Of a stretch of 64,000 nt of DNA, positions 1 to 64,000 are shown in pieces. Each line of letters opens with the position of its first letter. Positions within the stretch are counted from its first letter, which is position 1. Under the pieces are notes generated by a model. It worked only from the letters and a program-made list of their open reading frames with translations. It made no database searches and was not told the DNA's origin. Location: contig CM097885.1 of NCBI GenBank assembly GCA_044892525.1, forward strand, positions 67,580,001 to 67,644,000. Reading direction: 5' to 3'. The position numbers were made by a program, and so were the translations under genes. The stretch comes from Schmidtea polychroa. Lineage: Eukaryota.

Positions 1-1440
1 AGAAAACATTGAAAAAAAAGGCTTGTTGTCGAAAAAATATCAAAGTTATGGTAAACTTAATCTAATAATAATAAATCGCAGAAAGATTTAGTAAATTTAT
101 TATGCACCAAAACGCTGAGTTAAAAATATTTTTGTGTAATTATTAATAATATTATTAATAAAAGCGTCAAAAATGACACAAAATAAAATGAATATAAATC
201 TAATATTGTGTGAAAATATTCAATTTTTTGCAATGTCAAGATGCTAAGTCGATAGCAATTAGAGCATAAATAGAAATAATGAAAAGTATTTTTGATACTT
301 TAATCTTTAATTTATTTAATAAAACAAAATTTATGTATTTATGTAATTGTAAATTTTCTTATTGCTCCTCTCTGGCATGATTCGAGAAAAATTATTTGAA
401 TTACCATTTTTTTAAATGTACAAATAATATTTTTTTATTTATTATAATTACAAAAACTAAAGAAGTATCAAAGATTTTTTGATACAGTGCCTACTGGATA
501 AAACGGCCCTGCACACAGGTATGTAGATCCGAAACAAGAACTTTTTTGCTACATTTGGTGAAATTGAGATATTTTCCTCGGTTGACGTATTTCCAAAATT
601 CTTCTTTAGATTTTCTAGCTTGTAAGATTAAATCAGTTTGAAAAATTATTCAATTTCTAATTCCTTTAACTCCATGTGAAATACATTTGAAATTTTTTAA
701 CAATTTGTTTCATGCTTTTTATCTTTTTTAAAAGGAAAATATATTCATTCCGCAATTTCTTTAAAATTTTCAAAATCTTGTTATCTTACCTTCAATCTTT
801 TTTTGGATTCCAAGGACGTGTCTGTCAATGCTGTAATTAATATTTTCAAAGCTTTTTTTCTGGAGAAAAAGGTGCCGGAACGTATCTGTAGTAAATTTAT
901 TTTATATTTCAATTTTTTGAAATTTTAAATATGTTGATTATTTTACAATATGAATTTACAACGCCGACGACAGGAAACGATTTTAATGACGTAGTATATT
1001 AATGGCGTATATTTACCGTGAGCGTGTTTTATATAATAGTAATAACACAGGACGCACGGAGTTATGATTCACTCACTTTGGCGTACGACTACTATTTTTA
1101 ATTTGATTGTAATTGACTATTAAAAATAGAAATATGACAAAAAACCAATACATATGTCAATTTTTTAAAATCATTCAGCGAAAAAAGGTTGATGTTTTAT
1201 TTTTACATGGTAATTCTTTAAAATTTAAATGAGTTAAGTCACTAAGCCAAATTTTATCATTTAAATTTTCATAGTTTCCATATTGGTTGTGGAGAAAATC
1301 TATTATTCAGCCAATAAATCATAGAAAAAAATTTAGAACAAAAATAACAAAAAAATTCACTTAAATTTGTTTCACTTGTAACCTGACGGATCCTGCCAGG
1401 TTGACCTCGCGATCGACTTGATAGCCACTTATGTCAATAC

Positions 1441-4171
1441 CATGTCCCCCACATGGGGAGGCTGACAAGGCTCTAGCCCTAGGGCCCGGGATTAATGGGG
1501 TCCGCTGTGGCAGGTCGGTTAGTTAAATGAGATGAACATAAGACAGTAAGAAACTTATTAAATATTGACTTTTGTTTTGTACATATCAACTAAAATTAAT
1601 TACTGCATTTTGCTATAGGTACATTATATTATTCCGCTAATCCTCTCATCATTGTGATAGTGATTTATCTCCATTATATGCCGTATTGCCGATGGAAAAC
1701 ACTTGTCTGTATTGACACATTTAAAAAAATTCAATCGTATTTTGATTTAAAGCTCAAATTTGCAAATACAATTAAAAACGCTGCATGCGACAGCAAGCGA
1801 GTTCCGGGCTGGAGGTGTCTTTGAACTTCGTCAGAACATGCGTCAATATGATGATGCAGGTAAAGAAGTTATACTTCTTTTTTATTTGTACAAACATGTT
1901 TTTTTTATTTATAGAAAAGCCTATTCCAATGCTACCAGCTAGTGATTTTTAATGTTTGTTTGTTTTTATAATTTGACCACTTTTTATCCAAAATTAAAAT
2001 AAATTAGACGCTTATGTCTGATTTAATTTATAAACACAAATTGGCGCTCAGAAGAGGAAACTAAAAACTGAGAAAGAATCAAAAGCATCACAAGGTCGTC
2101 AGTTCATAACAAAAATTTTCAAAGAAAAGAACATAGCTCCCGATACAGATCAAAGTGAAGGTGGTGATGATAATAGCTATGACATTGAAGTCCAAGCAGA
2201 AAATCATTATCGAATGGATTCACAAGTTCAAAAACCATTCGAAGGAGAAGCAAGTGTTACTTGTGAACCAGTTGCAACTGAAGAAAAAATCGCTAGTAAA
2301 AATTCTAAGGAAGGATCGCCTGTGATAGAACATGCTGCAGTCAATGTTTTAGTTGCAGACTGTATTAATAACTCTGAAGTAAAACATGATGACCCTGGAA
2401 CTTGGCATCTAGTAATCTCGTATAACCTACGACAAGAGATAGTACAAACTATCAGCTTTTGAGAATTCCAAAAGATTTATAAGGTATTGCCAAGAGATAT
2501 TAATGGTAGAGAATTTCAACATTTGCCTCTATATGAAAACGAAAGATAAAAGAACAAGAGAACATTTTCCATGAGATTGGTTAACATGGAGTGCATCAAA
2601 AGAAGCTCTCTTCTGTCTACCTTGTCGTATTTTTGTGACCAAATTAGCAAAAACTTAAGCAGTTTAGCCCAAGAAGGATTTTCGCCTAGAAATAAACCTT
2701 GGAAAAAGTTGTAGGATATTTTGCCTCCTCACGAAAATAGTGCTCCACATAGAAAACATTATTTATCATGGAAATTCTTATTGCAGACATTAAAAGGACA
2801 TGGAATAGATAAAGATTTACAACAGCAAATTCAATGTGAGACAACTTATTGGAAAGCACTTCTGAAACGAATTTTAGTAGTAGATGCAACACCGGATATT
2901 TCTCACAATGAACAGAACGTCTTAATTCTAAGATAAATATCCCTAAACCAGGACTCAAGCCAATTTGAGGTGAATGAACGTTTCATTGAGTTCATGAACT
3001 TTACTGGAAAAACTGGACAAAAAATAACTAAAGAAATACTTGCAAGCCTGGAAAAAAACAATATTCCTCTTGAAGATTGCCGTTCGCAAGGCTATGATAA
3101 TGGCGCAAATATGCGTGGCGAGATAAAAAGGTTTTAAGTTCAACATCTTAGAAATGAACAACTGTGCATTGATCTCTCCCTGCGGGGCACATTCATTGAA
3201 CCGTGTAGGAGTCAAGGCTGCAAATATTAATCCAGGCGTTGTAACGTTTTTCGAAAATAAAGAAAGCTTTTACTCTTATTTCGCTCACAGTCCTGCACCG
3301 TGGGAAGTACTAAAAAACATGGACCATTATCTCTTCAAAGTCTTTCAGAAACAAGGTGGAATGAAAGAATTCAAGCGGTACGCCCAAATGTCAAACATTA
3401 TCCAGGCGTACTTGCTCGTTTCAGAATTTCCGTGGTTTACCCAGTATTGGATTATATTTTCAATGATTTAAATAGAAGATTTGGAGCAACAGACACCATA
3501 TGCGAATTATTCTCACCGATTTTGAACTTACAGAACTTAGACAATAGTCTACGTACCGCAAAAGCATCAAAGCTTTTAAAAACATATGAGACAGATCAAT
3601 CAGAAGACTTACTGCACGAAATTCTTCACCTTAAAAGTATTCACAAAACAGTTTTTGGAACTGAAAGAAGTCCAATTAAACTTCTGAATGCAATTTCTGA
3701 CAAAAAACTGCAAGGTATATTTGCTAATATCTGTTTTGTACCGTACCAGTTACGGTTTCTTCAGCTGAAAGATCATTCAGCAGGCTGGTAAATTCATTAA
3801 AAACATGGCAAAGAAGCACAACTAGTCAAGATCGACTCAATCATCTAACAATTTAAAGTATCGAAAATGATTTAGCAAAGAAAGTTGATTTTAATGATGT
3901 CATTGAAAAATTTGCATTGACAAAAGCTAGAAAATATATTCTACTTTGAGATAATTTTTGATATTATTGTAAGTTTTTACCATAGTCTGTTTTTTTAAAA
4001 TGTAAAGCTAAAAATTGTGGTTTATTTTTAATAAATTTTTAATGTTACTTTCTTGCCATCATTTAATCCGCCCTATTTTATCCTAATTCCTGTAGAGCAT
4101 CAAGCGTTATATAGTTTGGGGGCCCGCTGAAAATTCTGGCCTGGGGTCCACTTTAGGATGTATGGGCCATG
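1441..4171 (+). mobile_element. hAT DNA transposon (ZMYM1/FAM200-like transposase type), degenerate
   Basis: Perfect 8-bp TSD GTCAATAC at 1433-1440 and 4172-4179. Imperfect TIRs CATGTCCCCCACAT / ATGTATGGGCCATG. Internal transposase remnants. Confidence 0.9.
2050..3948 (+). pseudogene. hAT transposase with multiple stops and frameshifts
   Basis: Fragments HENSAPHRKHYLSWK and QIQCETTYWKALLKRI (DUF4371-like), C...GYDNGANM, GAHSLNRVG, LSETRW, and a hATC-like tail (TSQDRLNHL..LSIENDLAKKVDFNDVIEKFA). Confidence 0.85.
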
Positions 4172-4700
4172 GTCAATACTACTTTGCAATTGTCTTATAA
4201 TATATTACTAAATTATTTAAAAATGTCTCTCTAATATCTCCAAAATTCCACAATCAAAAAAAAATATTTTTTTTAATTTAATAAAATTTAATTTTTATTT
4301 GTAATATTATTACAAAATTGAATTTCTCAAACCCTACACTGCTTAGTAATGCATATATGAATCACACATTTTTTTCTGGCTATAACTTAAATTGTACACA
4401 TTGCTAAATACGTATTATATGCAAAATCAGAAATACGACATTTTACATCAGAGTGGGCCATGTCTGAAAAATAATATTTTGTTTTTAACCTAAAAATTAC
4501 GTTCTGTCAATTAGTTACACAATTTATAATTAAAAATAAAAAATTGTGCATTTTAGTGATTTTTTCTTTAAATTTTTTCTGGTAGTCATGGCAATTGTTA
4601 CTAAATTATGGTTTCGAACAATATCACTCGAGCAAAAATATCAATAATTCATTACAAATGTGAAAATATATTAAAAAAGGCAAACATCATTAAAAACAAA

Positions 4701-6671
4701 TTAGACAGTATATTTCTTTACATGTACATTTTTTTTCATTGATCCTATCTGTGATCCAAGAACGCTGAAAAACATATTATAATCTAATTGCATCAATAAT
4801 TGCCTCAAATGAGGATTCGAGGAGATGCTGCCCTCGACATTTGTGAATATGTTGTAGAGGGTTGTCGACAGGGAATGGAATCGATTTTGTAACATAATCA
4901 ATTTCGAGTTGATACTGGCCGTCTGATTGGGATCGAGCCTCGAATTCAGCTCAATTAGATCGCTATATTCCACGCAGACATGGCAAATGTCCGACAGGCC
5001 CCGGGAAATGACAGAATTGAACAGAAACAAATGAGCTTTGAGAGTCGACACGAGACTCTCGTGAGTCGATTTCAGCACTTCAATGTCGCGATTTTCCAGG
5101 ACTCTCTTCTTGAACAGCGACATTTGCGACTCGATGACATCGACCTGGATGTAATACTGCAAGTGGTTGATGAAAAAGCTCATGTGATTCTTCAGAGTCC
5201 ACTGGATAGTGTGAGAAAGCCCGCGTATCGATTTTATGTTGAACAGCGCGTTCAGTCGCATCTGGGTGCGCTTAATCATTATGAGGAACTGAAACAAGTC
5301 GTTGTAGCTCTTCATAAGGTCTGCAGTAAACACGATATGGAACGGCCAACGGACACTGTATGTCAATTCGATATCTTCCCATTTCAAGGTGGTTTCGGTG
5401 GAGTTCTTGTTTTGAATGAATCGGAACTTGTTGAGAGTCTTCTCGTCGTCAAGGAACACAGCTCTAGCCGCCTCTATGAATTCCTTATTGATTGTTGCTT
5501 CCGTAGAGTTACTAATCGAGGTGTTTATCACGTTTTTCTCCAAATTCGTGATGAAAACAATGAACAGTTCTCCTCGGCCAAGCAATAAATACTCTTTTAT
5601 CTCTTTAAAATATTCCTCTAGAAATTCGTTCTCTTTCACCAATAAACTCCACATTCGGCTCAGGATATATTTCTCGACATTCTCCACAACTTCTTGTACT
5701 TTCAACAAATTAAACCCTTTGATGAATTTCAAATCATTTAATTGATTGGAGAATTTTTCCTCTAGTTCACTTTTCAGTTTATTACCTTCGTTAGAATCTG
5801 TCCAGTCGTTAATTAAAATACTTTCCCCGTTTTTATCAAAGAAATGAACAGATTCACCTATAAAAAGTATTTTTTTCACTAAAGAAATCGGAATAAAACA
5901 AGGGATATTTTTCTCATTGATTTTAAAACCATTAACTCTTTTTCGAACATTCGAACGATAAACTAAAGAAGAAACTTGAAGTTTGTTCATTTTATCTATT
6001 AAAATTGGTTGTTCATCATATTTAGAAATTTCCTCTTCACCGTTGGCTTTATCTTGTTCGTCAGCTTTTTCATATACAATAGCAGCGATAAAAAATTCTT
6101 CGTAAGGATCGAAAAGTGCTCCTTGTAAAATCCACGACGATATCTGTCGATAAAGTGTATAGTTGCAACGCTCAAGTATTTTATTTAAAATTTCTTTGAT
6201 GTGAGAGTTTCCAATCGGAGTATTATTGAAAATAGCATCTAAAATCTGACAACCTCGGCGATTATTTTCTTTAACACTATCTAATATTTTCCACAATGTA
6301 GGAAACAATATAAAATAATTATATAATTTGGCTTTTATATAAGAGACAGATAAGAAAGGATCTGTAAGCAGTTCCTGTTGAATAAAAATTAATTCATTTC
6401 TATATTCTTCAAGAGCCATTGACACACCATAAGCCAAAGATATCTTATATAATCCACTGGTTTCTTTATTAATCAGAGGACTGGAGAATGAATTTATAAA
6501 TTTCTGCATTCTTTTATAATATGTTCCTAAAATGCAAACTTCATTCATGAGACTTTGCTCAGAAGGGACAACAAATGGAATTTCATTAAAAATTTTAATA
6601 ATTCCATTATTATCTTCAACAAATATATTACCAGTGACTCCATTAAGTGCTGTGAGAAATTCTTGAAGCAT
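4701..6671 (-). CDS. TUBGCP4: Gamma-tubulin complex component 4 (GCP4), intronless, 656 aa
   Basis: N-terminus MLQEFLTALNGVTGNIF, motifs LYRQISSWILQGALFDPYEEFFI, KKILFIGESV, KEYLLLGRGELF, WPFHIVFT, YNDLFQFL and HLQYYIQVDVIESQ (GRIP1/GRIP2). The length fits GCP4 rather than GCP2/3. Confidence 0.93.
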   Translation of the reverse strand: MLQEFLTALNGVTGNIFVEDNNGIIKIFNEIPFVVPSEQSLMNEVCILGTYYKRMQKFINSFSSPLINKETSGLYKISLAYGVSMALEEYRNELIFIQQELLTDPFLSVSYIKAKLYNYFILFPTLWKILDSVKENNRRGCQILDAIFNNTPIGNSHIKEILNKILERCNYTLYRQISSWILQGALFDPYEEFFIAAIVYEKADEQDKANGEEEISKYDEQPILIDKMNKLQVSSLVYRSNVRKRVNGFKINEKNIPCFIPISLVKKILFIGESVHFFDKNGESILINDWTDSNEGNKLKSELEEKFSNQLNDLKFIKGFNLLKVQEVVENVEKYILSRMWSLLVKENEFLEEYFKEIKEYLLLGRGELFIVFITNLEKNVINTSISNSTEATINKEFIEAARAVFLDDEKTLNKFRFIQNKNSTETTLKWEDIELTYSVRWPFHIVFTADLMKSYNDLFQFLIMIKRTQMRLNALFNIKSIRGLSHTIQWTLKNHMSFFINHLQYYIQVDVIESQMSLFKKRVLENRDIEVLKSTHESLVSTLKAHLFLFNSVISRGLSDICHVCVEYSDLIELNSRLDPNQTASINSKLIMLQNRFHSLSTTLYNIFTNVEGSISSNPHLRQLLMQLDYNMFFSVLGSQIGSMKKNVHVKKYTV

Positions 6672-8604
6672 TTATAAAAGAGAAAATAAATTAATATCAC
6701 CTAACAAATATTTGAAAAATACATTAATAAAAACAATTATTAAAACATTAAAAAAAATTAAATCAAGTTTAAAAAAAATCCATTTCAAAATTACAAAATT
6801 TGATATAAATTTTAGCTTTATATTTCATAAACAGTTAAATATTTGCATTGCGTAATAAAATTAGTTTAATATATTTGCTGATTTATTGATATTTTTATTT
6901 CACCAATAATTTAAAATATTAAATATCCAAAATTTTTAAATAATAATTTCTTGGTTTGCATAATAATAAATATTTAAAATCGATATTTAAAATGTATTAT
7001 AAAAACAATAAATTTTCAAAAATAAGAAATAAGTAATAACTAGAAGTATTTCGAAAAATCTGAAGAATATATTACAAAATACAAGGAATGTGGACATAAA
7101 AACATATCTCAAATCGCAGATAAACAGCATGACACATTTCAAGTAAGCATATATTTTCAAGTAACAAAATTAATGAAGAAAAATATGGTGGGTTTCTATA
7201 AAAAAAAAATAACAAAAAAAATTTTTAAAAAGTAAAAATTTAATGTTCCAAGGAAAAACATTATAAAATTTGAAGTTCAAAAATAGTTCAAAATAGTGAA
7301 TTGAATGTTAATGGATCGTTTATGTTTTTAATGAAATGATTTCAGAAGGTTAATATTTGTATCGAGTTTTTTAATATTCCTGGTAGAAGTTGACATTTTG
7401 TTTCGTCTGTGAATAGTAGACTTTTGTGTATTTTCTCCAAATTTTTTTTATAGTTGCTAGTTTAGTTTTTAATGTGGTTGGTGAGTCGACTGGGCAAAGT
7501 TCAATGATTTTAATTAATGTAGATTCCATCAAATTTTTGGCAAGTAAATTTCTACACAATAACCCTGGGAAAACACAAATCCCTGGCAAGTGTAGCAACG
7601 ATGGGAGCCACCTTTGAAGATGCCTGGTGTTGCGGGCTTCCGAAGTAGTGACTCCGAAGACGCCGGCGTGATGAAAGTAGGACGAACGAACTATTTTGTT
7701 GATAATCCATTCGACTTCTCTTTGCACATTCATCATTATCGTTAACTATTAATAGTGAAATATTCACAGTTGTTATTAATTATCATAATATTGATTTTTA
7801 TTATTGTGATGTTATAGTTGTTGATTTAATTTCATTTCCTTGACAATTGGCAAGTTTCAATAACAGAATTGTTACTATAGCTCCAGTTTTAACCAACATA
7901 ACCCTTATCAAAATACGATTTAGACCAAACCATGCAGCCAAAGTGAAACCTGAAAGCAAAATTGAGAACTACAGTGGCCTGATAATTTTCGGATTCTTCA
8001 GGTGCACAGGGTTAATAGAAAGCAATATACTGTTGGAGAAAACCCAAAGTGACTGAAAACTTAACAAAACTTACCAATGAAGAAAAATAAGATTAAATCA
8101 AGAAAAATATGATAACAAATCTTTTTAAAAATTTTGTAGAAAACAATTTAGAAAAATATTATATTTTTATGAAAAAAATTTAAAATGCTAGAATTGAAGT
8201 GTAAAAGATTTTGTATTAAAAAATAGAGAATCAAATATCAAAATCAAAATATTTGAAGTTTGGTCGTTATGGGAATAATCTTCTATAAAATCAAGAGTTC
8301 CACGGATTATTTACTTTTATTAAAACTTTAAAATTGTAACCTGCTTTTAGCAGAATTTTTGTTTGAGTAACTTCAATTTTATTATAGTGAGAATTTGATT
8401 TGTATAATAGTTATTATCTCAATGACAACTTTAAAATAATTTGATATTTTTAATAATGACAGGTAATATTTTTTTTTGTGTTTATTATTGTTTATATGAA
8501 TTTTGGACAAGAAAATATTTTAGGTATGTTTTGTCGTTCAATCAACTGTTGCTGAGATACAGATCCCTATTCCCCAACATGAAACGTCTAAAATAAGGTT
8601 ATGT

Positions 8605-9352
8605 CAGGGGTGGCGAATCTTTTTTTGATTGCGTGCCAATATTTTAAAATTGAAAAATAAAGTACATTTTTCAGAATTTTAATTGATTCAGTTACATACC
8701 ATGTGTTCACATCAAATGTTTCAAGTCTAGTTTAGTCAAAAAGAATAGTTATGACTAAAATTTTAACAAAACTACAAATACAATAATAGTATAACTTTAC
8801 TATAAGAATATATTTAACGTGATTTAGTGACTTAGTAAAATCAATGTGACTTTTGCTGTTGTATGGTGGATGATAGAAGTCGTTCAGTCCACCAATCTTG
8901 GAATTCCCTGCCACTTCCTTCTTCTGAAAGTTTTATTTTTTTTGCTTTGAACACGACATTTTATTTAGCAAAATTTCTATTTTTAAATTATTAAATATTT
9001 ACAAAAAAAATTAAATCTTTAACAAATAATAATGTCAGCAAGATGTCTGCGTCATCAAATTCTTAACTTGTTTATTTTTACTTGTTAAAACAAATGCGGA
9101 ATATACAAAAAATGATAGAAAATAATTTATAGATTTAATCATAAGAAATATATATTCTGCCATCTGAAAATGACCTATTGTTCGATTCCTAGTTAACGGT
9201 TTCTAAAATATTTGCACAATAAAACCATGCTGAAGTGTTAAATTGCGATTTCAATGATTTTATACTACTAAAATTTACACAAATTTGTTTTATCTCAAAG
9301 GTTTGGCGTGCCACATGAAATCTTCTCGCGTGCCATAGATTCGCCAACGCTG
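8605..9352. mobile_element. Non-autonomous hAT-like element (MITE)
   Basis: TIRs CAGGGGTGGCGAATC / GATTCGCCAACGCTG. Flanks GGTTATGT / TTTTATGT (6/8 match, decayed 8-bp TSD). Confidence 0.7.
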
Positions 9353-11899
9353 TTTTATGTCAAAAGTTAAGAACGATTTGTTGTGGTTTCCTACTAACAA
9401 GAATTAATATTTGCAGTTATCCATATTCAACATTATATAATATGATGGATATTTTATTTTCAATATTATGCAAAAAGTCAAAATTATGCCAACTAAACAA
9501 AAAGTAAAATAAAAAAGAATAAAGCTTAACGAATGAGTAGTGGTTTACCACTTGTTTTGTCTATCCCAGCTGAAGCAGGTTCACCATTAATTATGGACAA
9601 TATTCTCTCTAAGTCGAGAGCATGCACAGCCACACCACTTTTGGAAAACTTCCACACAAAACAAAATATTTTCCGCGTACAAAATAGTCTATAAAAATGT
9701 AAATTTAACTCATCATGCTATATTATTCAAGTTTTATTTTTTCTTAAAAATGTGCTAATTAAAATAATTTTTTTAACCGTTATTTTTTATCTTTATAGTC
9801 CGTTTGCATGACATTTGCATAGGTTGTTTTAACACCCTTTATATCTCTCGTGTCTTTCGTTTCTCTTCTATTTCTTCAATTTTCATTCCTGGTTTTGTTG
9901 ATAATATTTCTTTAGTACAGTCATTGTACGTTCGTTTCATGATAATATGCTATATATTTTATTGTCGTGCCGTTGTTATAAACTTTAATTATAAATTTAC
10001 TTACCCTAATTTCAAATGCTGCAAATCTTTCACGTTTTCCATGTTTAATTACATCGCATTCTTTGATTTTACTCAATTTGAACTAACTGATCCTGAATAT
10101 TTTTAAGAACTAAATCTTATCTTTACTATGTCATTTCTTTCTTCTGTGTAAGTTTTATTTCGTTTTACAGATGGTTTTCTTTGTCAATCAGCAATAAATC
10201 TAGCAGTTATCAGTTGTTGATTTTCCGTTTCTAACCATTTTTCCTTATCACCTAACCTTTTTCGGCATCTACGCGGCTTATATTGAAATTCAGAATCTTA
10301 GATATCGTTTTTTTGGAATTGACTACAATAATTCTTAATGAGCTTGGTTTAAGTAACCATATTAATTGATCGGGTGTGGTCGCCAGTTACATTTAGCCCA
10401 TTTTATTTCTTTAGAACGTAATTGATGGAAATAAAAATTCACTGCTCACTCTAACAGGTTCAAACTGCAAAAATAATACAAGACACGATCTCCACGTTTG
10501 CTATCTGTAGACTGCTGCAGTCTAAACTTTTATTGCGTCGAGAATAACGGAGTGGGGGTAAAAATACCAAATGTTCCAATATTGGAACACTGGGAAAAAT
10601 GGGTTAAGGAAGTCATCAAATATTTAATTATTACAAAATTTTAAAAACTTCCCTCTTAATCAAAATTTTAAAACAAAACAAAATTATTTAAACAATATCG
10701 TCTCAATATATATTTTATTATAAGAAATTTTAAAATTACCTTTTAAAATTAAGTATATAACCGAGCGGATAGCTTTGAAAATCCTTGTAATTCCTGTCAG
10801 TGATGCGAGTGGTAAAATATGTTTAAAGATGGTAGTTTAGTTAGAAACTAGTATCGTAACTACCGTCCTGAGGCCCAGACTCATCCTTTTGGATTTGTAA
10901 ATAAATTTCATATAAAAATAATTCCATTGTAGATGTAGTCAAATTTTAGAAATTTGAAAAACATGAAAAAATAAAACAAATTAAATTAAAAGTAATGAAA
11001 AAGCTTCATGTACCGTTTTAAAATGACAAAAAAATTAAATTTGAATATTGTGATTGAAATTCTGGAGATTCAGTATCAAATTAATAAATAAAATTAATTT
11101 ACTGAAAACTCATTCTAATAAAAATAAAATATTTAGAAAAGTTAAAATAAAATTATACAAAATTAAACATGAAAAAAGTTTTATGAAAACAAAAAATTAA
11201 TATGTAAGTGTGCACAATTTTTTTTACGGATGTCTAACATTTGAATAATATAAACATTACAGGCTTTGTGATACCAAGTGCAAATCCCAATAGTAGACTA
11301 GTTTCGAGCTTTTGGCTCTCATCAGTACCATGCAGGAGACACGAAGATTTCTCTTCGCGCCAGGTAAGTATACAATATTGCTGATTCAACTCTATTGCAT
11401 CAATTTAAAATAACTAAACCTATTCATGATTTGTATCTTGGGAAATATATTTGTTAAAGTTATCATCAGAGAAAATAACTTGTGAAACTAGCAATAAAAT
11501 TTTAACTTTTAGATGTATGAAAGAACATGAAATGACACATTAGAATAAAGTGAAAAAACATTTCCACCTACAACACTCCAATATATTGAAATAAAATTAT
11601 GAAATTCTAAACCTCTACCATATTTTAAGCATCGAACATGCTCTTTCTGGGGATTCTTATTGTTTAGGGGGGTTGTTTGGTTTGTATTGCACGTTTATTT
11701 ATTTCTATTAGTATATCAAATTATTATTATAGTAACTAGAACTTTTTTAACTTAGATAAATTAAGCCTCTAATCATGAAATCTGCTGGTTGTGAAACATA
11801 ATTATGTAATAACACTTGGGTATTCTTGGGGATAAATTAAATTTAGCGATTCTATGGAAACAGTCTCACAATTAAAACACTTTTTAAACATACCCGAAC

Positions 11900-13900
11900 C
11901 CAGTAATAGGTTTAATAATTAAGTTATTATTTCATTAGAAAATGATGTTGAAAACAATCTTATTCTTGAGACAACTATAGAAAAGTTCTGATGGGTTACA
12001 GGTAATCCATATTTTACTCTTTCGTGCTGTTGTCAGCGTAACCCTGAATACAACCATGTTGTACCATTTGATACCTGTTGAATGGTCTACTTTAGTAATG
12101 TATCGAACAGGTGAGTGCCAGTGAAAAGTGAGCATACCATTGTATGCTATAATTGATAAGCATTCAAGCTGGTTCGCAGACTGTCGATAGAAGGCCCTTT
12201 TCTCGGTGATCACTTGTACCTAAGGTTCGGCTCCTACCATGATATCACCATTTAATCAGTGGAAAGTCAGCATATCTCTGCTTTTTCAACTAAAACAACT
12301 ATCTAAATACTCTAACAGATTTATTGAAATAAAACACAGTATCACACTAAAGTTATTATTTGTCTTTTATTGTGATCGGCTTTCCGAACATATTGAGCTG
12401 TACCCACTAGTGCTTTATTTATTTTTTCTTCATCAGTGTAGATTTGATTTATCAATGACATTTCTATATTATTGATTTTCACTCACTTTACTCCAAACTT
12501 TCATTGTATCAATGCTCCCTATGAATTAGGGCTTGACCTCTTTTACCACTACTAGTGTAACTATTTTGATCTTCCGATTCCATGTGGCCGTTAAAGTCAT
12601 GAATCCCATTGCTTCTTCACCTCCAGTTCAAAAACTCCGCATAATAATATTATACTATGTTGAAGTTCTATTTTACCTATTTCTCCCACAAATTCTTGCT
12701 CATGACTATTTCTGATGCTCCATAGTCCCATAATATCTCTGCTTCTGCATTATTCAACATTATTTTACTCCAATTTCCTCCATCATTCGTCTGGTACATC
12801 TGTTCTTCTGCCTTGTCTCTTTGTCGTTCATTTCTTCTTTCACAATTTGCTGTCTTGACTCCACCGACGAAATGAAACCCATGAAGTTGCTGATGTTTTT
12901 TTCGTCTTCTCTCAATATAGTATATTTGTCAGGTACAATGTATCTATCTTCCATATCTCTGTGAGCCATTCTGAAATCCTGGCAGTTCTCAGTCTAATCT
13001 CTTAATTCAGATTTTGAATCTTCTTCTATGCACGCTATTCTTTGATATCGGCGTGGAACCTCTTTCCACAACGAAAACAATCTCGGAATCTGTGTCCTTC
13101 CTTGCCACATATCAAACAGTTATTTCCTTCGTATTGTATTGGTCCGCGTATATGATGTTCGTCTCTTCTTGATTTGTGGTGACTAAATGACTCTTCTGAT
13201 AGTCTTCTTTGTGGTGATGTAGGCAAAGTATCTTAAATATTCTTTTGAATTATCACCTGCCCTCCCTCAATCACTTTAGCATATGTTCTTTGACCGATTG
13301 ATTTAATAAATTCCGTTTTATTGTTTCCATTTTTGTTACTTTCAAAAATTTTCGCCAATGATCTTGTTTCTTCAATTTTTGTTTCTGGTTTCGTGAATAG
13401 TAACTCCCGCAGTCTAGGATCACGTGCTTTATTTGCGATGAGATCTTAAACAATATCTTCCTCTGACCATCCTGAATTTACAACTGCAGCTAAAGCTTTT
13501 CTTAGGCGTATCTAAAAAGCCGCAAAGCGTTCATCATCTTCCTGTTCCATAGCTGCCAATTCTCTGATTTTGTCAGTTTATTGATTTTGTAATTGTGAAA
13601 GTATATGTAAGAACCATGCTTTGGCTTTCACATATGTTGTTTCTGTTTCTCTGCCGTTTCCCAACAATTTCTTTGCTTCTGCTACTAGTAACTCATCGAA
13701 AGTCCTTGTCAATCGCTGTCCATTTCTCAGCAGTCATTCTTCTATATCCCTGATCCATTCTTCGGATTCATTTAAACCTCGTCCATCATATTGTCCGATA
13801 TTCAGTGTGAGCATGTCTTAGCATGATTTGGGTAGGCAATCCATTAGCAATTTTTTAGATTTCGAAATTGCATTAACGTTATGATTTTTGGCGTGGTCAC
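11900..13900 (-). mobile_element. Heavily decayed LTR-retrotransposon gag/protease region
   Basis: CCHC knuckle CLICGKEGHRFRDC (ORF 13035-13226), fragmented gag-like frames, retropepsin-like remnant near 12500-12650. TAGTGACCACGCCA at about 13888-13901 (-) resembles a decayed tRNA-Trp PBS. Confidence 0.6.
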
Positions 13901-14105
13901 TAGTTAAATCAAACTAGGTTTTAAAATTATTCAAATCCGACAAATTTATTATTATTCACAAGTTTTTAATTTTCCACAAAAACGTGACAACTCACTTATA
14001 TTACCTCTTTAAGTGTTTTATTTCGTCAAACGAAATGCGCTCCTCAGCGGCGAGTTTTGTTATTCGCTAGCGTTAAGACGAATAAAAATATATCATAAAA
14101 TATAA

Positions 14106-14262
14106 GCATAAGACGAATAAAAATATATCATAAATATTACTTTTGTTAACATATTATCTTAATAAATATCATTCAATAAGATATTATTTTATTGAATGAT
14201 ATTTATTAAGATAATATGTTAACAAAAGTAATATTTATGATATATTTTTATTCGTCTTATGC
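14106..14262. repeat. Perfect AT-rich palindrome, 74-bp arms with 9-nt loop
   Basis: 14106-14179 is the exact reverse complement of 14189-14262. A partial direct copy of the arm start lies at about 14074-14099. Confidence 0.9.
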
Positions 14263-14791
14263 GTTTTGTAATGCATATGTTGCTGACGTATATATCCGTC
14301 ATAGTCACTTAAAAGGTTAAATAAATTAATTCAGATATCTAACTTAAATATTTTATAAATAGTTTGTTTTTGAAAAAGATATTTCTGTCATTTTTTAAAC
14401 AAGGGGCTTTTAGTTATTTTCGTCTATGGTGCACAATTACATCCAACCGGCGCCATCCTTAGTTTTATCAATAATAATTCCTAATAAATTCTTATTAAAT
14501 ATTATTCTTTAATTTATCTCCGATAATTTTTAAGAGTAAGGTTTTTAAAGGTTAATGATAACAAAAATTTTTTATTAATTTTTAATCTGAAAAATTAAAT
14601 TGGAAATATTAAAATAAAATTGTCTTGAGTTATTAAAAATTGAAAGCTTCAACTTAGAATTATAAACAATCCACTTAAGGGGTTCTAAGTCTGATATAAA
14701 CCATCATTAAATATTACCTATATTATTGACAAATCTTAATTAATGCCATTTGTTTTAACAATCATAGTGTTAATACTTGAATTTTTAGAAA

Positions 14792-17700
14792 ATGGAACTA
14801 AATGTAAACTTTTTTCATTTCTTTAGTCATTATCAAAATATTATTTTATCTTTTATGAGCTATTGGATGATATTTATTGGTTTTGTTACATTTTGCTTTC
14901 TACTTAAATACAATGCACCATACGGTCGGTATTCAAATTATTTATTCGATTTTCACATACCTGCGAAATTAGCATGGCCTTTAATGACTATTTCCCCGGT
15001 TTTGACATTTGTTGTTTTCCTATTTGTAAAAGATTATTTTGATGTGAGAATCTTCAATTATTTTTACTTGTTATATTTTATTCATTATTTTAATAGGTTA
15101 TAATTAATTTTTGGTAATGTTAAATATTACAATTCTTATTCTAGATCGCTGATTTATCCAAATCTGATTAAAAATAGTCAACCAATGCCATTAGTACCAT
15201 TTGCACTAGCTTTTGTTTTTCATATATACAACAGTTGTTTGCAGCTTATTTCAACATTTAATAGTCAACCGTCTTTTGGATTTGTCAATATAATTGGTAA
15301 GATAAATGTTATTTTTAATTTCAGTCTAAAATATTAAGTAAAAAAATATTTTGCATTTATAAATTTTATGATGTTAGACTTGTAGTAATATTAACGTACT
15401 TATGCTTATGATCCCTTACTATACTATATTAATACATAAATGATTATATAAAATTAATTTGCAAATTAAGTAAGGGTAATCTAAATTTCCTTTCTACATT
15501 CTTTTGATGAACAAAAACTGCATTGTCCGCTTCGGTGTATTTTTCGTAAATGTACCTCAGTATCGCAAATACAACCTACAAATGTTATTTCGTCTTCAGT
15601 TTATGTTCGCAGAAATAGTTGTTTGTATGTTAAAGTACTGATTCCCAAAGTGGTCCACGTCGACAATTATCATAACCCACTACAAGCATTTATTTTTTGA
15701 TTAATTATTTTATGTAACAGATACTAAATTTTAATTTGGTTCGTTTTAATTTTAATTTAATTAATAAATGTGTAAAACTTCTTGTTTTTTTAAAGTTTTT
15801 CACACTTCACTTAATTGGAGTAAGAATTTAAATCTTTCAAAGTGAGTAGCACCATACCAACTGCCAAAAATACATTTGAAGTTGATGAATTTGCAAAAAT
15901 CAATATCAGGTAAGCAGTGGTCTACCAAAAACCGAAAAACAGGCCAAGGGGTCCACGAGACAAAACAGTTTGGGAACCTCCGTGTTAAATTTTCACTATT
16001 CATATATTATATTGGTCAAAGACAAAAAAAGGTAAAAGACAAATAAGACTAACCGACGGATTATTGGCTCTTTAAATAAACGCTCATGCTTGTCATGTTT
16101 CGACCAGTGTACCCATAACAACAGTCATGTTGGTACTGCACACTGTCCTTGAAAAATAGGTGGCAGGCGACCTGCTCCCTTACACCTCCCCCACCCATAG
16201 GTTTCTGGTGGGTTCTCAACGGTCGTTAAAATGTCTTACGACCAAATAAAAAAAAAATCACTTTCTCATCAAGGTGGTAATATTTGACATATTACTCAGT
16301 TCTATTAATTACCCCGGTCGCTCCCGTGTCATTTAACTTAATCACTTTAAAATGAAAATATCAAGACAGCAAATTATATTGATGCGACCAAAATATTCAT
16401 TCACAAACACCAAAATTTGATCACCTATATTTAAATCGAGAGTCTTCACCAGCCATTTTGTTCGATATCAGTTAAATTTCAACTGTCAATATTACCATTA
16501 AGACTTTGTGTATGTAATATCTGTATAGATGTATGTTTTAGAAACCCCTTCCAAGGTCATAGTGGTTGTAAATATTGCTGGGGCACCACTCAGTTGACCT
16601 TCCTTGATTTACGCTTAGCTCTAAGGGATGATTGCCCATTTCATAAAATCACTATTCCCTTGTCGACTTCGAGTAGGACCCCACATAATTTATCCTACAA
16701 CATGGTACCCGTGGATTGCTCCACGTTGGAACTGTACCACGCTGGCGAGACGTCAGTAAGCAGGTGAGCTCCTGCCTTAGAACTACTCCTTACTGAGGCC
16801 TCGACTTCTCCCCATGCGACTGCCGATAGAAGGACTTACGTCTACGTACGCTGTCAATCTTCCTTATGGCACGACGAATGCACATATATCCCGACATATT
16901 AAACTAATAAGCTTTCGTTTTTACACAGTTGTTAGCTATTTACCATAAAAACCCAATCACCAAAACTACAATTTTATTACAATATTATAACGTTGGACTA
17001 TACACATTTAAACAGATCACTATCGTCAGGGAGAGGATCGATGAGAAGATAGGATAGTCGAAGCATGTCAGACAATGATCGGAAAAGAGTAGTTCACTAC
17101 AGCTGTTCATTTCTCCCATTCGGTATCTTTTAGTAGTTCGTCCAGGTCAAAAAATTCACTGGCATTTTCTTCCCACGTTACCCCCGTGGCTGCGATGATC
17201 CGCGCTGGGACTCCGGTGGTTAAGTCAATCGAGAGGTGGGAGTTGGTGGTAGTGATCGGATCTCCCGCTGGAGGGTTACTAGATACTACCGAGGCTCGTT
17301 CACGCTGCCTCCTCTTACGCTCGGTCCTCGTGGGTTGCCGGCGCTTAGGTTTCGCGATTGGCCGATTCCCCTGCGGCTGAGTCGATGCAGGTGGGACATT
17401 GGGCTGCGCTTTACTAGTCCCTATGACGATAACATCCTGACAACCTGGTGAGAGTTCAGCTTCCACACACTCAGGACAGGACCTCTTGAATGGGGACGAC
17501 GTCTTCGCCGAGGTGTCGTGGTGCACCGGGAACAGATTATCGGCTTCCTGGATGGGGATTTGCACAATTTTCTTCGTCGTTGTCGCGTGCACATACACCT
17601 TGTGTAGTGCCTCGGATTGCTCTTTAATCAAGCTTCGTTGGGAGCGGCTCTCGGAGATTAGAGCGTCCCGGCAATGTTCGCTACGATGAAGCTTTTTCTG

Positions 17701-20700
17701 CATCTCCTTCATTTGCACTGGGCTGAACCATGTGCCTTCCAGCTCGTCGATCTTCCGCTTGTATCGACCGATCTGGGCTTGTAGATCTTTTATCACTGCA
17801 TTTTTGTCTGCGCAGGAGAAGCAGGGTCGTAGTACTGACTTATTCTGTGATAACATGTCGGATGGCTGTAACGAAGAAAATTAAGATAATGATACGTATA
17901 ATCGTCAGTTAGCTATAAGGGTCTATTTGGCGTGAGGTACCTGGCAAGAGGAAGGGCAAGATGAGTTAATGAGATCAATTCTCTCCCTGTATAGTCGATC
18001 ATCACAAGTTTATCTGTCCTTTACCCAATTTTACTCCTTGGATTTCTCCTTTTCCGTGCACCAAGGTAATTCACCAAAAAGTTATCTTACGGCTGTTTAG
18101 AAACTATCTCTATATTTTTACTTTAGTTTAATTTATTATTCCCCTTAATTGATTTAACTTTGTTTATTAATTATTCTATTTTACCCCCTACTTGAGTTAA
18201 AATTTTGAACGAAACACACTTAGTAAAAAGTCTATGCTCTTACCGCATTTATCGGTCCAAGTTCATTTCGAAAAAAAATTTCCATCATCCCCCCTCCGTT
18301 GGCATCTCACAATCATCACCTAAATATGCCTTTTGTACGATCATCAGAAGTCTATCATACTGTAATGATATTCGTAGATACAGGAAAATTTATTAACTTA
18401 TTAAGTTTTTAGTATAATCCATAGTTTGAGTAGGATCTAAGAAATCTAAATTCAATCTTCTCATGGGAAGGAGAAATTTCACGCTAGAAAAACTGGCAAA
18501 TTTAACGATGTGGCTAAGGTTGTGATTATCGTTTACTATACTTGGTTGGACTATAACAATCCTCTACATCGGTTTAGGAAAAGGTTCTATCATTTGGTTA
18601 CGAATATCTCTCGTTATTATCAAAAGGACATCACACTGATATATTCATTTATAATCTAAGTTACGTAATTTAGGAAAATTAATCTCAATGAATGCACTTT
18701 AAAAGGGGTCTCATATTTAGCGGAATAATTGTAGAGCAGATGGCTTATCTCTTTACTGTCATATCTCGGTAATCAATACTTGTGAATGACCCACTTGGGC
18801 CCTACTACATGCGAGTCATTATCTGATGCACATGCTTATTGCTGTTCGTTTCTGCTCACTACTTATCGGATATAATGCCGTGTGAATTGAAGTTCCTCGT
18901 GTTCATCAACTATCTCTTTCATGGGCTCTTATCTATTCGTGAGTTAGTTAACGAGCCTCTTATCAATGCATGCACGTAAAGCAAAAAAAATATTGGATTC
19001 ATCCTACCGATTTGGTAATTTCTCATCAACCCGTTTCGTAGATCTGATCAGTATGAATTGAATGTTACCTATCTGCACGTTTTTACGTTAGAAAAAAAGT
19101 TCGCGACGCTGTTACGACCGGTTAGTTCACACAACACTCTGAAACGGGATTCTTGTCTAGCTTTTCCTACTGTTGGAAATTATTACACTTCCTGCGGTAG
19201 ATGTACCAGATGCGAGTATGCCTCAAGGATGAAATGAAAGATGACTACGAAAAATCTAAATCAACGATGGAACTGTTCACGTGGCGGAAAGCTAAGTTTA
19301 CAATCGTGATTTAACTAAAATGTATTATGATGTCTTAATTTGTTATTGAAATTTTCCTTCACATCTACCGTGATAATATTTCTAATTGAAAGTAATAGTG
19401 CTATCGATCGAAGTAGTTATTTTCCGAGTGACTAGCGGTTAACTCTCGCACAAATTCGGTCTCGAACCAAGAATACAGCCAGTGGTTACGTTGAAGGTTC
19501 CGATTTTTAACGCTCACAACCTTTTTCCAGAGCTACTCAACGTCTGTTGACCTTGCAAAAACAGATAAAGTGTCCACCTCAATCACTGTGTATCGCATAG
19601 CTATTCTACTATAAGCCTGAAATTAATCTTTCGATCAAATTCCTGTTACTCAAATCAGATTTTTGGTCGCCCTCAGCGATTGAACCCGTGAAGAAACCTT
19701 CACCTGACGGCCCATTCTCGCTGCGTGATTGAAACGATGTACGTCCAACGATAGAGCTCCCGAAGGCACCTCTTGTCATGAACGCCATCCATCTCAACGC
19801 CACGTTTCTCAATAAATTTCATATTCATAAAATAGTCATACACATAAATCATGAACTCCTACAATAAATCGTTTATTTATGAATGATTATTACATCGAAA
19901 TAACTATTTAAATAGAAATAAATAAGTAAATAAATAAATAAATTCCTTACTGGGAAATCAAATGAAGGAATAAAACTTCTTAAGTTAAGAATTTAATCAT
20001 TAAATAATTGCTCATAACACTTAATAATCTAAAGAAGAAAATCGCCTTACTGTAGTTAATGAATCGAAGTTTGTGAGCTGAGTCGAAAATTATACGCTAT
20101 CTCTCTGCAACGTTGATTTAGTAGAGTACGATACTGTTGTTCCCTCGAATTATGATTTCCTGTTGAATGCGTTGAGTAGGTTTCGTTGATTCTTGAGTCC
20201 TGATTGTCTATATCTGTAGTAATTTTGAAATTAACAGTGAATGTAATGGGTCTTGTGTCTGTATATATAGTATTTTTGCGTGTATGCGGACCAATCAGAT
20301 TTGAGTACCGCTTATTTTAATTATTTAATTTATTTTTTTCTGTTTTATGATTATTTTCCCTTATTTTCTTTGTTTTTATTATGTTTTTCTATTTATTTCC
20401 TTAACTTCCTCATTATTTATTAAATTTCCTTCCTTTTGTTGGTTGATCTATTTTCCTATTTCTATTTTCTTATTTTCTTATTTTGTTTTAATTCTTATTT
20501 TTCTAATTCTTATTTTTCTTATTTCTTGTTCCGTTTTATTCTTAAGTTATTTATTTTGTTTTTATTTTCTTTAGTATCTTATTTGTCTTACCTTCTAAGT
20601 TTAAATTTCCTAAGTTTACATTTTCGACGTTTAAATTTTCGACGTTCGACGTTTAAATTTTCGACTCAGCCCAACAATATAAATATAATACATGTCCACT

Positions 20701-23700
20701 TTTACATTTTGGAAAAGTATAACTTAGTTAACACTGCATTATAAGAGATGAACTGTAGATGATCGAGAATAACGACCAAAATGAAAGATCAAAACAAATT
20801 AAATTGTTTGTTCGTGATTCGTTCAAATCTTTCAGTTAGAGCCTTACTCACTCGAACTGCGAATCATTGAGAAGAATAAGAGAAGAAAATTCTGATAATC
20901 TTAATAATGCAATGCCGGATTCAGAACCGATGATCAAATCACAACAAAGTGAAGGACAAATCTGAATATGAATTAAGACTGATGAGACTAATATTTTCGG
21001 CCTCTCGAAGTAAATGATCGATGTCGAACTTCGGTAAATTTTCCTCTATCCAGGGAGTACCCACGACTGGAATGACATGAAAAGATTGAGGTTTAGTTGC
21101 GAGAAATTCTGCCGTGGCTTTCTCGTGGTTATCCACCATCACTGCTCCCACTTCTGCTTGCTTACCCCCTTTACGTTTGGACCGTTCGGCGCGGGTCAGC
21201 GATTTCCCTTTTGGCTTAGTGGTTGGTACCACGAGGACAGGAGAATTTCTAGGCACAGTCGATTTGATTGGTTCGTGAATTGTCTTGATATAGATTACTT
21301 CATGAAATGACGAGGGGGTTGAGATTTCTCCATGATTCAGGCAAATGGTTTGTTTCGGCGGGCTCGGACCCTCAGGGTGATGATGTTCTGGGAAGATTTT
21401 GGTCCGGTCAGCCACTGGTACTTCAAGAATCCGCTTTCTCAATTCAGATTCGGAGTATTGGGGGGGCGCTTGTGATGAGTAGGTACAAGTGTGCTCCATG
21501 ACCCATCGTTAAACAAAGACATGACTCATAACAAAGAACATGACGTATACCCGCCCATCCAATAAGTAATAAATGACGTCATCAATGACTCATCACACAT
21601 GACTCACACTTATAACTAATCAGTGGTGACTCATCAAGGGTAACTCATTTCAATGTTACATTCAAATTTTTAAAGGATCAAATTATGTCAACCTTTATGG
21701 ATATCATTCGAAAGGTCTTGATGAGCACTATTCAATGGTCATATCCTCGAAGGTTTAAGGTGTATCCTTAACCTTCAACATTTTAAAAACTATATAATAT
21801 AGGTGTCAATCGAAAGGTAATTCAATATGTAGTTCAATAGTCTAAACTACCGCAACGTAATATTATTGTCGATACACGTGTTAACATATTGGAAGTAATA
21901 ATTACAAAAACAATGCAATTTGAATGTAATATTAACAAAAACCCTTCAATTCATGTGCAAACTCAAACAATTACTAATAATAATAATACATAGAAAAATT
22001 ATAAAAAATTTTTCGCATAATAATAATAATAATATAACAGATTAATACATTTATTAAAAAAATCCATGTTATTCATTATCATCATTTAAAAACCTCCATT
22101 AAGTATTTGGTAATTACTAACAGCAAACGTACATACTAATATGTACTCGTAGACATTTAGTGATTTTTCTTTAAATTGTTATTATAAATTAGTTAAATAG
22201 TGAAGCTATATCACTATTATCAGAAACATAAACTTTAAAAAACAAACAGCAACGACAAAAGAAAGCACATGTAGTGGGCGTATACTGATCAAAAACTGCG
22301 GGAGATACGCGAGTGACGTGTTTTGAAATGTTATTATAGTTAATTGGACAATAATCTCCGCTGTGTAGCAATTTAAAGCAGAGTCATTGATAAAATATGT
22401 TTTGGTATCAAGCAAAATCGTAATCAAATTATATAATAGTCGCTATTTATTGTTTTCATCTATATCTGTAACTATATACAATTTTATCTTCTGGAAAAGT
22501 TATTATACACACCAAACCTTAACATATTTTTGTGTTTATAATTAACAACTGAGATATTTTTATATTTCAATAATAAATTTCTGTCACTGGGCTGAAAAAT
22601 ACAAGTTCATAGTGACAAAATGATAGAGTAATATTTTGGATGTTGGTGTAACCTGGAACCTAGATCTAGACTAGAGGTTTTTAATCTTTTTTAGTAGCGT
22701 AGTACTATTTTATATACTTCGCAAATGCGGAGCCTCAGTATTAAAAATGAGTTTAAAATTACAGATATTCACACTATTTTTTTTATACACAGATACACTG
22801 AATTTCAAAAAAAAAATTATTCGTGTTTATTCATTTATTCTTTCATAAACGTTAGAAGCACCAAGGGTTTTTTCCATGACTATTCGATTAAGATGTTTTT
22901 TAAGAAATTCAAAATGGTTGACAGGAGGGAGAATATTTTTTACTATTCGATAAAATCTTTCATTGCTTTGAGTATGAATATGAGACTGTAGATCAGGGAT
23001 GCACAAAGTGCGGCCCGCGGGCCACATGCGGCCCTTTTGAATAATTTGTGCGGCCCTCATGTATATTTATTTAATATATTTATTTAAATATTTATATAAA
23101 AAATTTCCAGATTTAATATAAATTACATAAATTTAATAAAAATTGCACAGATTTAATAAAAACTCTAACTACAAAGTATTTGTTTTGTATATTTGTTTGT
23201 ACCAAGCTAGAATTCAAAAAATATTCGCAAAATAAATATTTATTATTGTGAAGTCAGATGGTTAAGCCGCGGAAAAACATTACAAAGATTTTCTGATTTG
23301 TTGGAAGAAATTGAAGTGTTCCTAAATGAAAAGCAAAAGCCTTTTCAAGAGCTTTCTTATGACAGGTGGCTTTGCGATTTTGCATTTCTTGTGGATATAA
23401 CCACGCATCTAAATATTCTCAATTTAAAGTTGCAGGGTAAAAATCAATTTATTTCAGAAATGGCAAACCACATGGAATCATTTGAAAACAAATTAACTTT
23501 ATTCCAAAAAAATCTAACGGATAAAATTTTGCATCATTTTCCTACATGTCAAAAATATTTTCCGCGACACTCCGCGGACTATGATTTTTACATAAGTAAA
23601 ATTCAGTTACTGAAAAATGTTTTTGAATCAAGATTTGCTGATTTCAAAAAATGAAAACTGATTTCCAGCTATTTGCTGATCTGTTTTCAGTTAATATCGA

Positions 23701-26700
23701 TGAAGTTAATCAAGATATCCAATTAGAACTCATCGATTTGCAGTCATCAGATCAGCTTCGTAATAAATTTAACGAAAGCGATCTTCAAAATTTCTATAAA
23801 TGTTTACAAAAAGTGTCATATACTAATTTAATTCAAAAAGTAGCATACATTGCATCTTTATTTGGTTCAACATACTGCTGGGGTGTTACTCGTTTGACTA
23901 CCAGTAATCCCACTTCAGTCTAGGAGATGAGTGCCCATTATGATTATACTTGCCGTCACTTTGTCAACCCTGAGCAGAACCCCACATAACCTGCTATCCA
24001 ACATGGTACCCGTGAATTGCTTCACGTTGGTACTGCACCATGCCGGCGGGACGCCAGTAAGCAGGTGAGCCCCTACTTAGGACTACTCCTTACTGAGGTC
24101 TCGACTTCCCACTCTCGACTGCCGATAGAAGGACTTACGTCTTAACCAAACTCTGACTTCCTCTTTCTACCTTTGGTTGGATCACGGCTGACTAATATTT
24201 CTAGAATCTCGAGAGCTTTCCACCCTTATCATTATTGTCATACTAAATCCATCACACATGAAACAATGAAAACTCAAAATTATTTATTATTATTGTTATC
24301 AGACATGTACAACATTTATGGGTTATATATACCCGAAAAACATCAAGACGAGAAAAATAATGAAGAAAACTCGATGATTTTTTAGTTCGACTGGTTTGCC
24401 ATACGACAGAGTTATCCTACGAGAGCCTTTTCATTTCTCCCACTCTGTAGCTGCTAACAACTCCTCTAAATCGAAAAACTCGGAGGCATTCTCCTCCCAA
24501 GTCACTCCAGCAGCAGAAATAATTCGTCCGGAGATCCCTGACGTTGGATCCGTTGTCACCGAAGGAACACTGGCTTCACTTATGAGCTCCGTTGGTTGTA
24601 CGTGCTGCTTGGCGGTTATTCGCTCACGCTGTTTCTTTTTGCGTTCGGCTCGGGACAACTGCCGACGCTTTGGCTTTGATGTCGATGGGTTAGATTGAGG
24701 TACAGTGGACACAGAAGCTATCGCAGGAGGCGCTTGACTTGTTCCCACATAGATGATGTCGGGTTGTTTTGGCGAGAGCTGTGTCTCTACACACCCTCTA
24801 CACGACTTCTTAGGAGGAGGCGACGAGGTTGAGGAAGTGTCATGGTGTGCCGGAAAGAGGTTGTCGGCTTCATTGATTGGAATTTTTACAATCTTCCTCG
24901 TGGTTGCTGCCTGTAGATAAACTTTGTGCAGTGCTTCGGACTGCTCCTTTATCAGGCTTCTTTGGGAACGGCTTTCGGAGATCAAAGCGTCCCGACAATG
25001 TTCGCTACGATAGAGCTTTTTCTGGGCCTCTTTCATCTGAGCGGGACTGAACCAGGTCCCCTCTAATTCGTCTATTCTCTTCTTGTACCGCCCAATCTGG
25101 GTCTGTAGATCCTTGATAATGGCGTTCTTATCCGAGCAGGAGAAGCAAGGACGCAACGCGGGCTTGGCAGTTGGTATCATGATCACTATAAAGGTAAGAT
25201 GGAGATGTAAAATATACAAGATTCAAACTAAAGTGAACATAACTGACTGGCTACTCGTGGATACTTGACAGACAAAAAAGGGAAGAATCTATTTTACATT
25301 CCGGTTCTACTGCATAACTTATTTACAGAAAAATTTTATTTAATTAGATGTCATTGACTTGACGAGTGCAATTGATTCTAATTCCCAAAATTCTTTAAAT
25401 AAGGGTATGTGATTTCTACTGAATTCCCTTTTCACTCAATCGTTACACTATATCGGCGCTGATTACTTTCTCAAAAACTCTCCCCCCTTTTATATTCTAC
25501 TAGTCTAATTTTATACTTGAGGGTTTGTAATGGTTAATAATATTATAGTTATGATACTGATAATGTAATATAATAACGCTTTAGTAATAATGATATTATG
25601 ATATTCAATCAGAATTTTGTAGATTATTTATTTTAATTTATCGAAAAAACATACATTTCGCTAAAATAACTAGTTTAAAATCGTCGCTATCCTTTAACAT
25701 ATTTAATTCGTGGTTTACTGGCAATTGCACTTTAATGATTTTCGCGTCTCTACTGATTTTACTGTTAATTTTGTTATCTGCAATAACTACTCTTTACCTG
25801 AGAGAACGTCTGAAAATTTTCAACATATGTGTAATGATCTTACGTCAGCTGTTATCCTAACACGCTTACTTTACATTATCTCGCAGAGACGGAAAATTTC
25901 ATCGGGCACGACATATGTCAAAATTCGCTACTGCTGATGATGACTAATTGATTGCATTATCTACCTCATGTGGGTACTATTACTCGTGGCTACTATGCAT
26001 GCCTATCTAGTACTCTGTGTGCCTGTCATACGGACTCTCGTGTGCTGTTACTGCTACCTTATCTCATTTGCTTGGTATGTGCCATTTTCACAGAGATTTT
26101 ATCGTTCCTGATGTCGCATGATTTTTACTGAACAGTGGTTTACCGGAATTATAATTTATGCTACTGTCAGGTCTCATCGTGGAATTTTTATCATCACCAA
26201 CTCGTGTGAACCATCACCATCGTTTGGAACTTTATTGGATATCTCAATGATTGTTGAAGGAACAATTCTACAAAATGCTGAGGTTTTATTACTCCCTACG
26301 CTACCCTAAACTCAGATTTTCTTATTCGGATGGAATATCGTCTCAATGAAATCTACTCTTAGCCTTTCACAATTTTTCCCTCAGACACTATACATTCGGA
26401 AATTTGGGTAGACATGGTGATGAGCTGGCTTTCTTTGTGAAAAATAAATGTTATCAGATGGATTTTTGTGGTATTTTATATTTTTATAATTTTTTGAATT
26501 ACTTAATTTTTTTGGAATTTAATAATATTTTGGAGTTTTAATATAATATACATTCTGAACGGACTTATAGAAATTGAGTGTACGACAACAAAATTTTATG
26601 CTAAACTATTGTTACGGAGTTCGGACAAATAGAATTTGCAATACTTAATTTGGTAGAACTATGTTTTTCAGATGATGTACACTATGAGGCGACACTAGAT

Positions 26701-29700
26701 TTTGACGAATTTACTGAATAGTTGCATGGATTTCTTTCGGCTAACCTAGATGTTAAAAAGTTCACGAAGACGACTAAATGAAGTTATAGGGTGACGCCCT
26801 CAATCACTATGTGAATTCTCAAAAATACTTTCGTTCAGTTATACATCTATCCTGTCGATCACTGTCTGGCTATCATTTTTCTAGAATACTCTGTTTATAC
26901 AATTTAGTCGCATCTTCAGCAATTGGACCCGTGAAGAAGCCTTCACATTTCGGCCCAATCTAGCTGCGTGATTGAAATACTCCATGTCCACCGGCTGAGC
27001 TCCCGAAGGCACCTCACACCCTGACATGGAGTATCTCAACTCCACGTTACTCAACAAATAAAAATTCATAAAATATTTAATGCAATCAATAAAACATAGA
27101 AATCTAGATAAAAATTATTTATTAATTCTATGATACTCAGACATGTAAATTTTATTAAACATTAAAAATTACTAAATGTGGAATCAAATGAAGAGTTGTT
27201 TAATAAAGAATTTACTATAATTCAGTCTTCATAATTACTTTAATGTAAACTAAAATTCTAAACAAAAGTTCGGCTTACCAATATACTAGATGCTGAGCTG
27301 AGTCAAAAATTCAAATCGAATGTTCCTGAAAATTAGGCTGTTCGCTGTAAATCTGGATAGTTCTCAAATGTTGTCTCGGTTCCTCGTAGTTTTCTGTAAG
27401 TAGTTGCTGTCGTCGGTAAAGTGTTTGAGTTAACTGTGATCTATTGAATGTTGGAATTAACGGTATTTCTAATAAATTCGCTTACCTATTGAATGTTGAA
27501 ATTAACGGTAAGTTTATGATTTTTATGTTTGCTTATATAGTAAATTCTGGTGTATGCGGACCAATCAGAATTGAGTACCGCTTATTTTCTTAATTTAATT
27601 TATTTTTTCCTGTTTTCTGGTTATTTTTCCTTCCTTTCTTATTTTTATTATATTTTTTATTTATTTCTTTAATTGACTCATTATTTGTTGCATTTTCCAG
27701 TATTTTGTTCGTCATTCTATTGTCTTATTTTAATTTTTCTTATTTTTATTTTGTTTTAATTCTTATTTTCTAATTATTGTTTCTCTTATTTCTTATTCTA
27801 TTTATTCCTGAATTTATTTATTTTATTTTTAATTTCCTTTAATATCTTACTGTCTCAATGTCTATATTTTTGAAAGTTAAGTTTTTTGACTCAGCCCAAC
27901 AATACGTATGCGAACAAACGTTCTCTGTTATGAACATGAACAAGTCGAAGCAATGTAACCGCCTTTCAAATACTAAATTACATTCAATTCTACGTTTGGG
28001 AACAACAAACTTGACACCAAATATTTTAAAAATTGTTAATAAAAAACAATGTCATATTGCTCAAAAAAAAAATTAAATTAATTATTTCAACTAAATTAAA
28101 ATGCATTTTTTGTATATAGAAACCGGGTTATAATTTAAAATTTTACAGATTAGGTGTTTTTTTCTAAATGTGGCCTTCATAGAATGTATTATTAGAAAAT
28201 GTGGCACCCATACTGAAAAGTCTGTGCATCCCTGCTGTAGATAATCTACAAAGGCAACTGAATGATTTATGGTATGATATATATAGCCATAATCACTAAG
28301 TCCTGTATAACCTCATCAGTTGTCAGTCATGATGGTAGCTCCAGTTAAGACATTTGCTTAGATGAATTCTAAACACGTCGCACAACTTTTATTACGTACA
28401 AACATCCACCTAACTTGTTTTGTGCGCCTGCAGATCACACCAATTATCCAATATCTTTTCCCGGCTAGGATCCTAACTATTCCATCTCGTCTTCACACCA
28501 CGTGAGTTTCATCAATTTCAGCAATCTCACTTGGTCCACCAATTTTCCGAGCGGTTCAGTTACATAAACTGTATCCATACATAAGAGAAACTTGTTAATA
28601 AAGTTATTCAAGCTCTTTTCACCGTGCTGTACTTACAATAATAACTGTGAAATTGGCAATAGCATAGCCCTTAAATACATGATTCGTAGGCATTTGCTTA
28701 ATGGCATGTAATTTCCTTCAAAAATACTATTCTTAAAAATAGATTCTGATGAGCGGCAACTTCTACTAGAGCGCCATCTCCCATTTATTCCGTGTAGAAT
28801 ATTACCATATCATAAGCTCCTGTTTCTTCCACAAACATCACAGTAATTTACACGTCATATCAGCCCCTCTTCTAGTAAAAATTGGAGTGAATCTCTTCAT
28901 TCATTGTAAGCTCTGTCAACTCAAAATATTCATTGTAAAGGTTTGAAAAAATGAGTAAAATAACCAACTTTTATATGTTTTAATGTTTTTATTTTTTGCC
29001 ACCCCCAAAACCCGTGTCATACCAAAAAATTTAATAAAGAAAGAACACTTTAATGAGAGCAATGAGTTTGCTTTAAGACTTAATACTAAATGTTAGAAAC
29101 CAATTTTGCTAAGCTTAAATTTCTGTCACTGGGCTGAAAAATACAACAAGTTCATAGTCACAAAATGATAGAGTAATATTTTGGATGTTGGTGTAACCTG
29201 GAACCTAGATCTAGACTAGAGGTTTTTAATCTTTTTTAGTAGCGTAGTAAAATTATAAAATTCTAGAAATTATTTTGAGTTGTTACAAAAAAAATTTCAG
29301 AAATTGTAAAATTTTAAAGAACCATTTGGAACTTGTCGAGAAACCCTTGAGCTCCGTAGAGCACACATTGAAAACCAGTTATATTTGTTTTATTTTTAAC
29401 AATATTGGTAAATAGTTGAATGAAAAATTAATATGAAGGAAAAATGATCTATTATTGTATATTTCTAGTTGTACTGTCGTGTAATGACCATTTTCAATTA
29501 AAATTAATTAATCTCTACATTTTATTCGGTTATTTATAATGTTTCGCTAATCCTGACATTTAAATAAAATCGATTTCTTGCAATCAGAAATTGTTTTGAA
29601 TAAAGAGTTAAAAGGCGCCATAGTTCGATTTATACTAGAATTTGGTACGACTTTAGTATTAAACGTCAAACAATCGGATTTGATTCAATGCCACAATTTC

Positions 29701-32700
29701 TGGTTTTTGTAGAATTGTATAGTTAATAATTAAAATTCATGAAACAGAGATTGTTGAAACCAATTTAACCTTTTAGATGCGAGATGCGAATAAGCCCTAA
29801 TACTATTGAATATGCCTTTGTATCTACTTTTAACAAACCTTCGACGAAATATTTAATATATACTGAATATACTCATTTGGTCGTTCTACACGTCTTCAAA
29901 CTTTCAAATCGCAATTATTTTTTTTTACAGATAATTGACACATTTCCTGAATTTTTTATCAAATTTAATTCTGCGCTTAAACAAGTAGATTATTAATTCA
30001 TATGAACGATAATAATTCATTATCGTGATTAATTCTCAATACATGTTTTAAAACAATTAATAAAACATATCTGTATTAAATATATCGTATTTAGGAATTT
30101 CTTAGTATACTTTGATCTTAAATGACTTGAATATTTCAATGTTGAATTTTCTGTTAATTCGCTACCTTTGTGAAGCAATTTTAACCCTCTATAATTATTA
30201 AGTTCATTATTATCAATTATAACGCTCCTTTGATAACAGTGGTCTAGAATGTATTTGTAAAATTTTAATAACTTTTTGATATTCACTTTATTTTAATTGT
30301 TACAAAAACTCAAAAATTAATTCTATGCAACACAACTTTTTGATCTTTTGTCAGAATAAAAATAAATGAAATATCAAAAAAGACCAGATCCAAGCTGTAA
30401 TATTGTAACAATGTTTAGATTATATTTTCGCTTGGATCAAATAAAACTAAACGTCATTTAAATGAAGATGAAATATATTTCAATAACATTGTCGTCATCG
30501 TTATACATTATATACATTTATCTATTAATAAACAATTTTTAGTCTTAAATAAAAGAGATAATATTGCAACCCTAAATAAATCAATTATCTTCAATAAATT
30601 TTTTGTTTAATAAAATCTTTTATCTTCGCTATTGATTCTTTTTTTAATTTCTTTTATCCTAATTTCTCTTTTAGACTATCGATCAATATTTTGTTTTATA
30701 TTTACCGATTGTCTAATAAAAAGATATTGACACTTAATTATTAATGTTTCACATGAATTTCTTTCCCAACAGTTATCTATTATTCCATTATGATTTTAAC
30801 TATACGGAATAATACTGTTCACACTTATCATATGAACTGGTTCAGAGATGATTGCAGTGTGTATGTTAAGATAAAAAGTAGGGGTGATGAATCAATTCTT
30901 CCTATTTCTTACTAATTTCTTTCATTTTTAATCCGCTGTCGGTGGGCCTTGTAACAACAGTGCCGAGACAACCTCCTATGAAGGCAAATTTTATATGGTA
31001 TAGTGATTTTCTAGAGGTTGTTTGTTTTTTGAAAAAAAATTAAATATATAATATATAATTAATTCAGTAAAAATCTTGAAAATTTAATTTAAATGAATTT
31101 AACACTCAACTATACATTAAAAAAATTACAAAACTAAATTCAATATTAAAACAAACATTTAATATGAATTAATTACATATTAAATATTTAATTTTTTTTT
31201 CAAATAAAAAACAACCACTAAAGATTAATTATAATGATCGAGAAAAGTATGATGTATTTATGACGTTTATTGTTTTTACCGACCAAACATAATTTATTTA
31301 ATATCTACATTAGCACCAAAAAACTGCTTCACTGGCACTACTATAAAATATTTTTATACGATGATAATAATGTGCTTACCCTTTTACCAGTCCAACCATT
31401 AATGTTAAAGATAGGCTAGCTAGGTGTCGTTTTTTTACGTGCATGCCATTTGATAATTTTTTTATTTATATTTTTTTTTATTTTTTGGAAACATTAAAAA
31501 ATGTTACATGCCAATTTTGCGCCCCTTTCAGATGTGCGCCCTGTGCGTCTGCACCGCGCGCACCACTCTTGGTAAGGCCCTGGTGATGATTTCAGTACTA
31601 CAAATTAGTCTGATTCCTATAAATAGTAAATTTACATGTAGATTATTATGTGATTATTAACCTATTTATAATTTCTGAGGTATATTTCTGTGTTATTCAT
31701 CTTCTTGTATATTTTGATGACGACATTTAGATTATCAATGAAATACGATTTAACCTCCCCAAATATTAATTATAATATTTATTAAAGCCCTCTTGGGCTA
31801 ATTTGTTTTTATTCTTGACTATGAAATGCATCCATAATTATTTATCTATATTTATAATACGCACAACATACAAGGTAACATAGCAGGCTGTATGTAACTT
31901 TTCATTTGTAAAAATATTAAAATAAGTAAATTAATTAGCTAAATTAGGTTGTAATTTGAATATGAAAAACATTTGTAGCATGACTACATAAAACATTATT
32001 AATGAAAAATATTTATAGTTATAAATTAAATTTTAAATAATTTTATTATTAATTAGACAAAAATAAATTCTATTTTGTCATCGTGAATAAGTAAAAATGT
32101 CTTAACACGTCATATTTTCGTTACTCAGCCGCCTAAAGCAGAATCTTTCTCAACATACCTCAGTATTCATTCTCTCCATTACCGTACTATTCGTTTGTCT
32201 TATTCTATAATCATGTGTTTTATTTTATGGTTTGCTCGGTTTCCTTCAAAACTTTAACTTTTTAACTTTAACATTACATTTAATTTACTTTCATCATTTT
32301 AAATTATATTTATTATATCGGGTGTAATTATTCTAATTTGTGGTGTCTGTTTTTTATATAATGGGTGTAGACATTTCGTTATCTTACTTGACATTGTGAG
32401 TTATCTTTGACATTTTGAGTGAACGATTTTTTTAGTTCTATTTCCTATTAGTTTTATTTGCCAGATTTTGAAAACATCATGCCGGGAGTAACGAAAAAAA
32501 AATATTTCGACTGGTCTTTTTTTAGTTTATTTTTTTTATACAGAAATTAACAAGATACATAATTCAAATGCTATTGAACAAAAAAAATTAAATCAANNNN
32601 NNNNNNNNNNNNNNNNNNNNNNNNNNNNNNNNNNNNNNNNNNNNNNNNNNNNNNNNNNNNNNNNNNNNNNNNNNNNNNNNNNNNNNNNNNNNNNNNNNNN

Positions 32701-35700
32701 NNNNNNNNNNNNNNNNNNNNNNNNNNNNAAAAAATTTTATAATATTTTTCAGAATCTTAATATTTTTCAGATCTGGCAGCGTTTTTTATAATTAGTTGAG
32801 CATTTTCTGTTTTGAGAAATTCAATAAATTCTTTACAGGACATTTTAAAATTTTCTTTTACCATTAATTCTGCTTCAAGGTTTTGCAACAACAATTTATT
32901 TCGTTCCTTGCACCAAGCGGTTGTCATCAGGCTAAATATCCTTTCGGAAGTTGTATTGGTTTGAGGAATAGAAAAAATAATGCATACTATTTTATATAAA
33001 TTTGCTGAGTTTTCATGAACTTTAAAGAATTTTATTCATTTTTCATCAGGTAATAATGTGTTCAGTTTTTCTCTTTCTGTATTTATAAAATAATTTAATT
33101 TATGAATTTCTTCGAATAAAATATCTTTATCAATATTGCAAATATTAAATTTTTCAATTATTACTTCTATTTTATTATATTGAATTGATTCTTTTAAACT
33201 TAGTGGTTTTAAGATTTCGAATTTATTATTTTCGAAATTAAACCATTTTTGCAAATAAGTTATTGCCACATTGAAAAATGAATTTGCTTCTATTTCAAAT
33301 CTTTTTATGGCAGAATCATTATCACATTTTTGTAATATTGTTCTTGTGATTGAGCCGTAAAATTGTTGCTCTTTTCTGTTGATTAACGATTGTCTGACTT
33401 CATCCATTATATCATATATATCTATTATAAGAACGTTGTTGGTTTGTAACTTTTTAAAGCGGGCTGAAATATTGAAAATGTGTTAATAATAAATCCTAGA
33501 TAAGCTATAGAAAGCTCATCTTCAAAAAATAATCGTATTCCAACAGATATTGAATTTTGAGACAAAAAATATGATTTAATTGGTTCAAAATTTTTCAATA
33601 ACCTTTCAACAGCAGGTAAAAGGCTTAGCCATCGAGTTGGAACGTGGCGTAAGATTTCCGGCCATTCTACTTAGGCCCATTTAAAAAAATCTTTTAATGT
33701 AGTGGTTTTTTTGTTGACGAGCTAAACTCGTTATAAATTTTTATGACTATTGAATCAATATCAATTTTCAGTTGGGTTGCGGCTTTTTTCGCAGTGTTGT
33801 GCAGAATATGACTATTACATCCAATCGGAATAATTTTAGAATTAGCTTTTTTTAATTCCGTAAAAACACTCTGGTTTTTTACGAAATTCACCGCTGCATT
33901 ATCCGCACAAAGAGATGATAAATTTTTAATATTTAAACTGTTTCATTCCAATTTATTCTTTATAGAATCTGCTATGTTAACTGAACGTTCACTATCTAGT
34001 GAATAAAAAGACAGCAGAACATTTTGTATACCTTTTTCTTTGGTAAAATATCGCAAGACTATAGGAAATGTTTTAACATTTCCTTTATTCGAAGCATCGG
34101 TACTCACAGAAAATGGAATATCACCTTTCAACTGTTCTAAAATTCTTCTTTTCGATTCCGGGGCCAAAACATTACAAACAATTTTGGATATTTTGGTTCT
34201 TCCACAGCTGTACTTTCTTGCTATATTTGAATCAGAAAGCAAACCTGAAAATATTGAACCCGCACAATCACTAGCTAAAAAGCTGCGTGAATGCATGATG
34301 GTATGATAGCAAAAAGCCACTTCTGCTGATGTAACAAGTTCTTCTTCTTTGCTGCTTTTTTTACAAAATAACGTAGTCAATTTTTTTGAATTTGCTGATG
34401 CAGCTATGTTGGATCGATGACCAACCGTTTTAAAGTGTCTTTTAATATCATTTTCACCACCATGTGATATAGAAATTTTTAAATTATTACACACTGTACA
34501 AGTAATGTGATGATCACCACATTGTCGAATCCAGTCATATGACTTCGTCCATTTCGGATTAAATTTTACTGTATACTTCACTTTTTTTATATTTCCTCTG
34601 TTTTCGTCAGAATCAATGCATTCCAAATCCGAATCAGACATTTTTAGGCAATAATTAGTACGTCTTATTAAAAAACGAAAACCATTACAAAATTCAATAT
34701 TAATATATTAAGTTTTTGAGATTTATTTTAATTTTATTCAATATAAATTATATTTAGCTTCCTATCCTAATTGTATGATTGTATCACTTAATTTATTTAA
34801 TATTTTGTTCCAAACGACCATTTTAATTAATTTAGATTTTTAGAATACACAAACTATAAGTAAATTTTGACATCAGAACAATACTTATAGGCAAAACACA
34901 ATGCGCAAAATGTCAAAAAAAGTTCATTATTTTCACCCAATTGGCATTACTTCAAAATGTTAAGTGATGACAACTGCTGAAAAAACTTAATTTACAAATC
35001 GGGAGTTTTTGGAATGTATATCGGGAGTCGGGAAATATACTTTCATAACGGGAGACTCCCGACGAAATCGGGAGGTCTGGCAACCCTGCTCCAAGCGTGT
35101 CTTTAACTGATCCAGAAATAACACTTGACAACAGAAATTTTTATTGATAATCACAAATAATTTCCACCTTACACTAACAATCAATTCAACACTTTGCTCA
35201 GTCACTACAATGCTTATTTCAACACCCAGTAAGGAATAGCACGCGTGTACAACACCGGATTGAAAAATCACTAACTACTGATTGGTTTATCGACTGGGAC
35301 TTTAATTTGGTTGTTTTCTTTGACCTTCTTCGACAACTTTATTCAAATATTCCAATAACTTATTTTCGTTTGTTTCTCAGCTAATTCTTTTCTGAAAATC
35401 TCCAACAATTATTCTTTAACAAATCGTTTTCCAATAAATATTCGTCTCAATGACTCCCACAATTTCTCCGTTAGTTTTATCTCCTTTTCCCGTAGACTCT
35501 TGCCTCGTCTTCCGTTCGTTTTCGTCTAAATTTTCGTCTGTTATTTTGTTTGAATTTTTGTCCATTCCACGGCCAACAATTCCTTTTTATATAGCTCGTT
35601 TCATTTGTGGCACTAGAGATAATCTAATGTTTTCCACTTATCTTTCTCCCGCATTTCCCGACTGTTCCCATTTTATCTGTGACAGATGTTGAAATATGCT

Positions 35701-37410
35701 CTGTTTTCCCTTTTTGTATTGTGTCGACTTTTCCTGCCATTTCGATATCTTTGACAAGCTGTTTAGATACGGCTTTTCCCATGTTTTTGTTTTTCTGGAA
35801 TTTGAAATTCCTCCTTCGTTTACACTTATTAATTAACTATGACCTTTGTTTTCATTTCTTGTTTGTTTTCTTTTATCTGATTTATCTTTCTCATTTTTCA
35901 TTTCTTTTTACTTCCGTTTTCTCCGAGTTCCCATAGATCGTCCCGTTTGTCACGACGATCTTCCGCCAGGCAATTTTTTCGTTTATTGTATTATTTGTCA
36001 TTTAGGTATCCTCAACATAACTCCCCTTTTTAAAAAAAAATCGTCCTCGAAATAAATTAATTAAAAAAAACTAATGAAGATAAAACTTGTCGATACCCTA
36101 CTTCCCCCATGAAAACTACTATGGAGCTAAAATTTGGGTTAATTTAATTACAGCCATTATCGCCATATAATTTAATAAATAATACCTAACATTAATAATA
36201 ACGAGTAATAGTGCTACCATAATAATGATAATAGCAATTAATCATAAAAACAATAATAATAGTCTCTCTCTATATAAAATAGCTAAGGGTCCCCTCCATC
36301 CGAATTTTACTTTTCTTTTTTTAAATTTTTTTTATAAAGTATTTATTCTTTTGTACTTATCGTTCTATATTACTTAGAAACGGTTTACTCTATTACCTTT
36401 TATCATAATTATGTAAACATATTAATAAACTGAATCTTCTGTCCAAGAATACCCTGGATATTAACTTTAACATTAACCCCACGTTCTAACGGGGTTGGTG
36501 AAGCGAAGCGGACAGGGCAGAGCCCCTAGTATTTATAACAATAATAATTAATAATATTTATAATAATAATAATAAATTTGATATTCAAATTCCTCTTAGA
36601 GGAATATTTTAAGTGTAAGCACATTTGTGCTTTAAATGACTGTCCAGATAATGAGATTGTTCAGGACATTCTTTTAGCTGAAAAATACACAGGCCTCTAC
36701 TACTTGCATTTACTTTTTATTGTCCATATTTCTTTGAAACACTCAATTATCTGATAAAAGTCAGATGAATTATTTATCTTTAATCTGACTCACCTGCGGC
36801 TTATTTATTTTCGCTCGAATTTTCAAATATAAATGCCATACGTTCTCTTATAAAGTTTTGTTTTTATTTCATTTTCTCAATCAATTAATTCAACATAATT
36901 CAGTTTGTTTTAGAATCACTTTTTAAAATCGTTTTTACGCATTAGAATTATTCTGATTTAAAAATATTCAGCTTTGTATGAAACAAATATGACACTTTTT
37001 TAAATTTGTTTTTAAAACTTGGTAATTTCAAGGAATTCTCGGATTTATCATTGGAATGTTCATCAATATTACATCAGATTGCCAATTAAGAAACCTAAGG
37101 AAATCTAGCACAGATTTACAACGATATAAGATTCCGAAAGGATTTTTATTCGAATATGTGTCATGTGCCAACTATTTTGGTGAAATTGTTGAGTGGCTGA
37201 GTTACGCACTAGTTATGCAATCATTTGCTTCAATCGCTTTTGCCATGTTTAGTGTTTTCAATTTGCTTCCTCGAGCTCTTAGTCATCATAGGTAATAAGG
37301 ATTATTGTCATTCTTGATTTTATTTCCATTTATCAAATTACAGGTGGTACGTTGTAAAATTTGAGAATTATCCAAGAAATAGAAAGGCCATTATTCCATT
37401 TATTTTGTAA
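14792..37410 (+). CDS. SRD5A1: 3-oxo-5-alpha-steroid 4-dehydrogenase (SRD5A1/2 family); exons 14792-15096, 15145-15296, 37033-37291, 37344-37410
   Basis: The spliced product carries APYGRYS, HYFNRSLIYP, GMFINITSD.QLRNLRK, YKIPKGFLFEYVSCANYFGEIVEW and HHRWY..KFENYPRNRKAIIPFIL. All introns are GT-AG with consistent phase (48, 21736, 52 bp). SRD5A1 versus SRD5A2 orthology is not resolved. Confidence 0.92.
16107..16243 (-). ncRNA. Diverged copy of structured motif A (A5)
   Basis: Shares GTGTACC..ACAAC(G)AGTCATGTTGGT.CTG.ACAC, GCAGG.GA and CTTAC with the copy at 41330-41466 and the cores of A1-A3 (+ strand reading). Confidence 0.5.
16679..16843 (-). ncRNA. Conserved structured motif A (A1)
   Basis: Hairpin CGTGGA-GCAA-TCCACG on - (16710-16725), with a compensatory change relative to CGTGAA-GCAA-TTCACG in A2/A3. 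CAGTAAG/CTTACTG stem. The candidate reading frame is broken by stops in A1 and A2. Confidence 0.7.
17107..17856 (-). CDS. Orphan 249-aa protein, copy 1 (CxxC, coiled coil, Arg-rich motif, acidic C-terminus)
   Basis: Intact ORF, paralogous to 24431-25180 and 44140-44889. 3' splice site TTTCTTCGTTACAG 9 nt before the ATG (AG at 17866-17867). AATAAA at about 16972. Confidence 0.85.
   Translation of the reverse strand: MLSQNKSVLRPCFSCADKNAVIKDLQAQIGRYKRKIDELEGTWFSPVQMKEMQKKLHRSEHCRDALISESRSQRSLIKEQSEALHKVYVHATTTKKIVQIPIQEADNLFPVHHDTSAKTSSPFKRSCPECVEAELSPGCQDVIVIGTSKAQPNVPPASTQPQGNRPIAKPKRRQPTRTERKRRQRERASVVSSNPPAGDPITTTNSHLSIDLTTGVPARIIAATGVTWEENASEFFDLDELLKDTEWEK
19575..19812 (-). ncRNA. Conserved structured motif B (B1)
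   Basis: GAGGTGCC-TTCG-GGAGCTC on - (cUUCGg loop). TCAATCAC/GTGATTGA long-range complement. Conserved in units 2 and 3. Confidence 0.7.
20072..20676 (-). promoter_or_regulatory. ~600-bp IR-bounded promoter module of unit 1 (CCAAT + TATA)
   Basis: Inverted repeats TGTGAGCTGAGTCGAAAA (20072-20089) / TTTTCGACTCAGCCCAACA (20658-20676). CGGACCAATCAGA at about 20287-20299 and TATATATA at about 20262-20269 in an order that drives the - strand. Candidate donor GTAAG at 20046-20050. Confidence 0.7.
20939..21499 (-). CDS. Diverged, N-terminally shorter member of the orphan ORF family (186 aa)
   Basis: EVPVADRTKIFPEHH ~ QIPIQEADNLFPVHH. KPKGKSLTRAERSKRK ~ KPKRRQLSRAERKRKQ. GTPWIEENLPKFDIDHLLREAE ~ GVTWEENASEFFDLDELLKDTE. 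Confidence 0.65.
   Translation of the reverse strand: MEHTCTYSSQAPPQYSESELRKRILEVPVADRTKIFPEHHHPEGPSPPKQTICLNHGEISTPSSFHEVIYIKTIHEPIKSTVPRNSPVLVVPTTKPKGKSLTRAERSKRKGGKQAEVGAVMVDNHEKATAEFLATKPQSFHVIPVVGTPWIEENLPKFDIDHLLREAENISLISLNSYSDLSFTLL
21521..21647. promoter_or_regulatory. Cluster of AP-1/CRE sites with GC box and CCAAT
   Basis: TGACTCA at 21522, 21586, 21600 and 21627. TGACGTCA at 21574. CCGCCC at 21551. CCAAT at 21559. Directly upstream of ORF 20939-21499. Confidence 0.6.
22574..22704. repeat. ~130-bp direct repeat; second copy at 29116-29249
   Basis: Near-identical sequence (TAAATTTCTGTCACTGGG...AGCGTAGTA) on both sides of the Merlin/hAT/unit-2 nest. Confidence 0.9.
23980..24142 (-). 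ncRNA. Conserved structured motif A (A2)
   Basis: CGTGAA-GCAA-TTCACG hairpin on - (24011-24026), closed by CCAAC/GTTGG. CAGTAAG/CTTACTG stem. Confidence 0.7.
24431..25180 (-). CDS. Orphan 249-aa protein, copy 2
   Basis: The likely start is the ATG at 25180 (MIPTAKP), not 25219. This gives exactly 249 aa like copies 1 and 3 and follows the acceptor TTACCTTTATAG (AG at 25186-25187). AATAAA at about 24281. Confidence 0.85.
   Translation of the reverse strand: MIPTAKPALRPCFSCSDKNAIIKDLQTQIGRYKKRIDELEGTWFSPAQMKEAQKKLYRSEHCRDALISESRSQRSLIKEQSEALHKVYLQAATTRKIVKIPINEADNLFPAHHDTSSTSSPPPKKSCRGCVETQLSPKQPDIIYVGTSQAPPAIASVSTVPQSNPSTSKPKRRQLSRAERKKKQRERITAKQHVQPTELISEASVPSVTTDPTSGISGRIISAAGVTWEENASEFFDLEELLAATEWEK
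26798..27052 (-). ncRNA. Conserved structured motif B (B2)
   Basis: Perfect 12-bp stem ATACTCCATGTC (26977-26988) / GACATGGAGTAT (27023-27034) enclosing the cUUCGg hairpin. Confidence 0.72.
27291..27901 (-). promoter_or_regulatory. IR-bounded promoter module of unit 2
   Basis: GCTGAGTCAAAAA / TTTTTGACTCAGC inverted repeats. CGGACCAATCAGA at about 27557-27569. TATATAAG on - at about 27532-27539. Candidate donors at about 27274-27278 and 27481-27486. Confidence 0.7.
32745..35088 (-). mobile_element. hAT transposon (ZNF862/DUF4371-like), degenerate
   Basis: ORF 33943-34641 has a BED-like C2H2 (CTVC...RHFKTVGH) and FSVSTDASN; further pieces include GCNSHILHN and TRWLSLL. One TIR CAGGGTTGCCAG at 35077-35088. 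The other end is unclear, near the gap. Confidence 0.85.
35099..36031 (-). mobile_element. Probable 3' LTR remnant of another LTR family with PPT
   Basis: On -: purine tract AAAAAGGGGAGTTA then TGTTGAGG at 36017. A-rich U3-like region, TATATAAAA at about 35590, AATAAA at about 35143. The far end is uncertain. Confidence 0.45.
36263..36529 (+). mobile_element. Short non-autonomous Helitron-like element
   Basis: 5' TC(TC)nTATATAAAA. 3' GC-rich hairpin-forming tract followed by CTAG|T. Confidence 0.5.
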
Positions 37411-40275
37411 TGACACTTTTGATTTCTTTTTTCAAATATTAATAAATAATAAAGACTTGTAGATTGAATACTTGTTAATCAACAAAATTTCTTTACCAAT
37501 TTCGTTTAATATTCAAATCAAATCGTTTTTTTCAAAATTAAAAACAACAAACTACATGGGTGTTGTATGTTTTAGAGTGCGTACCTTGTTTTGCCAAAAA
37601 GTTGATCGTGTTTGATCGTTCTAAATTAAAACTTCTTCCAGATTGACTCTCGGAGGTTGATGAAAATTCGGTTATGATTGTATTAGGCGAATATATTGAA
37701 TTTTAGTTCAATTTATATACTGAATTTAGAAATTTTCTACACAGCCCCAAACAGCGAACTCTCTTCTTGCCGTAATAATGAATGTCACTCTTGTGATCTA
37801 GTGGGTGATCGTTAGCAAAAGGCTTGTCTTACTTCTAGGGCTACGCACCTTTGGGTCCATATGCTTACCATAGAAGGTACATTTTCCCTAATTCATCATT
37901 GTCCCCTTATCACTGAAATTCATGCAAATATATGTTATTAGTTAGAACTATTATCATTTCATACCCGATCATAGATTTTCAATAATTTTTTAAATAACTA
38001 TAGAAAATATTTTTGGTGGGTTACAGGTAAGGAAAATCTTTCACTCCTGGATTCTCATCTTGTCAACACCTTCACTATATTCGCATTTCCTCAGCAACTG
38101 CACATAATTATTTTTGAGTTGGCCATTAAAAAAGCGACGTTGGTATTGAGATTTAGCGAGTGAATGTTAAGAAAAGGTGAGCCCTACCACAAAGACCTCT
38201 AATGTCCTGGCGAGCCTCTTGGTTTATGGGTTACTGTAGAAGGTTTCGTGCCTCATTTTCTCTTGTCCCTTCATCGTTTTATGATTTACTAATAATAATG
38301 TATCACCTAGAGTTTTCATCTTTGGAAAATTGTCGAACCGTTCAATTGAGTAAAAAACTAGCCTTGGAACGCGAAAATAAGTTTTATGTATTACAATCAA
38401 TCACTTTTATTAATTGCATTAATTATAACAGAAAACAAGATAGAATATCAAATGTATGTAAAATAATGCAAATAAAATTAAAATGTGAACGTTTCTCATG
38501 TCACACTGACAAATATATATATGAAAATAAATTATAGGTATCAAATTATTTTTTATTTACTGCTAGTAGGCAGATGTTAGAACAGTTCCATGATAGTTAA
38601 TCACGCCACATTTAAACAACGAAACTTAATCACGCGACAGATTATCACTCACCAGATAATCACGCGACACTTAATCACAAATAAATAATGTTAACGACCT
38701 AAAAAGTGCTGGGCACCTGGGGGTGTGTCATCCTTAGTTCAAATATATTTAGTTCAACTACGGTTGACAACAAATTTTTGGGGTAATTTCGAGAAAGAAA
38801 CAAGAAACACAAGAAACACGGTCTCGTGCCGGTTAGTGGGAGATTCGGTTTCAACGTCAACTAAACAAATACATTTGGTAATAACATTCACATCAAAATA
38901 GCTATGGTAAATTGACGATCACGCAATCTCTGTCGGGTCTCGCATTCTATTTCTGTACATTTATTCATCATTAGTTTAGGGGTACTTATTTCCGACCTTT
39001 CATTACAACAGCGGGAGTGAGACTTGAACTGGCTACTTACCTCTTTCGGTAAGTGAAAATCAAATAATAGTTTGCAGTTGATTACCTATGATACCTAATG
39101 TTAGCAAGTTGTATTGGTTCGCAGGGCTAAACTAAAATTGTCTGGGAATTTACTAATCCACTCGGATTCCGCTTCTCCTATCTTTCTCCTATCTCCTATC
39201 TTCGCCTGGCCATTAGAAATGGGATTTTTTTGAATAGAAATTTACGTGGTACCCCATCAAACACCCTGCTTGTAGATCGAAAATTGCACACAATAGTCTT
39301 ACGAACTGTATCTTACTCGACATTCTCTCATTTATCAATTCGCATTAGTTACGCAATTGTTAGTTAGCAATTGAAATAATTTCACATCAATTTTTATTTG
39401 TAATTAAAAATGGGTATTTTGAGGATTTAACTACTGAATTTAAAAAATCAATGACATTTGTTGATAATGACGAATAGTTCTAGCAGTTGAAATTGATGAA
39501 TCAGAATATATTTTTACTCTCACTGTAAACACTTATGCCCTACATGTAGAGGTCTGTTTATTTATTACATCAATTTGGAAATCCGAAATGGTAACAAATC
39601 ACTCAACTTTGCTGTGAGGGTAACATCCTGTTTAGATTTGATGGACAAACAGATGATGACTGTCGGTGGTGATTTATCAGACGGACGATGAATCCATTAA
39701 ATTTTACGGGCACTAATGCAATGATACACCCAGCTGGTTATGCTGGCGGCGGTGAAAGTTCAACTGATCTACGGAAGTTTATTAGATAATTCGCGTTGAA
39801 TTTTCAAATCTAAACTGCGTACAATTCTTGGGTGATCGTGATATTCACGCCAATTGCGGATGACTGATGACTTTGTTGACTGTATTAGAAAATTACGATT
39901 AATAGATCGATCGGCTGCAATTGTGTAAAGTCAAATCTGGAATGTCTTAGCAACTTTACGAAAAAGTGTCAACGAAGATGATGCGGTATTAACCTCGATC
40001 AATAGACATGAAGAGTCAAGAATTTCATCATACTCGTGTGACGACTACAGTTATGTTATGGAAAAGAGACGGAAAAATTATAACTCGAGACAGATCCATC
40101 GCTGATTCGAAGAATGCTCATCATAGCTCCACCTTATTCCACTATCAATTTTTTACTCTAATTCTCCTCCATCTATATTCATGACGTAACCATTGGTGGG
40201 TTGCAGGAGGTCAGACATCTCACCCTATCGTGCTGTTTCCAGCGTAACCCAGAATACAAGGTTGATCCTACCAAT

Positions 40276-40405
40276 TGACACCCGATGAGTGATGATCGTT
40301 GGTAATGTATCAACTGGGTGAGTACTCGCAAAAAGTGAGCGCACTAGCATTATAATTGTCGGGTACTCTTTGGGTCCACGGACTATTGATAGAAGATATA
40401 TGTCC
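40276..40405 (-). ncRNA. Diverged copy of motif A (A6)
   Basis: ACCCG-[CGAT..ATCG hairpin]-TTGGTA.TG.A.CA, GGTGAG and GATAGAAG. It sits in the same position relative to an ORF-family member as A1-A3. Confidence 0.5.
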
Positions 40406-40538
40406 GATTTCATTGGTCCCTTGACTCTATTGTTTTCCAAAATCGCACAACTTTTCACTCAACCTCCGACATCCGACATGCATGACTTTAGCATCAAAAA
40501 TTTTCACTTTTATTTACAAATTAATCATATTCTGTTCA

Positions 40539-40978
40539 TTAACCATCAAGCGGTTTTAACTTCGATGATTCCGGTTCGAATCCTTGTTCGGCCAGCCGCA
40601 GTCGTTTTAATCGCTCGCGACAATCTCGACCTAGCCGCTTTCGTTTGGCCTTAGGCTTGGCTGGGTGGATTTCGTTCAGTTCCGTAGTCATTGGTCGGAT
40701 GGCTGCCGTGACGTGTTCGTCTATTGTCTTCTGATTCAGCCGCGTTTCCATGGCCGGCATCTGTAATTTCAGGGCGCGTATTTTGATTTGTCTTGAGCGC
40801 TCTGGAGCTGCAACTGCTCGATCTGCTTTAAATGTTTGTGCACTACTTCGGGACGAAACCAAGTTTGCTCTATGTTCCGGCAGCGTTCTTTAAACTTGTT
40901 GATGTTGGATTGAAGTCACTCGACCTGTTGCTGAGCCTGCACTCTATCTTTTCGGAGACCTTCGAATAGCTTGTACAC
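40539..40978 (-). pseudogene. Disrupted, distant member of the orphan ORF family
   Basis: LQSNINKFKERCRNIEQTWFRP ~ LQAQIGRYKRKIDELEGTWFSP. Basic patch KPKAKRKRLGRDCRERLKR. One in-frame stop and a frameshift. AG acceptor at about 40978. Confidence 0.55.
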
Positions 40979-41329
40979 TAAATTATAACATACTTAAAGG
41001 CATTCCCAAAACTCAACTCTCTCGGTATATACAATCCCCATGCACACTTAAAAAAATAAAATAATTCATTATGACGGGTAAACCAATTTTATTTATTAAT
41101 AATAGGTAAAGTATAAACTACAATGTCAAGGGAATAGAACACAAAGCAATCACAAAAAGAAAAATTGTTATTGTTATTCAGGTCCAATCACATGTCCATA
41201 TTCAACTGCGTGGAGTCGTCTTGCGGGGTACCGGGGAGTCCTTTCCATCGCCAGTGCCACTAGGGGTTGCCCTCCCCATTGACTTACCTTCCCTGAGTAC
41301 CCAAGATGACTTATTGAAATATTCCTTCC

Positions 41330-41466
41330 TGTGTACCTATGACAACGAGTCATGTTGGTGCTGTACACCGAGGTTGGAAGCCGTGAGCAGGTGAGCTCTA
41401 TTACTAAAACTACTCCCCACAGCGTTCGCGGTTCGAGTTCTGGAATGCCATAGGAGGACTTACATC
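41330..41466 (-). ncRNA. Diverged copy of motif A (A4)
   Basis: CAAC..GTTGGT.CTGTAC, GAGCAGGTGAGCT, ACTACTCC and GGACTTAC, all collinear with A1-A3. Confidence 0.6.
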
Positions 41467-41658
41467 ATCCAATAGCCTGCCTCAGGTCCAAGTGAGGTAT
41501 TTCATTCTTTTCGACTAAGTTGTACTGATGTCTTTTCCATTATTGATTCAATAATCAACTCATAACGAGACAACGTTAAACATTTAATTACATTACATTT
41601 GATTTCGAGCTACATGAATCAACTAAAGACATGAACAAAAATAGACTACGTAATAAAT

Positions 41659-43270
41659 ATGTATCAAATGTCACAACCCGGAACTAATCCTACTTCCTAT
41701 ATTAACTCAAATAAATTGAATCATAAAGATGTTAAAGCTACCTTCACTAACAACTATACTTATCATAAATCTCTTTCTCCCAAAAATATGAAAGCCAATT
41801 ATTATAATAATAAAGAAAAATTGCAATATAATACTTCAAATCTCTATGAAACTATTCCTAATAAAAATACTAATAAACCAAACTACAATATTACTAACTC
41901 TAATGATTCCTACAAATATTTAAACAACCCAAATTATGATAGCCAAACTACCTTTTATAATATCCCCAATGATACGAATACCTCGAACTCTAAAACAAAT
42001 TCTTATAATAATAATAATAACCCAAATTCTAGACAATATAATTTAAAAATGAACTCTAATAATTATAATTACTCAAAAACAAATAAAGTAAATAATGATA
42101 ATCCAAATAATTATAATTCAAATACTAACCCTAATAATAATAATCCAAATTCTAGATATAATAATTTAAATGCTAACTCTAATAATAATAACTTTAATTA
42201 CTCCAAAACCAATAAAGTAAATAATGATAATCCAAATTATTATAATTCAAATACCAACTCTAATAATAATAATTTTAACTCCAAATTCAATAAAATAAAT
42301 AATAATTATGAAATCCCTAATAATAAAATTACTTTAAATTACATTGAAAACTTAATTAATTCCAACAATAATAAATTAATTTTAAATATAGAAAATAGCA
42401 TAAACAAATATTTGTTTAAATCAGGTAATTTTCAGAATATTACAGAATTTAAAATGCCTGAAAAATTTTTTTGCCCTCTTTCGAAGGGCAAAGCTATTGA
42501 TAGAAGACCCAGCTCATCGGCCTGCGGCCGATTCGCATACCTTGACACTATCCCTATTAACCATGACCATAACAGTGAGACACGCATAACTAAACCCCCC
42601 ACTTCCAATAGTCCAAAATATAATAATAAAATGTTTAAAAAACAATTAAATAGGTTAACCAACGCTCATTGAAATATATTTAAGAAAAACCCAGACCACT
42701 ATTTGACCTTAATGCAGACCATTGACACACTCGAACAAATAACCCCATCTGCCTCACCTACAGATACACCTACCGCACCAGATAGTAATTCCCATATCAA
42801 TATGATAGATGAATGCAATACTAAAGAAATTAATCCCACTACCCCCATTAATCCCATCACAGAAATAAGCAACCCCAATACTAATACCAAACTCCCAACT
42901 ATCCAACTAAATAGGCAATTAAAAAAACTTTTTAACACTAATACATCACTAAGGCCACACTTCTCTAAGCCGATCCCAAATCCAACCCAAAATAAACCAA
43001 TGCCTGTTGCACCAACCCCTAATGATAGTCACGCTAAACTAACAACTCCCCCTACCGCTAACTCCCCCACTCTTACAAATAAGGACAAACGTACCCATAA
43101 ACTCAACCTAATGTATAAGATAAAATCCAAATATTTCTACTATAATAAATTTAATGCTAGTATTAAGTCAGGTCTCAAAAAACGTGAGAATAACACTACG
43201 AACAATAATCAAAATAATGTTAACTCTAATATTAACGATAAAAATAGTAACAATAATAATAATAATGTTA
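41659..43270 (+). pseudogene. Long Asn-rich/Pro-Thr-rich reading frame with one in-frame stop (42670-42672), possibly the ORF1/N-terminus of a non-LTR element
   Basis: ORFs 41659 and 42703 are in the same frame. Internal ~120-bp duplication at about 42053-42258. A/C-rich strand bias like the NeSL element. Runs into a gap. No domain recognised. Confidence 0.4.
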
Positions 43271-43680
43271 ANNNNNNNNNNNNNNNNNNNNNNNNNNNNN
43301 NNNNNNNNNNNNNNNNNNNNNNNNNNNNNNNNNNNNNNNNNNNNNNNNNNNNNNNNNNNNNNNNNNNNNNNNNNNNNNNNNNNNNNNNNNNNNNNNNNNN
43401 NNNNNNNNNNNTCAATGATCATGAGATAATTAACTCTAATATAGAAAACTGTATACCCACCGACCCCTGCCTTGAAGTATCTATTATTCTTCCGTCTAGA
43501 TATCGACCCTCTCCTCTCGATGATACACCATCATCCTTCCATCTTATCTGCGGTCAGAGACCTGCATCCTGTTGTTGCGAGTACGCGACTCGGATGACCC
43601 CTTTCTAGTGCAGCTTTAGTCTAGAGGATGAACGCCCACCTCGATTTCGCCCGTCATTTATATGGTCATCGCCGAGCGGG

Positions 43681-43846
43681 ACCCGTACATAACCTACACT
43701 CCAACATAGCACCCGTGAATTGCTTCACGTTGGAACTGTGCCATGCCGGCGAGACGCCAGTAAGCAGGTGAGCCAGCTCATTCGGACTACTCCTTACTGA
43801 GGCCTCGACTTTCCAACCCTGACTGCCGATAGAAGGACTTACGTCT
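43681..43846 (-). ncRNA. Conserved structured motif A (A3)
   Basis: GCAA-loop hairpin at 43714-43729, with the same stems as A1/A2. Confidence 0.7.
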
Positions 43847-44139
43847 ACTCATTCCGTCGCCCCATCGCAATGTTTCTAGCTGAGTTTGTCAACTGACTAA
43901 TGCTCCTCATAATTTTGTGACTCTCAATACCATTTACCAATTTCAACTCAACTGTCCTAAGATGAACACAAAAAAAAACGTATGCAGACAAAAATGGTTT
44001 ATTATTAAGATTATCACACAAATATATCTAACACCTATACAATACAATTCACGACAACAGGAAAAGAGACAAAGGTAAAAATGTTATCAGACAATGTTCG
44101 GGTCATTTCAGAGAACGAAAACCTTTTACGGAGAAGTTC

Positions 44140-44889
44140 TCATTTCTCCCACTCCGAGTCTGCCAATAGATCTTCCAAATCGAAAAATTCAGAGGCGTTT
44201 TCCTCCCAGGTTACACCAGCGGCGGAGATGATTCGCCCTGAGATCACTGATGCTAGATCGATTGCTGCAGGAGGGTTGATGACTTTGATTGGATGATTCG
44301 GCGATTTCTGGTTCTGTTTGGCGGTTACGCGTTCCCGCTGTTTCCTTTTGCGTTCGGCTCTCGATAATTGCCGACGCTTTGGCTTCGATGCCGTTTGATT
44401 GGTCGGGGGTGCTGCAGAGGTAGATGCTATCGCAGGTAGCACTTTACTGGTTCCGGTAAAGATGATTTCTGGTTCTTTAGGTGAGAGCTCGGTCTCTACG
44501 CACCCATGGCAGGACTTTCCGACTGGAGAAGAAGACCCGCCAGAAATGTCATGGTGCGCCGGGAAAAGATTTCCGGCTTCATTAAGTGGGATCTTCGCGA
44601 TCTTCCTTGTGGTTGCTGCCTGGACGTATAATTTGTGCAGCGCCTCCGACTGCTCTTTTATTAGGCTCCTCTGCGCCCGACTCTCGGAAATTAACGCGTC
44701 TCTACAGTGCTCGCTTCGGTGCAGCTTCTTCTGAGCCTCCTTCATCTGGGTGGGACTAAACCATGTCCCCTCTAACTCATCTATTTTTCTTTTGTGCTTT
44801 CCGATTTGGGCCTGGAGCTCTTTGATAATTGAATTCTTGTCGGAACAAGAAAAACAAGGTCGAAGAACGGTCTTGGGATTTGGCAGCAT
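44140..44889 (-). CDS. Orphan 249-aa protein, copy 3
   Basis: Intact ORF. Acceptor TTTCCTTCTTAG (AG at 44899-44900) 9 nt before the ATG. AATAAA at about 43998. Confidence 0.85.
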   Translation of the reverse strand: MLPNPKTVLRPCFSCSDKNSIIKELQAQIGKHKRKIDELEGTWFSPTQMKEAQKKLHRSEHCRDALISESRAQRSLIKEQSEALHKLYVQAATTRKIAKIPLNEAGNLFPAHHDISGGSSSPVGKSCHGCVETELSPKEPEIIFTGTSKVLPAIASTSAAPPTNQTASKPKRRQLSRAERKRKQRERVTAKQNQKSPNHPIKVINPPAAIDLASVISGRIISAAGVTWEENASEFFDLEDLLADSEWEK

Positions 44890-46662
44890 TTGTAGTGACT
44901 AAGAAGGAAAGATGGAAAATGAACACACATTAAATCAATGAGAGTGTCATCATTTACCCACCTCCATATTTTACTAATCATAGACGAAAATATGGGTTTA
45001 TCATTCAAAGAGATCCTACCACCCTATGGATCCTCATCTCTTTTGGGGTCATTAATTATAAGCAGATGAATCAATCAAGCCGGATTTCGGACAAGGGAGG
45101 GGAGATAGTACCACTAGTGAGAGAATTTATAGGTCGAGGAAATTATTATTTATTTAATTCGCTTGAAGTCACTAATTAACGTGCGCAGAGAATCGAGTTA
45201 GATCGTTGGTTTTCCTCTTAGAGGAGGATTTTGTTGAGTGTATTATATACTGGGTCGAGTAAATATCTACGGTAAAGGGGGTTCATAATGCACTCTAATT
45301 AGTTCATACATGATGAACGGGAGGTTGTTTAATTTTTCGATTATTTGTTAATTCTCTCAAATTATCCACATATTTGTTTTATCTTGTTAAAATAATACTT
45401 GTTTAATAATAGTTGATATTAATGCTAATAATAATTAGGTCAAAAAAAATTGAAATAGGTTTTGTGTCATTCATATTAAGATAATAAAAGACAAATAATA
45501 ATAATTATAATTGGTATTAGCATCAAAAGATATTGTCGTTGTGATAGCTGAAAACGGTATCCATGCGAGATAGTAGCCGAGCATTCCTGCTAGGTAGATA
45601 AGGAAATGTCAGCCCGGTGGTTGGCTATTAATCCGGAGCGGTGAAATCTGATACCTGTCGGTGGTTTAATTAGCTAATGGAAATTCCATCTGGTATGTTC
45701 GGTCCGATTTTACATGAGTAGGGGCGGGTGTAACTTTACCCACTGTGCTTGGCTACTGTGTATGTCTGCAACTGGGTGACGCATGCAAGGTGCGCTTTCA
45801 CACACTTATTTATACTTATCGCTAGTAATGTAGGTTTTAAATGTTTGCATGCTGGCATTTTCTCGGGTTTTATCTACCGCGTAATTGCTCATAACTCTCC
45901 TGCATATGATGTTGATCTACTAATTCTCACCGAATTATTGGAAAAATTATGGTTCTCTATACCGCAATTGTTGGATATAGTTTGCTCCAAGGGTGGATTT
46001 TTTGTCTTTAACCCCTCAAACACGGTGTATCGATCTATTCCTTAAGTTCTGGATATTTTCTACCTATCCCTGCTGGATTTCCAACTCCATGGAATATTGG
46101 AATTTTATATTTAAGTAACAAGATCATCAGGCTAAATTGGAAAATTATGTTTTCTTGGCTCGAATTGGCTGCATTTCTCATTTTAAATTATTCGATGACA
46201 AGAGTTTATGTAATTATGATAATTAATTGAATGTAAATCCTTTTATATAAAATTCTAAAAATTAATTATAGTAAATCATCTTATGTAATTTAAAATTTTA
46301 TTTGGGACAAACTCGTTTTATGAAATTCCAAATAATTATCTGAAATCAATCATTTTACATGGTTCTACCATTTATTTGCAAGCAGTCAATTTAAGTAATC
46401 CTAATACTTATCTGAAGCAATCTACTTTGAACTCCCTTGCAACTATGTCTTTCAGAGAACTTTTAGATGAACGGAATAATAGTTCTAAAGGTCATAGGCT
46501 AAAAATTGGTCGGAACAGATTCAGAGTGAAAAGTAGGAACATTGGAGATATGTCACAGATAGCCTCACTAAGGTTCGAACAATTTTTGACGCACAACTTA
46601 CATCGATGATAGAGAAAATTTAGGCTTAGTAGAAACGATATTTGAGGACGATAGTGTGACAC

Positions 46663-46920
46663 CCTCAATCACTGCGCGAATACATAATAATTCTCGGATT
46701 CATTTATTCATATATCTCTGTTCTCGGTCACTGTATGACTATCAATTTTCTATCAAAATTTGCCTATAGATTTTAGTCGCACCTTCAGCGACGGACCCGT
46801 GAGGAAGCCCCCACATTACGGCCCGAATCAGCTGCGTGATTGAAATACCCTATGTCCACCGGTGGAGCTCCCGAAGGCACCTCACACCATGACATAGAGT
46901 ATCTCAACGCCACGTTTCTC
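46663..46920 (-). ncRNA. Conserved structured motif B (B3)
   Basis: Stem ATACCCTATGTC (46845-46856) / GACATAGAGTAT (46891-46902) with a C-G to T-A compensatory change relative to B2. cUUCGg loop. Confidence 0.72.
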
Positions 46921-47153
46921 GCAAAATTGAATAGTCTCCAGTAATAATTCATAAAAATAATTCGTAAAAGATCAATAATTCCTAACGAGCAAGTCATTTA
47001 TTATTAAGCAAATTATTAATTTAAATAGAGCATTCGAAAATCAAACGAAAAGAAAAACCATTCTTTAAATTAAAATTATTATTAGACTATACGCATTACT
47101 TAAAATTTCAAAATAAGAAATCACAAATCCTTACCGAATGATTGATATAAGTA

Positions 47154-47762
47154 TGGGCTGAGTCGAAAAAGGGTACTGTGTCGAATCAGTTAATGCTCGA
47201 ATATCGTCTAGTTCTGTAAAAATCTCTTGAATCTTGGAATTGTCCTCGTGAGTTATCGTGCGTTAGTTGCTGGATTTCTGTTCTGTCGTAGAATAGATTT
47301 ACCTATTGAGGTGGTTTGATTAACAGTAGTTGTTATTTAAATTTCACTTACCTATTGAGGTGGTTTGATTAACAGTAATTGTTATGTTTTTAATGCCTGC
47401 TTATATATTAATTTTTTGTTTACGCGGACCAATTAGAATTGAGTACCGCTTAATTTTATTAATTTAATTTATTTTCCTTGTTTTTGAGTTATTTCTTCTT
47501 ACTTTCTTTATTAAAATTATGTTTTTATTTATTTTCCTTAATTTTCTTATTATTTACTATATTTTACGTTGTTTTCTGTCATTCTATTGTCCTATTTTAA
47601 TTTTTCTCATCTTTATATTTTTTGTTTTAATTCTTATTTTCTAATTATTGTTTTTCTTATGTTTTATTCTATTTTATTTGTCAATTTATTTGTTTTTATT
47701 TTTTATTTTATTTTAGTTAAGCTTGCCCTAATTTCCCAACTACCCTTCGACTCAGCCCAACA
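47154..47762 (-). promoter_or_regulatory. IR-bounded promoter module of unit 3
   Basis: TGGGCTGAGTCGAA / TTCGACTCAGCCCA inverted repeats. CGGACCAATTAGA at about 47425-47437. TATATAAG on - at about 47400-47407. Consensus donor CAATAG|GTAAGT at about 47346-47357. Confidence 0.7.
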
Positions 47763-48079
47763 AATCACTCGGGGACCCATCAAAATTGCGTCCCGCAATT
47801 GCATAGTTATCTTACTTCATGCATTCATAAAAAGGATATATCGAAACAATTATACTACAAAAACAATTTTATTCTAAGATATAGGTCAAATCAAGACCAA
47901 GCAAGTATCACTTAAGGTGATAGTTTGTATATACAATAAAAGTTTCCACATATGATAACACCAATGTTTGAGTTAGAGTTTATGAACTGTTAACCATTTG
48001 ATGCTTCTGCTGGCGGTTGTTTGTTGGTTTGGGTATTGATGTTGAGATAGGTCTGACTGTTAGAATTCGGCTGGATTGG

Positions 48080-48634
48080 TTAGTTACTCGGGATTCGAGG
48101 TCGGAATGGGGTTGGGTTAAGATTTGTCAGTGGCACTTCTTGAGGATTTCTGTTCGAGATTACTCTTATTGATGTCGAGATTCTACATCTATTTCTAACT
48201 TCGTAAATCTTCATGAGTATTGGTAGACATAGGAGGAGGGTTTCTGCGATCACCACATATATGAGATAATGGGTGTCATTGATTTCGGGAGGTGTTTTTG
48301 GCTTTTCTACAAGATTTTCGAAATTCTCTTGTTGCATTTGTTGTTCTAACTGGTCGAATTGTTGGATTTGTTCGAGGATTTGTTTGTTTATCATTTTACA
48401 AATGGGATTCTTTTTACACATTGTTTGGATGTTGTTGATGTGTGATCGGGTTGATTGAATGGTTTGGATGATATGGATTTTTACTGTCATAGGGTATGTG
48501 CATTGGCTGGATTCTTGTTTAGGTTCTTGATTTTGATTGCGGTAATCTCGTACGATTTTCGGTTGGGCGTTTACTTGTTTGTTCTCCATCAGAATTATCA
48601 ATACCGTCATTGTTATCATCATCTCGCCTCGCAT
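48080..48634 (-). CDS. Small predicted type I membrane protein (signal peptide, Gln-rich coiled coil, TM)
   Basis: Hydrophobic N-terminus MMITMTVLIILMENKQVNA. TM segment YLIYVVIAETLLLCLPILM. ATG at 48634 follows an AG acceptor at 48639-48640. Confidence 0.65.
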   Translation of the reverse strand: MRGEMMITMTVLIILMENKQVNAQPKIVRDYRNQNQEPKQESSQCTYPMTVKIHIIQTIQSTRSHINNIQTMCKKNPICKMINKQILEQIQQFDQLEQQMQQENFENLVEKPKTPPEINDTHYLIYVVIAETLLLCLPILMKIYEVRNRCRISTSIRVISNRNPQEVPLTNLNPTPFRPRIPSN

Positions 48635-48690
48635 GATACTATTATACATTCATTAGGTTTTATTTACAATTGGTTTTAGTGACCCTTAAT

Positions 48691-49395
48691 TTAATGGTTC
48701 TGATTTGGGTTATTTTCGGCGATTCTCATCAAGGTGGATTCTGCTTTAATGACCCTGTGTCTTAACTCGGGCAGCATTTCCAACTGTCTGTTCTTTTCAC
48801 GGGCCTCCCTTTTCATGTGCCTTATCTCCTTTTTCAGTCTTCTAATTTCTTCCCGTTTTTTGTCGAGATTCCTTTTTAGTTCGATTTGTAGGAAGTCTTG
48901 TTCATTTTCCTGCGAAAGGTTTCGTTGTTGTTGTTGTTGTTTTCCCTCGATCTCTTGGTATTTGCGAATCCATTTCTTCATTTCCTCACTTTCTCGTTGT
49001 TTTTCCTCCAATTGTCGATTTAGTTTATTTATAGTTATTTGGTGTTCTTTCGCCTCTGTTTTCCAATAATCCTGGATTACTTCTTCTGCCTTGAAGCTTG
49101 CCCTCTCTTGCCATAGTTCCTCTGCAATCTTTTCCCAGTTTCTTCCTCGTGTTCGTTGTTCTTGCAGCCATTCATTCTTCTCTTCAGCTTCTCTCTTTAT
49201 TTCTCCTAGCACTTCGCACTCCTTCTTTAGTATTTTAATCATTTTTCGGTCTTCTATATATTTGTTTACTAGTCTCTCGTTTTCGTACTTCTCTTCCCGT
49301 AACTTGGCCTTTAACGTTTGTGTTTCTGTTGTTTCTGCCTCAATCTCTCCCTCTTCTACGTCGCTCGTAATTTCTATTATTTCCTCGATTTTCAT
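48691..49395 (-). CDS. Glu/Lys/Gln-rich coiled-coil protein
   Basis: Open frame 48691-49449. The likely start is MKIEE at 49395, 2 nt after the acceptor CATATTACAG. Confidence 0.7.
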   Translation of the reverse strand: MKIEEIIEITSDVEEGEIEAETTETQTLKAKLREEKYENERLVNKYIEDRKMIKILKKECEVLGEIKREAEEKNEWLQEQRTRGRNWEKIAEELWQERASFKAEEVIQDYWKTEAKEHQITINKLNRQLEEKQRESEEMKKWIRKYQEIEGKQQQQQRNLSQENEQDFLQIELKRNLDKKREEIRRLKKEIRHMKREAREKNRQLEMLPELRHRVIKAESTLMRIAENNPNQNH

Positions 49396-49564
49396 ATCTG
49401 TAATATGTACAGTTAATGGTGCGCTATAGTGCGACTTATACATATACATTTATATAAAATTTAATAGTTCGGGTTACAGTCCCTCGAATACTTTTATAAT
49501 ACTTTAATTTTTTTTTTGTTTGGGATATACGTCCCGATTTTTGTTTTCATCTTTTTATTCACCC

Positions 49565-50620
49565 TTATACGAAGGTTTCCTCCTGTCCCACATAACCTTC
49601 ATCACTATCGACCGCTGGATGCAACTGTATCGCGATAGGGTCATAGGGTAGGTAATATTGGGGGATTTGAGCTCTCAATTCATTAACTTCGTCTCTTAGA
49701 GCTCGAGTGATATTCAGCTCTTCGTCGAGCAGATAAGTGAGATACCTTGTTTCTTCGTCTTTCGCCTCTACTTGTCTATCTAAGGCCTTGATTTTCTCGT
49801 CGCCCTTCCATCTTTCAATTTCTATTTCCAAGTTTTTGATATTTTCGGTATACATTTTCCTCTCGTTTTCTAATTTTCTGTTTTTTCCCGCTAGGACCAT
49901 GTTTCTTTGTTCTAACGATCCTTGTAATCCATTAAGGTCTCTTTTCATCTCTTCGACCTGATTTACTAATTCCACAACCCGTCCTGCTTGCTGGGTTATC
50001 ATCTCTTCCATTGCGGCATTCTCGTGCTCTCTTATGTCGCATTTTATTGCCAAATGTCGCTCAAACTCCATAGCCTTCATCTGCCATGTTTGGCTTCGGG
50101 CGGCGACCTTTTTCAACCGTTTCAGTTCTTCCTTTATTATTAAATTTTCCTCCCATTTGCCCTGTTCGCTCTCATATCCGAGTCTCATGGGCAATTCTTT
50201 CATCTCTTTTTTCATTTCATTGCTTTGTCTTTTCCATTTTCTCGCTTCTGCCACTAAGTGCATCATTTTCCTTCCTTCTATTTGCTTTTCCGCTTCGCGC
50301 TTGGTGTTCTCATCGGTAAGTCTCTTTCTCGCTTCCTGCACTAGCTGCTTTAAGTAGTGGCTGTGCGCTTCTTGGCGGGTATTTTCTAGTGACGCCCATT
50401 TTGATGCTCTTTTGCATGCTTCTGCTTCCGCTCTTAAGTTGTGTATTAACCATTGGTATTGACTATTCTCATCCTCTCTAGCTTCTTCGATGTGATTTCG
50501 GGTGCGATTAGTTAGTTGGAACATTACTTTGTTCCATTTTTTGTTATGTTCTCGGGGAATTTGTGTCTTGTTGACATTGGTTGGGGCTATCGCAGTTTCG
50601 GTTATTTCCTCTTGTGTCAT
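49565..50620 (-). CDS. Coiled-coil protein, 351 aa
   Basis: Long open frame with heptad-rich charged composition. Acceptor ATTTAG 2 nt before the ATG. Confidence 0.75.
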   Translation of the reverse strand: MTQEEITETAIAPTNVNKTQIPREHNKKWNKVMFQLTNRTRNHIEEAREDENSQYQWLIHNLRAEAEACKRASKWASLENTRQEAHSHYLKQLVQEARKRLTDENTKREAEKQIEGRKMMHLVAEARKWKRQSNEMKKEMKELPMRLGYESEQGKWEENLIIKEELKRLKKVAARSQTWQMKAMEFERHLAIKCDIREHENAAMEEMITQQAGRVVELVNQVEEMKRDLNGLQGSLEQRNMVLAGKNRKLENERKMYTENIKNLEIEIERWKGDEKIKALDRQVEAKDEETRYLTYLLDEELNITRALRDEVNELRAQIPQYYLPYDPIAIQLHPAVDSDEGYVGQEETFV

Positions 50621-50813
50621 CTCTAAATCATAGACATCGATTAATCTTTTTATTATGAAAAAGGAATTTATTCATTATTTACTGTTTCTTTGGAAATTTT
50701 CGCATCATTTTTGGGTTTTCGTATTTAGGGTTTTTCATACTATTATTATATAATATTTATTGGTTATATACACCGATATATACAGATTATTATATACAAC
50801 ATTATTCGATTGG

Positions 50814-51965
50814 TTACTCCGTTCTACCCTTCTCCTCTTTCCTCACGGTCATCTTGATATACACCGTGTCATTTCTTGCCATATCTTCTACTTTTTGTTG
50901 TAGGATGAACGTAGGTGCTCCTGTTGCTGATCCTTCTTCTTCCGTAGGTCTCTGGTAACACATTTGGTTTCCAGTTGTCTTGAAGCTTTGTTCGTGGGTG
51001 CTTCGGTCATTCATTAGTGCAATATCGATTTTTGCCTGGAACGGCCACTCTATTATTTCGTCGTATTCCCCTTTACATAACAGAAAGAAAATCGAAAAGT
51101 GCGTATCTAAGCCGGTTCCGTCCCCGTTGGGATATATCTTCATTTTCATTTTGTACCCATTTTTCCAAGAATGGAATGCAGGACTTGTTATTCTTGCCTC
51201 TTCTCCGGTTTTTGCTTTTCGTATTCTTTCTTTTACTCCCGTTATTTTCCATATGTAGGGTGCTGTTGGGGTTATCTCATTTAGATTTATTTCCCGTATT
51301 TTCTGATGTAGCTCCTTGGCCTGATTATTACTGATTTCTATTCGGTTTATTTGCATCTTTATGTTTGCTCGGGCTTCTTCGAACGCTTCCCTTTCTTCTA
51401 GTAGTTCTTTGACTAACACTTTCAACGATGTTAACTCTGCACATACTCTCTCCTCTTGGACATTGTGATGTTTGATGGTGAGATTTCTCCACGTATCTAT
51501 TTCTCCACAATGTTCACATCTTTCTAATCTCTCTTCACACTGCCTTTGATGCTCTTTTTCTTCGCTTGCTCGAATGGTTTTATGGCACCTTTCGCACTGG
51601 CCGATTCTGTACATACATTCTCCCATATGTTGTACTACCTTCCATATTACTCCTTTCCATTCGCATGGGGCATTTTTGCATCCCAGGTTGGTGTTTAACA
51701 TGTCTTTCACTGCGGCTTTATCCTCGTTAGTGTCTTCTAAACTCGATATTAGTGTCTCTTTACACACCGGGCACCACTGTGGTCTATTCTTTATTGCTTC
51801 ACTGATACATTCTTTACATACTCTGCATCCACATTGAGTTTGGTGAGGTTCCTTTAACAACTTTTCACATATTCCGCACATAACATGTTTGTGTATTCTG
51901 ATCGTTGTAGATTTTCGGACTTGCTCGACAATCTCTCTGAACTCTTCTCTTTGTCGTTTATCCAT
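50814..51965 (-). CDS. TRAF-family protein (RING, TRAF-type zinc fingers, coiled coil, MATH), intronless, element-borne
   Basis: RING CGICEKLLKEPHQTQCGCRVCKEC...CPVC. CKNAPCEWKG..HMGEC zinc fingers. MATH motifs YIWKITG, SPAF...GYKM..IYPNGDG..THFSIFF.LCKGEYD..EWPF. Confidence 0.92.
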   Translation of the reverse strand: MDKRQREEFREIVEQVRKSTTIRIHKHVMCGICEKLLKEPHQTQCGCRVCKECISEAIKNRPQWCPVCKETLISSLEDTNEDKAAVKDMLNTNLGCKNAPCEWKGVIWKVVQHMGECMYRIGQCERCHKTIRASEEKEHQRQCEERLERCEHCGEIDTWRNLTIKHHNVQEERVCAELTSLKVLVKELLEEREAFEEARANIKMQINRIEISNNQAKELHQKIREINLNEITPTAPYIWKITGVKERIRKAKTGEEARITSPAFHSWKNGYKMKMKIYPNGDGTGLDTHFSIFFLLCKGEYDEIIEWPFQAKIDIALMNDRSTHEQSFKTTGNQMCYQRPTEEEGSATGAPTFILQQKVEDMARNDTVYIKMTVRKEEKGRTE

Positions 51966-52050
51966 TCTATAATTATATGTACATATAGTTCTTGTCGATA
52001 CAGGTTCGATATTTTATTTACAATTATTTACATTTTAAGCTAGGTTGGGT

Positions 52051-52410
52051 TTAGGGTTCGGAAGAGTCGGTTTCGTGTCCGCTCTCCTCTCTATTCATTA
52101 GCCATTCCGACCAGTCTTCTATTTCTGTCTGTTCTGCTTCCTCCATTATTCTGTCTAGTTCAATTTCCTGTCTACGGCTATATTGGGTTATCCTCTCTAT
52201 CTCTCTTTGCATTTGTTCGATTTTCAACCTCTGGTCTTCAATTATCTTCAAATAACTAAATCCTCTATTCATACTCTCGATTAGGTTTCTGTGCATCGTC
52301 AATCCTTGTTCTTGCAGATTGGACACTAATTGTGCTAATACGGCACATTGTTGCTTCCATAATTCTTCAGTTACTGTATTGTGGTTCATTTCGTTATTTC
52401 CTTGATTCAT
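52051..52410 (-). CDS. Small coiled-coil/acidic protein
   Basis: Open frame. First ATG at 52410, 1 nt after an AAG acceptor-like site. Confidence 0.6.
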   Translation of the reverse strand: MNQGNNEMNHNTVTEELWKQQCAVLAQLVSNLQEQGLTMHRNLIESMNRGFSYLKIIEDQRLKIEQMQREIERITQYSRRQEIELDRIMEEAEQTEIEDWSEWLMNREESGHETDSSEP

Positions 52411-52570
52411 TCTTAATTTATATACACTTTTCAACTCTTATTTAAATTTAATTTTATTTTATGATTCCCGTTATTGTATAATATTGATACCGCGCTTGTA
52501 TAAAGATATAGTACTGTTATATACATAAGATATACTTACTTTTTACAATTATATACAGTCATATTCCTTT

Positions 52571-55500
52571 CTATATACGTGAGTTTGGAGGGCGCGGAGC
52601 GTTCCAGGCCTCCACCCACTGTTCTTGTTTGATATCACTTGGTCGTTTCACTCGATGTTGGAAATTTCTGATTCGGGTCATCTCTAGCTCTCCGCGATGT
52701 CGTTTATCTTTAATTATTTTTATTGTTCCCCCCGTTATGATTAGGAAGGCCCCTGTTATTATTATCCCACTGATCCACATCATCTGCTTCACGCTTATAC
52801 TCTCTGGTTTTTCCTTGTTCGTTAATGTTACTATTGCTTCTGTACTTTTCTCGTTCCCTCTTTTGCCATTCCCTTTCATCATCTCTCGTATTCTTGCTAT
52901 TTCCTCGTTCATACCCTCCTTTGCCATCTTTTGTATTTTTTCCATCTCTTCCTCCGAAACATAGTTGTCCTGAGCTTCCTCGCCGGTTTTCTTGTGCTTT
53001 CCTCCTTCGTCCTTTTCGTCGTGGTTTTTTCTTTTCTTTCCTCTTTTCCCCGGGTATCGTCGGCATTCTCTTTTTGATTCGTTCCTCCAGATACAAACCG
53101 TGTATTCTTTCGGCGGCTGCTGCTGCGTCACATATTGATGGCATCTCTCACCTGGTCCTAATCTTGAAATACAGACTTTGCGCTCTTTTCTAGGTTGGAG
53201 CTGCGTTATTACTACTTCACCACCTTTTCCTAGGTGTACCTCTTTTCCTTTAACGTTCGTTATTCTCTTCCCGTCCCGATTTCGGTATGCTTCTTGTATT
53301 CTTACTTCTGTTATTGGTTCCGTGTCCTCATTTATCAGTACTAGTTTCTGATACGTTCTAGACATGCATCTTCCTAGTATGCACCTTTCCTTTAAGTCCC
53401 ATTCTTCCTTTAAATCCCACTGCTGCTCTTGTGCTTGCTTTTTCTTTTCTTGTTTTAGTTCATTCTCTTTGCTATCTTGATTCTCCGCTTCTTTGGTTTC
53501 TTTTATCGTTCTCGTTCCTCCATGAGCTGTTACTAACTCTATCATGGTAAGCATAATTATCATTAATATCATATTTGTCTCTATTTCTTTGTTAGTGAAA
53601 GGTAGGCATACCCTCTGTTTTCCATTATTCGGTTTTTCCTCCTCTTTGGTCTTGGTTCCCGGGCTGTTTCCCTCTCTTTCCGTATCCAAATCCTTGTTTT
53701 CCGGTTTATCCTCTTCCGGTTCTCTTTTCCCTTTATCCTCTTTTCGGCCTTTTCCGTCATTGTCATCGTGTTTATCTCCCCCGCTGTCGTTTAAAATGTC
53801 GTCCTCGACATTTATATCGTTCAATAATCTGCGATATGCTGTTAGCACTCTGTTTCTTGCTAATTTTGCTTCGAATTCAAACTCTTTTCTACCCGTTGCA
53901 GCATGTCTCTTTCTATTCCATTCTTTGACTAACTCTCTCAATTGAATACGACGATGTTTTCCAACTCGTTGTTGCTCGTTCTGATTTTGCGTGAATTTGA
54001 GGTCTTCTCTGTTTAATACTATTAAAATAATTTTTGGTGTCCCCCCTTTAGTTAATGTATTCTTTACCATCGCGTTTTCTCCGTTTTCGTAAAATTCGTT
54101 TATATTTATCGCATATTTATTATTTTGTGGTACTCTCCATGTCAATAATAATTTCATTGCTTCTAGATTTTTCCGTACCGTATTCCATTGAAACTGAGAT
54201 GTGTTTTTGCACATATTTTCAACTTCTTCTTTTGTCGCATTTTTGCAAATAAATCTGATCATTTCCAAGTTTTGCTGTATGGTTGCCCAGTCCAATGTGG
54301 AGTTCCCTTCGTTTGATTTTTCGTCTAGTCTCGATCCTGATTGATGTAGGATGTGGAGTGTTTTTGGGTGTATTTTCGTTATAGCTGCATACATCATGGC
54401 GGTTTCGCCTTGTTCATTTTTCGTGTTGGTTTCCTCGCCCATCTCCCCAAGGATTCTCATGATCGTTATTGCTCGATTCTCTTTTGCAGCTAGTATTGCT
54501 TGTTGTAGAGGTGTTCTGGAATCCTTTGTTACCATCGTAAATGCTCGAGGCAAGAAGGTTTTGATTTTCCCGATATCTAAGCCCGTGGTTTGATCTCTTG
54601 CGTATGTGTGTACGGCTTTTATTATTTTTGACAATATTATTTCGTCTGACAGCTCTAGCATTTCCTCGAAGAATACTTCTTTTGCTTTGCGTATTATTGC
54701 CTCTTGATCTATACTCATTGATTTGGTTTCGATGACGTTGTTTGTGACCGTTTGGTTCGTTGTCGACTTTGGTTCCCTTGATTTCCCATACCTTATATTC
54801 GTTTTCTTTCCGTTTGGATTATTGATTCGTTCCTCTGCTGTAAGTATTTGGATAATATCCAGGTAATTCTCGCGGATGTTATTCATTGTGTCCATCATAT
54901 ATAACACACTTACCGTTTCCCAATATTTATTTCGTACTTGGTTAGTAAATTGGAATAGTGATTTTTCGAATGTGTCGATTCGCTTTTTTGCTAACTGTTC
55001 ATCTTTATGATTTGTGAATTTTATCCCTCGTTCTAGTAATTGATTCGGGATTTCGAATAAATGATGTCCTTTCATAGCTTCTCTCATCAGCGTGTTCTCT
55101 CCTCTCGTGAACGCTTCGTTTACGTTGATCATATAATCATTTTTAATTGGATTTCTCCATGTAATTAATATTCCGGCAATTGTTGTCAGTTTTTCTTTGA
55201 TCGCTGTTAACAATCCATCATACATGTTTCCGACTTCTCGATTGTCCTCATATGATAGTAGTTCCATCAATGACGTGAACGCTTCGGTACGTTTCCCTTC
55301 GATAGCATGATGTAGTGCGTTTTTCCGATCGTGGTCTTGTGTGGTTATTTTGGATCCTGTATCAAGTAACGCGGTTATTATGTCTTTTGTTTTGCCTCTG
55401 TTTGCTGCTATCATTAATGGTGTGTAACCTTGGTTATTTTCTTGTTCTGTTGATCTCTTGCAGTCGTGAAATGCTTCTATTGTTTCTAGTATTTGCTCGT

Positions 55501-56323
55501 TGTTACCTACTTTCATGAGTTTGTGTAATGGTGTGTCTCCGTAATGATCTGTTATTGTAAATAATATTGGCCATTGGCTTTTGACTACTCGCAATAATGG
55601 GTGTGTTCTCTCTCTGTTTGCATAATTTTCGATCATCGTCAATAATCCTCCTAATATTTCGAAATCTAATCGATCTTTTGCCCATCCGGGTAATTTTATC
55701 TTTACCTCTCGTACGATTTTTTCCGCTTCCGATGGTTGTATGCCCAATCGTCCAGTGATAGGTTCTGCGAGTTGTTGCATCATGTTCATTCTGTATGTTT
55801 GCGAACGTGTGGTTAATGTTCGACCTTCCGGTTGACTGGTGGCGGTTTTTGGAATTGATTTACATCGTGCCACGTTTACGTATATTGGCCTGGTGAATGG
55901 ATTATTTACCAATTTCACTCTTACATTGGTTTCGCCTACAAATAGAATCTCATATGGTCCTTTTCCGTTGCGTTGTAACTTTTTTGTGGTTCCTGGAATT
56001 AATTCCGGGGTTTCTATCATTACCCAATCACCTGTTTGAAACGTATGTTGCTTCACGTTTTTCTTTCGATCGTGTAAATCTTTATAACTTTCCTGGTAGA
56101 ACTTGATATTTAATCCCGCAGTTTCCCAAATTTCTTGCATTCTTTCCTTGAATTTCGTAACATAATCGTCGATCTCCATATACTGCGATATCGGTGGTTG
56201 GTATTCCAGGTCCATTGGCATGTTGCACTCTCTTCCGTACATTAATTCAATGGGCTCATTTTCGTTGATGCGTGAATCGACATTCTGTACGCCATAAGAC
56301 ATAGGTTTATATATTCGTCCCAA
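52571..56323 (-). CDS. Integrase C-terminus (GPY/F) + two ankyrin-repeat blocks + Cys-containing type I membrane module
   Basis: ELMYGRECNMP and GPYEIL (IN tail). Ankyrin repeats GDTPLH, GYTPLMIAA, KNALHHA, SRTPLQQA, GETAMMYAA, GNSTLDWA. Internal signal-like MILMIIMLTMIELVTA (ATG 53572). C-terminal TM MWISGIIITGAFLIITGG. Confidence 0.85.
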   Translation of the reverse strand: MGRIYKPMSYGVQNVDSRINENEPIELMYGRECNMPMDLEYQPPISQYMEIDDYVTKFKERMQEIWETAGLNIKFYQESYKDLHDRKKNVKQHTFQTGDWVMIETPELIPGTTKKLQRNGKGPYEILFVGETNVRVKLVNNPFTRPIYVNVARCKSIPKTATSQPEGRTLTTRSQTYRMNMMQQLAEPITGRLGIQPSEAEKIVREVKIKLPGWAKDRLDFEILGGLLTMIENYANRERTHPLLRVVKSQWPILFTITDHYGDTPLHKLMKVGNNEQILETIEAFHDCKRSTEQENNQGYTPLMIAANRGKTKDIITALLDTGSKITTQDHDRKNALHHAIEGKRTEAFTSLMELLSYEDNREVGNMYDGLLTAIKEKLTTIAGILITWRNPIKNDYMINVNEAFTRGENTLMREAMKGHHLFEIPNQLLERGIKFTNHKDEQLAKKRIDTFEKSLFQFTNQVRNKYWETVSVLYMMDTMNNIRENYLDIIQILTAEERINNPNGKKTNIRYGKSREPKSTTNQTVTNNVIETKSMSIDQEAIIRKAKEVFFEEMLELSDEIILSKIIKAVHTYARDQTTGLDIGKIKTFLPRAFTMVTKDSRTPLQQAILAAKENRAITIMRILGEMGEETNTKNEQGETAMMYAAITKIHPKTLHILHQSGSRLDEKSNEGNSTLDWATIQQNLEMIRFICKNATKEEVENMCKNTSQFQWNTVRKNLEAMKLLLTWRVPQNNKYAININEFYENGENAMVKNTLTKGGTPKIILIVLNREDLKFTQNQNEQQRVGKHRRIQLRELVKEWNRKRHAATGRKEFEFEAKLARNRVLTAYRRLLNDINVEDDILNDSGGDKHDDNDGKGRKEDKGKREPEEDKPENKDLDTEREGNSPGTKTKEEEKPNNGKQRVCLPFTNKEIETNMILMIIMLTMIELVTAHGGTRTIKETKEAENQDSKENELKQEKKKQAQEQQWDLKEEWDLKERCILGRCMSRTYQKLVLINEDTEPITEVRIQEAYRNRDGKRITNVKGKEVHLGKGGEVVITQLQPRKERKVCISRLGPGERCHQYVTQQQPPKEYTVCIWRNESKRECRRYPGKRGKKRKNHDEKDEGGKHKKTGEEAQDNYVSEEEMEKIQKMAKEGMNEEIARIREMMKGNGKRGNEKSTEAIVTLTNKEKPESISVKQMMWISGIIITGAFLIITGGTIKIIKDKRHRGELEMTRIRNFQHRVKRPSDIKQEQWVEAWNAPRPPNSRI

Positions 56324-58826
56324 TCTCGTTGGTGACGATCAACGTAGTTTGATAGCATTTGTATAAGTGTTCCATTAAATCTTTCCGTCATCCCATTGGT
56401 TTGAGGGTGATATGGAGATGTTCTTAGTTTTGCGATTTTGAAATAGTTCGTTACTTCGCTCATTATCTCACTCATAAAATTAGTTCCCTGATCGGTTAAG
56501 ATTTGTTTTGGTGTTCCATATCGGCAACATATCTCTTCTACCAAAATTTTTGCGATTGTTTTAGCTTTTTGGTCTGGCATCGCGAATGCTTCTGGAAATT
56601 TCGTAAGAAAGTCTGTAATGACTAAAATATAAACGTTTCCTCTATCCGATTCCGGTAATGGACCAACTACGTCCATTGATATCATTGTCATCGGCTCTAT
56701 TGGTACCGGCATTGGCGTCAAAGGTGCTTTCCATTTCGATCCAGTGTTTTTCCTCGTTGCACAGGTTAGGCAGTTTTTCACCCATTCGGTTACGTCTTCC
56801 GTTAGGGTTGGCCAAAAATATTTCTGTTTCATTCTTGCTAACGTCTTTTTCGATGACATATGTCCTCCCAATCTCCCATCGTGATATTGCGTTAGTAACT
56901 CTTTTCGTCGGTTTTCCGGTATACACATTAACCGTTTTTCCCCATCCATTATCAGCAACCAATCTTTCTCTATAATATATCGGTGTCGGTGTTTATCCAT
57001 ATGTTCTTTTAATTTTTGGTCTTTCGCATATACCTCCGTCTTTCCGGTTTTTACATAATCGATAATCCGTTTCAGTTCTGCGTCTTCTTGTTGGTCCTTT
57101 CGCAATTGACAGAAATCTAGGTCTTCTGCTACCATTAGGCATATGCGTTGCATTTCTGGATCTACCAAATCTGGAAAAATAAATCTTGACATACAATCGG
57201 CGTTGGCATTTGCTCTTCCCGCTTTGAATTTTATAAATGGGGAGTATTCTTGCAATTGCATGGCCCATCTCATCAGTCTACTGGACGCTTCTTTATGTTG
57301 CCCTAACCACACTAATGGTTGATGATCTGTGGTTATGCATATCTCATGTCCCCATAGTAAATATCGGAAGTGTTTGATAGCTTGTATTATAGCCAATGCT
57401 TCTCGTTCTGTTACCGAATAGTTCTTTTCGTGCTTTTTGAATGTTCGACTGTAATATCCGATTACTCTCTCTTTTCCTTCATCGTCTAATTGTCCCAGAA
57501 TCGCGCCTGCCGCGTACCCGCTTGCATCCGTTGCCAATAGAAATGGCTTCTTAAAATCTGGGTGTACGAGGATAGGTGCTTCGATTAGTTTATCTCTCAG
57601 CGTTTCAAACGCCTCTTGTTGTTCCTTCCCCCAAATGAACGAAATGTCCTTCTTTACTAATTCCTGGATTGGTTTTGCAATTCCTGCATAATTTTTGATA
57701 AATTTACGATAGTATCCGCATAATCCTAGAAATTCCTGAACTTGGGTGACAGTTTTCGGTGCTGGACATGTTTTTATTTTCTCAATGTTTCTTGGATCCG
57801 GCTCCTTTCCTTTAGCTGACACTATGTGTCCCAAAAACGTGACTTTTTCCTTTGCCCAATCGCATTTTGATGGTTTGAGTTTGAGTTTCCACTGTCTTAA
57901 TCTAATAAATACGTTTCGGATATCTTCCAGATGTTGTTCAAATGTCGCTGAATAGATTAGTAAATCATCAATATATACCATACATTGTTTGATTCCATGA
58001 GTGACGAAGTTCATATACCTTTGAAATGATGCTGGTGCGTTGGTCAGTCCGAATGGCATTTTTCTGAACTGATATAGATCTCGTCCCAGCGTGAAAGCTG
58101 TTTTCTCTTTGTCCTCATCTTTGACTTTAATCTGCCAGTATCCACTTTTTAGATCTAAAGAAGTAAAATATGCTGCCCCTTGCAACATCAATAACATCTC
58201 ATTGATGTCCGGCAATGAATAGGTATCTCTCTTGGTTACTGCGTTTAACTTCCGATAATCGATACAGAATCGTTGCGAGCCGTCTTTCTTTTTTACCATG
58301 ACCACTGGGAATTGCCAAGGTGAGCAACTCGGTTCGATTACTTTTGCGTCTAGCATCTTTTGTACTTCTGCTTCGGCTATTTCTTTTTGCATTTCTGCTA
58401 GCTTGTATGGTCTTAATGCAATTGGAGTTTCATCTATTAGGGGTATTGCATGTAGGGTAACATCGCATGTACCCAAATCTAAATCTGAGATGGCGAATAT
58501 ATCTTTATATTCTACCAACAATCGGTGCAATTTTTTCTTTTCATCATTCGTCAACAACATACTATCTATTGTCCATAATTCATCATCTTTGATCATCTCG
58601 TTGGTCACTTTCGGTAATTCTATGTCCATCAATGGGGTCAATCTTCCCAATTTTTCGTTCTCATAAATGATTTTGTCTTCCTCTTCGAAATTCGTGATGT
58701 TGAGCGGTATCACTCCTTCTTGGTTTATTGTGATTATTTCCCTTGCGAGTGGTAACTCTCGTCGCTTTTCGAATGACTTGCTTGGTTCAAAGATAGCTTC
58801 TCCTTCCATACCCGTATTTGATATGA
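56242..58826 (-). CDS. Ty3/Gypsy pol: RT, RNase H, integrase (HHCC + DDE)
   Basis: RFCIDYRKLN, LDLKSGYWQI, MPFGLTNAPASFQR, YIDD, LATDASG..GAIL, YSVTERE.LA, TDHQPL, HDGRLGGH..CLTC, SMDVVGPLP, TDQGTNF, GMTERFN. The N-terminal ~40 aa of the ORF-track ORF come from the neighbouring element. Confidence 0.95.
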
Positions 58827-61800
58827 ACCTCTTCCGCTTTAGAGATATTATTAACCATATTGACCACTTTGACCACCAGATACAAACTGACCGTAAGCTG
58901 CTTAAACGCGTTAGTACCAGGATTGCCCCATCCAACAAAATAGTCTGCCACATCTATAACAAAACCTGTGCCAGATGTTTGATCCACCATGACCCTAACT
59001 CTTCCTTAAAGACCATCACGCAACACATGGCTAAATCACACAAAAAATATACATATGACCCCAATGAGGAAATATACTGCTTCTGTGGCCTATGGATACC
59101 CTTCACGAACATCCAAGACCATATTAACTTCATGCACCCGCTCCCATACTCCCACGTCTTCACTAAACCTCCCCCATCCGCCGAATGCAGCATTGAAATA
59201 CATGACTTGAATAACGAGAACCTTCTTGGCCCACTGCTAGAAACCCAAGAAAGCATGTTCCACATCTCTGATAGTGAAATTACCAAACGGCCACTGCCAG
59301 ATGACCTACTTTTCACACCTAACATTGACAATGAATCCGCATGATGGTCACAACATGCAATTAAAGCATACATCTTCTCCTTCGCCATAAAAAAATCAAC
59401 AATCTTCGTCGACCCTTTCATCGGAAACGCCCTCATCCAACATAACTATAAAACTTTCTTTTCAACCTTCCCCTTCCATGAATTCGCAGAATGGAATGAA
59501 ATCATCATACCCATGTCCAATGGACAAAATATTTGGTTCTTCTTCTTCCTCGATAAAAACAAAAACTTGCAGTACTCATCCACCCATTAATCGACAACAG
59601 CCTTCTGACGCACTCAAAACTCGCCAATAGCCTACTTGAAACCATCCTAGACCTTCAGAAAATTGTCTTACCCATATCCATCGACCTGAAAGAACCCAAA
59701 GAATCCCTGCAGACTCCGCTTTCTTCATCTGTCACTTCATTGAACACCTCATCACACGACACCCCCTCACCACACCCCAAATTCCTTCTATGACCCTGGA
59801 ACTTAAAACAATTATTAATAATTATTTTAAAAATAAAATACTAAATAATGATATACGTAAATATAAACAGTTTATAAAGAATATTATTTTTAATCTCATC
59901 GAAAACAAAAATGACGCCGACTCTGCTATTTCCGAAATGGAAAAAATAAATGCAAACATTCACCCTTTAAAATATATCACCAAAAAGCCCTCTGACATAA
60001 TACATAAAAAACCCGTAATGAGAATGAATTACTTTTCATTAAAAGGAAAAAGTACACCATTAACCCAAAGGAGGAAGTCGCCAAGATCCTGAGAAATGCC
60101 CCAACCTTCCAGAGACCGACTATGGATAATATTCTGAAACTCTTTGCTGGAACCCTCACAAATTGCTCACCTAATCCTTTGATTAAACTACCCTCACTTC
60201 CTGAAACTCTTTCATGTGACCCCTATGACACTGATGAAATTAAGGCAATCTTCAGGCAACTCAGCAATACGGCCCCAGGTATGGATGGCATCTCTTTGTC
60301 TGACTGGAGAATTCTATCACCTGACTTCGAATTCCTTCTATCCTTGTTTAACAACCTACTACGCACAACTACATGCCCTATGTCCTGGAAAACATTTCGC
60401 TCTAAATTAATTTTAAAAGCTGGAAAGGCCGAGACTAGCCACGAAGCTAGCTCCTGGAGACCCATATCTATCATGAACACCTCATACCGTATATTCTCCT
60501 CACTTCTTAACAACCGCCTTCTGAATTGGATAAAACTTGGCAAACTACTGTCTAACAACCAAAAAGCCATATGTGCACCCGACGGATGTGCTGAACACAA
60601 TTTCACTTTACACCTTGTCAAAGATGCTGCAATCCGCAATAAAACTGACCTCCATATCATATGGCTCGATATCTCCGATGCTTTTGGATCTTTACCTCAC
60701 TCTCTTATATGGCACACTCTTACCAATATGGGACTCAACCCAAATACAATCAAACTTATAAATGACATGTATAACGATGTGCAAACTATTTTTGAATGTG
60801 AAGGAGAACGCTCCCCATCTGTCCCCATTGTAAAAGGAGTTAAGCAAGGCTGCCCCTTATCTATGACAATCTTTTGCCTATGTATCGACTTCATACTCCA
60901 ACATGTCTTAAAGCACCATCCCTTTCTATTCCATGGGCACAACATTAGCATCCTTGTCTATGCCGATGATATTGTACTAATTTCGGACTCGTACTACTCA
61001 ATAAACCTGGCACTTTGCGAAACGACACACCTGGCTTCACAAGTTAACCTTCGCTTTAAGCCTTCGAAATCTGGATACTTTCATATCAACCATGATGACA
61101 ATTATAGCCCAATCCGCCTTTATGACGAACTCCTCCCCAGAATTGATGACTCTAACTTCTACCGATACCTTGGAGTTGATTTCACGTATAAGGTAAGACA
61201 CAACATTGAGGAGAGACTTGAAAATGCCCTAACTGATACCAAAACAATTCTTGCCTCCCATCTGCATCCTGCCCAAAAACTTAATGCCTACAAAATATTC
61301 ATTCACTCTCGCCTTACCTAATAGGGTGGAGTGAAAATTTTTTTTTCTTAATATCTTGTTTGGATAGCTATAAAAACTTGGTAATACCTATATCTACCGC
61401 AACTGCGAGATCCACCACAGTGTACTCGACTCCGAAAGAAACCTGAAAAATAATGTAGGTTTACCCCATAGGGGCGCCACCCAAAGACTAAAATCCATAA
61501 TCAAAAATGCCATTGGCGATAAAATTTGTGAGCTCAACAACAACTTCCTATATGCATCAATCAAACTTGGAGGACTGGGTATAACATCCCTCATTGATGA
61601 ATACCTTATCCAGGGAATTGTCCACCTCATACGTGCCCTCAACTCAACTGACACTGATTTTCGCAACCTCGTCTTATCCGAACTCTGCCACGCCAGAGGA
61701 AATAGCAACATCAACTCTGCAATCTCTTGGTTAAATGGCGACTCCACTAAGACCTTTCCATCCAAATCTCTCTTCTCAAAATTCAGGAAATCATCCATAA

Positions 61801-62750
61801 GACTGCGACTCATATATGGGATCTCTACTAAAATAGTCTTCCTCAAAAACTCCTACCAATTAGAAATTAAATACAAAGACCGAATTAATTACTTCACATC
61901 CTCCAACCTTAAAGATACATCATCTGAAATACATTCTATTATTAGCCTCATTTATGCCGATAGATGGTCCGAAATGAAATGTCAACGACATATAGCCAAA
62001 AGCATCGGTAGTAGTAGCATTGCTAGTTTTTCCTTTAAAACGGACATTCTAACTGACCCGCAATTTATCTTCCTGATCCGAGCACGCAACAACATCCTAA
62101 AATTAAATTATACACCTTTCGAATTAAATCTAAGAAATATACACTATGTAGGCACTGCTACGCTCATCCTGAAACACAAGCACACATTTTTAACCACTGC
62201 CCTGCTAAATCCAATGCCCGCCGAAACAAACATAGAAATGTCCTCCAAGCTGTCTCTGACTTCCTTCTCGAACATAAATACGATATTGACATCGAACAAA
62301 CCCCAATGGGCATCAACACCACCCTCATCCCTGACCTCCTTATTAAAACCCCGCGGAATAAATTGATACATATCCTTGACATAAAGGTCCCTTATGAAAA
62401 TGAAACAAATTTTGAACAAGCTAGGAATAACAATTTTGAGAAATACAAACACTTAGCAATTGATATAGGCCATGCACACAACTGCAAAACCTCTCTGCTT
62501 ACCCTTGTTATTGGTACACTTGGCTCCTGGGACAGAAAGAACGACAAAGACCTAAGAATAATTGGTCTGAGTAGAGCAGAAATTAAAGCTCTAGCAAAAA
62601 AAGCCTGCAGCTACCACATATATAGAGAACACATATACAAAGACTAACACACACCCCCATATTTCCTTATATATTATCAATCTCTCAAAGCATTACCATA
62701 TTTATATCAAACCTATTCCCTATTATACTAAAATTTTAACTATCCCTATG
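58827..62750 (+). mobile_element. NeSL-clade non-LTR retrotransposon (C2H2 fingers, Ulp1-like protease, RT, CCHC, restriction-like endonuclease), 5'-truncated and pseudogenised
   Basis: CARC..HMAKSH and CFCG..HINFMH fingers. Ulp1-like remnants IIIP...IWFFFFLD and DSAFFICHF. RT motifs WRPIS, WLDISDAFGS, GVKQGCPLS, YADD, YRYLG. CRHC..ETQAHIFNHC at about 62147. IPDLL..ILDIKVPYE endonuclease. Confidence 0.85.
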
Positions 62751-63339
62751 CAATGATGAGATTGAAAAATGGTATTGCTTTTGTATACTGAGTATTGCGT
62801 ATGAATGCAAAGTCCTTAATAATAGCAACAGGATTTATGATANNNNNNNNNNNNNNNNNNNNNNNNNNNNNNNNNNNNNNNNNNNNNNNNNNNNNNNNNN
62901 NNNNNNNNNNNNNNNNNNNNNNNNNNNNNNNNNNNNNNNNNNNNNNNNNNNNNNNNNNNNNNNNNNNNNNNNNNNNNNNNNNNNNNNNNNNNNNNNNNNN
63001 NNNNNNNNNNNNNNNNNNNNNNNNNNNNNNNNNNNNNNNNNNNNNNNNNNNNNNNNNNNNNNNNNNNNNNNNNNNNNNNNNNNNNNNNNNNNNNNNNNNN
63101 NNNNNNNNNNNNNNAATGTCAATAAACTCTAATGATAACAATTATTTAAATTTAATAGTAACAATAACGACAATAAAATAAAACTAGTATTACTAATCTT
63201 AAACTTATTATTAATAATAATAGTAAAAATAATAATAATAAATATATTTCCATTATCCTATACCATACACCTCCTCGGGCAACCGACTTATTTACTAGAA
63301 AGGACCCACCATGTTGAATACCCAATGATGAAAAAAGCC

Positions 63340-63990
63340 ACTGCCACTGCCTCAATCGCCAATCATCCAAAAAACATAAGGACAGCGAATGAACATGCTT
63401 TGCAACAAGGACATATTGGACACCTGCCCATCAATCCAGCCAGACTGCGGAACACAAACGCGACTCTAGTGATCTCAACCCAGCCAATCCGACCAGAATA
63501 TCTATGTTTATATTTACTCCCAGAAGCCACAAGCCAACCAAGCCAACAACCGACTGCCTAACACTACCTCAATCACCAATCATTCAAAAAAACAATAAGG
63601 ACGATGAATGGACATGCTTTGCTACAAGGACATATTGGACACCTGCCCATCAATCCAGCCAGACTGCGGAACACAAACGTGACTCTAGTGATCTCAACCC
63701 AGCCAATCCGACCAGAATATCTATGTTTATATTTACTCCCAGAAGCCACAACCCAACCAAGCCAAAAACCGACTGCCTAACACTACCTCAATCACCAATC
63801 ATTCAAAAAAAACAATAAGGACAACGAATGGACATGCTTTGCTACAAGGACATATTGGACACCTGCCCATCAATCCAGCCAGACTGCGGAACACAAACGT
63901 GACTCTAGTGACCTCAACCCAGCCAATCCGACCGAATATCTATGCTTATATATACTCCCAGAAGCCACAACCCAACCAAGCCAACAAGCT
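63340..63990 (+). repeat. Tandem repeat with a 219-220 bp unit, about 3 copies, continuing to the window end
   Basis: GAATG(G/A)ACATGCTTTGC recurs at 63387, 63606 and 63826. Confidence 0.92.
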
Positions 63991-64000
63991 TTTTGTTTGT

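Follow-up and report, generated by a model that had tools for sequence, protein, structure and literature searches.

Three large units in the window, the 64,000-nucleotide stretch of Schmidtea polychroa DNA analysed here, are almost certainly long terminal repeats (LTRs) of Burro-type giant Gypsy elements. The explanation that best accounts for the findings as a whole, and that we regard as probable, is that these LTRs carry a selected gene together with a cap-proximal mini-intron that is rebuilt.

Three LTRs in the window

All three units lie on the minus strand and have TG...CA ends, at 16576..20676 (unit 1, 4101 bp), 23876..27901 (unit 2, 4026 bp) and 43570..47762 (unit 3, 4193 bp), as given in the preliminary description of this DNA, and they share one order of modules with a 249-aa ORF, an AATAAA signal and two motifs, A and B. 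The target site duplications (TSDs) that it named were also found, ATAT at unit 1 and ATAC at unit 2, and the flanks of unit 2, when joined as an empty site, translate as STYVCE. The sampled copy nearest to unit 1 is 91% identical; unit 2 lies within a hAT-like transposase remnant, a label that the preliminary description gave to 23211-23651 and where Pfam had no match. That description had also proposed very large solo LTRs with a gene of their own, which holds for units 1 and 2 but, as regards solo status, fails for unit 3: this unit, which lacks a TSD, forms the 3' LTR of a Burro-like element truncated at its 5' end, and it shares 97.5% identity with a solo LTR (L150). The statement that transposase and RT were absent was mistaken, since unit 3 is joined to an internal region that encodes RT, RNase H and integrase (56242-58953, minus strand). 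On the same strand, this region contains the 3' part of a polyprotein in two frames (52571..58953), the second of which holds an ankyrin region (52571-56338), as well as four accessory ORFs downstream of pol (48080..52013) that include a RING-TRAF/MATH ORF (50814-52013), and over 7386 bp it matches the interior of a full-length element at 95.9% identity. The 5' LTR and the 5' part of the polyprotein belonging to unit 3 were not found in the next 30 kb, where only a diverged LTR (~70%) was seen. A decayed relic of the LTR gene family at 20996..21448 (minus strand; HMM iE 5e-12) is a fourth, older LTR remnant.

Architecture of the parent element

The units recur far more often than chance would allow: a 17-nt start pattern has 521 exact matches versus 0 for its reversed control, and the LTR ORF gave 6906 first-look candidates, 150 of which were scored. 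The LTR pairs of three fetched full-length copies are 99.7, 100 and 98.3% identical; two of these copies measure 30.5-30.6 kb and have a 4732-codon frame, and the third measures 29.1 kb with a broken frame. A single, perfect 4-bp TSD encloses the whole element, with its TG...CA ends, in all 11 direct LTR pairs, and perfect TSDs also border 45 of the 49 solo LTRs. A primer binding site (PBS) beyond the CA end is present behind the 5' LTR of paired copies; it is complementary to host tRNA-Pro(TGG), for which cognate tRNA genes are present, and lies 7 nt past the CA in 12/12 5' junctions, although the motif also served to class these junctions. By eye, we also spotted a potential 9-bp pairing with one G-U between the LTR start and the PBS.

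The polyprotein of one element (E1) comprises gag, CCHC, a Monjiviricetes fusion domain, PR, RT, RH, IN and ankyrin domains, and thus has the Gypsy order PR-RT-RH-IN, of which RT-RH-IN is present in the window. The env-like fusion domain lies in frame between gag and pol (PF24664, E 3e-70), and Pfam also found ankyrin and MATH/TRAF cargo. In the E1 frames scanned, BIR, BCL2-like, SUMO-like and dUTPase-like domains had no Pfam match at E 0.01, where the Burro review used HHpred. A polypurine tract before the 3' LTR is absent; at its expected place all 15 of the 3' junctions have a nearly invariant mixed-base hairpin (47763..47800, minus strand, at unit 3), which is also found in two further families, B and C. 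In the diverged family B, 6/7 LTRs examined share the layout of exon 1, mini-intron and exon-1 copy described below, with repeat sequences unrelated to those of family A. Family C, with 862 promoter-pattern matches, has no mini-intron and no LTR ORF yet retains motif A, with motif B read in one LTR (L196); three stretches inspected showed no pol frame, and family C is a non-autonomous sister family.

Another reading, that the units are Ginger-type DNA transposons or a non-autonomous family of their own with ATAY as target, can practically be dismissed. Most of the sampled complete copies are indeed solo (49/75), and ATAY/RTAT is enriched among the target sites (9/55, of which two are the window's own, versus 3.3% expected; p=7e-5). 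However, the same LTRs pair directly around 22-kb internal regions with pol, one TSD and a PBS, which refutes this reading, and two unit-1-like LTRs (L167 and L170) are 3' LTRs of elements. The strict ATAY target of the preliminary description was not borne out either, with 38 different TSD 4-mers and the motif at only those 9 sites: the target sites show a weak, symmetric bias towards AT and not a 17.6/297-like sequence target. A Ginger/TIR DNA transposon would have long terminal inverted repeats and a transposase but no PBS or RT, a description that these elements do not fit.

A selected gene within the LTR

The 249-aa ORF lies on the minus strand at 17107..17856 in unit 1, 24431..25180 in unit 2 and 44140..44889 in unit 3, and is intact in 59/75 LTRs. 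Its dN/dS of 0.10-0.17 at dS>0.1, computed from intact ORFs only and with 489 of 1711 pairs unsaturated, indicates purifying selection. A predicted acceptor precedes the ATG in 57/58 LTRs (ending at 17866 in unit 1), and a predicted second donor is found in 56/58; in unit 1 the latter (GT at 20050) lies next to an inverted copy of the LTR start (20074-20087), within 20045..20087 on the minus strand. We thus consider this gene very probably both selected and, as its conserved splice motifs predict, spliced, and the LTR promoter likely drives its expression as a spliced mRNA. In public data, relatives of the ORF form part of 13 different predicted fusion proteins, most of which have an unrelated host domain, and this suggests that the gene distorts gene annotation.

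Two further segments of the LTR display compensatory changes and hence covarying RNA structures: motif A in the predicted U5 (16696..16842 in unit 1, minus strand) and motif B in the predicted large intron (19671..19804, minus strand). Rfam covariance models gave a single chance-level match (E 0.17) at four LTR loci. When 12 LTRs were compared with their two best relatives each, no precise loss of the large intron was found and no GT..AG donor-acceptor deletion was listed, which, for this small sample, fits the packaging of RNA that retains the large intron.

The LTR protein had no significant match in Pfam, PDB or viral-fold searches: a Foldseek viral search gave 0 matches at E<=0.001, a word-based protein search 308 candidates with 0 at E<=0.001, and a protein atlas a top score of 0.85 with low recognition and no lead. 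Three haemagglutinin matches among PDB sequences (E 0.3) were rejected as chance. The REV family matched none of the three window proteins, its sole match being a distant relative (P0003) below the cut-off (19.1 versus 22 bits). The AlphaFold model is weak (pLDDT 56) and predicts two long helices (15-40 and 46-94) and a basic helix. The acidic-aromatic C-terminus, which reads EFFDLDELL in unit 1, is conserved, its region having a dN of 0.05-0.13 when the window units are compared, and it may resemble activation domains.

By analogy, the LTR protein could be a Rev/Rex-like RNA-binding regulator of unspliced RNA, which we hold to be possible but rather unlikely. It may instead activate transcription at the DNA level, like foamy Tas or Tax, or act as an effector directed at the host, which is doubtful but has a genuine chance: the conserved acidic-aromatic C-terminus and the predicted helices would suit such a role, whereas distant relatives retain the helical core and the arginine-rich stretch without any alignment to this C-terminus, and the same LTR holds two covarying RNA structures.

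A predicted cap-proximal mini-intron

In unit 1, the predicted U3 spans 438 nt (20239..20676, minus strand) with an ATTGG box at 20291-20295 and a TATA box at 20263-20269, which would place +1 at 20238; the mini-intron is absent from this unit. In units 2 and 3, a first donor that the preliminary description had overlooked lies ~25 nt past the predicted start, followed by a mini-intron. On the minus strand, the predicted exon 1 of unit 2 (27486-27509) precedes a predicted 45-nt mini-intron (27441-27485) ending in a copy of exon 1 (27441-27464), and that of unit 3 (47352-47376) precedes one of 49 nt (47303-47351) ending in such a copy (47303-47327). The predicted mini-intron starts with GT, ends with AG and measures 44-53 nt in 79/80 cases, and its 3' end is a copy of the 24-25-nt first exon. 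Exon 1 is 96.5% identical to its own copy within LTRs versus 55% between LTRs, with 39 distinct 24-mers, and this identity drops at 25-26 nt from the AG.

The 5' edge of the exon-1 copy is scarred. A G is found at -1 in 14/64 cases at the copy versus 0/64 at exon 1 (p=5.5e-5), counts that are partly non-independent because copies are related, and we read this extra G as cap-derived. Indels occur there too, and the edit distance at the copy's junction is 0.234 per nt versus 0.006-0.042 nearby. These G additions and indels make this edge the likely point of minus-strand transfer, which would place the LTR gene downstream of the cap site and imply that the mini-intron is rebuilt in each cycle. 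The spacing from CCAAT to +1 is 60 in 86/92 family A promoters. In the intron-less family C type 1, it is the start site that is scarred, with a G at -1 in 6/9, a spacing of 29-32 and an edit distance of 0.148 versus 0.004-0.02. Of 96 LTRs with a promoter, at least 13 are without the mini-intron, among them the two LTRs of a single element (L104/L105), and family C is abundant without it; the mini-intron is therefore not essential.

From these patterns, we consider it probable that splicing removes the mini-intron at the 5' end of the genomic RNA and that minus-strand transfer restores it. Alternatively, there may be no splicing, the start being at the second repeat copy, with RT slippage or gene conversion keeping the two units of the 25-nt repeat similar, which is quite improbable. 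The scars are located at the second copy, simple slippage also yields exact loss of one repeat unit, and no RNA junction was seen in contigs of sequencing runs that we guess to be RNA. But the distance from TATA is ~30 nt to the first copy and ~80 nt to the second, the spacer keeps its GT...AG boundaries and narrow length range, scars in the intron-less family C fall at TATA+29 to +32, and slippage cannot account for a median identity of 100% across 39 different repeat sequences. When these contigs, from three runs guessed to be RNA and one other, were compared with 43450-59000, X5 and X6 covered the ORF and internal regions, the spacer had almost no cover, and the listing contained no splice joint; nor was a start or polyA site seen. 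A run search with unit 1 gave no RNA run among the matches listed.

A proposed replication cycle

Under the splice-and-rebuild cycle, transcription would start ~30 nt past TATA, which would give a U3 of ~0.4 kb and an R+U5 of ~3.7 kb. RNA terminating at the LTR's own AATAAA would be spliced to the LTR ORF, so that solo LTRs would be complete expression units, and read-through would yield genomic RNA. This genomic RNA would lose the mini-intron from its 5' R copy and retain it in the 3' copy, so that strong-stop DNA ending in exon 1 would pair with the exon-1 copy at the intron end and overwrite it. The cap-G and untemplated bases would thus land inside the intron, sparing the initiator and promoter. 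Motifs A and B would be cis signals, and the LTR protein would act in trans.

Where R ends depends on the polyA signal that is used. The distal AATAAA (16973..16978 in unit 1, minus strand), 3260 nt past the predicted +1, is found in 57/58 LTRs versus 9.7 expected, and R rather likely ends there, at ~3.3 kb. A second AATAAA cluster just upstream of motif B, with 45 matches at -100 to -61 from it, means that R could end early: with the same LTRs and cap site, R would be ~0.4 kb, U5 would span 3.3 kb and hold the gene, and the distal AATAAA would serve the LTR mRNA only. We consider this shorter R unlikely. AATAAA does occur between the start and motif B in 52/58 LTRs, and a polyA site can be suppressed by a donor that precedes it, as the abstract on foamy viruses describes (PMC3694450), but this region is AT-rich and 34/58 are expected by shuffling, in contrast to the excess of the distal signal.

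Taken jointly, these parts would make a complex-retrovirus-like system in which a 3.3-kb R holds a spliced regulatory gene, the intron is rewritten from exon 1 in each cycle as a sacrificial buffer, and solo LTRs supply a Rev-like factor in trans, also to the ORF-less family; we put this combination forward tentatively, at somewhat less than an even chance.

Reverse transcription normally erases introns, and the splice-then-rebuild cycle, if true, is a way for a retroelement to keep one; the scars would then map the RNA 5' end from DNA alone. Solo LTRs are usually treated as inert; with a selected gene in R/U5 they become a large, dispersed gene family, in a group that serves as a stem-cell model, and hundreds of them may be stand-alone genes. 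The ORF-less family C provides a natural cis/trans control.

Comparison with known systems

As in MMTV sag, a selected protein gene lies within the LTR and is expressed by splicing, here a predicted one. MMTV sag sits in U3, whereas the gene described here likely lies in R or U5, past the cap site. The excerpted parts of PMC12789967 give an R of 15 nt for MMTV and of 15-250 nt for retroviruses; a 3.3-kb R would likely exceed this range more than 10-fold. The same excerpts describe Rev/Rex/Rem with RRE/RxRE/RmRE, and the likeness, an analogy, lies in a small arginine-rich protein, structured RNA and many splice sites, the LTR protein differing in that it has no significant sequence or fold match. 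With foamy viruses, whose abstract reports that U1 binding suppresses 5' polyadenylation (PMC3694450), the LTRs share a donor upstream of the polyA signal, so that their 5' and 3' copies need different treatment; unlike here, that abstract describes no exon duplicate or rebuilt intron.

Burro/GYPSM1 are giant Gypsy elements of Dugesiidae planarians (Jurka 2007, Grohme 2018, reviewed in PMC6431247). According to the Burro section of that review, they share with the present elements a length of ~30 kb, a single polyprotein of >4,600 aa, MATH/TRAF cargo, tandem repeats, and gag, CCHC, an env-like fusion domain between gag and PR, RT, RH, IN and ankyrin. They differ in that TRAF/MATH is here a separate RING-TRAF ORF downstream of the polyprotein and that BIR and BCL2 lack a Pfam match in the E1 frames scanned. 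The review's section mentions no LTR gene, long R or mini-intron, and in the literature searched, which left the primary Burro paper, its supplement and Repbase outside its scope, we found no description of a Burro LTR gene or of an intron rebuilt at strand transfer. Relative to that literature, the new features are the LTR ORF under purifying selection with conserved splice and polyA signals, and the mini-intron that ends in an exon-1 copy; the Burro-type element itself and multi-kb LTRs were already known. The latter are shared with Ogre, plant elements that, in the sections of the same review, have LTRs of 1.9-6.5 kb and one or two extra ORFs in their internal region (PMC6431247).

Units 1 to 3 are LTRs of a giant retroelement

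The boundaries and TG...CA ends of unit 1 (16576-20676), unit 2 (23876-27901) and unit 3 (43570-47762), all on the minus strand, were borne out, as were the 4-bp TSDs of units 1 and 2, while unit 3 has none. The joined flanks of unit 2 translate to STYVCE, in agreement with the hAT codons proposed for its empty site. The preliminary description was mistaken in denying unit 3 an RT, since the internal region that precedes it on the minus strand encodes RT, RNase H and integrase (56245-58953), together with ankyrin repeats and a RING-TRAF/MATH ORF, and is 95.9% identical to a full-length element across 7386 bp. Over 47369-58817, it is 89-96% identical to E1, a fetched full-length element, with LTRs that match in patches only (66-89%); recombination between subfamilies is a likely source of this mismatch. 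Three accessory ORFs (window 48691-52013; E1; L226-L228) have a YAG 1-2 nt upstream of a plausible ATG, which suggests that they may be expressed from spliced subgenomic mRNAs.

Searching the 781-Mb genome with the 249-aa ORF found in each unit (LTR ORF) gave 6906 first-look candidates, 150 of which were scored; many matches formed same-strand pairs spaced by ~26 kb. LTR-LTR identity was 99.7, 100 and 98.3% in the three pairs that we fetched, two of which enclose a 4732-codon frame with gag, CCHC, env-like fusion, PR, RT, RH, IN and ankyrin domains, followed by a RING-TRAF ORF. This architecture fits the description of Burro/GYPSM1 (PMC6431247, section 7). The element class is already known, and so are multi-kb LTRs. 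A literature search that did not extend to the original Burro publication with its supplement, or to Repbase, turned up no description of the LTR gene or of a rebuilt intron.

Ends, target sites and junctions

Copies were sampled as 80 regions taken from the first 100 entries in a list of 521 start-pattern matches (without the three from the window, four near-duplicates and the final 12) and a further 20 from the top LTR-ORF matches. Among the resulting 103 sequences, window units included, the start was found in 99 and both ends were called in 75 (49 solo, 14 3', 11 5' and 1 both). Of the remainder with a start, 21 showed no end within range, and three were excluded because their ends were unreliable. 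Four common 7-mers account for 72 of the 75 ends. TSDs were perfect in 45/49 solos and 11/11 pairs, counts that are slightly circular because the end rule favoured TSD-matching ends among candidates. The proposed ATAY target preference survived only as a weak symmetric AT bias, with ATAY/RTAT at 9 of 55 sites and 38 different 4-mers. A PBS complementary to tRNA-Pro(TGG), the likely primer, lies 7 nt behind the LTR. At the 3' junction, a nearly invariant hairpin (169 exact matches) takes the place of a purine tract.

Both the lack of a purine tract upstream of the 3' LTR, seen at window 47763-47800 and at every 3' junction, and the 7-nt distance from PBS to LTR end are common to the window units' family (A) and its sister families B and C. 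The tRNA-Pro(TGG) pattern has 2164 matches genome-wide and forms a tandem array of 475-bp period at L176-L179 (C1:130.90-130.95 Mb). A solo LTR and a 3' LTR 52 kb apart (L147/L148) have identical right flanks, and L122 carries both junctions, as tandem elements with one common LTR.

A predicted cap-proximal intron ends in a copy of exon 1

A donor 54-66 nt past the TATA box with a downstream AG was found in 80/99 LTRs, at a donor-to-AG distance of 44-53 nt in 79 of the 80. The last 25 nt of this predicted mini-intron repeat the first exon: mean identity between exon 1 and its copy is 96.5% within LTRs (median 100) and 55% between them, the repeat occurs as 39 distinct 24-mers, and identity drops at 25-26 nt, that is ~30 nt past TATA. 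Of 16 LTRs lacking the rule donor, three retain the mini-intron with a variant donor and 13 have none; by-eye comparison with relatives showed exact loss in unit 1, L104/L105, L155, L169 and L170.

In the simplest reading, the 5' R copy would be spliced and the 3' copy unspliced, and strong-stop DNA with the exon-1 end would pair with the exon-1 copy and overwrite it. RT is able to add a base opposite the cap. With pairs and duplicates reduced to a single LTR each (64 of 76 anchored), a G directly precedes the exon-1 copy in 14/64 LTRs and exon 1 in 0/64 (p=5.5e-5), and among 78 pairs of close copies this junction carries 0.234 edits per nt versus 0.006-0.042 nearby. From such DNA scars we infer the cap site. 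In standard minus-strand transfer, U3 becomes linked to R at the RNA 5' end, as outlined in parts of PMC6894440 and bioRxiv 2022.12.06.519325; the relevant part of PMC4668388 concerns alternative starts and does not show base addition opposite the cap.

In MMTV, sag is located in U3, whereas the LTR gene here would lie downstream of the inferred cap, wherever R ends. If that end were the distal AATAAA, R would span ~3.3 kb, compared with 15-250 nt for retroviruses in the part of PMC12789967 that treats R. A weaker AATAAA cluster near +400 offers a serious alternative, an early end of R. In foamy viruses, according to a part of PMC3694450, U1 at a donor upstream of the 5' polyA site lets full-length RNA pass.

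Sister families as controls

Twenty loci upstream of the common PBS comprised 1 family A, 7 family B and 12 family C members. Family B LTRs (L192, L194, L195, L197, L199, L202, L204, L226-L228) measure 3.7-4.2 kb, have a GTAAAA donor and mostly encode a 253-aa diverged version of the LTR ORF; the same mini-intron design, with other exon-1 repeat sequences, was present in 6/7, the promoter of the seventh not being found. Family C (L193, L196, L198, L200, L201, L203, L206-L211, L218-L225, L229-L258; 862 promoter-pattern matches) has LTRs of 1.5-1.66 kb without the LTR ORF in elements of ~14-15 kb, and shares the PBS, 3' junction and motif A; motif B was read in L196. No pol frame was seen in three stretches, and one type carries a polyprotein-related frame of 877 codons. 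A family C tandem array of 13.55-kb period lies at C1:77.27-77.32 Mb.

The mini-intron design was absent from 10/10 family C LTRs tested, showing that the mini-intron is dispensable. After second LTRs were dropped, 23 family C loci comprised 9 of type 1, 7 of type 2 and 7 unclassed. Type 1 bears scars at its very start site (G at -1 in 6/9; spacing of 29-32; 0.148 vs 0.004-0.02), and type 2 gave a weak contrast only (0.34 vs 0.12-0.21). Family A spacing is fixed, at 60 in 86/92 and 59 in 6/92. These start-site scars, together with the fixed family A spacing, support a buffer role for the mini-intron.

The LTR gene

The LTR ORF is intact in 59/75 LTRs. Pairwise dN/dS, computed from intact frames only (489/1711 pairs unsaturated), was 0.45 at dS<=0.02 (8 pairs) and 0.32 (55), 0.17 (109), 0.16 (6), 0.14 (75) and 0.10 (218) in the following sets. 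All landmarks could be placed in 58 LTRs: 57 of these have an acceptor upstream of the ATG, 56 a second donor, and 57 an AATAAA past the stop codon, against 9.7 expected for the AATAAA. The conserved RNA structures, motif B in the predicted large intron and motif A in the predicted U5, show both-side changes in 15/47 and 13/59 pairs, a measure inflated by relatedness on which 0/500 shuffles scored equally high; neither motif matched Rfam.

Fold and family searches with the window's LTR proteins gave no match, and structure prediction yielded two long helices in an otherwise disordered chain (pLDDT 56). Thirteen distant relatives emerged from a profile search (E 1e-9 to 8e-4); most of them contain an arginine-rich stretch, 10 carry an unrelated Pfam domain and one gives a sub-threshold REV match. 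A Rev-like role is our single best, and tentative, guess; a transactivator or other effector is, in sum, about as likely.

Other features of the window

A weak LTR ORF profile match (40542-40924, iE 0.007) and a 72% repeat pair (11989-12133 / 40194-40340) are possibly further LTR relics. An uninterrupted 656-aa ORF for a gamma-tubulin complex component (Pfam GCP N and C) occupies 4701-6671 on the minus strand. A 140-bp direct pair, 95% identical, flanks the region of unit 2 (22574-22712 / 29116-29257). A non-LTR-type RT element in several frames (59640-62647, plus strand) adjoins the stop of the unit 3 internal region, and a 217-bp tandem repeat (63332-63987) lies at the window end.

Follow-up and report, generated by a model that had tools for sequence, protein, structure and literature searches.

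The 249-aa open reading frame (ORF) at 17107–17856 is a selected gene within the long terminal repeat (LTR) of a giant, env-bearing Gypsy element, and we tentatively propose, at a little short of an even chance, that its product is a Rev/Rex-type regulator that would bind a stem-loop in its own intron and shift expression from spliced mRNA to unspliced genomic RNA. The 64-kb stretch of Schmidtea polychroa DNA analysed here as a whole (the window) holds three intact ORFs of this length, all on the minus strand (17107–17856, 24431–25180, 44140–44889). A preliminary description had presented them as a three-copy orphan family with Rev- and Tat-like features. 'Orphan' is apt only in that the family has no name, as the gene is not a host orphan but is carried inside a retrotransposon LTR, and three copies proved a great underestimate: the LTR promoter pattern has 973 matches in the genome versus six for a control pattern. 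Judging from sequence, the element is present in many hundreds of copies in this genome; the own-genome searches scored the best 150 matches of about 7,000 first-look candidates each, and these candidates are not copy numbers.

By homology to paired LTRs, the ORF sits within a ~4.15-kb LTR of a Burro-type element, which bears out the suspected retroviral context. Full-length copies measure 30.2–30.6 kb; their LTR pairs (4150–4190 nt, 99.7–100% identical, with 4-bp target duplications) both contain the ORF and flank a 4617-aa Gag-Env-PR-RT-RH-IN-ankyrin polyprotein, the order PR-RT-RH-IN being that of the Pfam positions. Pfam also places CCHC knuckles in Gag and an Env domain (PF24664, E 4e-70) in frame between Gag and protease. 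TRAF is encoded by a separate ORF downstream of the polyprotein, while ankyrin lies within it. The primer-binding site after the 5′ LTR could pair with the 3′ terminus of host tRNA-Pro(TGG), and no purine run was seen by eye in the 30–35 nt directly before the 3′ LTR. The solo LTRs in the window have TG...CA ends and a short target duplication like the paired LTRs, and the pieces of the element are as follows.

16576–20676, minus strand: solo LTR of 4101 nt, TG...CA, 4-bp target-site duplication ATAT; contains the ORF 17107–17856
23876–27901, minus strand: second solo LTR, of another subfamily, target duplication ATAC; contains the ORF 24431–25180 and a 45-nt mini-intron (27485–27441)
43573–47762, minus strand: 3′ LTR of a 5′-truncated element; contains the ORF 44140–44889 and a 49-nt mini-intron (47351–47303)
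47763–58953, minus strand: internal body of the 5′-truncated element, broken into pieces, with Pfam matches and 90–96% DNA identity to full-length copies

According to Pfam, this body comprises accessory ORFs, a RING-TRAF ORF (50814–51965), an ankyrin ORF and RT-RNaseH-integrase (56242–58953). The available portion of PMC6431247 describes Burro/GYPSM1 in much the same terms: about 30 kb, multi-kb LTRs, a huge polyprotein with Gag, CCHC knuckles, an in-frame Env/fusion domain, PR-RT-RH-IN and ankyrin, plus TRAF/MATH and accessory ORFs. The TRAF domain is placed differently, as Burro1 carries it inside a 4873-aa polyprotein and the element of another species has a TRAF ORF upstream; nothing in that portion of the text refers to a gene within the LTR, to introns there or to structured RNAs.

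The ORF is under strong purifying selection. It shares 65% and 64% identity with the remaining two 249-aa ORFs of the window, and its frame is the only one without stops in all three copies. As described earlier, the differences are mostly synonymous or conservative: third codon positions dominate (72/49/157, 72/45/155 and 46/34/129 differences at the three codon positions), and pairwise pS is 0.73–0.90 (saturated or nearly so) against a pN of 0.15–0.21. The proposed dN/dS check gave 0.07–0.26, not near 1, with 0.03 for residues 10–90, 0.07 for the basic and tail regions and 0.29–0.33 for the linkers; outside the linkers there is no sign of rapid diversification. Variants common to several copies have a dN/dS of 0.16–0.26 versus 0.32–0.66 for singletons, and a host orphan gene family was rejected on two counts, namely that the copies lie inside LTRs and that singleton variants in the window copy's subfamily are near neutral (0.66, five stops). 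The neighbouring DNA has diverged as first noted, but these flanks also contain conserved blocks of a single LTR (promoter, splice signals and RNA structures), which are listed here with the ORF.

20262–20296, minus strand: conserved promoter block, with a reversed CCAAT box (20295–20291) and a TATA box (20269–20262)
20214–20238, minus strand: 25-nt unit from the predicted transcription start (20238); this LTR lacks the mini-intron and second copy
17866–20050, minus strand: predicted 2.2-kb intron, with a conserved GTAAG donor at 20050, a pyrimidine tract and a conserved AG acceptor at 17867–17866
19660–19805, minus strand: motif B, a two-arm stem-loop within the predicted intron and candidate response element; compensatory changes in 14 of 46 pairs, z −3.4
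17107–17856, minus strand: 249-aa ORF, with CxxC, a long helical/coiled-coil region (15–94), His-His and CxxC, a variable linker, an Arg-rich helix (169–190) and an acidic hydrophobic tail
16973–16978, minus strand: AATAAA poly(A) signal after the ORF
16668–16843, minus strand: motif A, a structured RNA towards the 3′ end of the LTR, with a donor-like GTAAG (16839) at its start; compensatory changes in 15 of 48 pairs, z −3.7

Of the protein features first pointed out, PCFSC, TWFSP, the Cys pair C127/C130, the Arg-rich stretch and the acidic tail are found in the ORF. The Arg-rich helix has 11 K/R in 22 residues and is kept in all eight distant ORFs. The tail, with nine D/E in 24 residues, is predicted to be helical, and had been read as either an export signal or an activation tail. 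It looks more like an activation helix: the hydrophobic-acidic-x-hydrophobic-hydrophobic pattern typical of activation domains occurs in 63 of 67 close and eight of eight distant ORFs, while forward export-signal spacings, scored in the last 45 aa of the 67 close-family proteins, occur in at most one per class. A reverse-type spacing, scored in the same way, occurs in 41 of the 67 and is read as lying upstream of the tail. Basic and acidic modules also make up the layout of the early regulators foamy virus Tas and HIV Tat. No Pfam family scored above its cut-off for the ORF; one distant relative reached 19.1 bits against Pfam REV, under the 22-bit cut-off, on its Arg-rich stretch. A protein homologue search with a four-sequence alignment found none, the best score of an Atlas search was 0.85, and fold searches of viral and PDB libraries gave no match. 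These fold searches are weak tests because the models reached pLDDT values of only 52 and 58.

Taken in order, the conserved signals would make the LTR a complete transcription unit: CCAAT-TATA, two donors, 2.2-kb intron with motif B, acceptor, ORF, AATAAA, motif A and tRNA-Pro site. The promoter block lies ~400 nt from the LTR 5′ end and precedes the ATG of that LTR by ~2.4 kb, which places the gene, on present predictions, in R/U5 rather than U3. The second donor is kept in 28 of 28 LTR copies; the acceptor, whose AG the preliminary description had flagged, is kept 5–9 nt before the ATG in 67 of 69 copies (4% background), and the AATAAA in 68 of 69 (9% background). HIV Nef and MMTV Sag are encoded in U3, ahead of the promoter, and expressed from the 3′ LTR. 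They resemble the present gene in having coding sequence within the LTR, doubled at the provirus ends, but here the ORF lies downstream of the promoter with its own acceptor and poly(A) signal; a U3-encoded nef/sag-like gene was dropped given the position of the promoter block. A trans-splicing acceptor was also considered, and is less needed because conserved cis donors were found. The LTR at 43573–47300 had no RNA data set listed against it. Read contigs from four runs (three presumed RNA, one of unknown kind) gave patchy, mostly diverged cover of a young LTR and leader with no GT-AG joint, which is uninformative either way, and no genomic copies were found in which the ORF directly follows exon 1 or the region of the second donor, from which we draw no inference. 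Our literature searches did not find a regulator gene downstream of the promoter inside an LTR, although an ORF in the LTR may already appear in Grohme et al. (2018), the Repbase entry or Fig. 2A of PMC6431247. If this layout is correct, solo LTRs become potential protein-coding genes.

Structured RNAs near the ORF had been anticipated, and motifs A and B both carry compensatory changes and tolerate G-U on the sense strand. The covariation score of each was reached by none of 500 shuffles, although related sequences can beat shuffles without real structure; slid controls gave 32–45% pairing. Rfam had no match in the LTR and leader. Motif B, ~430–580 nt downstream of the predicted start, is the first conserved hairpin. 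LTR subfamilies with 65%-identical proteins have nearly the same motif B, so that no protein–RNA co-variation is shown. The RNA target of the protein, if any, may be motif A, since B was undetected in 14 distant stretches while A follows 34 of 48 distant matches.

The predicted ORF mRNA contains neither motif, while the genomic RNA must keep both; it is this layout that suggests Rev/RRE logic, and this part of the earlier Rev/Tat analogy survives. Homology to Rev, Rex or Tat above threshold and a TAR-like position do not. In the proposed mechanism, transcription would start ~440 nt into LTR 16576–20676. Splicing would by default use the acceptor preceding the ATG, and polyadenylation the site beyond the ORF, so that the whole transcript would fit inside one LTR and solo LTRs could express the ORF too. 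The protein would oligomerise through its helical region (a suggestion of the helical model alone) and bind motif B, or A, through the Arg-rich helix; once bound, it would restrain splicing of the 2.2-kb intron as well as premature polyadenylation, and license export of the ~26–30-kb genomic RNA. HIV Rev/RRE, HTLV Rex/RexRE and MMTV Rem, in the portion of PMC12789967 available, likewise pair a structured RNA in the removed intron with a small protein that has an Arg-rich helix and comes from a spliced mRNA (here a predicted one). The present protein differs in that it has no clear leucine-rich export signal, its gene is confined to the LTR, on the downstream side of the promoter, and its role is a predicted one; Pfam and profile searches found no homology above threshold to Rev, Rex, Rem, Tat or CERV, and fold searches no match to Rev, Rex, Rem or CERV. 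We count CERV of the Caenorhabditis elegans Gypsy/Ty3 element Cer1 in favour of a Rev-type regulator, as this protein, whose mRNA is spliced, is needed to export the element's unspliced genomic RNA (PMC10309623). It shares with the predicted product a Gypsy/Ty3 element, a (here predicted) spliced mRNA and a Cys-rich loop, but is a large three-domain protein without detectable similarity, as judged from Pfam, profile and fold libraries rather than pairwise comparison, and an LTR-internal location such as that of our ORF is not described in PMC10309623. If our proposal is right, an invertebrate Gypsy element has independently reached the regulation of complex retroviruses.

Because the tail resembles an activation helix more than an export signal, the main rival is a Tat- or Tas-type activator or anti-terminator, in which the basic helix would anchor the protein on nascent RNA or on DNA of the LTR while a co-activator recruited by the acidic tail would increase initiation, or read-through at the internal poly(A) site. 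The Cys/His pairs kept across the close family suit such a protein, a 26–30-kb transcript has to pass the conserved AATAAA in the 5′ LTR, and Tat and Tas work via TAR in R and via LTR elements, respectively (PMC12789967, in the portion available). Our element differs from these two systems in that we identified no internal promoter, cap-proximal TAR-like hairpin or homology to Tas or Tat. We consider this function unlikely: motif B is too far from the predicted start to be cap-proximal, the admittedly weak models gave no DNA-binding fold in fold searches, and an intron layout that strips motif B from the ORF mRNA is better explained by an export/splicing switch.

It is less probable still that the ORF encodes a host-directed accessory protein acting against silencing or defence, with the basic stretch a nuclear or nucleolar localisation signal only and motifs A and B serving packaging, dimerisation or reverse transcription independently. 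These elements are rich in host-interaction domains (TRAF, ankyrin; also PMC6431247, in the portion available), Burro elements are de-repressed on knock-down of a PIWI protein (PMC8532177, likewise in part), and LTR modules are swapped wholesale on a near-identical element body, polyprotein dS being 0.085 against saturated synonymous sites in the LTR ORF. However, the strong constraint and lack of rapid diversification outside the linkers argue against such a protein, as does the constant company of motif A and an intronic hairpin. A particle-associated RNA chaperone or scaffold that aids giant RNA packaging or the copying of strong-stop DNA seems very improbable. The promoter near the LTR 5′ end implies ~3.7 kb from cap to primer site, a strong-stop length for which a basic protein with a long helical region might be useful, but Gag already has CCHC knuckles, and a separate (predicted) spliced mRNA and an acidic tail fit a nuclear regulator better.

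The Rev/Rex-type regulator would be encoded by a unit with a further peculiarity near its cap. In most LTRs the 25-nt unit is followed by a GT-AG mini-intron of 44–54 nt whose last ~25 nt replicate exon 1; LTR 16576–20676 lacks exactly that stretch. Donor and second unit are present in 46 of 58 LTRs and a single unit in the other 12. The two units are 98% identical within one LTR versus 55% between LTRs, which suggests that the mini-intron is spliced and then restored at strand transfer: it would be removed from the genomic RNA and rebuilt at minus-strand transfer, when exon 1 would overwrite the second unit. Polymerase slippage or gene conversion might instead have made and homogenised the duplicated unit, and single-unit LTRs cannot separate the two, as deletion between direct repeats and precise intron loss give identical sequence. 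We think this origin improbable, given that the repeat begins ~30 nt after the TATA box (its left edge 28–33 nt past the TATA start in 40 of 46 LTRs) and ends exactly at AG|GT, and that all families, even distant ones whose unit sequences are unrelated, have a GT-AG spacer of 44–54 nt. Of 27 discordant pairs, 22 have their change point between U3 and downstream sequence at +12 to +92, though the pairs are not independent and 11 of the 22 involve LTRs without the second unit; a cap-derived G before the second unit is weakly suggested (5 of 39 versus 0 of 39).

If the mini-intron behaves in this way, it escapes the rule that reverse transcription erases introns and marks, within the element itself, where transcription starts and strand transfer takes place. 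Intronless DNA is a hallmark by which human HUSH recognises reverse-transcribed invaders (PMC8770142, in the portion available, where the planarian case is not covered), and a self-restoring intron would sidestep such recognition, which makes the mini-intron the more surprising part of the proposal. The full combination, i.e. an LTR that is a complete intron-containing gene, with a cap-proximal intron rebuilt in each round of reverse transcription, an R/U5-encoded and independently evolved Rev-like protein that targets an intronic stem-loop, and the potential supply of this protein in trans by hundreds of solo LTRs, is possible but on the whole doubtful.

Two further regions named in the preliminary description as distant relatives are remnants, listed here along with a weak copy of motif A.

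20939–21499, minus strand: ORF truncated at its 5′ end, from an older and distant family of LTRs, with a profile match from position 87 on
16100–16244, minus strand: weak motif A (nhmmer E 2e-4) across the solo LTR insertion, probably belonging to the older LTR
40539–40978, minus strand: broken remnant of another distant relative

The first is indeed of a distant family but has lost its 5′ part and coiled coil; solo LTR 16576–20676 was inserted into the older LTR that holds it. The second matches the profile only at 40772–40915 (E 4e-4). One distant family carries a compensatory hairpin of its own at the equivalent intronic position and also its own mini-intron, and the ORF is always accompanied by motif A and an intronic hairpin. 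In nine of 12 database matches, gene predictors seem to have spliced the LTR exon onto unrelated host genes; we judged these domain fusions to be gene-model artefacts because every one is a singleton with a different partner, and planarian annotations would be contaminated where predictors join the LTR exon to host genes.

The preliminary description had proposed three intact copies of a 249-aa protein in the window, all of which were recovered on the minus strand, and this is the sole frame open in all three. It had also named two distant relatives; their relatedness stood, but both are remnants rather than intact ORFs.

17107-17856, minus strand: 249-aa ORF, copy 1 (reading-frame scan)
24431-25180, minus strand: 249-aa ORF, copy 2 (reading-frame scan)
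44140-44889, minus strand: 249-aa ORF, copy 3 (reading-frame scan)
20939-21499, minus strand: remnant of a distant relative, without the N-terminal coil
40539-40978, minus strand: remnant of a distant relative, broken
16576-20676, minus strand: solo LTR around copy 1 (the window copy), target duplication ATAT

The ORF at 17107-17856 is 65% and 64% identical to the other two, with differences mainly at third codon positions. In own-genome searches, each scoring the best 150 of about 7,000 candidates, a young-subfamily query gave 142 of 150 scored matches that were at least 93% identical and stop-free, and most of these fell into same-strand pairs about 26 kb apart. Example elements fetched from the genome carry the ORF in both LTRs, which are 4.15-4.19 kb long, 99.7-100% identical within a pair and bordered by 4-bp target duplications. 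They enclose a 4617-aa polyprotein (Gag, CCHC, viral fusion domain, protease, RT, RNase H, integrase and ankyrin), 3′ of which lie a RING-TRAF ORF and three more ORFs, and the primer site matches host tRNA-Pro. The architecture enclosing the LTR-borne ORF is that of planarian Burro elements as described in section 7 of PMC6431247, and the element class is already known (Burro-type). In the available text of the searched literature, no spliced gene within the LTR is described for Burro elements, although the figures and supplements of the original Burro paper, the Repbase entry or the PMC6431247 figure could show the ORF (for related papers see PMC8532177, PMC11410931, PMC13269885, PMC3735527, PMC8770142). 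The window copy itself sits within an older LTR, from a distant family, into which it inserted; internal sequence is absent within 10 kb of all 11 fetched close relatives, and of the six for which both ends could be identified, five have a 4-bp duplication.

The LTR has the conserved signals of a predicted spliced gene. In an alignment of seven LTRs, a shared CCAAT-TATA block lies 330-440 nt in from the 5′ end (promoter pattern count 973, versus six for its control). It is followed by a unit of about 25 nt with AG as its last bases, then by a GTAAG-type donor and the unit again, the donor and unit 2 forming a GT-AG stretch of 44-54 nt (the mini-intron). Of 58 LTRs, counted after removal of a duplicate and of a locus without a match, 46 have the donor and second unit, including 23 of 29 chosen by promoter alone, and the window LTR lacks exactly the GT-AG stretch; the same device, with unrelated unit sequences, is present in five of 14 stretches fetched around distant relatives. 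Further 3′, a second donor follows a conserved motif in all 28 LTRs in which that motif could be identified. Of 69 copies, 67 have a pyrimidine-rich YAG 5-9 nt ahead of the ATG (background 4%) and 68 have AATAAA 100-160 nt beyond the stop codon (background 9%).

Structured RNAs had been proposed near the ORF, and two-sided pair changes support them. Motif B lies between the second donor and the ORF acceptor, inside a predicted 2.2-kb intron, with 14 of 46 pairs changing on both sides and 97% of cells paired versus 35-45% when slid; motif A lies 3′ of the AATAAA, with 15 of 48 pairs so changed and 98% paired. Each motif of the window copy folds better than all 200 shuffles, and Rfam gave no match for either. 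Motif A follows 34 of 48 distant matches; motif B was not found in 14 distant stretches, four of which have in common a different compensatory hairpin at its position. A further diverged motif A at 41333-41467 (minus strand, E 4e-9) marks another old LTR remnant. In one natural LTR (L194, G000:C1:164470000-164474800) a deletion places motif B beside the ORF acceptor; this is no precise intron loss.

The mini-intron may be spliced out and restored at strand transfer. If genomic RNA starts at unit 1, which is probably the right start site, and the mini-intron is spliced out, minus-strand DNA would end in unit sequence. It could then pair with unit 2 in the 3′ copy, which is still unspliced, and be extended across the mini-intron as far as U3; every cycle would then restore the mini-intron and overwrite unit 2 with exon 1, and the ORF would be placed in R/U5. 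Such a scheme, which we infer as a whole from DNA, would account for the concerted evolution of the units (98% identical within an LTR, 55% between LTRs; 30 distinct units) and for where the repeat begins, which in 40 of 46 LTRs is 28-33 nt past the start of the TATA box, as expected of a transcription start. If the DNA annealed to unit 1, the mini-intron would be lost, which would explain its occasional exact loss; deletion between direct repeats would yield an identical single-unit product. The scheme also predicts crossovers at this point. Across 56 distinct LTRs, identity does change between +12 and +92 in 22 of 27 discordant pairs, several of the changes falling at +71 to +78, where unit 2 ends; the pairs are not independent, and 11 of the 22 involve single-unit LTRs. 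No description of an intron restored at strand transfer appears in the available text of the literature searched.

Purifying selection, proposed from the window copies, is borne out by dN/dS of 0.07-0.26 over 69 distinct open frames. These came from 94 loci, 78 of them with an open frame of at least 235 aa, a restriction that biases the sample against stops. Pairwise values fall from 0.26 at dS <0.05 to 0.07 at dS >1.6 (1295 of 2346 pairs saturated), and by region they are lowest in residues 10-90 (0.03), followed by the basic and tail regions (0.07) and then the linkers (0.29-0.33). Because variants common to several copies have pN/pS of 0.26, 0.19 and 0.16 in three subfamilies, versus 0.66, 0.32 and 0.35 for singletons (including five stops in the window copy's subfamily), selection acted during element replication, with copies decaying once inserted. 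In two full-length elements the polyproteins are 98% identical (dS 0.085), but the LTR ORFs share just 66% identity and are saturated at synonymous sites: the LTR module is swapped as a whole.

Models of the protein (pLDDT 52 and 58) place helices at residues 15-42 and 46-94, a basic one at 177-190 and short ones in the tail, the remainder being disordered. A fold search with these models gave no matches, Pfam no family above cut-off and the Atlas no neighbours at 0.9. A profile search of 1.84 billion representatives returned 12 proteins (E 3e-9 to 8e-4) that have the helical core in common, followed in most by an Arg-rich stretch. In nine of these an unrelated domain of host type is also present, all ten looked up are singletons, and the host part of one matches exons of the window's genome (74% and 92%); the best reading is that gene models in a related animal wrongly incorporate LTR exons. 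One has a sub-threshold Pfam REV match on its Arg-rich stretch, which we treat as convergence. Scanned with general definitions of tail and export-signal patterns, 63 of 67 close-family and eight of eight distant proteins have a hydrophobic-acidic-x-hydrophobic-hydrophobic tail; among the 67, forward export-signal spacings are essentially absent and a reverse-type spacing occurs in 41.

What might such a protein do? Genomic RNA must retain the 2.2-kb intron, read past AATAAA and be exported, while by default the LTR would, on these predictions, yield a short spliced transcript that lacks both motifs. The classic answer to such a need is a small Arg-rich protein encoded by the spliced transcript, which is how Rev, Rex and Rem work (PMC12789967). 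The Gypsy element Cer1 also has an exporter, CERV, but an unrelated protein (PMC10309623). We tentatively favour a Rev/Rex/Rem-type regulator of genomic RNA, at a little under even chances. An activator or anti-terminator resembling Tat/Tas seems rather unlikely, an accessory role directed at the host is quite improbable, and we would be surprised by a particle chaperone.

Several minor observations concern the elements. The four post-pol ORFs of two elements (L036-L040, L145-L148) were examined: AATAAA, often as TGTAAATAAA, lies about 10-70 nt before the ATG of most, and two of the four have AG immediately 5′ of the ATG; they may be alternative poly(A) and splice units, or form an array resembling an operon. 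Plus-strand priming may be unusual, since the sequence ahead of the 3′ LTR shows no obvious polypurine tract. In all subfamilies the LTR 5′ terminus is repeated internally, in inverted orientation, immediately ahead of the second donor (about 20089-20077, minus strand). One internally deleted element (L141-L144) has near-identical LTRs and a large unrelated insertion with several ORFs. In the window, just upstream of the truncated relative, 21500-21660 holds a cluster of TGACTCA (which we take to be AP-1-like), TGACGTCA (presumably CRE-like), CCAAT and GC-box motifs. A broken non-LTR retrotransposon (59790-62647, plus strand; Pfam RT domain 60122-61321) adjoins the truncation point of the window's Burro-type element; the next 30 kb does not contain the missing 5′ part. 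Broken ORFs at 33036-34641 (minus strand; Pfam, none above cut-off) presumably resemble a DNA-transposon transposase. The intron-free 656-aa ORF at 4701-6671 (minus strand), a gamma-tubulin complex component (Pfam GCP N- and C-terminal), is an ordinary host gene. Finally, tRNA-Pro forms a large tandem array with 475-nt spacing on G000:C1 from 130,901,009, and its pattern has 1577 matches genome-wide.

What the first reader, a model, noticed from the sequence alone, without database searches (positions are those of the whole stretch)
26798..27052. Motif B: structured element with a cUUCGg tetraloop inside the putative intron
Seen in all three units (19575-19812, 26798-27052, 46663-46920). It has an invariant GAGGTGCC-UUCG-GGAGCTC on -, an enclosing stem that is a perfect 12 bp in B2, has a C-G to T-A compensatory swap in B3 and is re-sequenced yet still pairs in B1. 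An invariant 8-bp complement TCAATCAC/GTGATTGA spans about 150-170 nt. The flanking spacer is barely alignable. Known: retroviral psi and RRE elements lie downstream of the major donor so that only unspliced RNA keeps them. Inference: a packaging/export signal or a stable intronic RNA.
Basis: partly seen in the sequence, partly recalled or inferred. Interest (0 to 1): 0.75.

Follow-up and report, generated by a model that had tools for sequence, protein, structure and literature searches.

The report
Conserved RNA signal inside retrotransposon LTR
A giant jumping gene carries a small, probably spliced gene inside each of its 4-kb end repeats, and the only conserved part of that gene's intron is a folded RNA of no known family that most likely marks the unspliced copy as the one to be exported and packaged.

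Summary
Motif B is real. It lies in three diverged ~4.1-kb LTRs of a Burro-like giant gypsy element; two are solo LTRs with 4-bp target duplications. Its 140-nt core is 75-87% identical between copies, while four-fold codon sites of the LTR's own ORF are saturated (27-43%). It folds on the - strand into two abutting stem-loops, with 7 of 53 pairs changed on both sides. No Rfam family matches. Two corrections: the cUUCGg register is only 4-29% of the predicted ensemble, and the 8-bp long-range helix competes with the main stem and shows no covariation. Each LTR reads as promoter, AUG-free exon, intron holding B, 249-aa ORF (arginine-rich helix, acidic tail), poly(A) signal. If splicing occurs, only unspliced RNA can pass the intron on, so B most likely marks genomic RNA for packaging or export (0.55). 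The boldest reading is a Rev/RRE-like pair held wholly inside an LTR (0.2); against it, no export signal is shared by the three proteins. Splicing, strand and binding are not shown by RNA data. The scan's notes held no earlier report of this motif.

The parts
23876..27901 (-). Solo LTR (unit 2, 4026 nt) holding motif B; starts TGTTGGG, ends CCCAGCA; 4-bp target duplication GTAT
26917..27052 (-). Motif B2 core: two abutting stem-loops
26967..27046 (-). P1: long stem-loop with invariant base, variable compensated middle (12-bp stem 27034-27023 with 26988-26977) and invariant apex
26997..27015 (-). Invariant apical 19-mer; either a UUC triloop above two G.G mismatches, or a cUUCGg loop above a 3x2 purine-rich internal loop
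26917..26966 (-). P2: second stem with an asymmetric bulge and a terminal hairpin (26946-26931); a similar hairpin occurs in motif C
26798..26808 (-). Invariant distal block, complementary to 26975-26968 and exclusive with the base of P1
25186..27278 (-). Putative intron (GTAAG donor at 27278; AG at 25187-25186), 2093 nt, no stop-free frame above 88 aa
   Evidence: splicing inferred, not shown
27279..27581 (-). Conserved promoter block (27581), TATA (27539) and ATG-free putative exon 1, with a block at 27304 antisense to the LTR's first bases
24431..25180 (-). 249-aa ORF: two N-terminal helices, basic helix (residues 177-192), acidic-aromatic C-terminus; under purifying selection; AATAAA at 24288
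23876..24141 (-). Motif C, a second conserved structured block at the LTR's 3' end (putative U5)
16576..20676 (-). Solo LTR (unit 1; target duplication ATAT) with B1 at 19810-19576 and ORF at 17856-17107
43573..47762 (-). Unit 3, probable 3' LTR (no target duplication; right end uncertain by a few bases) with B3 at 46920-46662 and ORF at 44889-44140
48080..58953 (-). Internal region in front of unit 3: RT-RNase H-integrase, ankyrin ORF, RING-MATH/TRAF ORF and three ORFs without a Pfam match; the pol and ankyrin frames are not continuous; the 5' part is replaced by a + strand RT element

Best explanation
Motif B is a cis-acting RNA signal that marks the unspliced, full-length RNA of a giant gypsy retroelement as the genome to be exported and packaged. 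Shown here: the units are LTRs; B is under strong purifying selection; it folds best on the - strand; it is the only conserved part of the intron. Inferred: transcription starts about 30 nt behind the TATA, so the ~3.2 kb up to the AATAAA is R. A spliced RNA (exon 1 plus the 249-aa ORF) lacks B and is the LTR's own mRNA. The unspliced RNA has 56-65 ATGs before the LTR even ends, so it can hardly be scanned for gag-pol and would serve mainly as template. An intron in R survives retrotransposition only if intron-keeping RNA is the one copied, so that RNA must be told apart. B presents invariant modules (base of P1, purine-rich apex, bulged P2) on variable, compensated stems, as protein-binding scaffolds do. 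The distal block may switch the base of P1 between two states.
For: LTR ends and 4-bp duplications. Core identity 75-87% and 96 of 140 columns invariant, against 27-43% at four-fold sites. Core z-scores -2.9, -6.9, -5.7 on - against -0.7, -4.0, -2.7 on +; consensus energy -59.5 against -34.9; 22 G-U against 2 A-C cells. 93.7% of 158 cells paired, 7 of 53 pairs changed on both sides (4 of 500 shuffles), slid controls 39-46%. In DNA-type run X1, laid on unit 3 at 80% likeness, summed contig depth is 21,701 in the B bin against 240-1,156 in the five spacer bins, and two joint rows (2 contigs each) link core and distal block across unlike spacer. Splice signals and ATG-free exon 1 in 3 of 3. Separate RNA pools for translation and packaging are known for BARE (abstract of PMC3735527).
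Against: Only 3 sequences; the pair-keeping test gives P 0.004-0.02 with 70% transitions but 0.12-0.31 if all changes are transitions. The structure was derived from these same sequences. No spliced joint from 47134 to 44899 is among the 15 of 68 joint rows shown. Unlike retroviral psi, B lies about 3.1 kb before the LTR's end, far from any primer site, and would occur twice per genome. Its loop is not self-complementary. No 5' LTR, primer-binding site or gag of this element is in the window, and no purine tract precedes unit 3.
Confidence: 0.55

Rival explanations
1. B is a nascent-RNA tether (TAR-like or anti-terminator) for the LTR's 249-aa protein. The protein's basic helix binds B and its acidic tail boosts elongation or read-through of the 5' LTR's poly(A) signal.
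For: The last 25 residues hold 8-9 D/E and 7 F/W/L in 3 of 3 proteins, like an acidic activation domain (the likeness is recalled). No export-signal pattern is shared by the three. A canonical AATAAA sits inside every LTR, so read-through is needed for full-length RNA.
Against: B starts about 430-460 nt behind the inferred start and about 2.7 kb before the AATAAA, far from both. The protein could equally be a DNA-binding activator unrelated to B.
Confidence: 0.15
2. B is a splicing regulator (like the Rous sarcoma virus NRS) that sets the share of intron-keeping RNA through host factors.
For: Fixed place 219-240 nt behind the donor in 3 of 3. The NRS does this job in RSV through a decoy 5' splice site (abstract of PMC3082916).
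Against: No invariant decoy donor: GTRAG occurs within B in 2 of 3 copies. Long stable stems with invariant loops fit a protein scaffold better than a single-stranded SR-protein site (inference).
Confidence: 0.12
3. B is a ribozyme or a reverse-transcription element, for example guiding strand transfer across an unusually long R, perhaps together with motif C.
For: Many invariant unpaired bases and a possible two-state switch. A hairpin pattern found 6 times in the window lies only in B and C. No purine tract precedes unit 3, so priming may be unusual.
Against: No Rfam ribozyme match. A hammerhead core string occurs in 1 of 3 copies. The B model scores motif C at only E 3.6, and the B and C hairpins vary independently within units.
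Confidence: 0.08
4. B is a stable intronic RNA (snoRNA-, miRNA- or Pol III-type) released from the intron.
For: Intronic place, sharp 5' edge after an AU-rich stretch, two-hairpin shape.
Against: No C box, A box or B box in 3 of 3. No hinge between the hairpins. The arms that would give a miRNA vary while the apex is invariant. Best Rfam E 3.2.
Confidence: 0.06
5. The conservation is at DNA level (enhancer, or hairpin in single-stranded cDNA), or is an artefact of recent descent.
For: The long stem also folds on + (z down to -4.0). Transcription is not shown.
Against: Four-fold sites are saturated, so descent alone cannot keep 69% of columns invariant. One-sided changes give G-U on - but A-C on +.
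Confidence: 0.04

Closest known systems
Burro/GYPSM1 giant gypsy-like LTR retrotransposons of dugesiid planarians (passages of PMC6431247)
   Same: Host element has RT-RNase H-integrase order, ankyrin repeats, a MATH/TRAF accessory ORF and further accessory ORFs.
   Different: Accessory ORFs lie behind pol here. The gag/env/BIR/BCL2 part is not in the window. The passages read describe no LTR-encoded gene, LTR intron or RNA element.
HIV-1 RRE stem IIB with Rev (passages of PMC4488727, PMC6649712, PMC3342944, PMC10746203)
   Same: Structured element that only intron-keeping RNA would retain; a partner candidate from a spliced mRNA with a basic helix. In the cUUCGg register the apex can be drawn as G-C, G.G, bulged U, G.A, C-G. 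That matches 7 of the 9 letters of G46-C74, G47.A73, G48.G71, U72, C49-G70, with the G.A pair inverted.
   Different: B lies in the LTR, not in env. No export-signal pattern is shared by the three proteins. No sequence or fold likeness to Rev. The loop's letters alone occur 31 times in the window, so the likeness is a lead only.
Retroviral psi packaging/dimerisation signals (recalled; search listing of PMC5035971)
   Same: Behind the first splice donor, multi-stem, lost on splicing.
   Different: Inside R, about 3.1 kb upstream of the LTR's end; no self-complementary loop; duplicated at both ends of the genome.
Constitutive transport elements, e.g. M-PMV CTE (passages of PMC10746203)
   Same: Discrete structured RNA that could export intron-containing RNA without a viral adaptor.
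   Different: No Rfam match. The apex is the most conserved part here.
Rous sarcoma virus NRS (abstract of PMC3082916)
   Same: Intronic element behind the donor that favours unspliced RNA.
   Different: No invariant decoy donor.

Membership tests
LTR of a gypsy-type retrotransposon | TG...CA ends with short inverted repeat and target-site duplication | tested here: met
   Units 1 and 2 have TG...CA ends and 4-bp duplications; unit 3 has none, as expected of a 3' LTR
LTR of a gypsy-type retrotransposon | Adjacent pol in RT-RNase H-integrase order | tested here: met
   window 56242-58953, upstream of unit 3 on the same strand
LTR of a gypsy-type retrotransposon | Polypurine tract before the 3' LTR; primer-binding site after the 5' LTR | tested here: inconclusive
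   No purine tract before 47762; no 5' LTR in the window
Burro elements | MATH/TRAF and ankyrin domains beside pol | tested here: met
   features from PMC6431247
Burro elements | Giant ORF1 with gag, BIR, BCL2-like and env regions | not testable with these tools
   5' part replaced by another element; no genome held
Rev-response-type element with Rev-like protein | Structured element kept only in intron-containing RNA | tested here: inconclusive
   Splice signals and ATG-free exon 1 in 3 of 3; no spliced joint among 15 of 68 rows shown
Rev-response-type element with Rev-like protein | Purine-rich loop with non-canonical pairs that widens the major groove | tested here: inconclusive
   Drawable in the apex; the register is ambiguous; the letters are common
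Rev-response-type element with Rev-like protein | Partner with an arginine-rich RNA-binding/NLS helix | tested here: met
   10 of 18 residues R/K in 3 of 3 proteins, modelled as helix 177-192; an arginine-rich stretch was printed for 6 of 10 relatives; sequence feature only
Rev-response-type element with Rev-like protein | Leucine-rich nuclear export signal | tested here: not met
   Nine spacing patterns (recalled): 2, 0 and 1 hits; none shared by all three proteins
Rev-response-type element with Rev-like protein | Oligomerisation on the RNA and export activity | not testable with these tools
   Needs bench work; the model shows two long N-terminal helices, 15-39 and 46-98
Retroviral psi/DIS | Located behind the major donor | tested here: met
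   219-240 nt behind the predicted donor in 3 of 3; donor use not shown
Retroviral psi/DIS | Self-complementary kissing loop | tested here: not met
   Loops are UUC/UUCG and variable 4-nt loops; the palindrome GAGCUC is paired in the stem
Retroviral psi/DIS | Selective Gag binding | not testable with these tools
   No gag of this element in the window
Box C/D or H/ACA snoRNA | C box near the 5' end; or hairpin-hinge-hairpin-ACA | tested here: not met
   No C box in 3 of 3; hairpins abut without a hinge; no Rfam match
miRNA precursor | Conserved arm with variable loop | tested here: not met
   Arms vary with compensation and the apex is invariant
Hammerhead or other Rfam ribozyme | Catalytic core or family score | tested here: not met
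   Core string in 1 of 3; no Rfam hit over B
RSV NRS-like splicing regulator | Decoy 5' splice site within the element | tested here: not met
   GTRAG in 2 of 3 copies

The most novel reading that the evidence does not exclude
The LTR is a self-contained Rev/RRE-type switch. Its spliced RNA makes a basic, oligomerising protein that binds motif B in the intron of unspliced RNA and licenses it for export or packaging. This would be complex-retrovirus regulation in a gypsy element, with both halves inside the LTR, so that solo LTRs can still supply the protein in trans and act as helpers or decoys.
Probability: 0.2. Interest if true: 0.85.

Novelty: new variant of a known kind. Interest (0 to 1): 0.58.

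Why it matters
How LTR retrotransposons keep, export and package unspliced RNA is known for few elements, and the review passages read name Rev-like adaptors almost only in retroviruses (PMC10746203). An LTR that is itself a two-exon gene, with a conserved RNA structure in its intron, is a compact system in which that question can be tested with a reporter. It also implies an R region of about 3.2 kb and solo LTRs with intact, selected ORFs. If the LTR's own protein reads B, it would be an independent origin of Rev/RRE logic. Searches listed no paper on such an element; the original Burro paper was not held.

Tried and rejected
Rfam: 0 matches at gathering score in 64 kb; best E 3.2 over B; 2 weak matches elsewhere at E<=1. 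More copies of B: the covariance model found only the 3 training copies, their own antisense hairpins, a weak match at 28581-28643 (E 3.4) and motif C (E 3.6); nhmmer found only the 3. Viral contigs gave 0 for two DNA patterns and 0 confirmed of 40 candidates for the protein. Metagenome contigs gave 1 match, rejected as chance: it lies antisense in a 446-aa bacterial-type ORF and shows no BLAST likeness or B fold. No whole genome is held. Sequencing runs: no RNA holder listed for unit 2, which is no evidence either way. Runs X5 and X6 ('RNA?' is a guess) cover the B bin of unit 3, but they are unstranded contigs whose profile follows the DNA run; X7 covers 1 of 30 bins. Only 40 of 1332 variant rows were shown, none in B, so no extra covariation was gained. 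I laid unit 3 plus internal region, not unit 2. Protein: no Pfam family; 0 of 985 candidates in the word search; 10 profile hits, mostly gene models fused to unrelated host domains and unnamed, and 3 more; the ankyrin part of P0013 is unrelated to the element's; atlas best score 0.82; no fold match at E<=0.001. The Turner 1999 runs and the third parameter set repeated the earlier numbers (cached) and were discarded; one search is the valid Turner 1999 run. One intron tile outside B also folds well (z -3.2 at 45573; 4 of 40 tiles are below -2.5 and 3 of them overlap B). Strand exchange between the B and C hairpins was rejected because they vary independently. A TAR-like string in the apex is recalled only and was not pursued. 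Look-ups in the scan's notes by place, sequence and words found nothing on this element.

Full report
OBSERVATION. The motif is there. The apical 19-mer occurs three times on the - strand and nowhere else with up to three mismatches; none is expected by chance. The alignment shows a conserved core of about 140 nt, a poorly alignable spacer and an invariant 11-nt distal block. The perfect 12-bp stem of B2, the C-G to U-A swap in B3 and the re-sequenced but pairing stem of B1 are as described. Two points need correction. First, the cUUCGg register has probability 0.04 (Turner 2004) or 0.28-0.29 (Turner 1999). The rival, a UUC triloop over two G.G mismatches, has 0.94 or 0.43-0.44. For the isolated hairpin the two parameter sets disagree on the winner, so the loop is undecided. 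Second, TCAATCAC is already used in the base of the long stem. The distal helix is therefore an alternative state, with probability up to 0.015 (2004) or 0.006, 0.06 and 0.46 (1999). The complement is unlikely by chance (0.25-0.4% of 20,000 shuffles, post hoc) but, being invariant, has no covariation. The core also has a second stem-loop that directly abuts the first.

IS IT UNDER SELECTION AS RNA? Four-fold codon sites of the neighbouring ORF are 27-43% identical between units, so neutral sites are saturated. The core is 75-87% identical, with 96 of 140 columns invariant. Along unit 2, three-way identity is 0.54-0.63 in the core bins, 0.14-0.27 in the spacer, 0.34-0.64 in the ORF and 0.81 at motif C. 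Core z-scores are -2.9, -6.9 and -5.7 on - against -0.7, -4.0 and -2.7 on +. Of 40 intron tiles, 4 fall below -2.5 and 3 of these overlap B. Consensus energy is -59.5 on - and -34.9 on +. On the sequence-only alignment 93.7% of 158 cells pair, 7 of 53 pairs change on both sides (4 of 500 shuffles reach this), and slid controls give 39-46%. There are 22 G-U cells against 2 A-C cells. Against this: there are only three sequences, the structure comes from them, and my pair-keeping test is significant with 70% transitions (P 0.004-0.02) but not with transitions only (P 0.12-0.31). In run X1, laid on unit 3 at 80% likeness, summed contig depth is 21,701 in the B bin and 36,246 in the motif C bin, against 240-1,156 in five spacer bins and 5,749-8,753 in the ORF bins. 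Depth is not a copy number, but it says that many other contigs keep B while the spacer differs. Two joint rows of two contigs each link core and distal block across unlike sequence, so the distal block travels with the core in other copies.

WHERE IT SITS. The three units are LTRs of 4.0-4.2 kb. All start with the same 14 letters. Units 1 and 2 end in CCCAGCA and are flanked by 4-bp duplications, so they are solo LTRs. Unit 3 has no duplication and follows an internal region. That region has RT, RNase H and integrase in gypsy order, ankyrin repeats and a RING-MATH/TRAF ORF. This resembles the Burro elements of planarians (passages of PMC6431247), but the gag/env part is replaced by another element, so I call it Burro-like only. 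Earlier notes on this genome also call it flatworm-like. No purine tract precedes unit 3. Each LTR reads as a two-exon gene: conserved promoter block and TATA, GTAAG donor 624-629 nt from the LTR start, B 219-240 nt further on, a pyrimidine-rich AG 5-9 nt before the ATG of a 249-aa ORF, then AATAAA, then motif C. The 663 nt of putative exon 1 contain no ATG, where the intron's rate (122 in 6514 nt) predicts about 12 (counts). That fits a 5' leader spliced to the ORF. Units 2 and 3 have a further GTAAG near offset 412-417 that unit 1 lacks. Splicing itself is not shown: no such joint is among the 15 of 68 rows shown, and the RNA-type runs are unstranded contigs.

THE PROTEIN. The three ORFs are 64-73% identical and under purifying selection. 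They have no Pfam family and no fold match. A profile search gave 10 relatives, mostly gene models fused to unrelated host domains, as expected of a repeat inside introns. The model has helices 15-39, 46-98 and 177-192, with mean pLDDT 62 and pTM 0.26. The last of these overlaps a stretch with 10 R/K in 18 residues, and an arginine-rich stretch was printed for 6 of 10 relatives. The C-terminus is acidic and aromatic. No leucine-rich export pattern is shared by the three proteins.

MECHANISM. If the promoter and poly(A) signal are used, R is about 3.2 kb and contains the intron. An intron in R is inherited only if intron-keeping RNA is the one reverse-transcribed. That RNA has 56-65 ATGs before the LTR ends, so it is a poor message for gag-pol and is probably a dedicated template pool, as described for BARE (abstract of PMC3735527). 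It must be told apart from spliced RNA, and B is the only conserved thing that splicing removes. Its build, invariant modules on variable compensated stems, is that of a protein-binding scaffold rather than of a small-RNA precursor. I therefore put 0.55 on a packaging/export signal, read by Gag or by the LTR's own basic protein. In the cUUCGg register the apex can be drawn as G-C, G.G, bulged U, G.A, C-G. The Rev site of RRE stem IIB is G46-C74, G47.A73, G48.G71, bulged U72, C49-G70 (passages of PMC4488727 and PMC6649712): 7 of 9 letters agree and the G.A pair is inverted. This is post hoc, and the letters alone occur 31 times in the window, so it is a lead only. Rivals: a nascent-RNA tether for an activator or anti-terminator (0.15), an NRS-like splicing regulator (0.12; abstract of PMC3082916), a ribozyme or reverse-transcription element (0.08), a stable intronic RNA (0.06), a DNA-level element or artefact (0.04).

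COMPARISON AND NOVELTY. B works most like psi, RRE or CTE but is a member of no Rfam family. It fails the kissing-loop test for psi/DIS and the decoy-donor test for NRS, and its partner candidate fails the export-signal test for Rev-like proteins. No further homologue was found in viral contigs, and the one metagenome match was chance. Paper searches listed nothing on an RNA element or gene inside a planarian gypsy LTR. I read passages only of PMC6431247, PMC8532177, PMC11410931, PMC4558846, PMC3342944, PMC4488727, PMC6649712 and PMC10746203, the abstract and outline of PMC3735527, and no supplements. The original Burro paper was not held, and its supplement may describe LTR anatomy. Verdict: a real, selected RNA structure of no described family, in an unusual setting; function inferred; new variant of a known kind; interest 0.58.

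Noticed in passing
window 27304, 20084, 47164 (- strand) against LTR starts 27901, 20676, 47762: A block in putative exon 1 is the reverse complement of 13-15 of the LTR's first bases and covaries with them (unit 2 differs on both sides). It could pair only in RNA that includes the 3' LTR, suggesting 5'-3' circularisation or a role in priming, since no purine tract is seen.
   Followed up: partly
window 24141-23876, 16842-16576, 43845-43573; relatives at 41518-41205, 16242-16100, 12195-12035: Motif C is even more conserved than B (0.81 three-way identity, highest contig depth), has 9 of 46 pairs changed on both sides, starts with a perfect donor string, holds a string antisense to a donor, and recurs in other LTR-like ends. 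No Rfam match. It deserves its own study.
   Followed up: partly
all three LTRs: Offsets from the LTR start are nearly constant for the antisense block (593-599), the donor (624-629) and the distal block (1091-1095), although the promoter block shifts by 52 nt. Unexplained.
   Followed up: no
window 20939-21499 and 40539-40862 (- strand): Two more ORFs resemble the C-terminal half of the 249-aa protein (26-28% identity for the first; the second by eye only), apparently from older related LTR families; no motif B was found near them.
   Followed up: partly
window 13800-12000 (- strand): Decayed small gag/protease-like region followed by AATAAA and a remote motif C relative; read by eye.
   Followed up: no
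window 11275-11343 (- strand): Weak hammerhead HH9 match, E 0.28, below the gathering score.
   Followed up: no
window 14106-14262: 157-bp near-perfect palindrome, 98%; weaker ones at 30273-30380 and 30999-31233.
   Followed up: no
window 4701-6671 (- strand): Single-ORF gamma-tubulin complex component gene.
   Followed up: no
window 58667-62800 and 63330-64000: A + strand RT element truncates the gypsy pol; a ~218-bp tandem repeat lies at the window's end.
   Followed up: no
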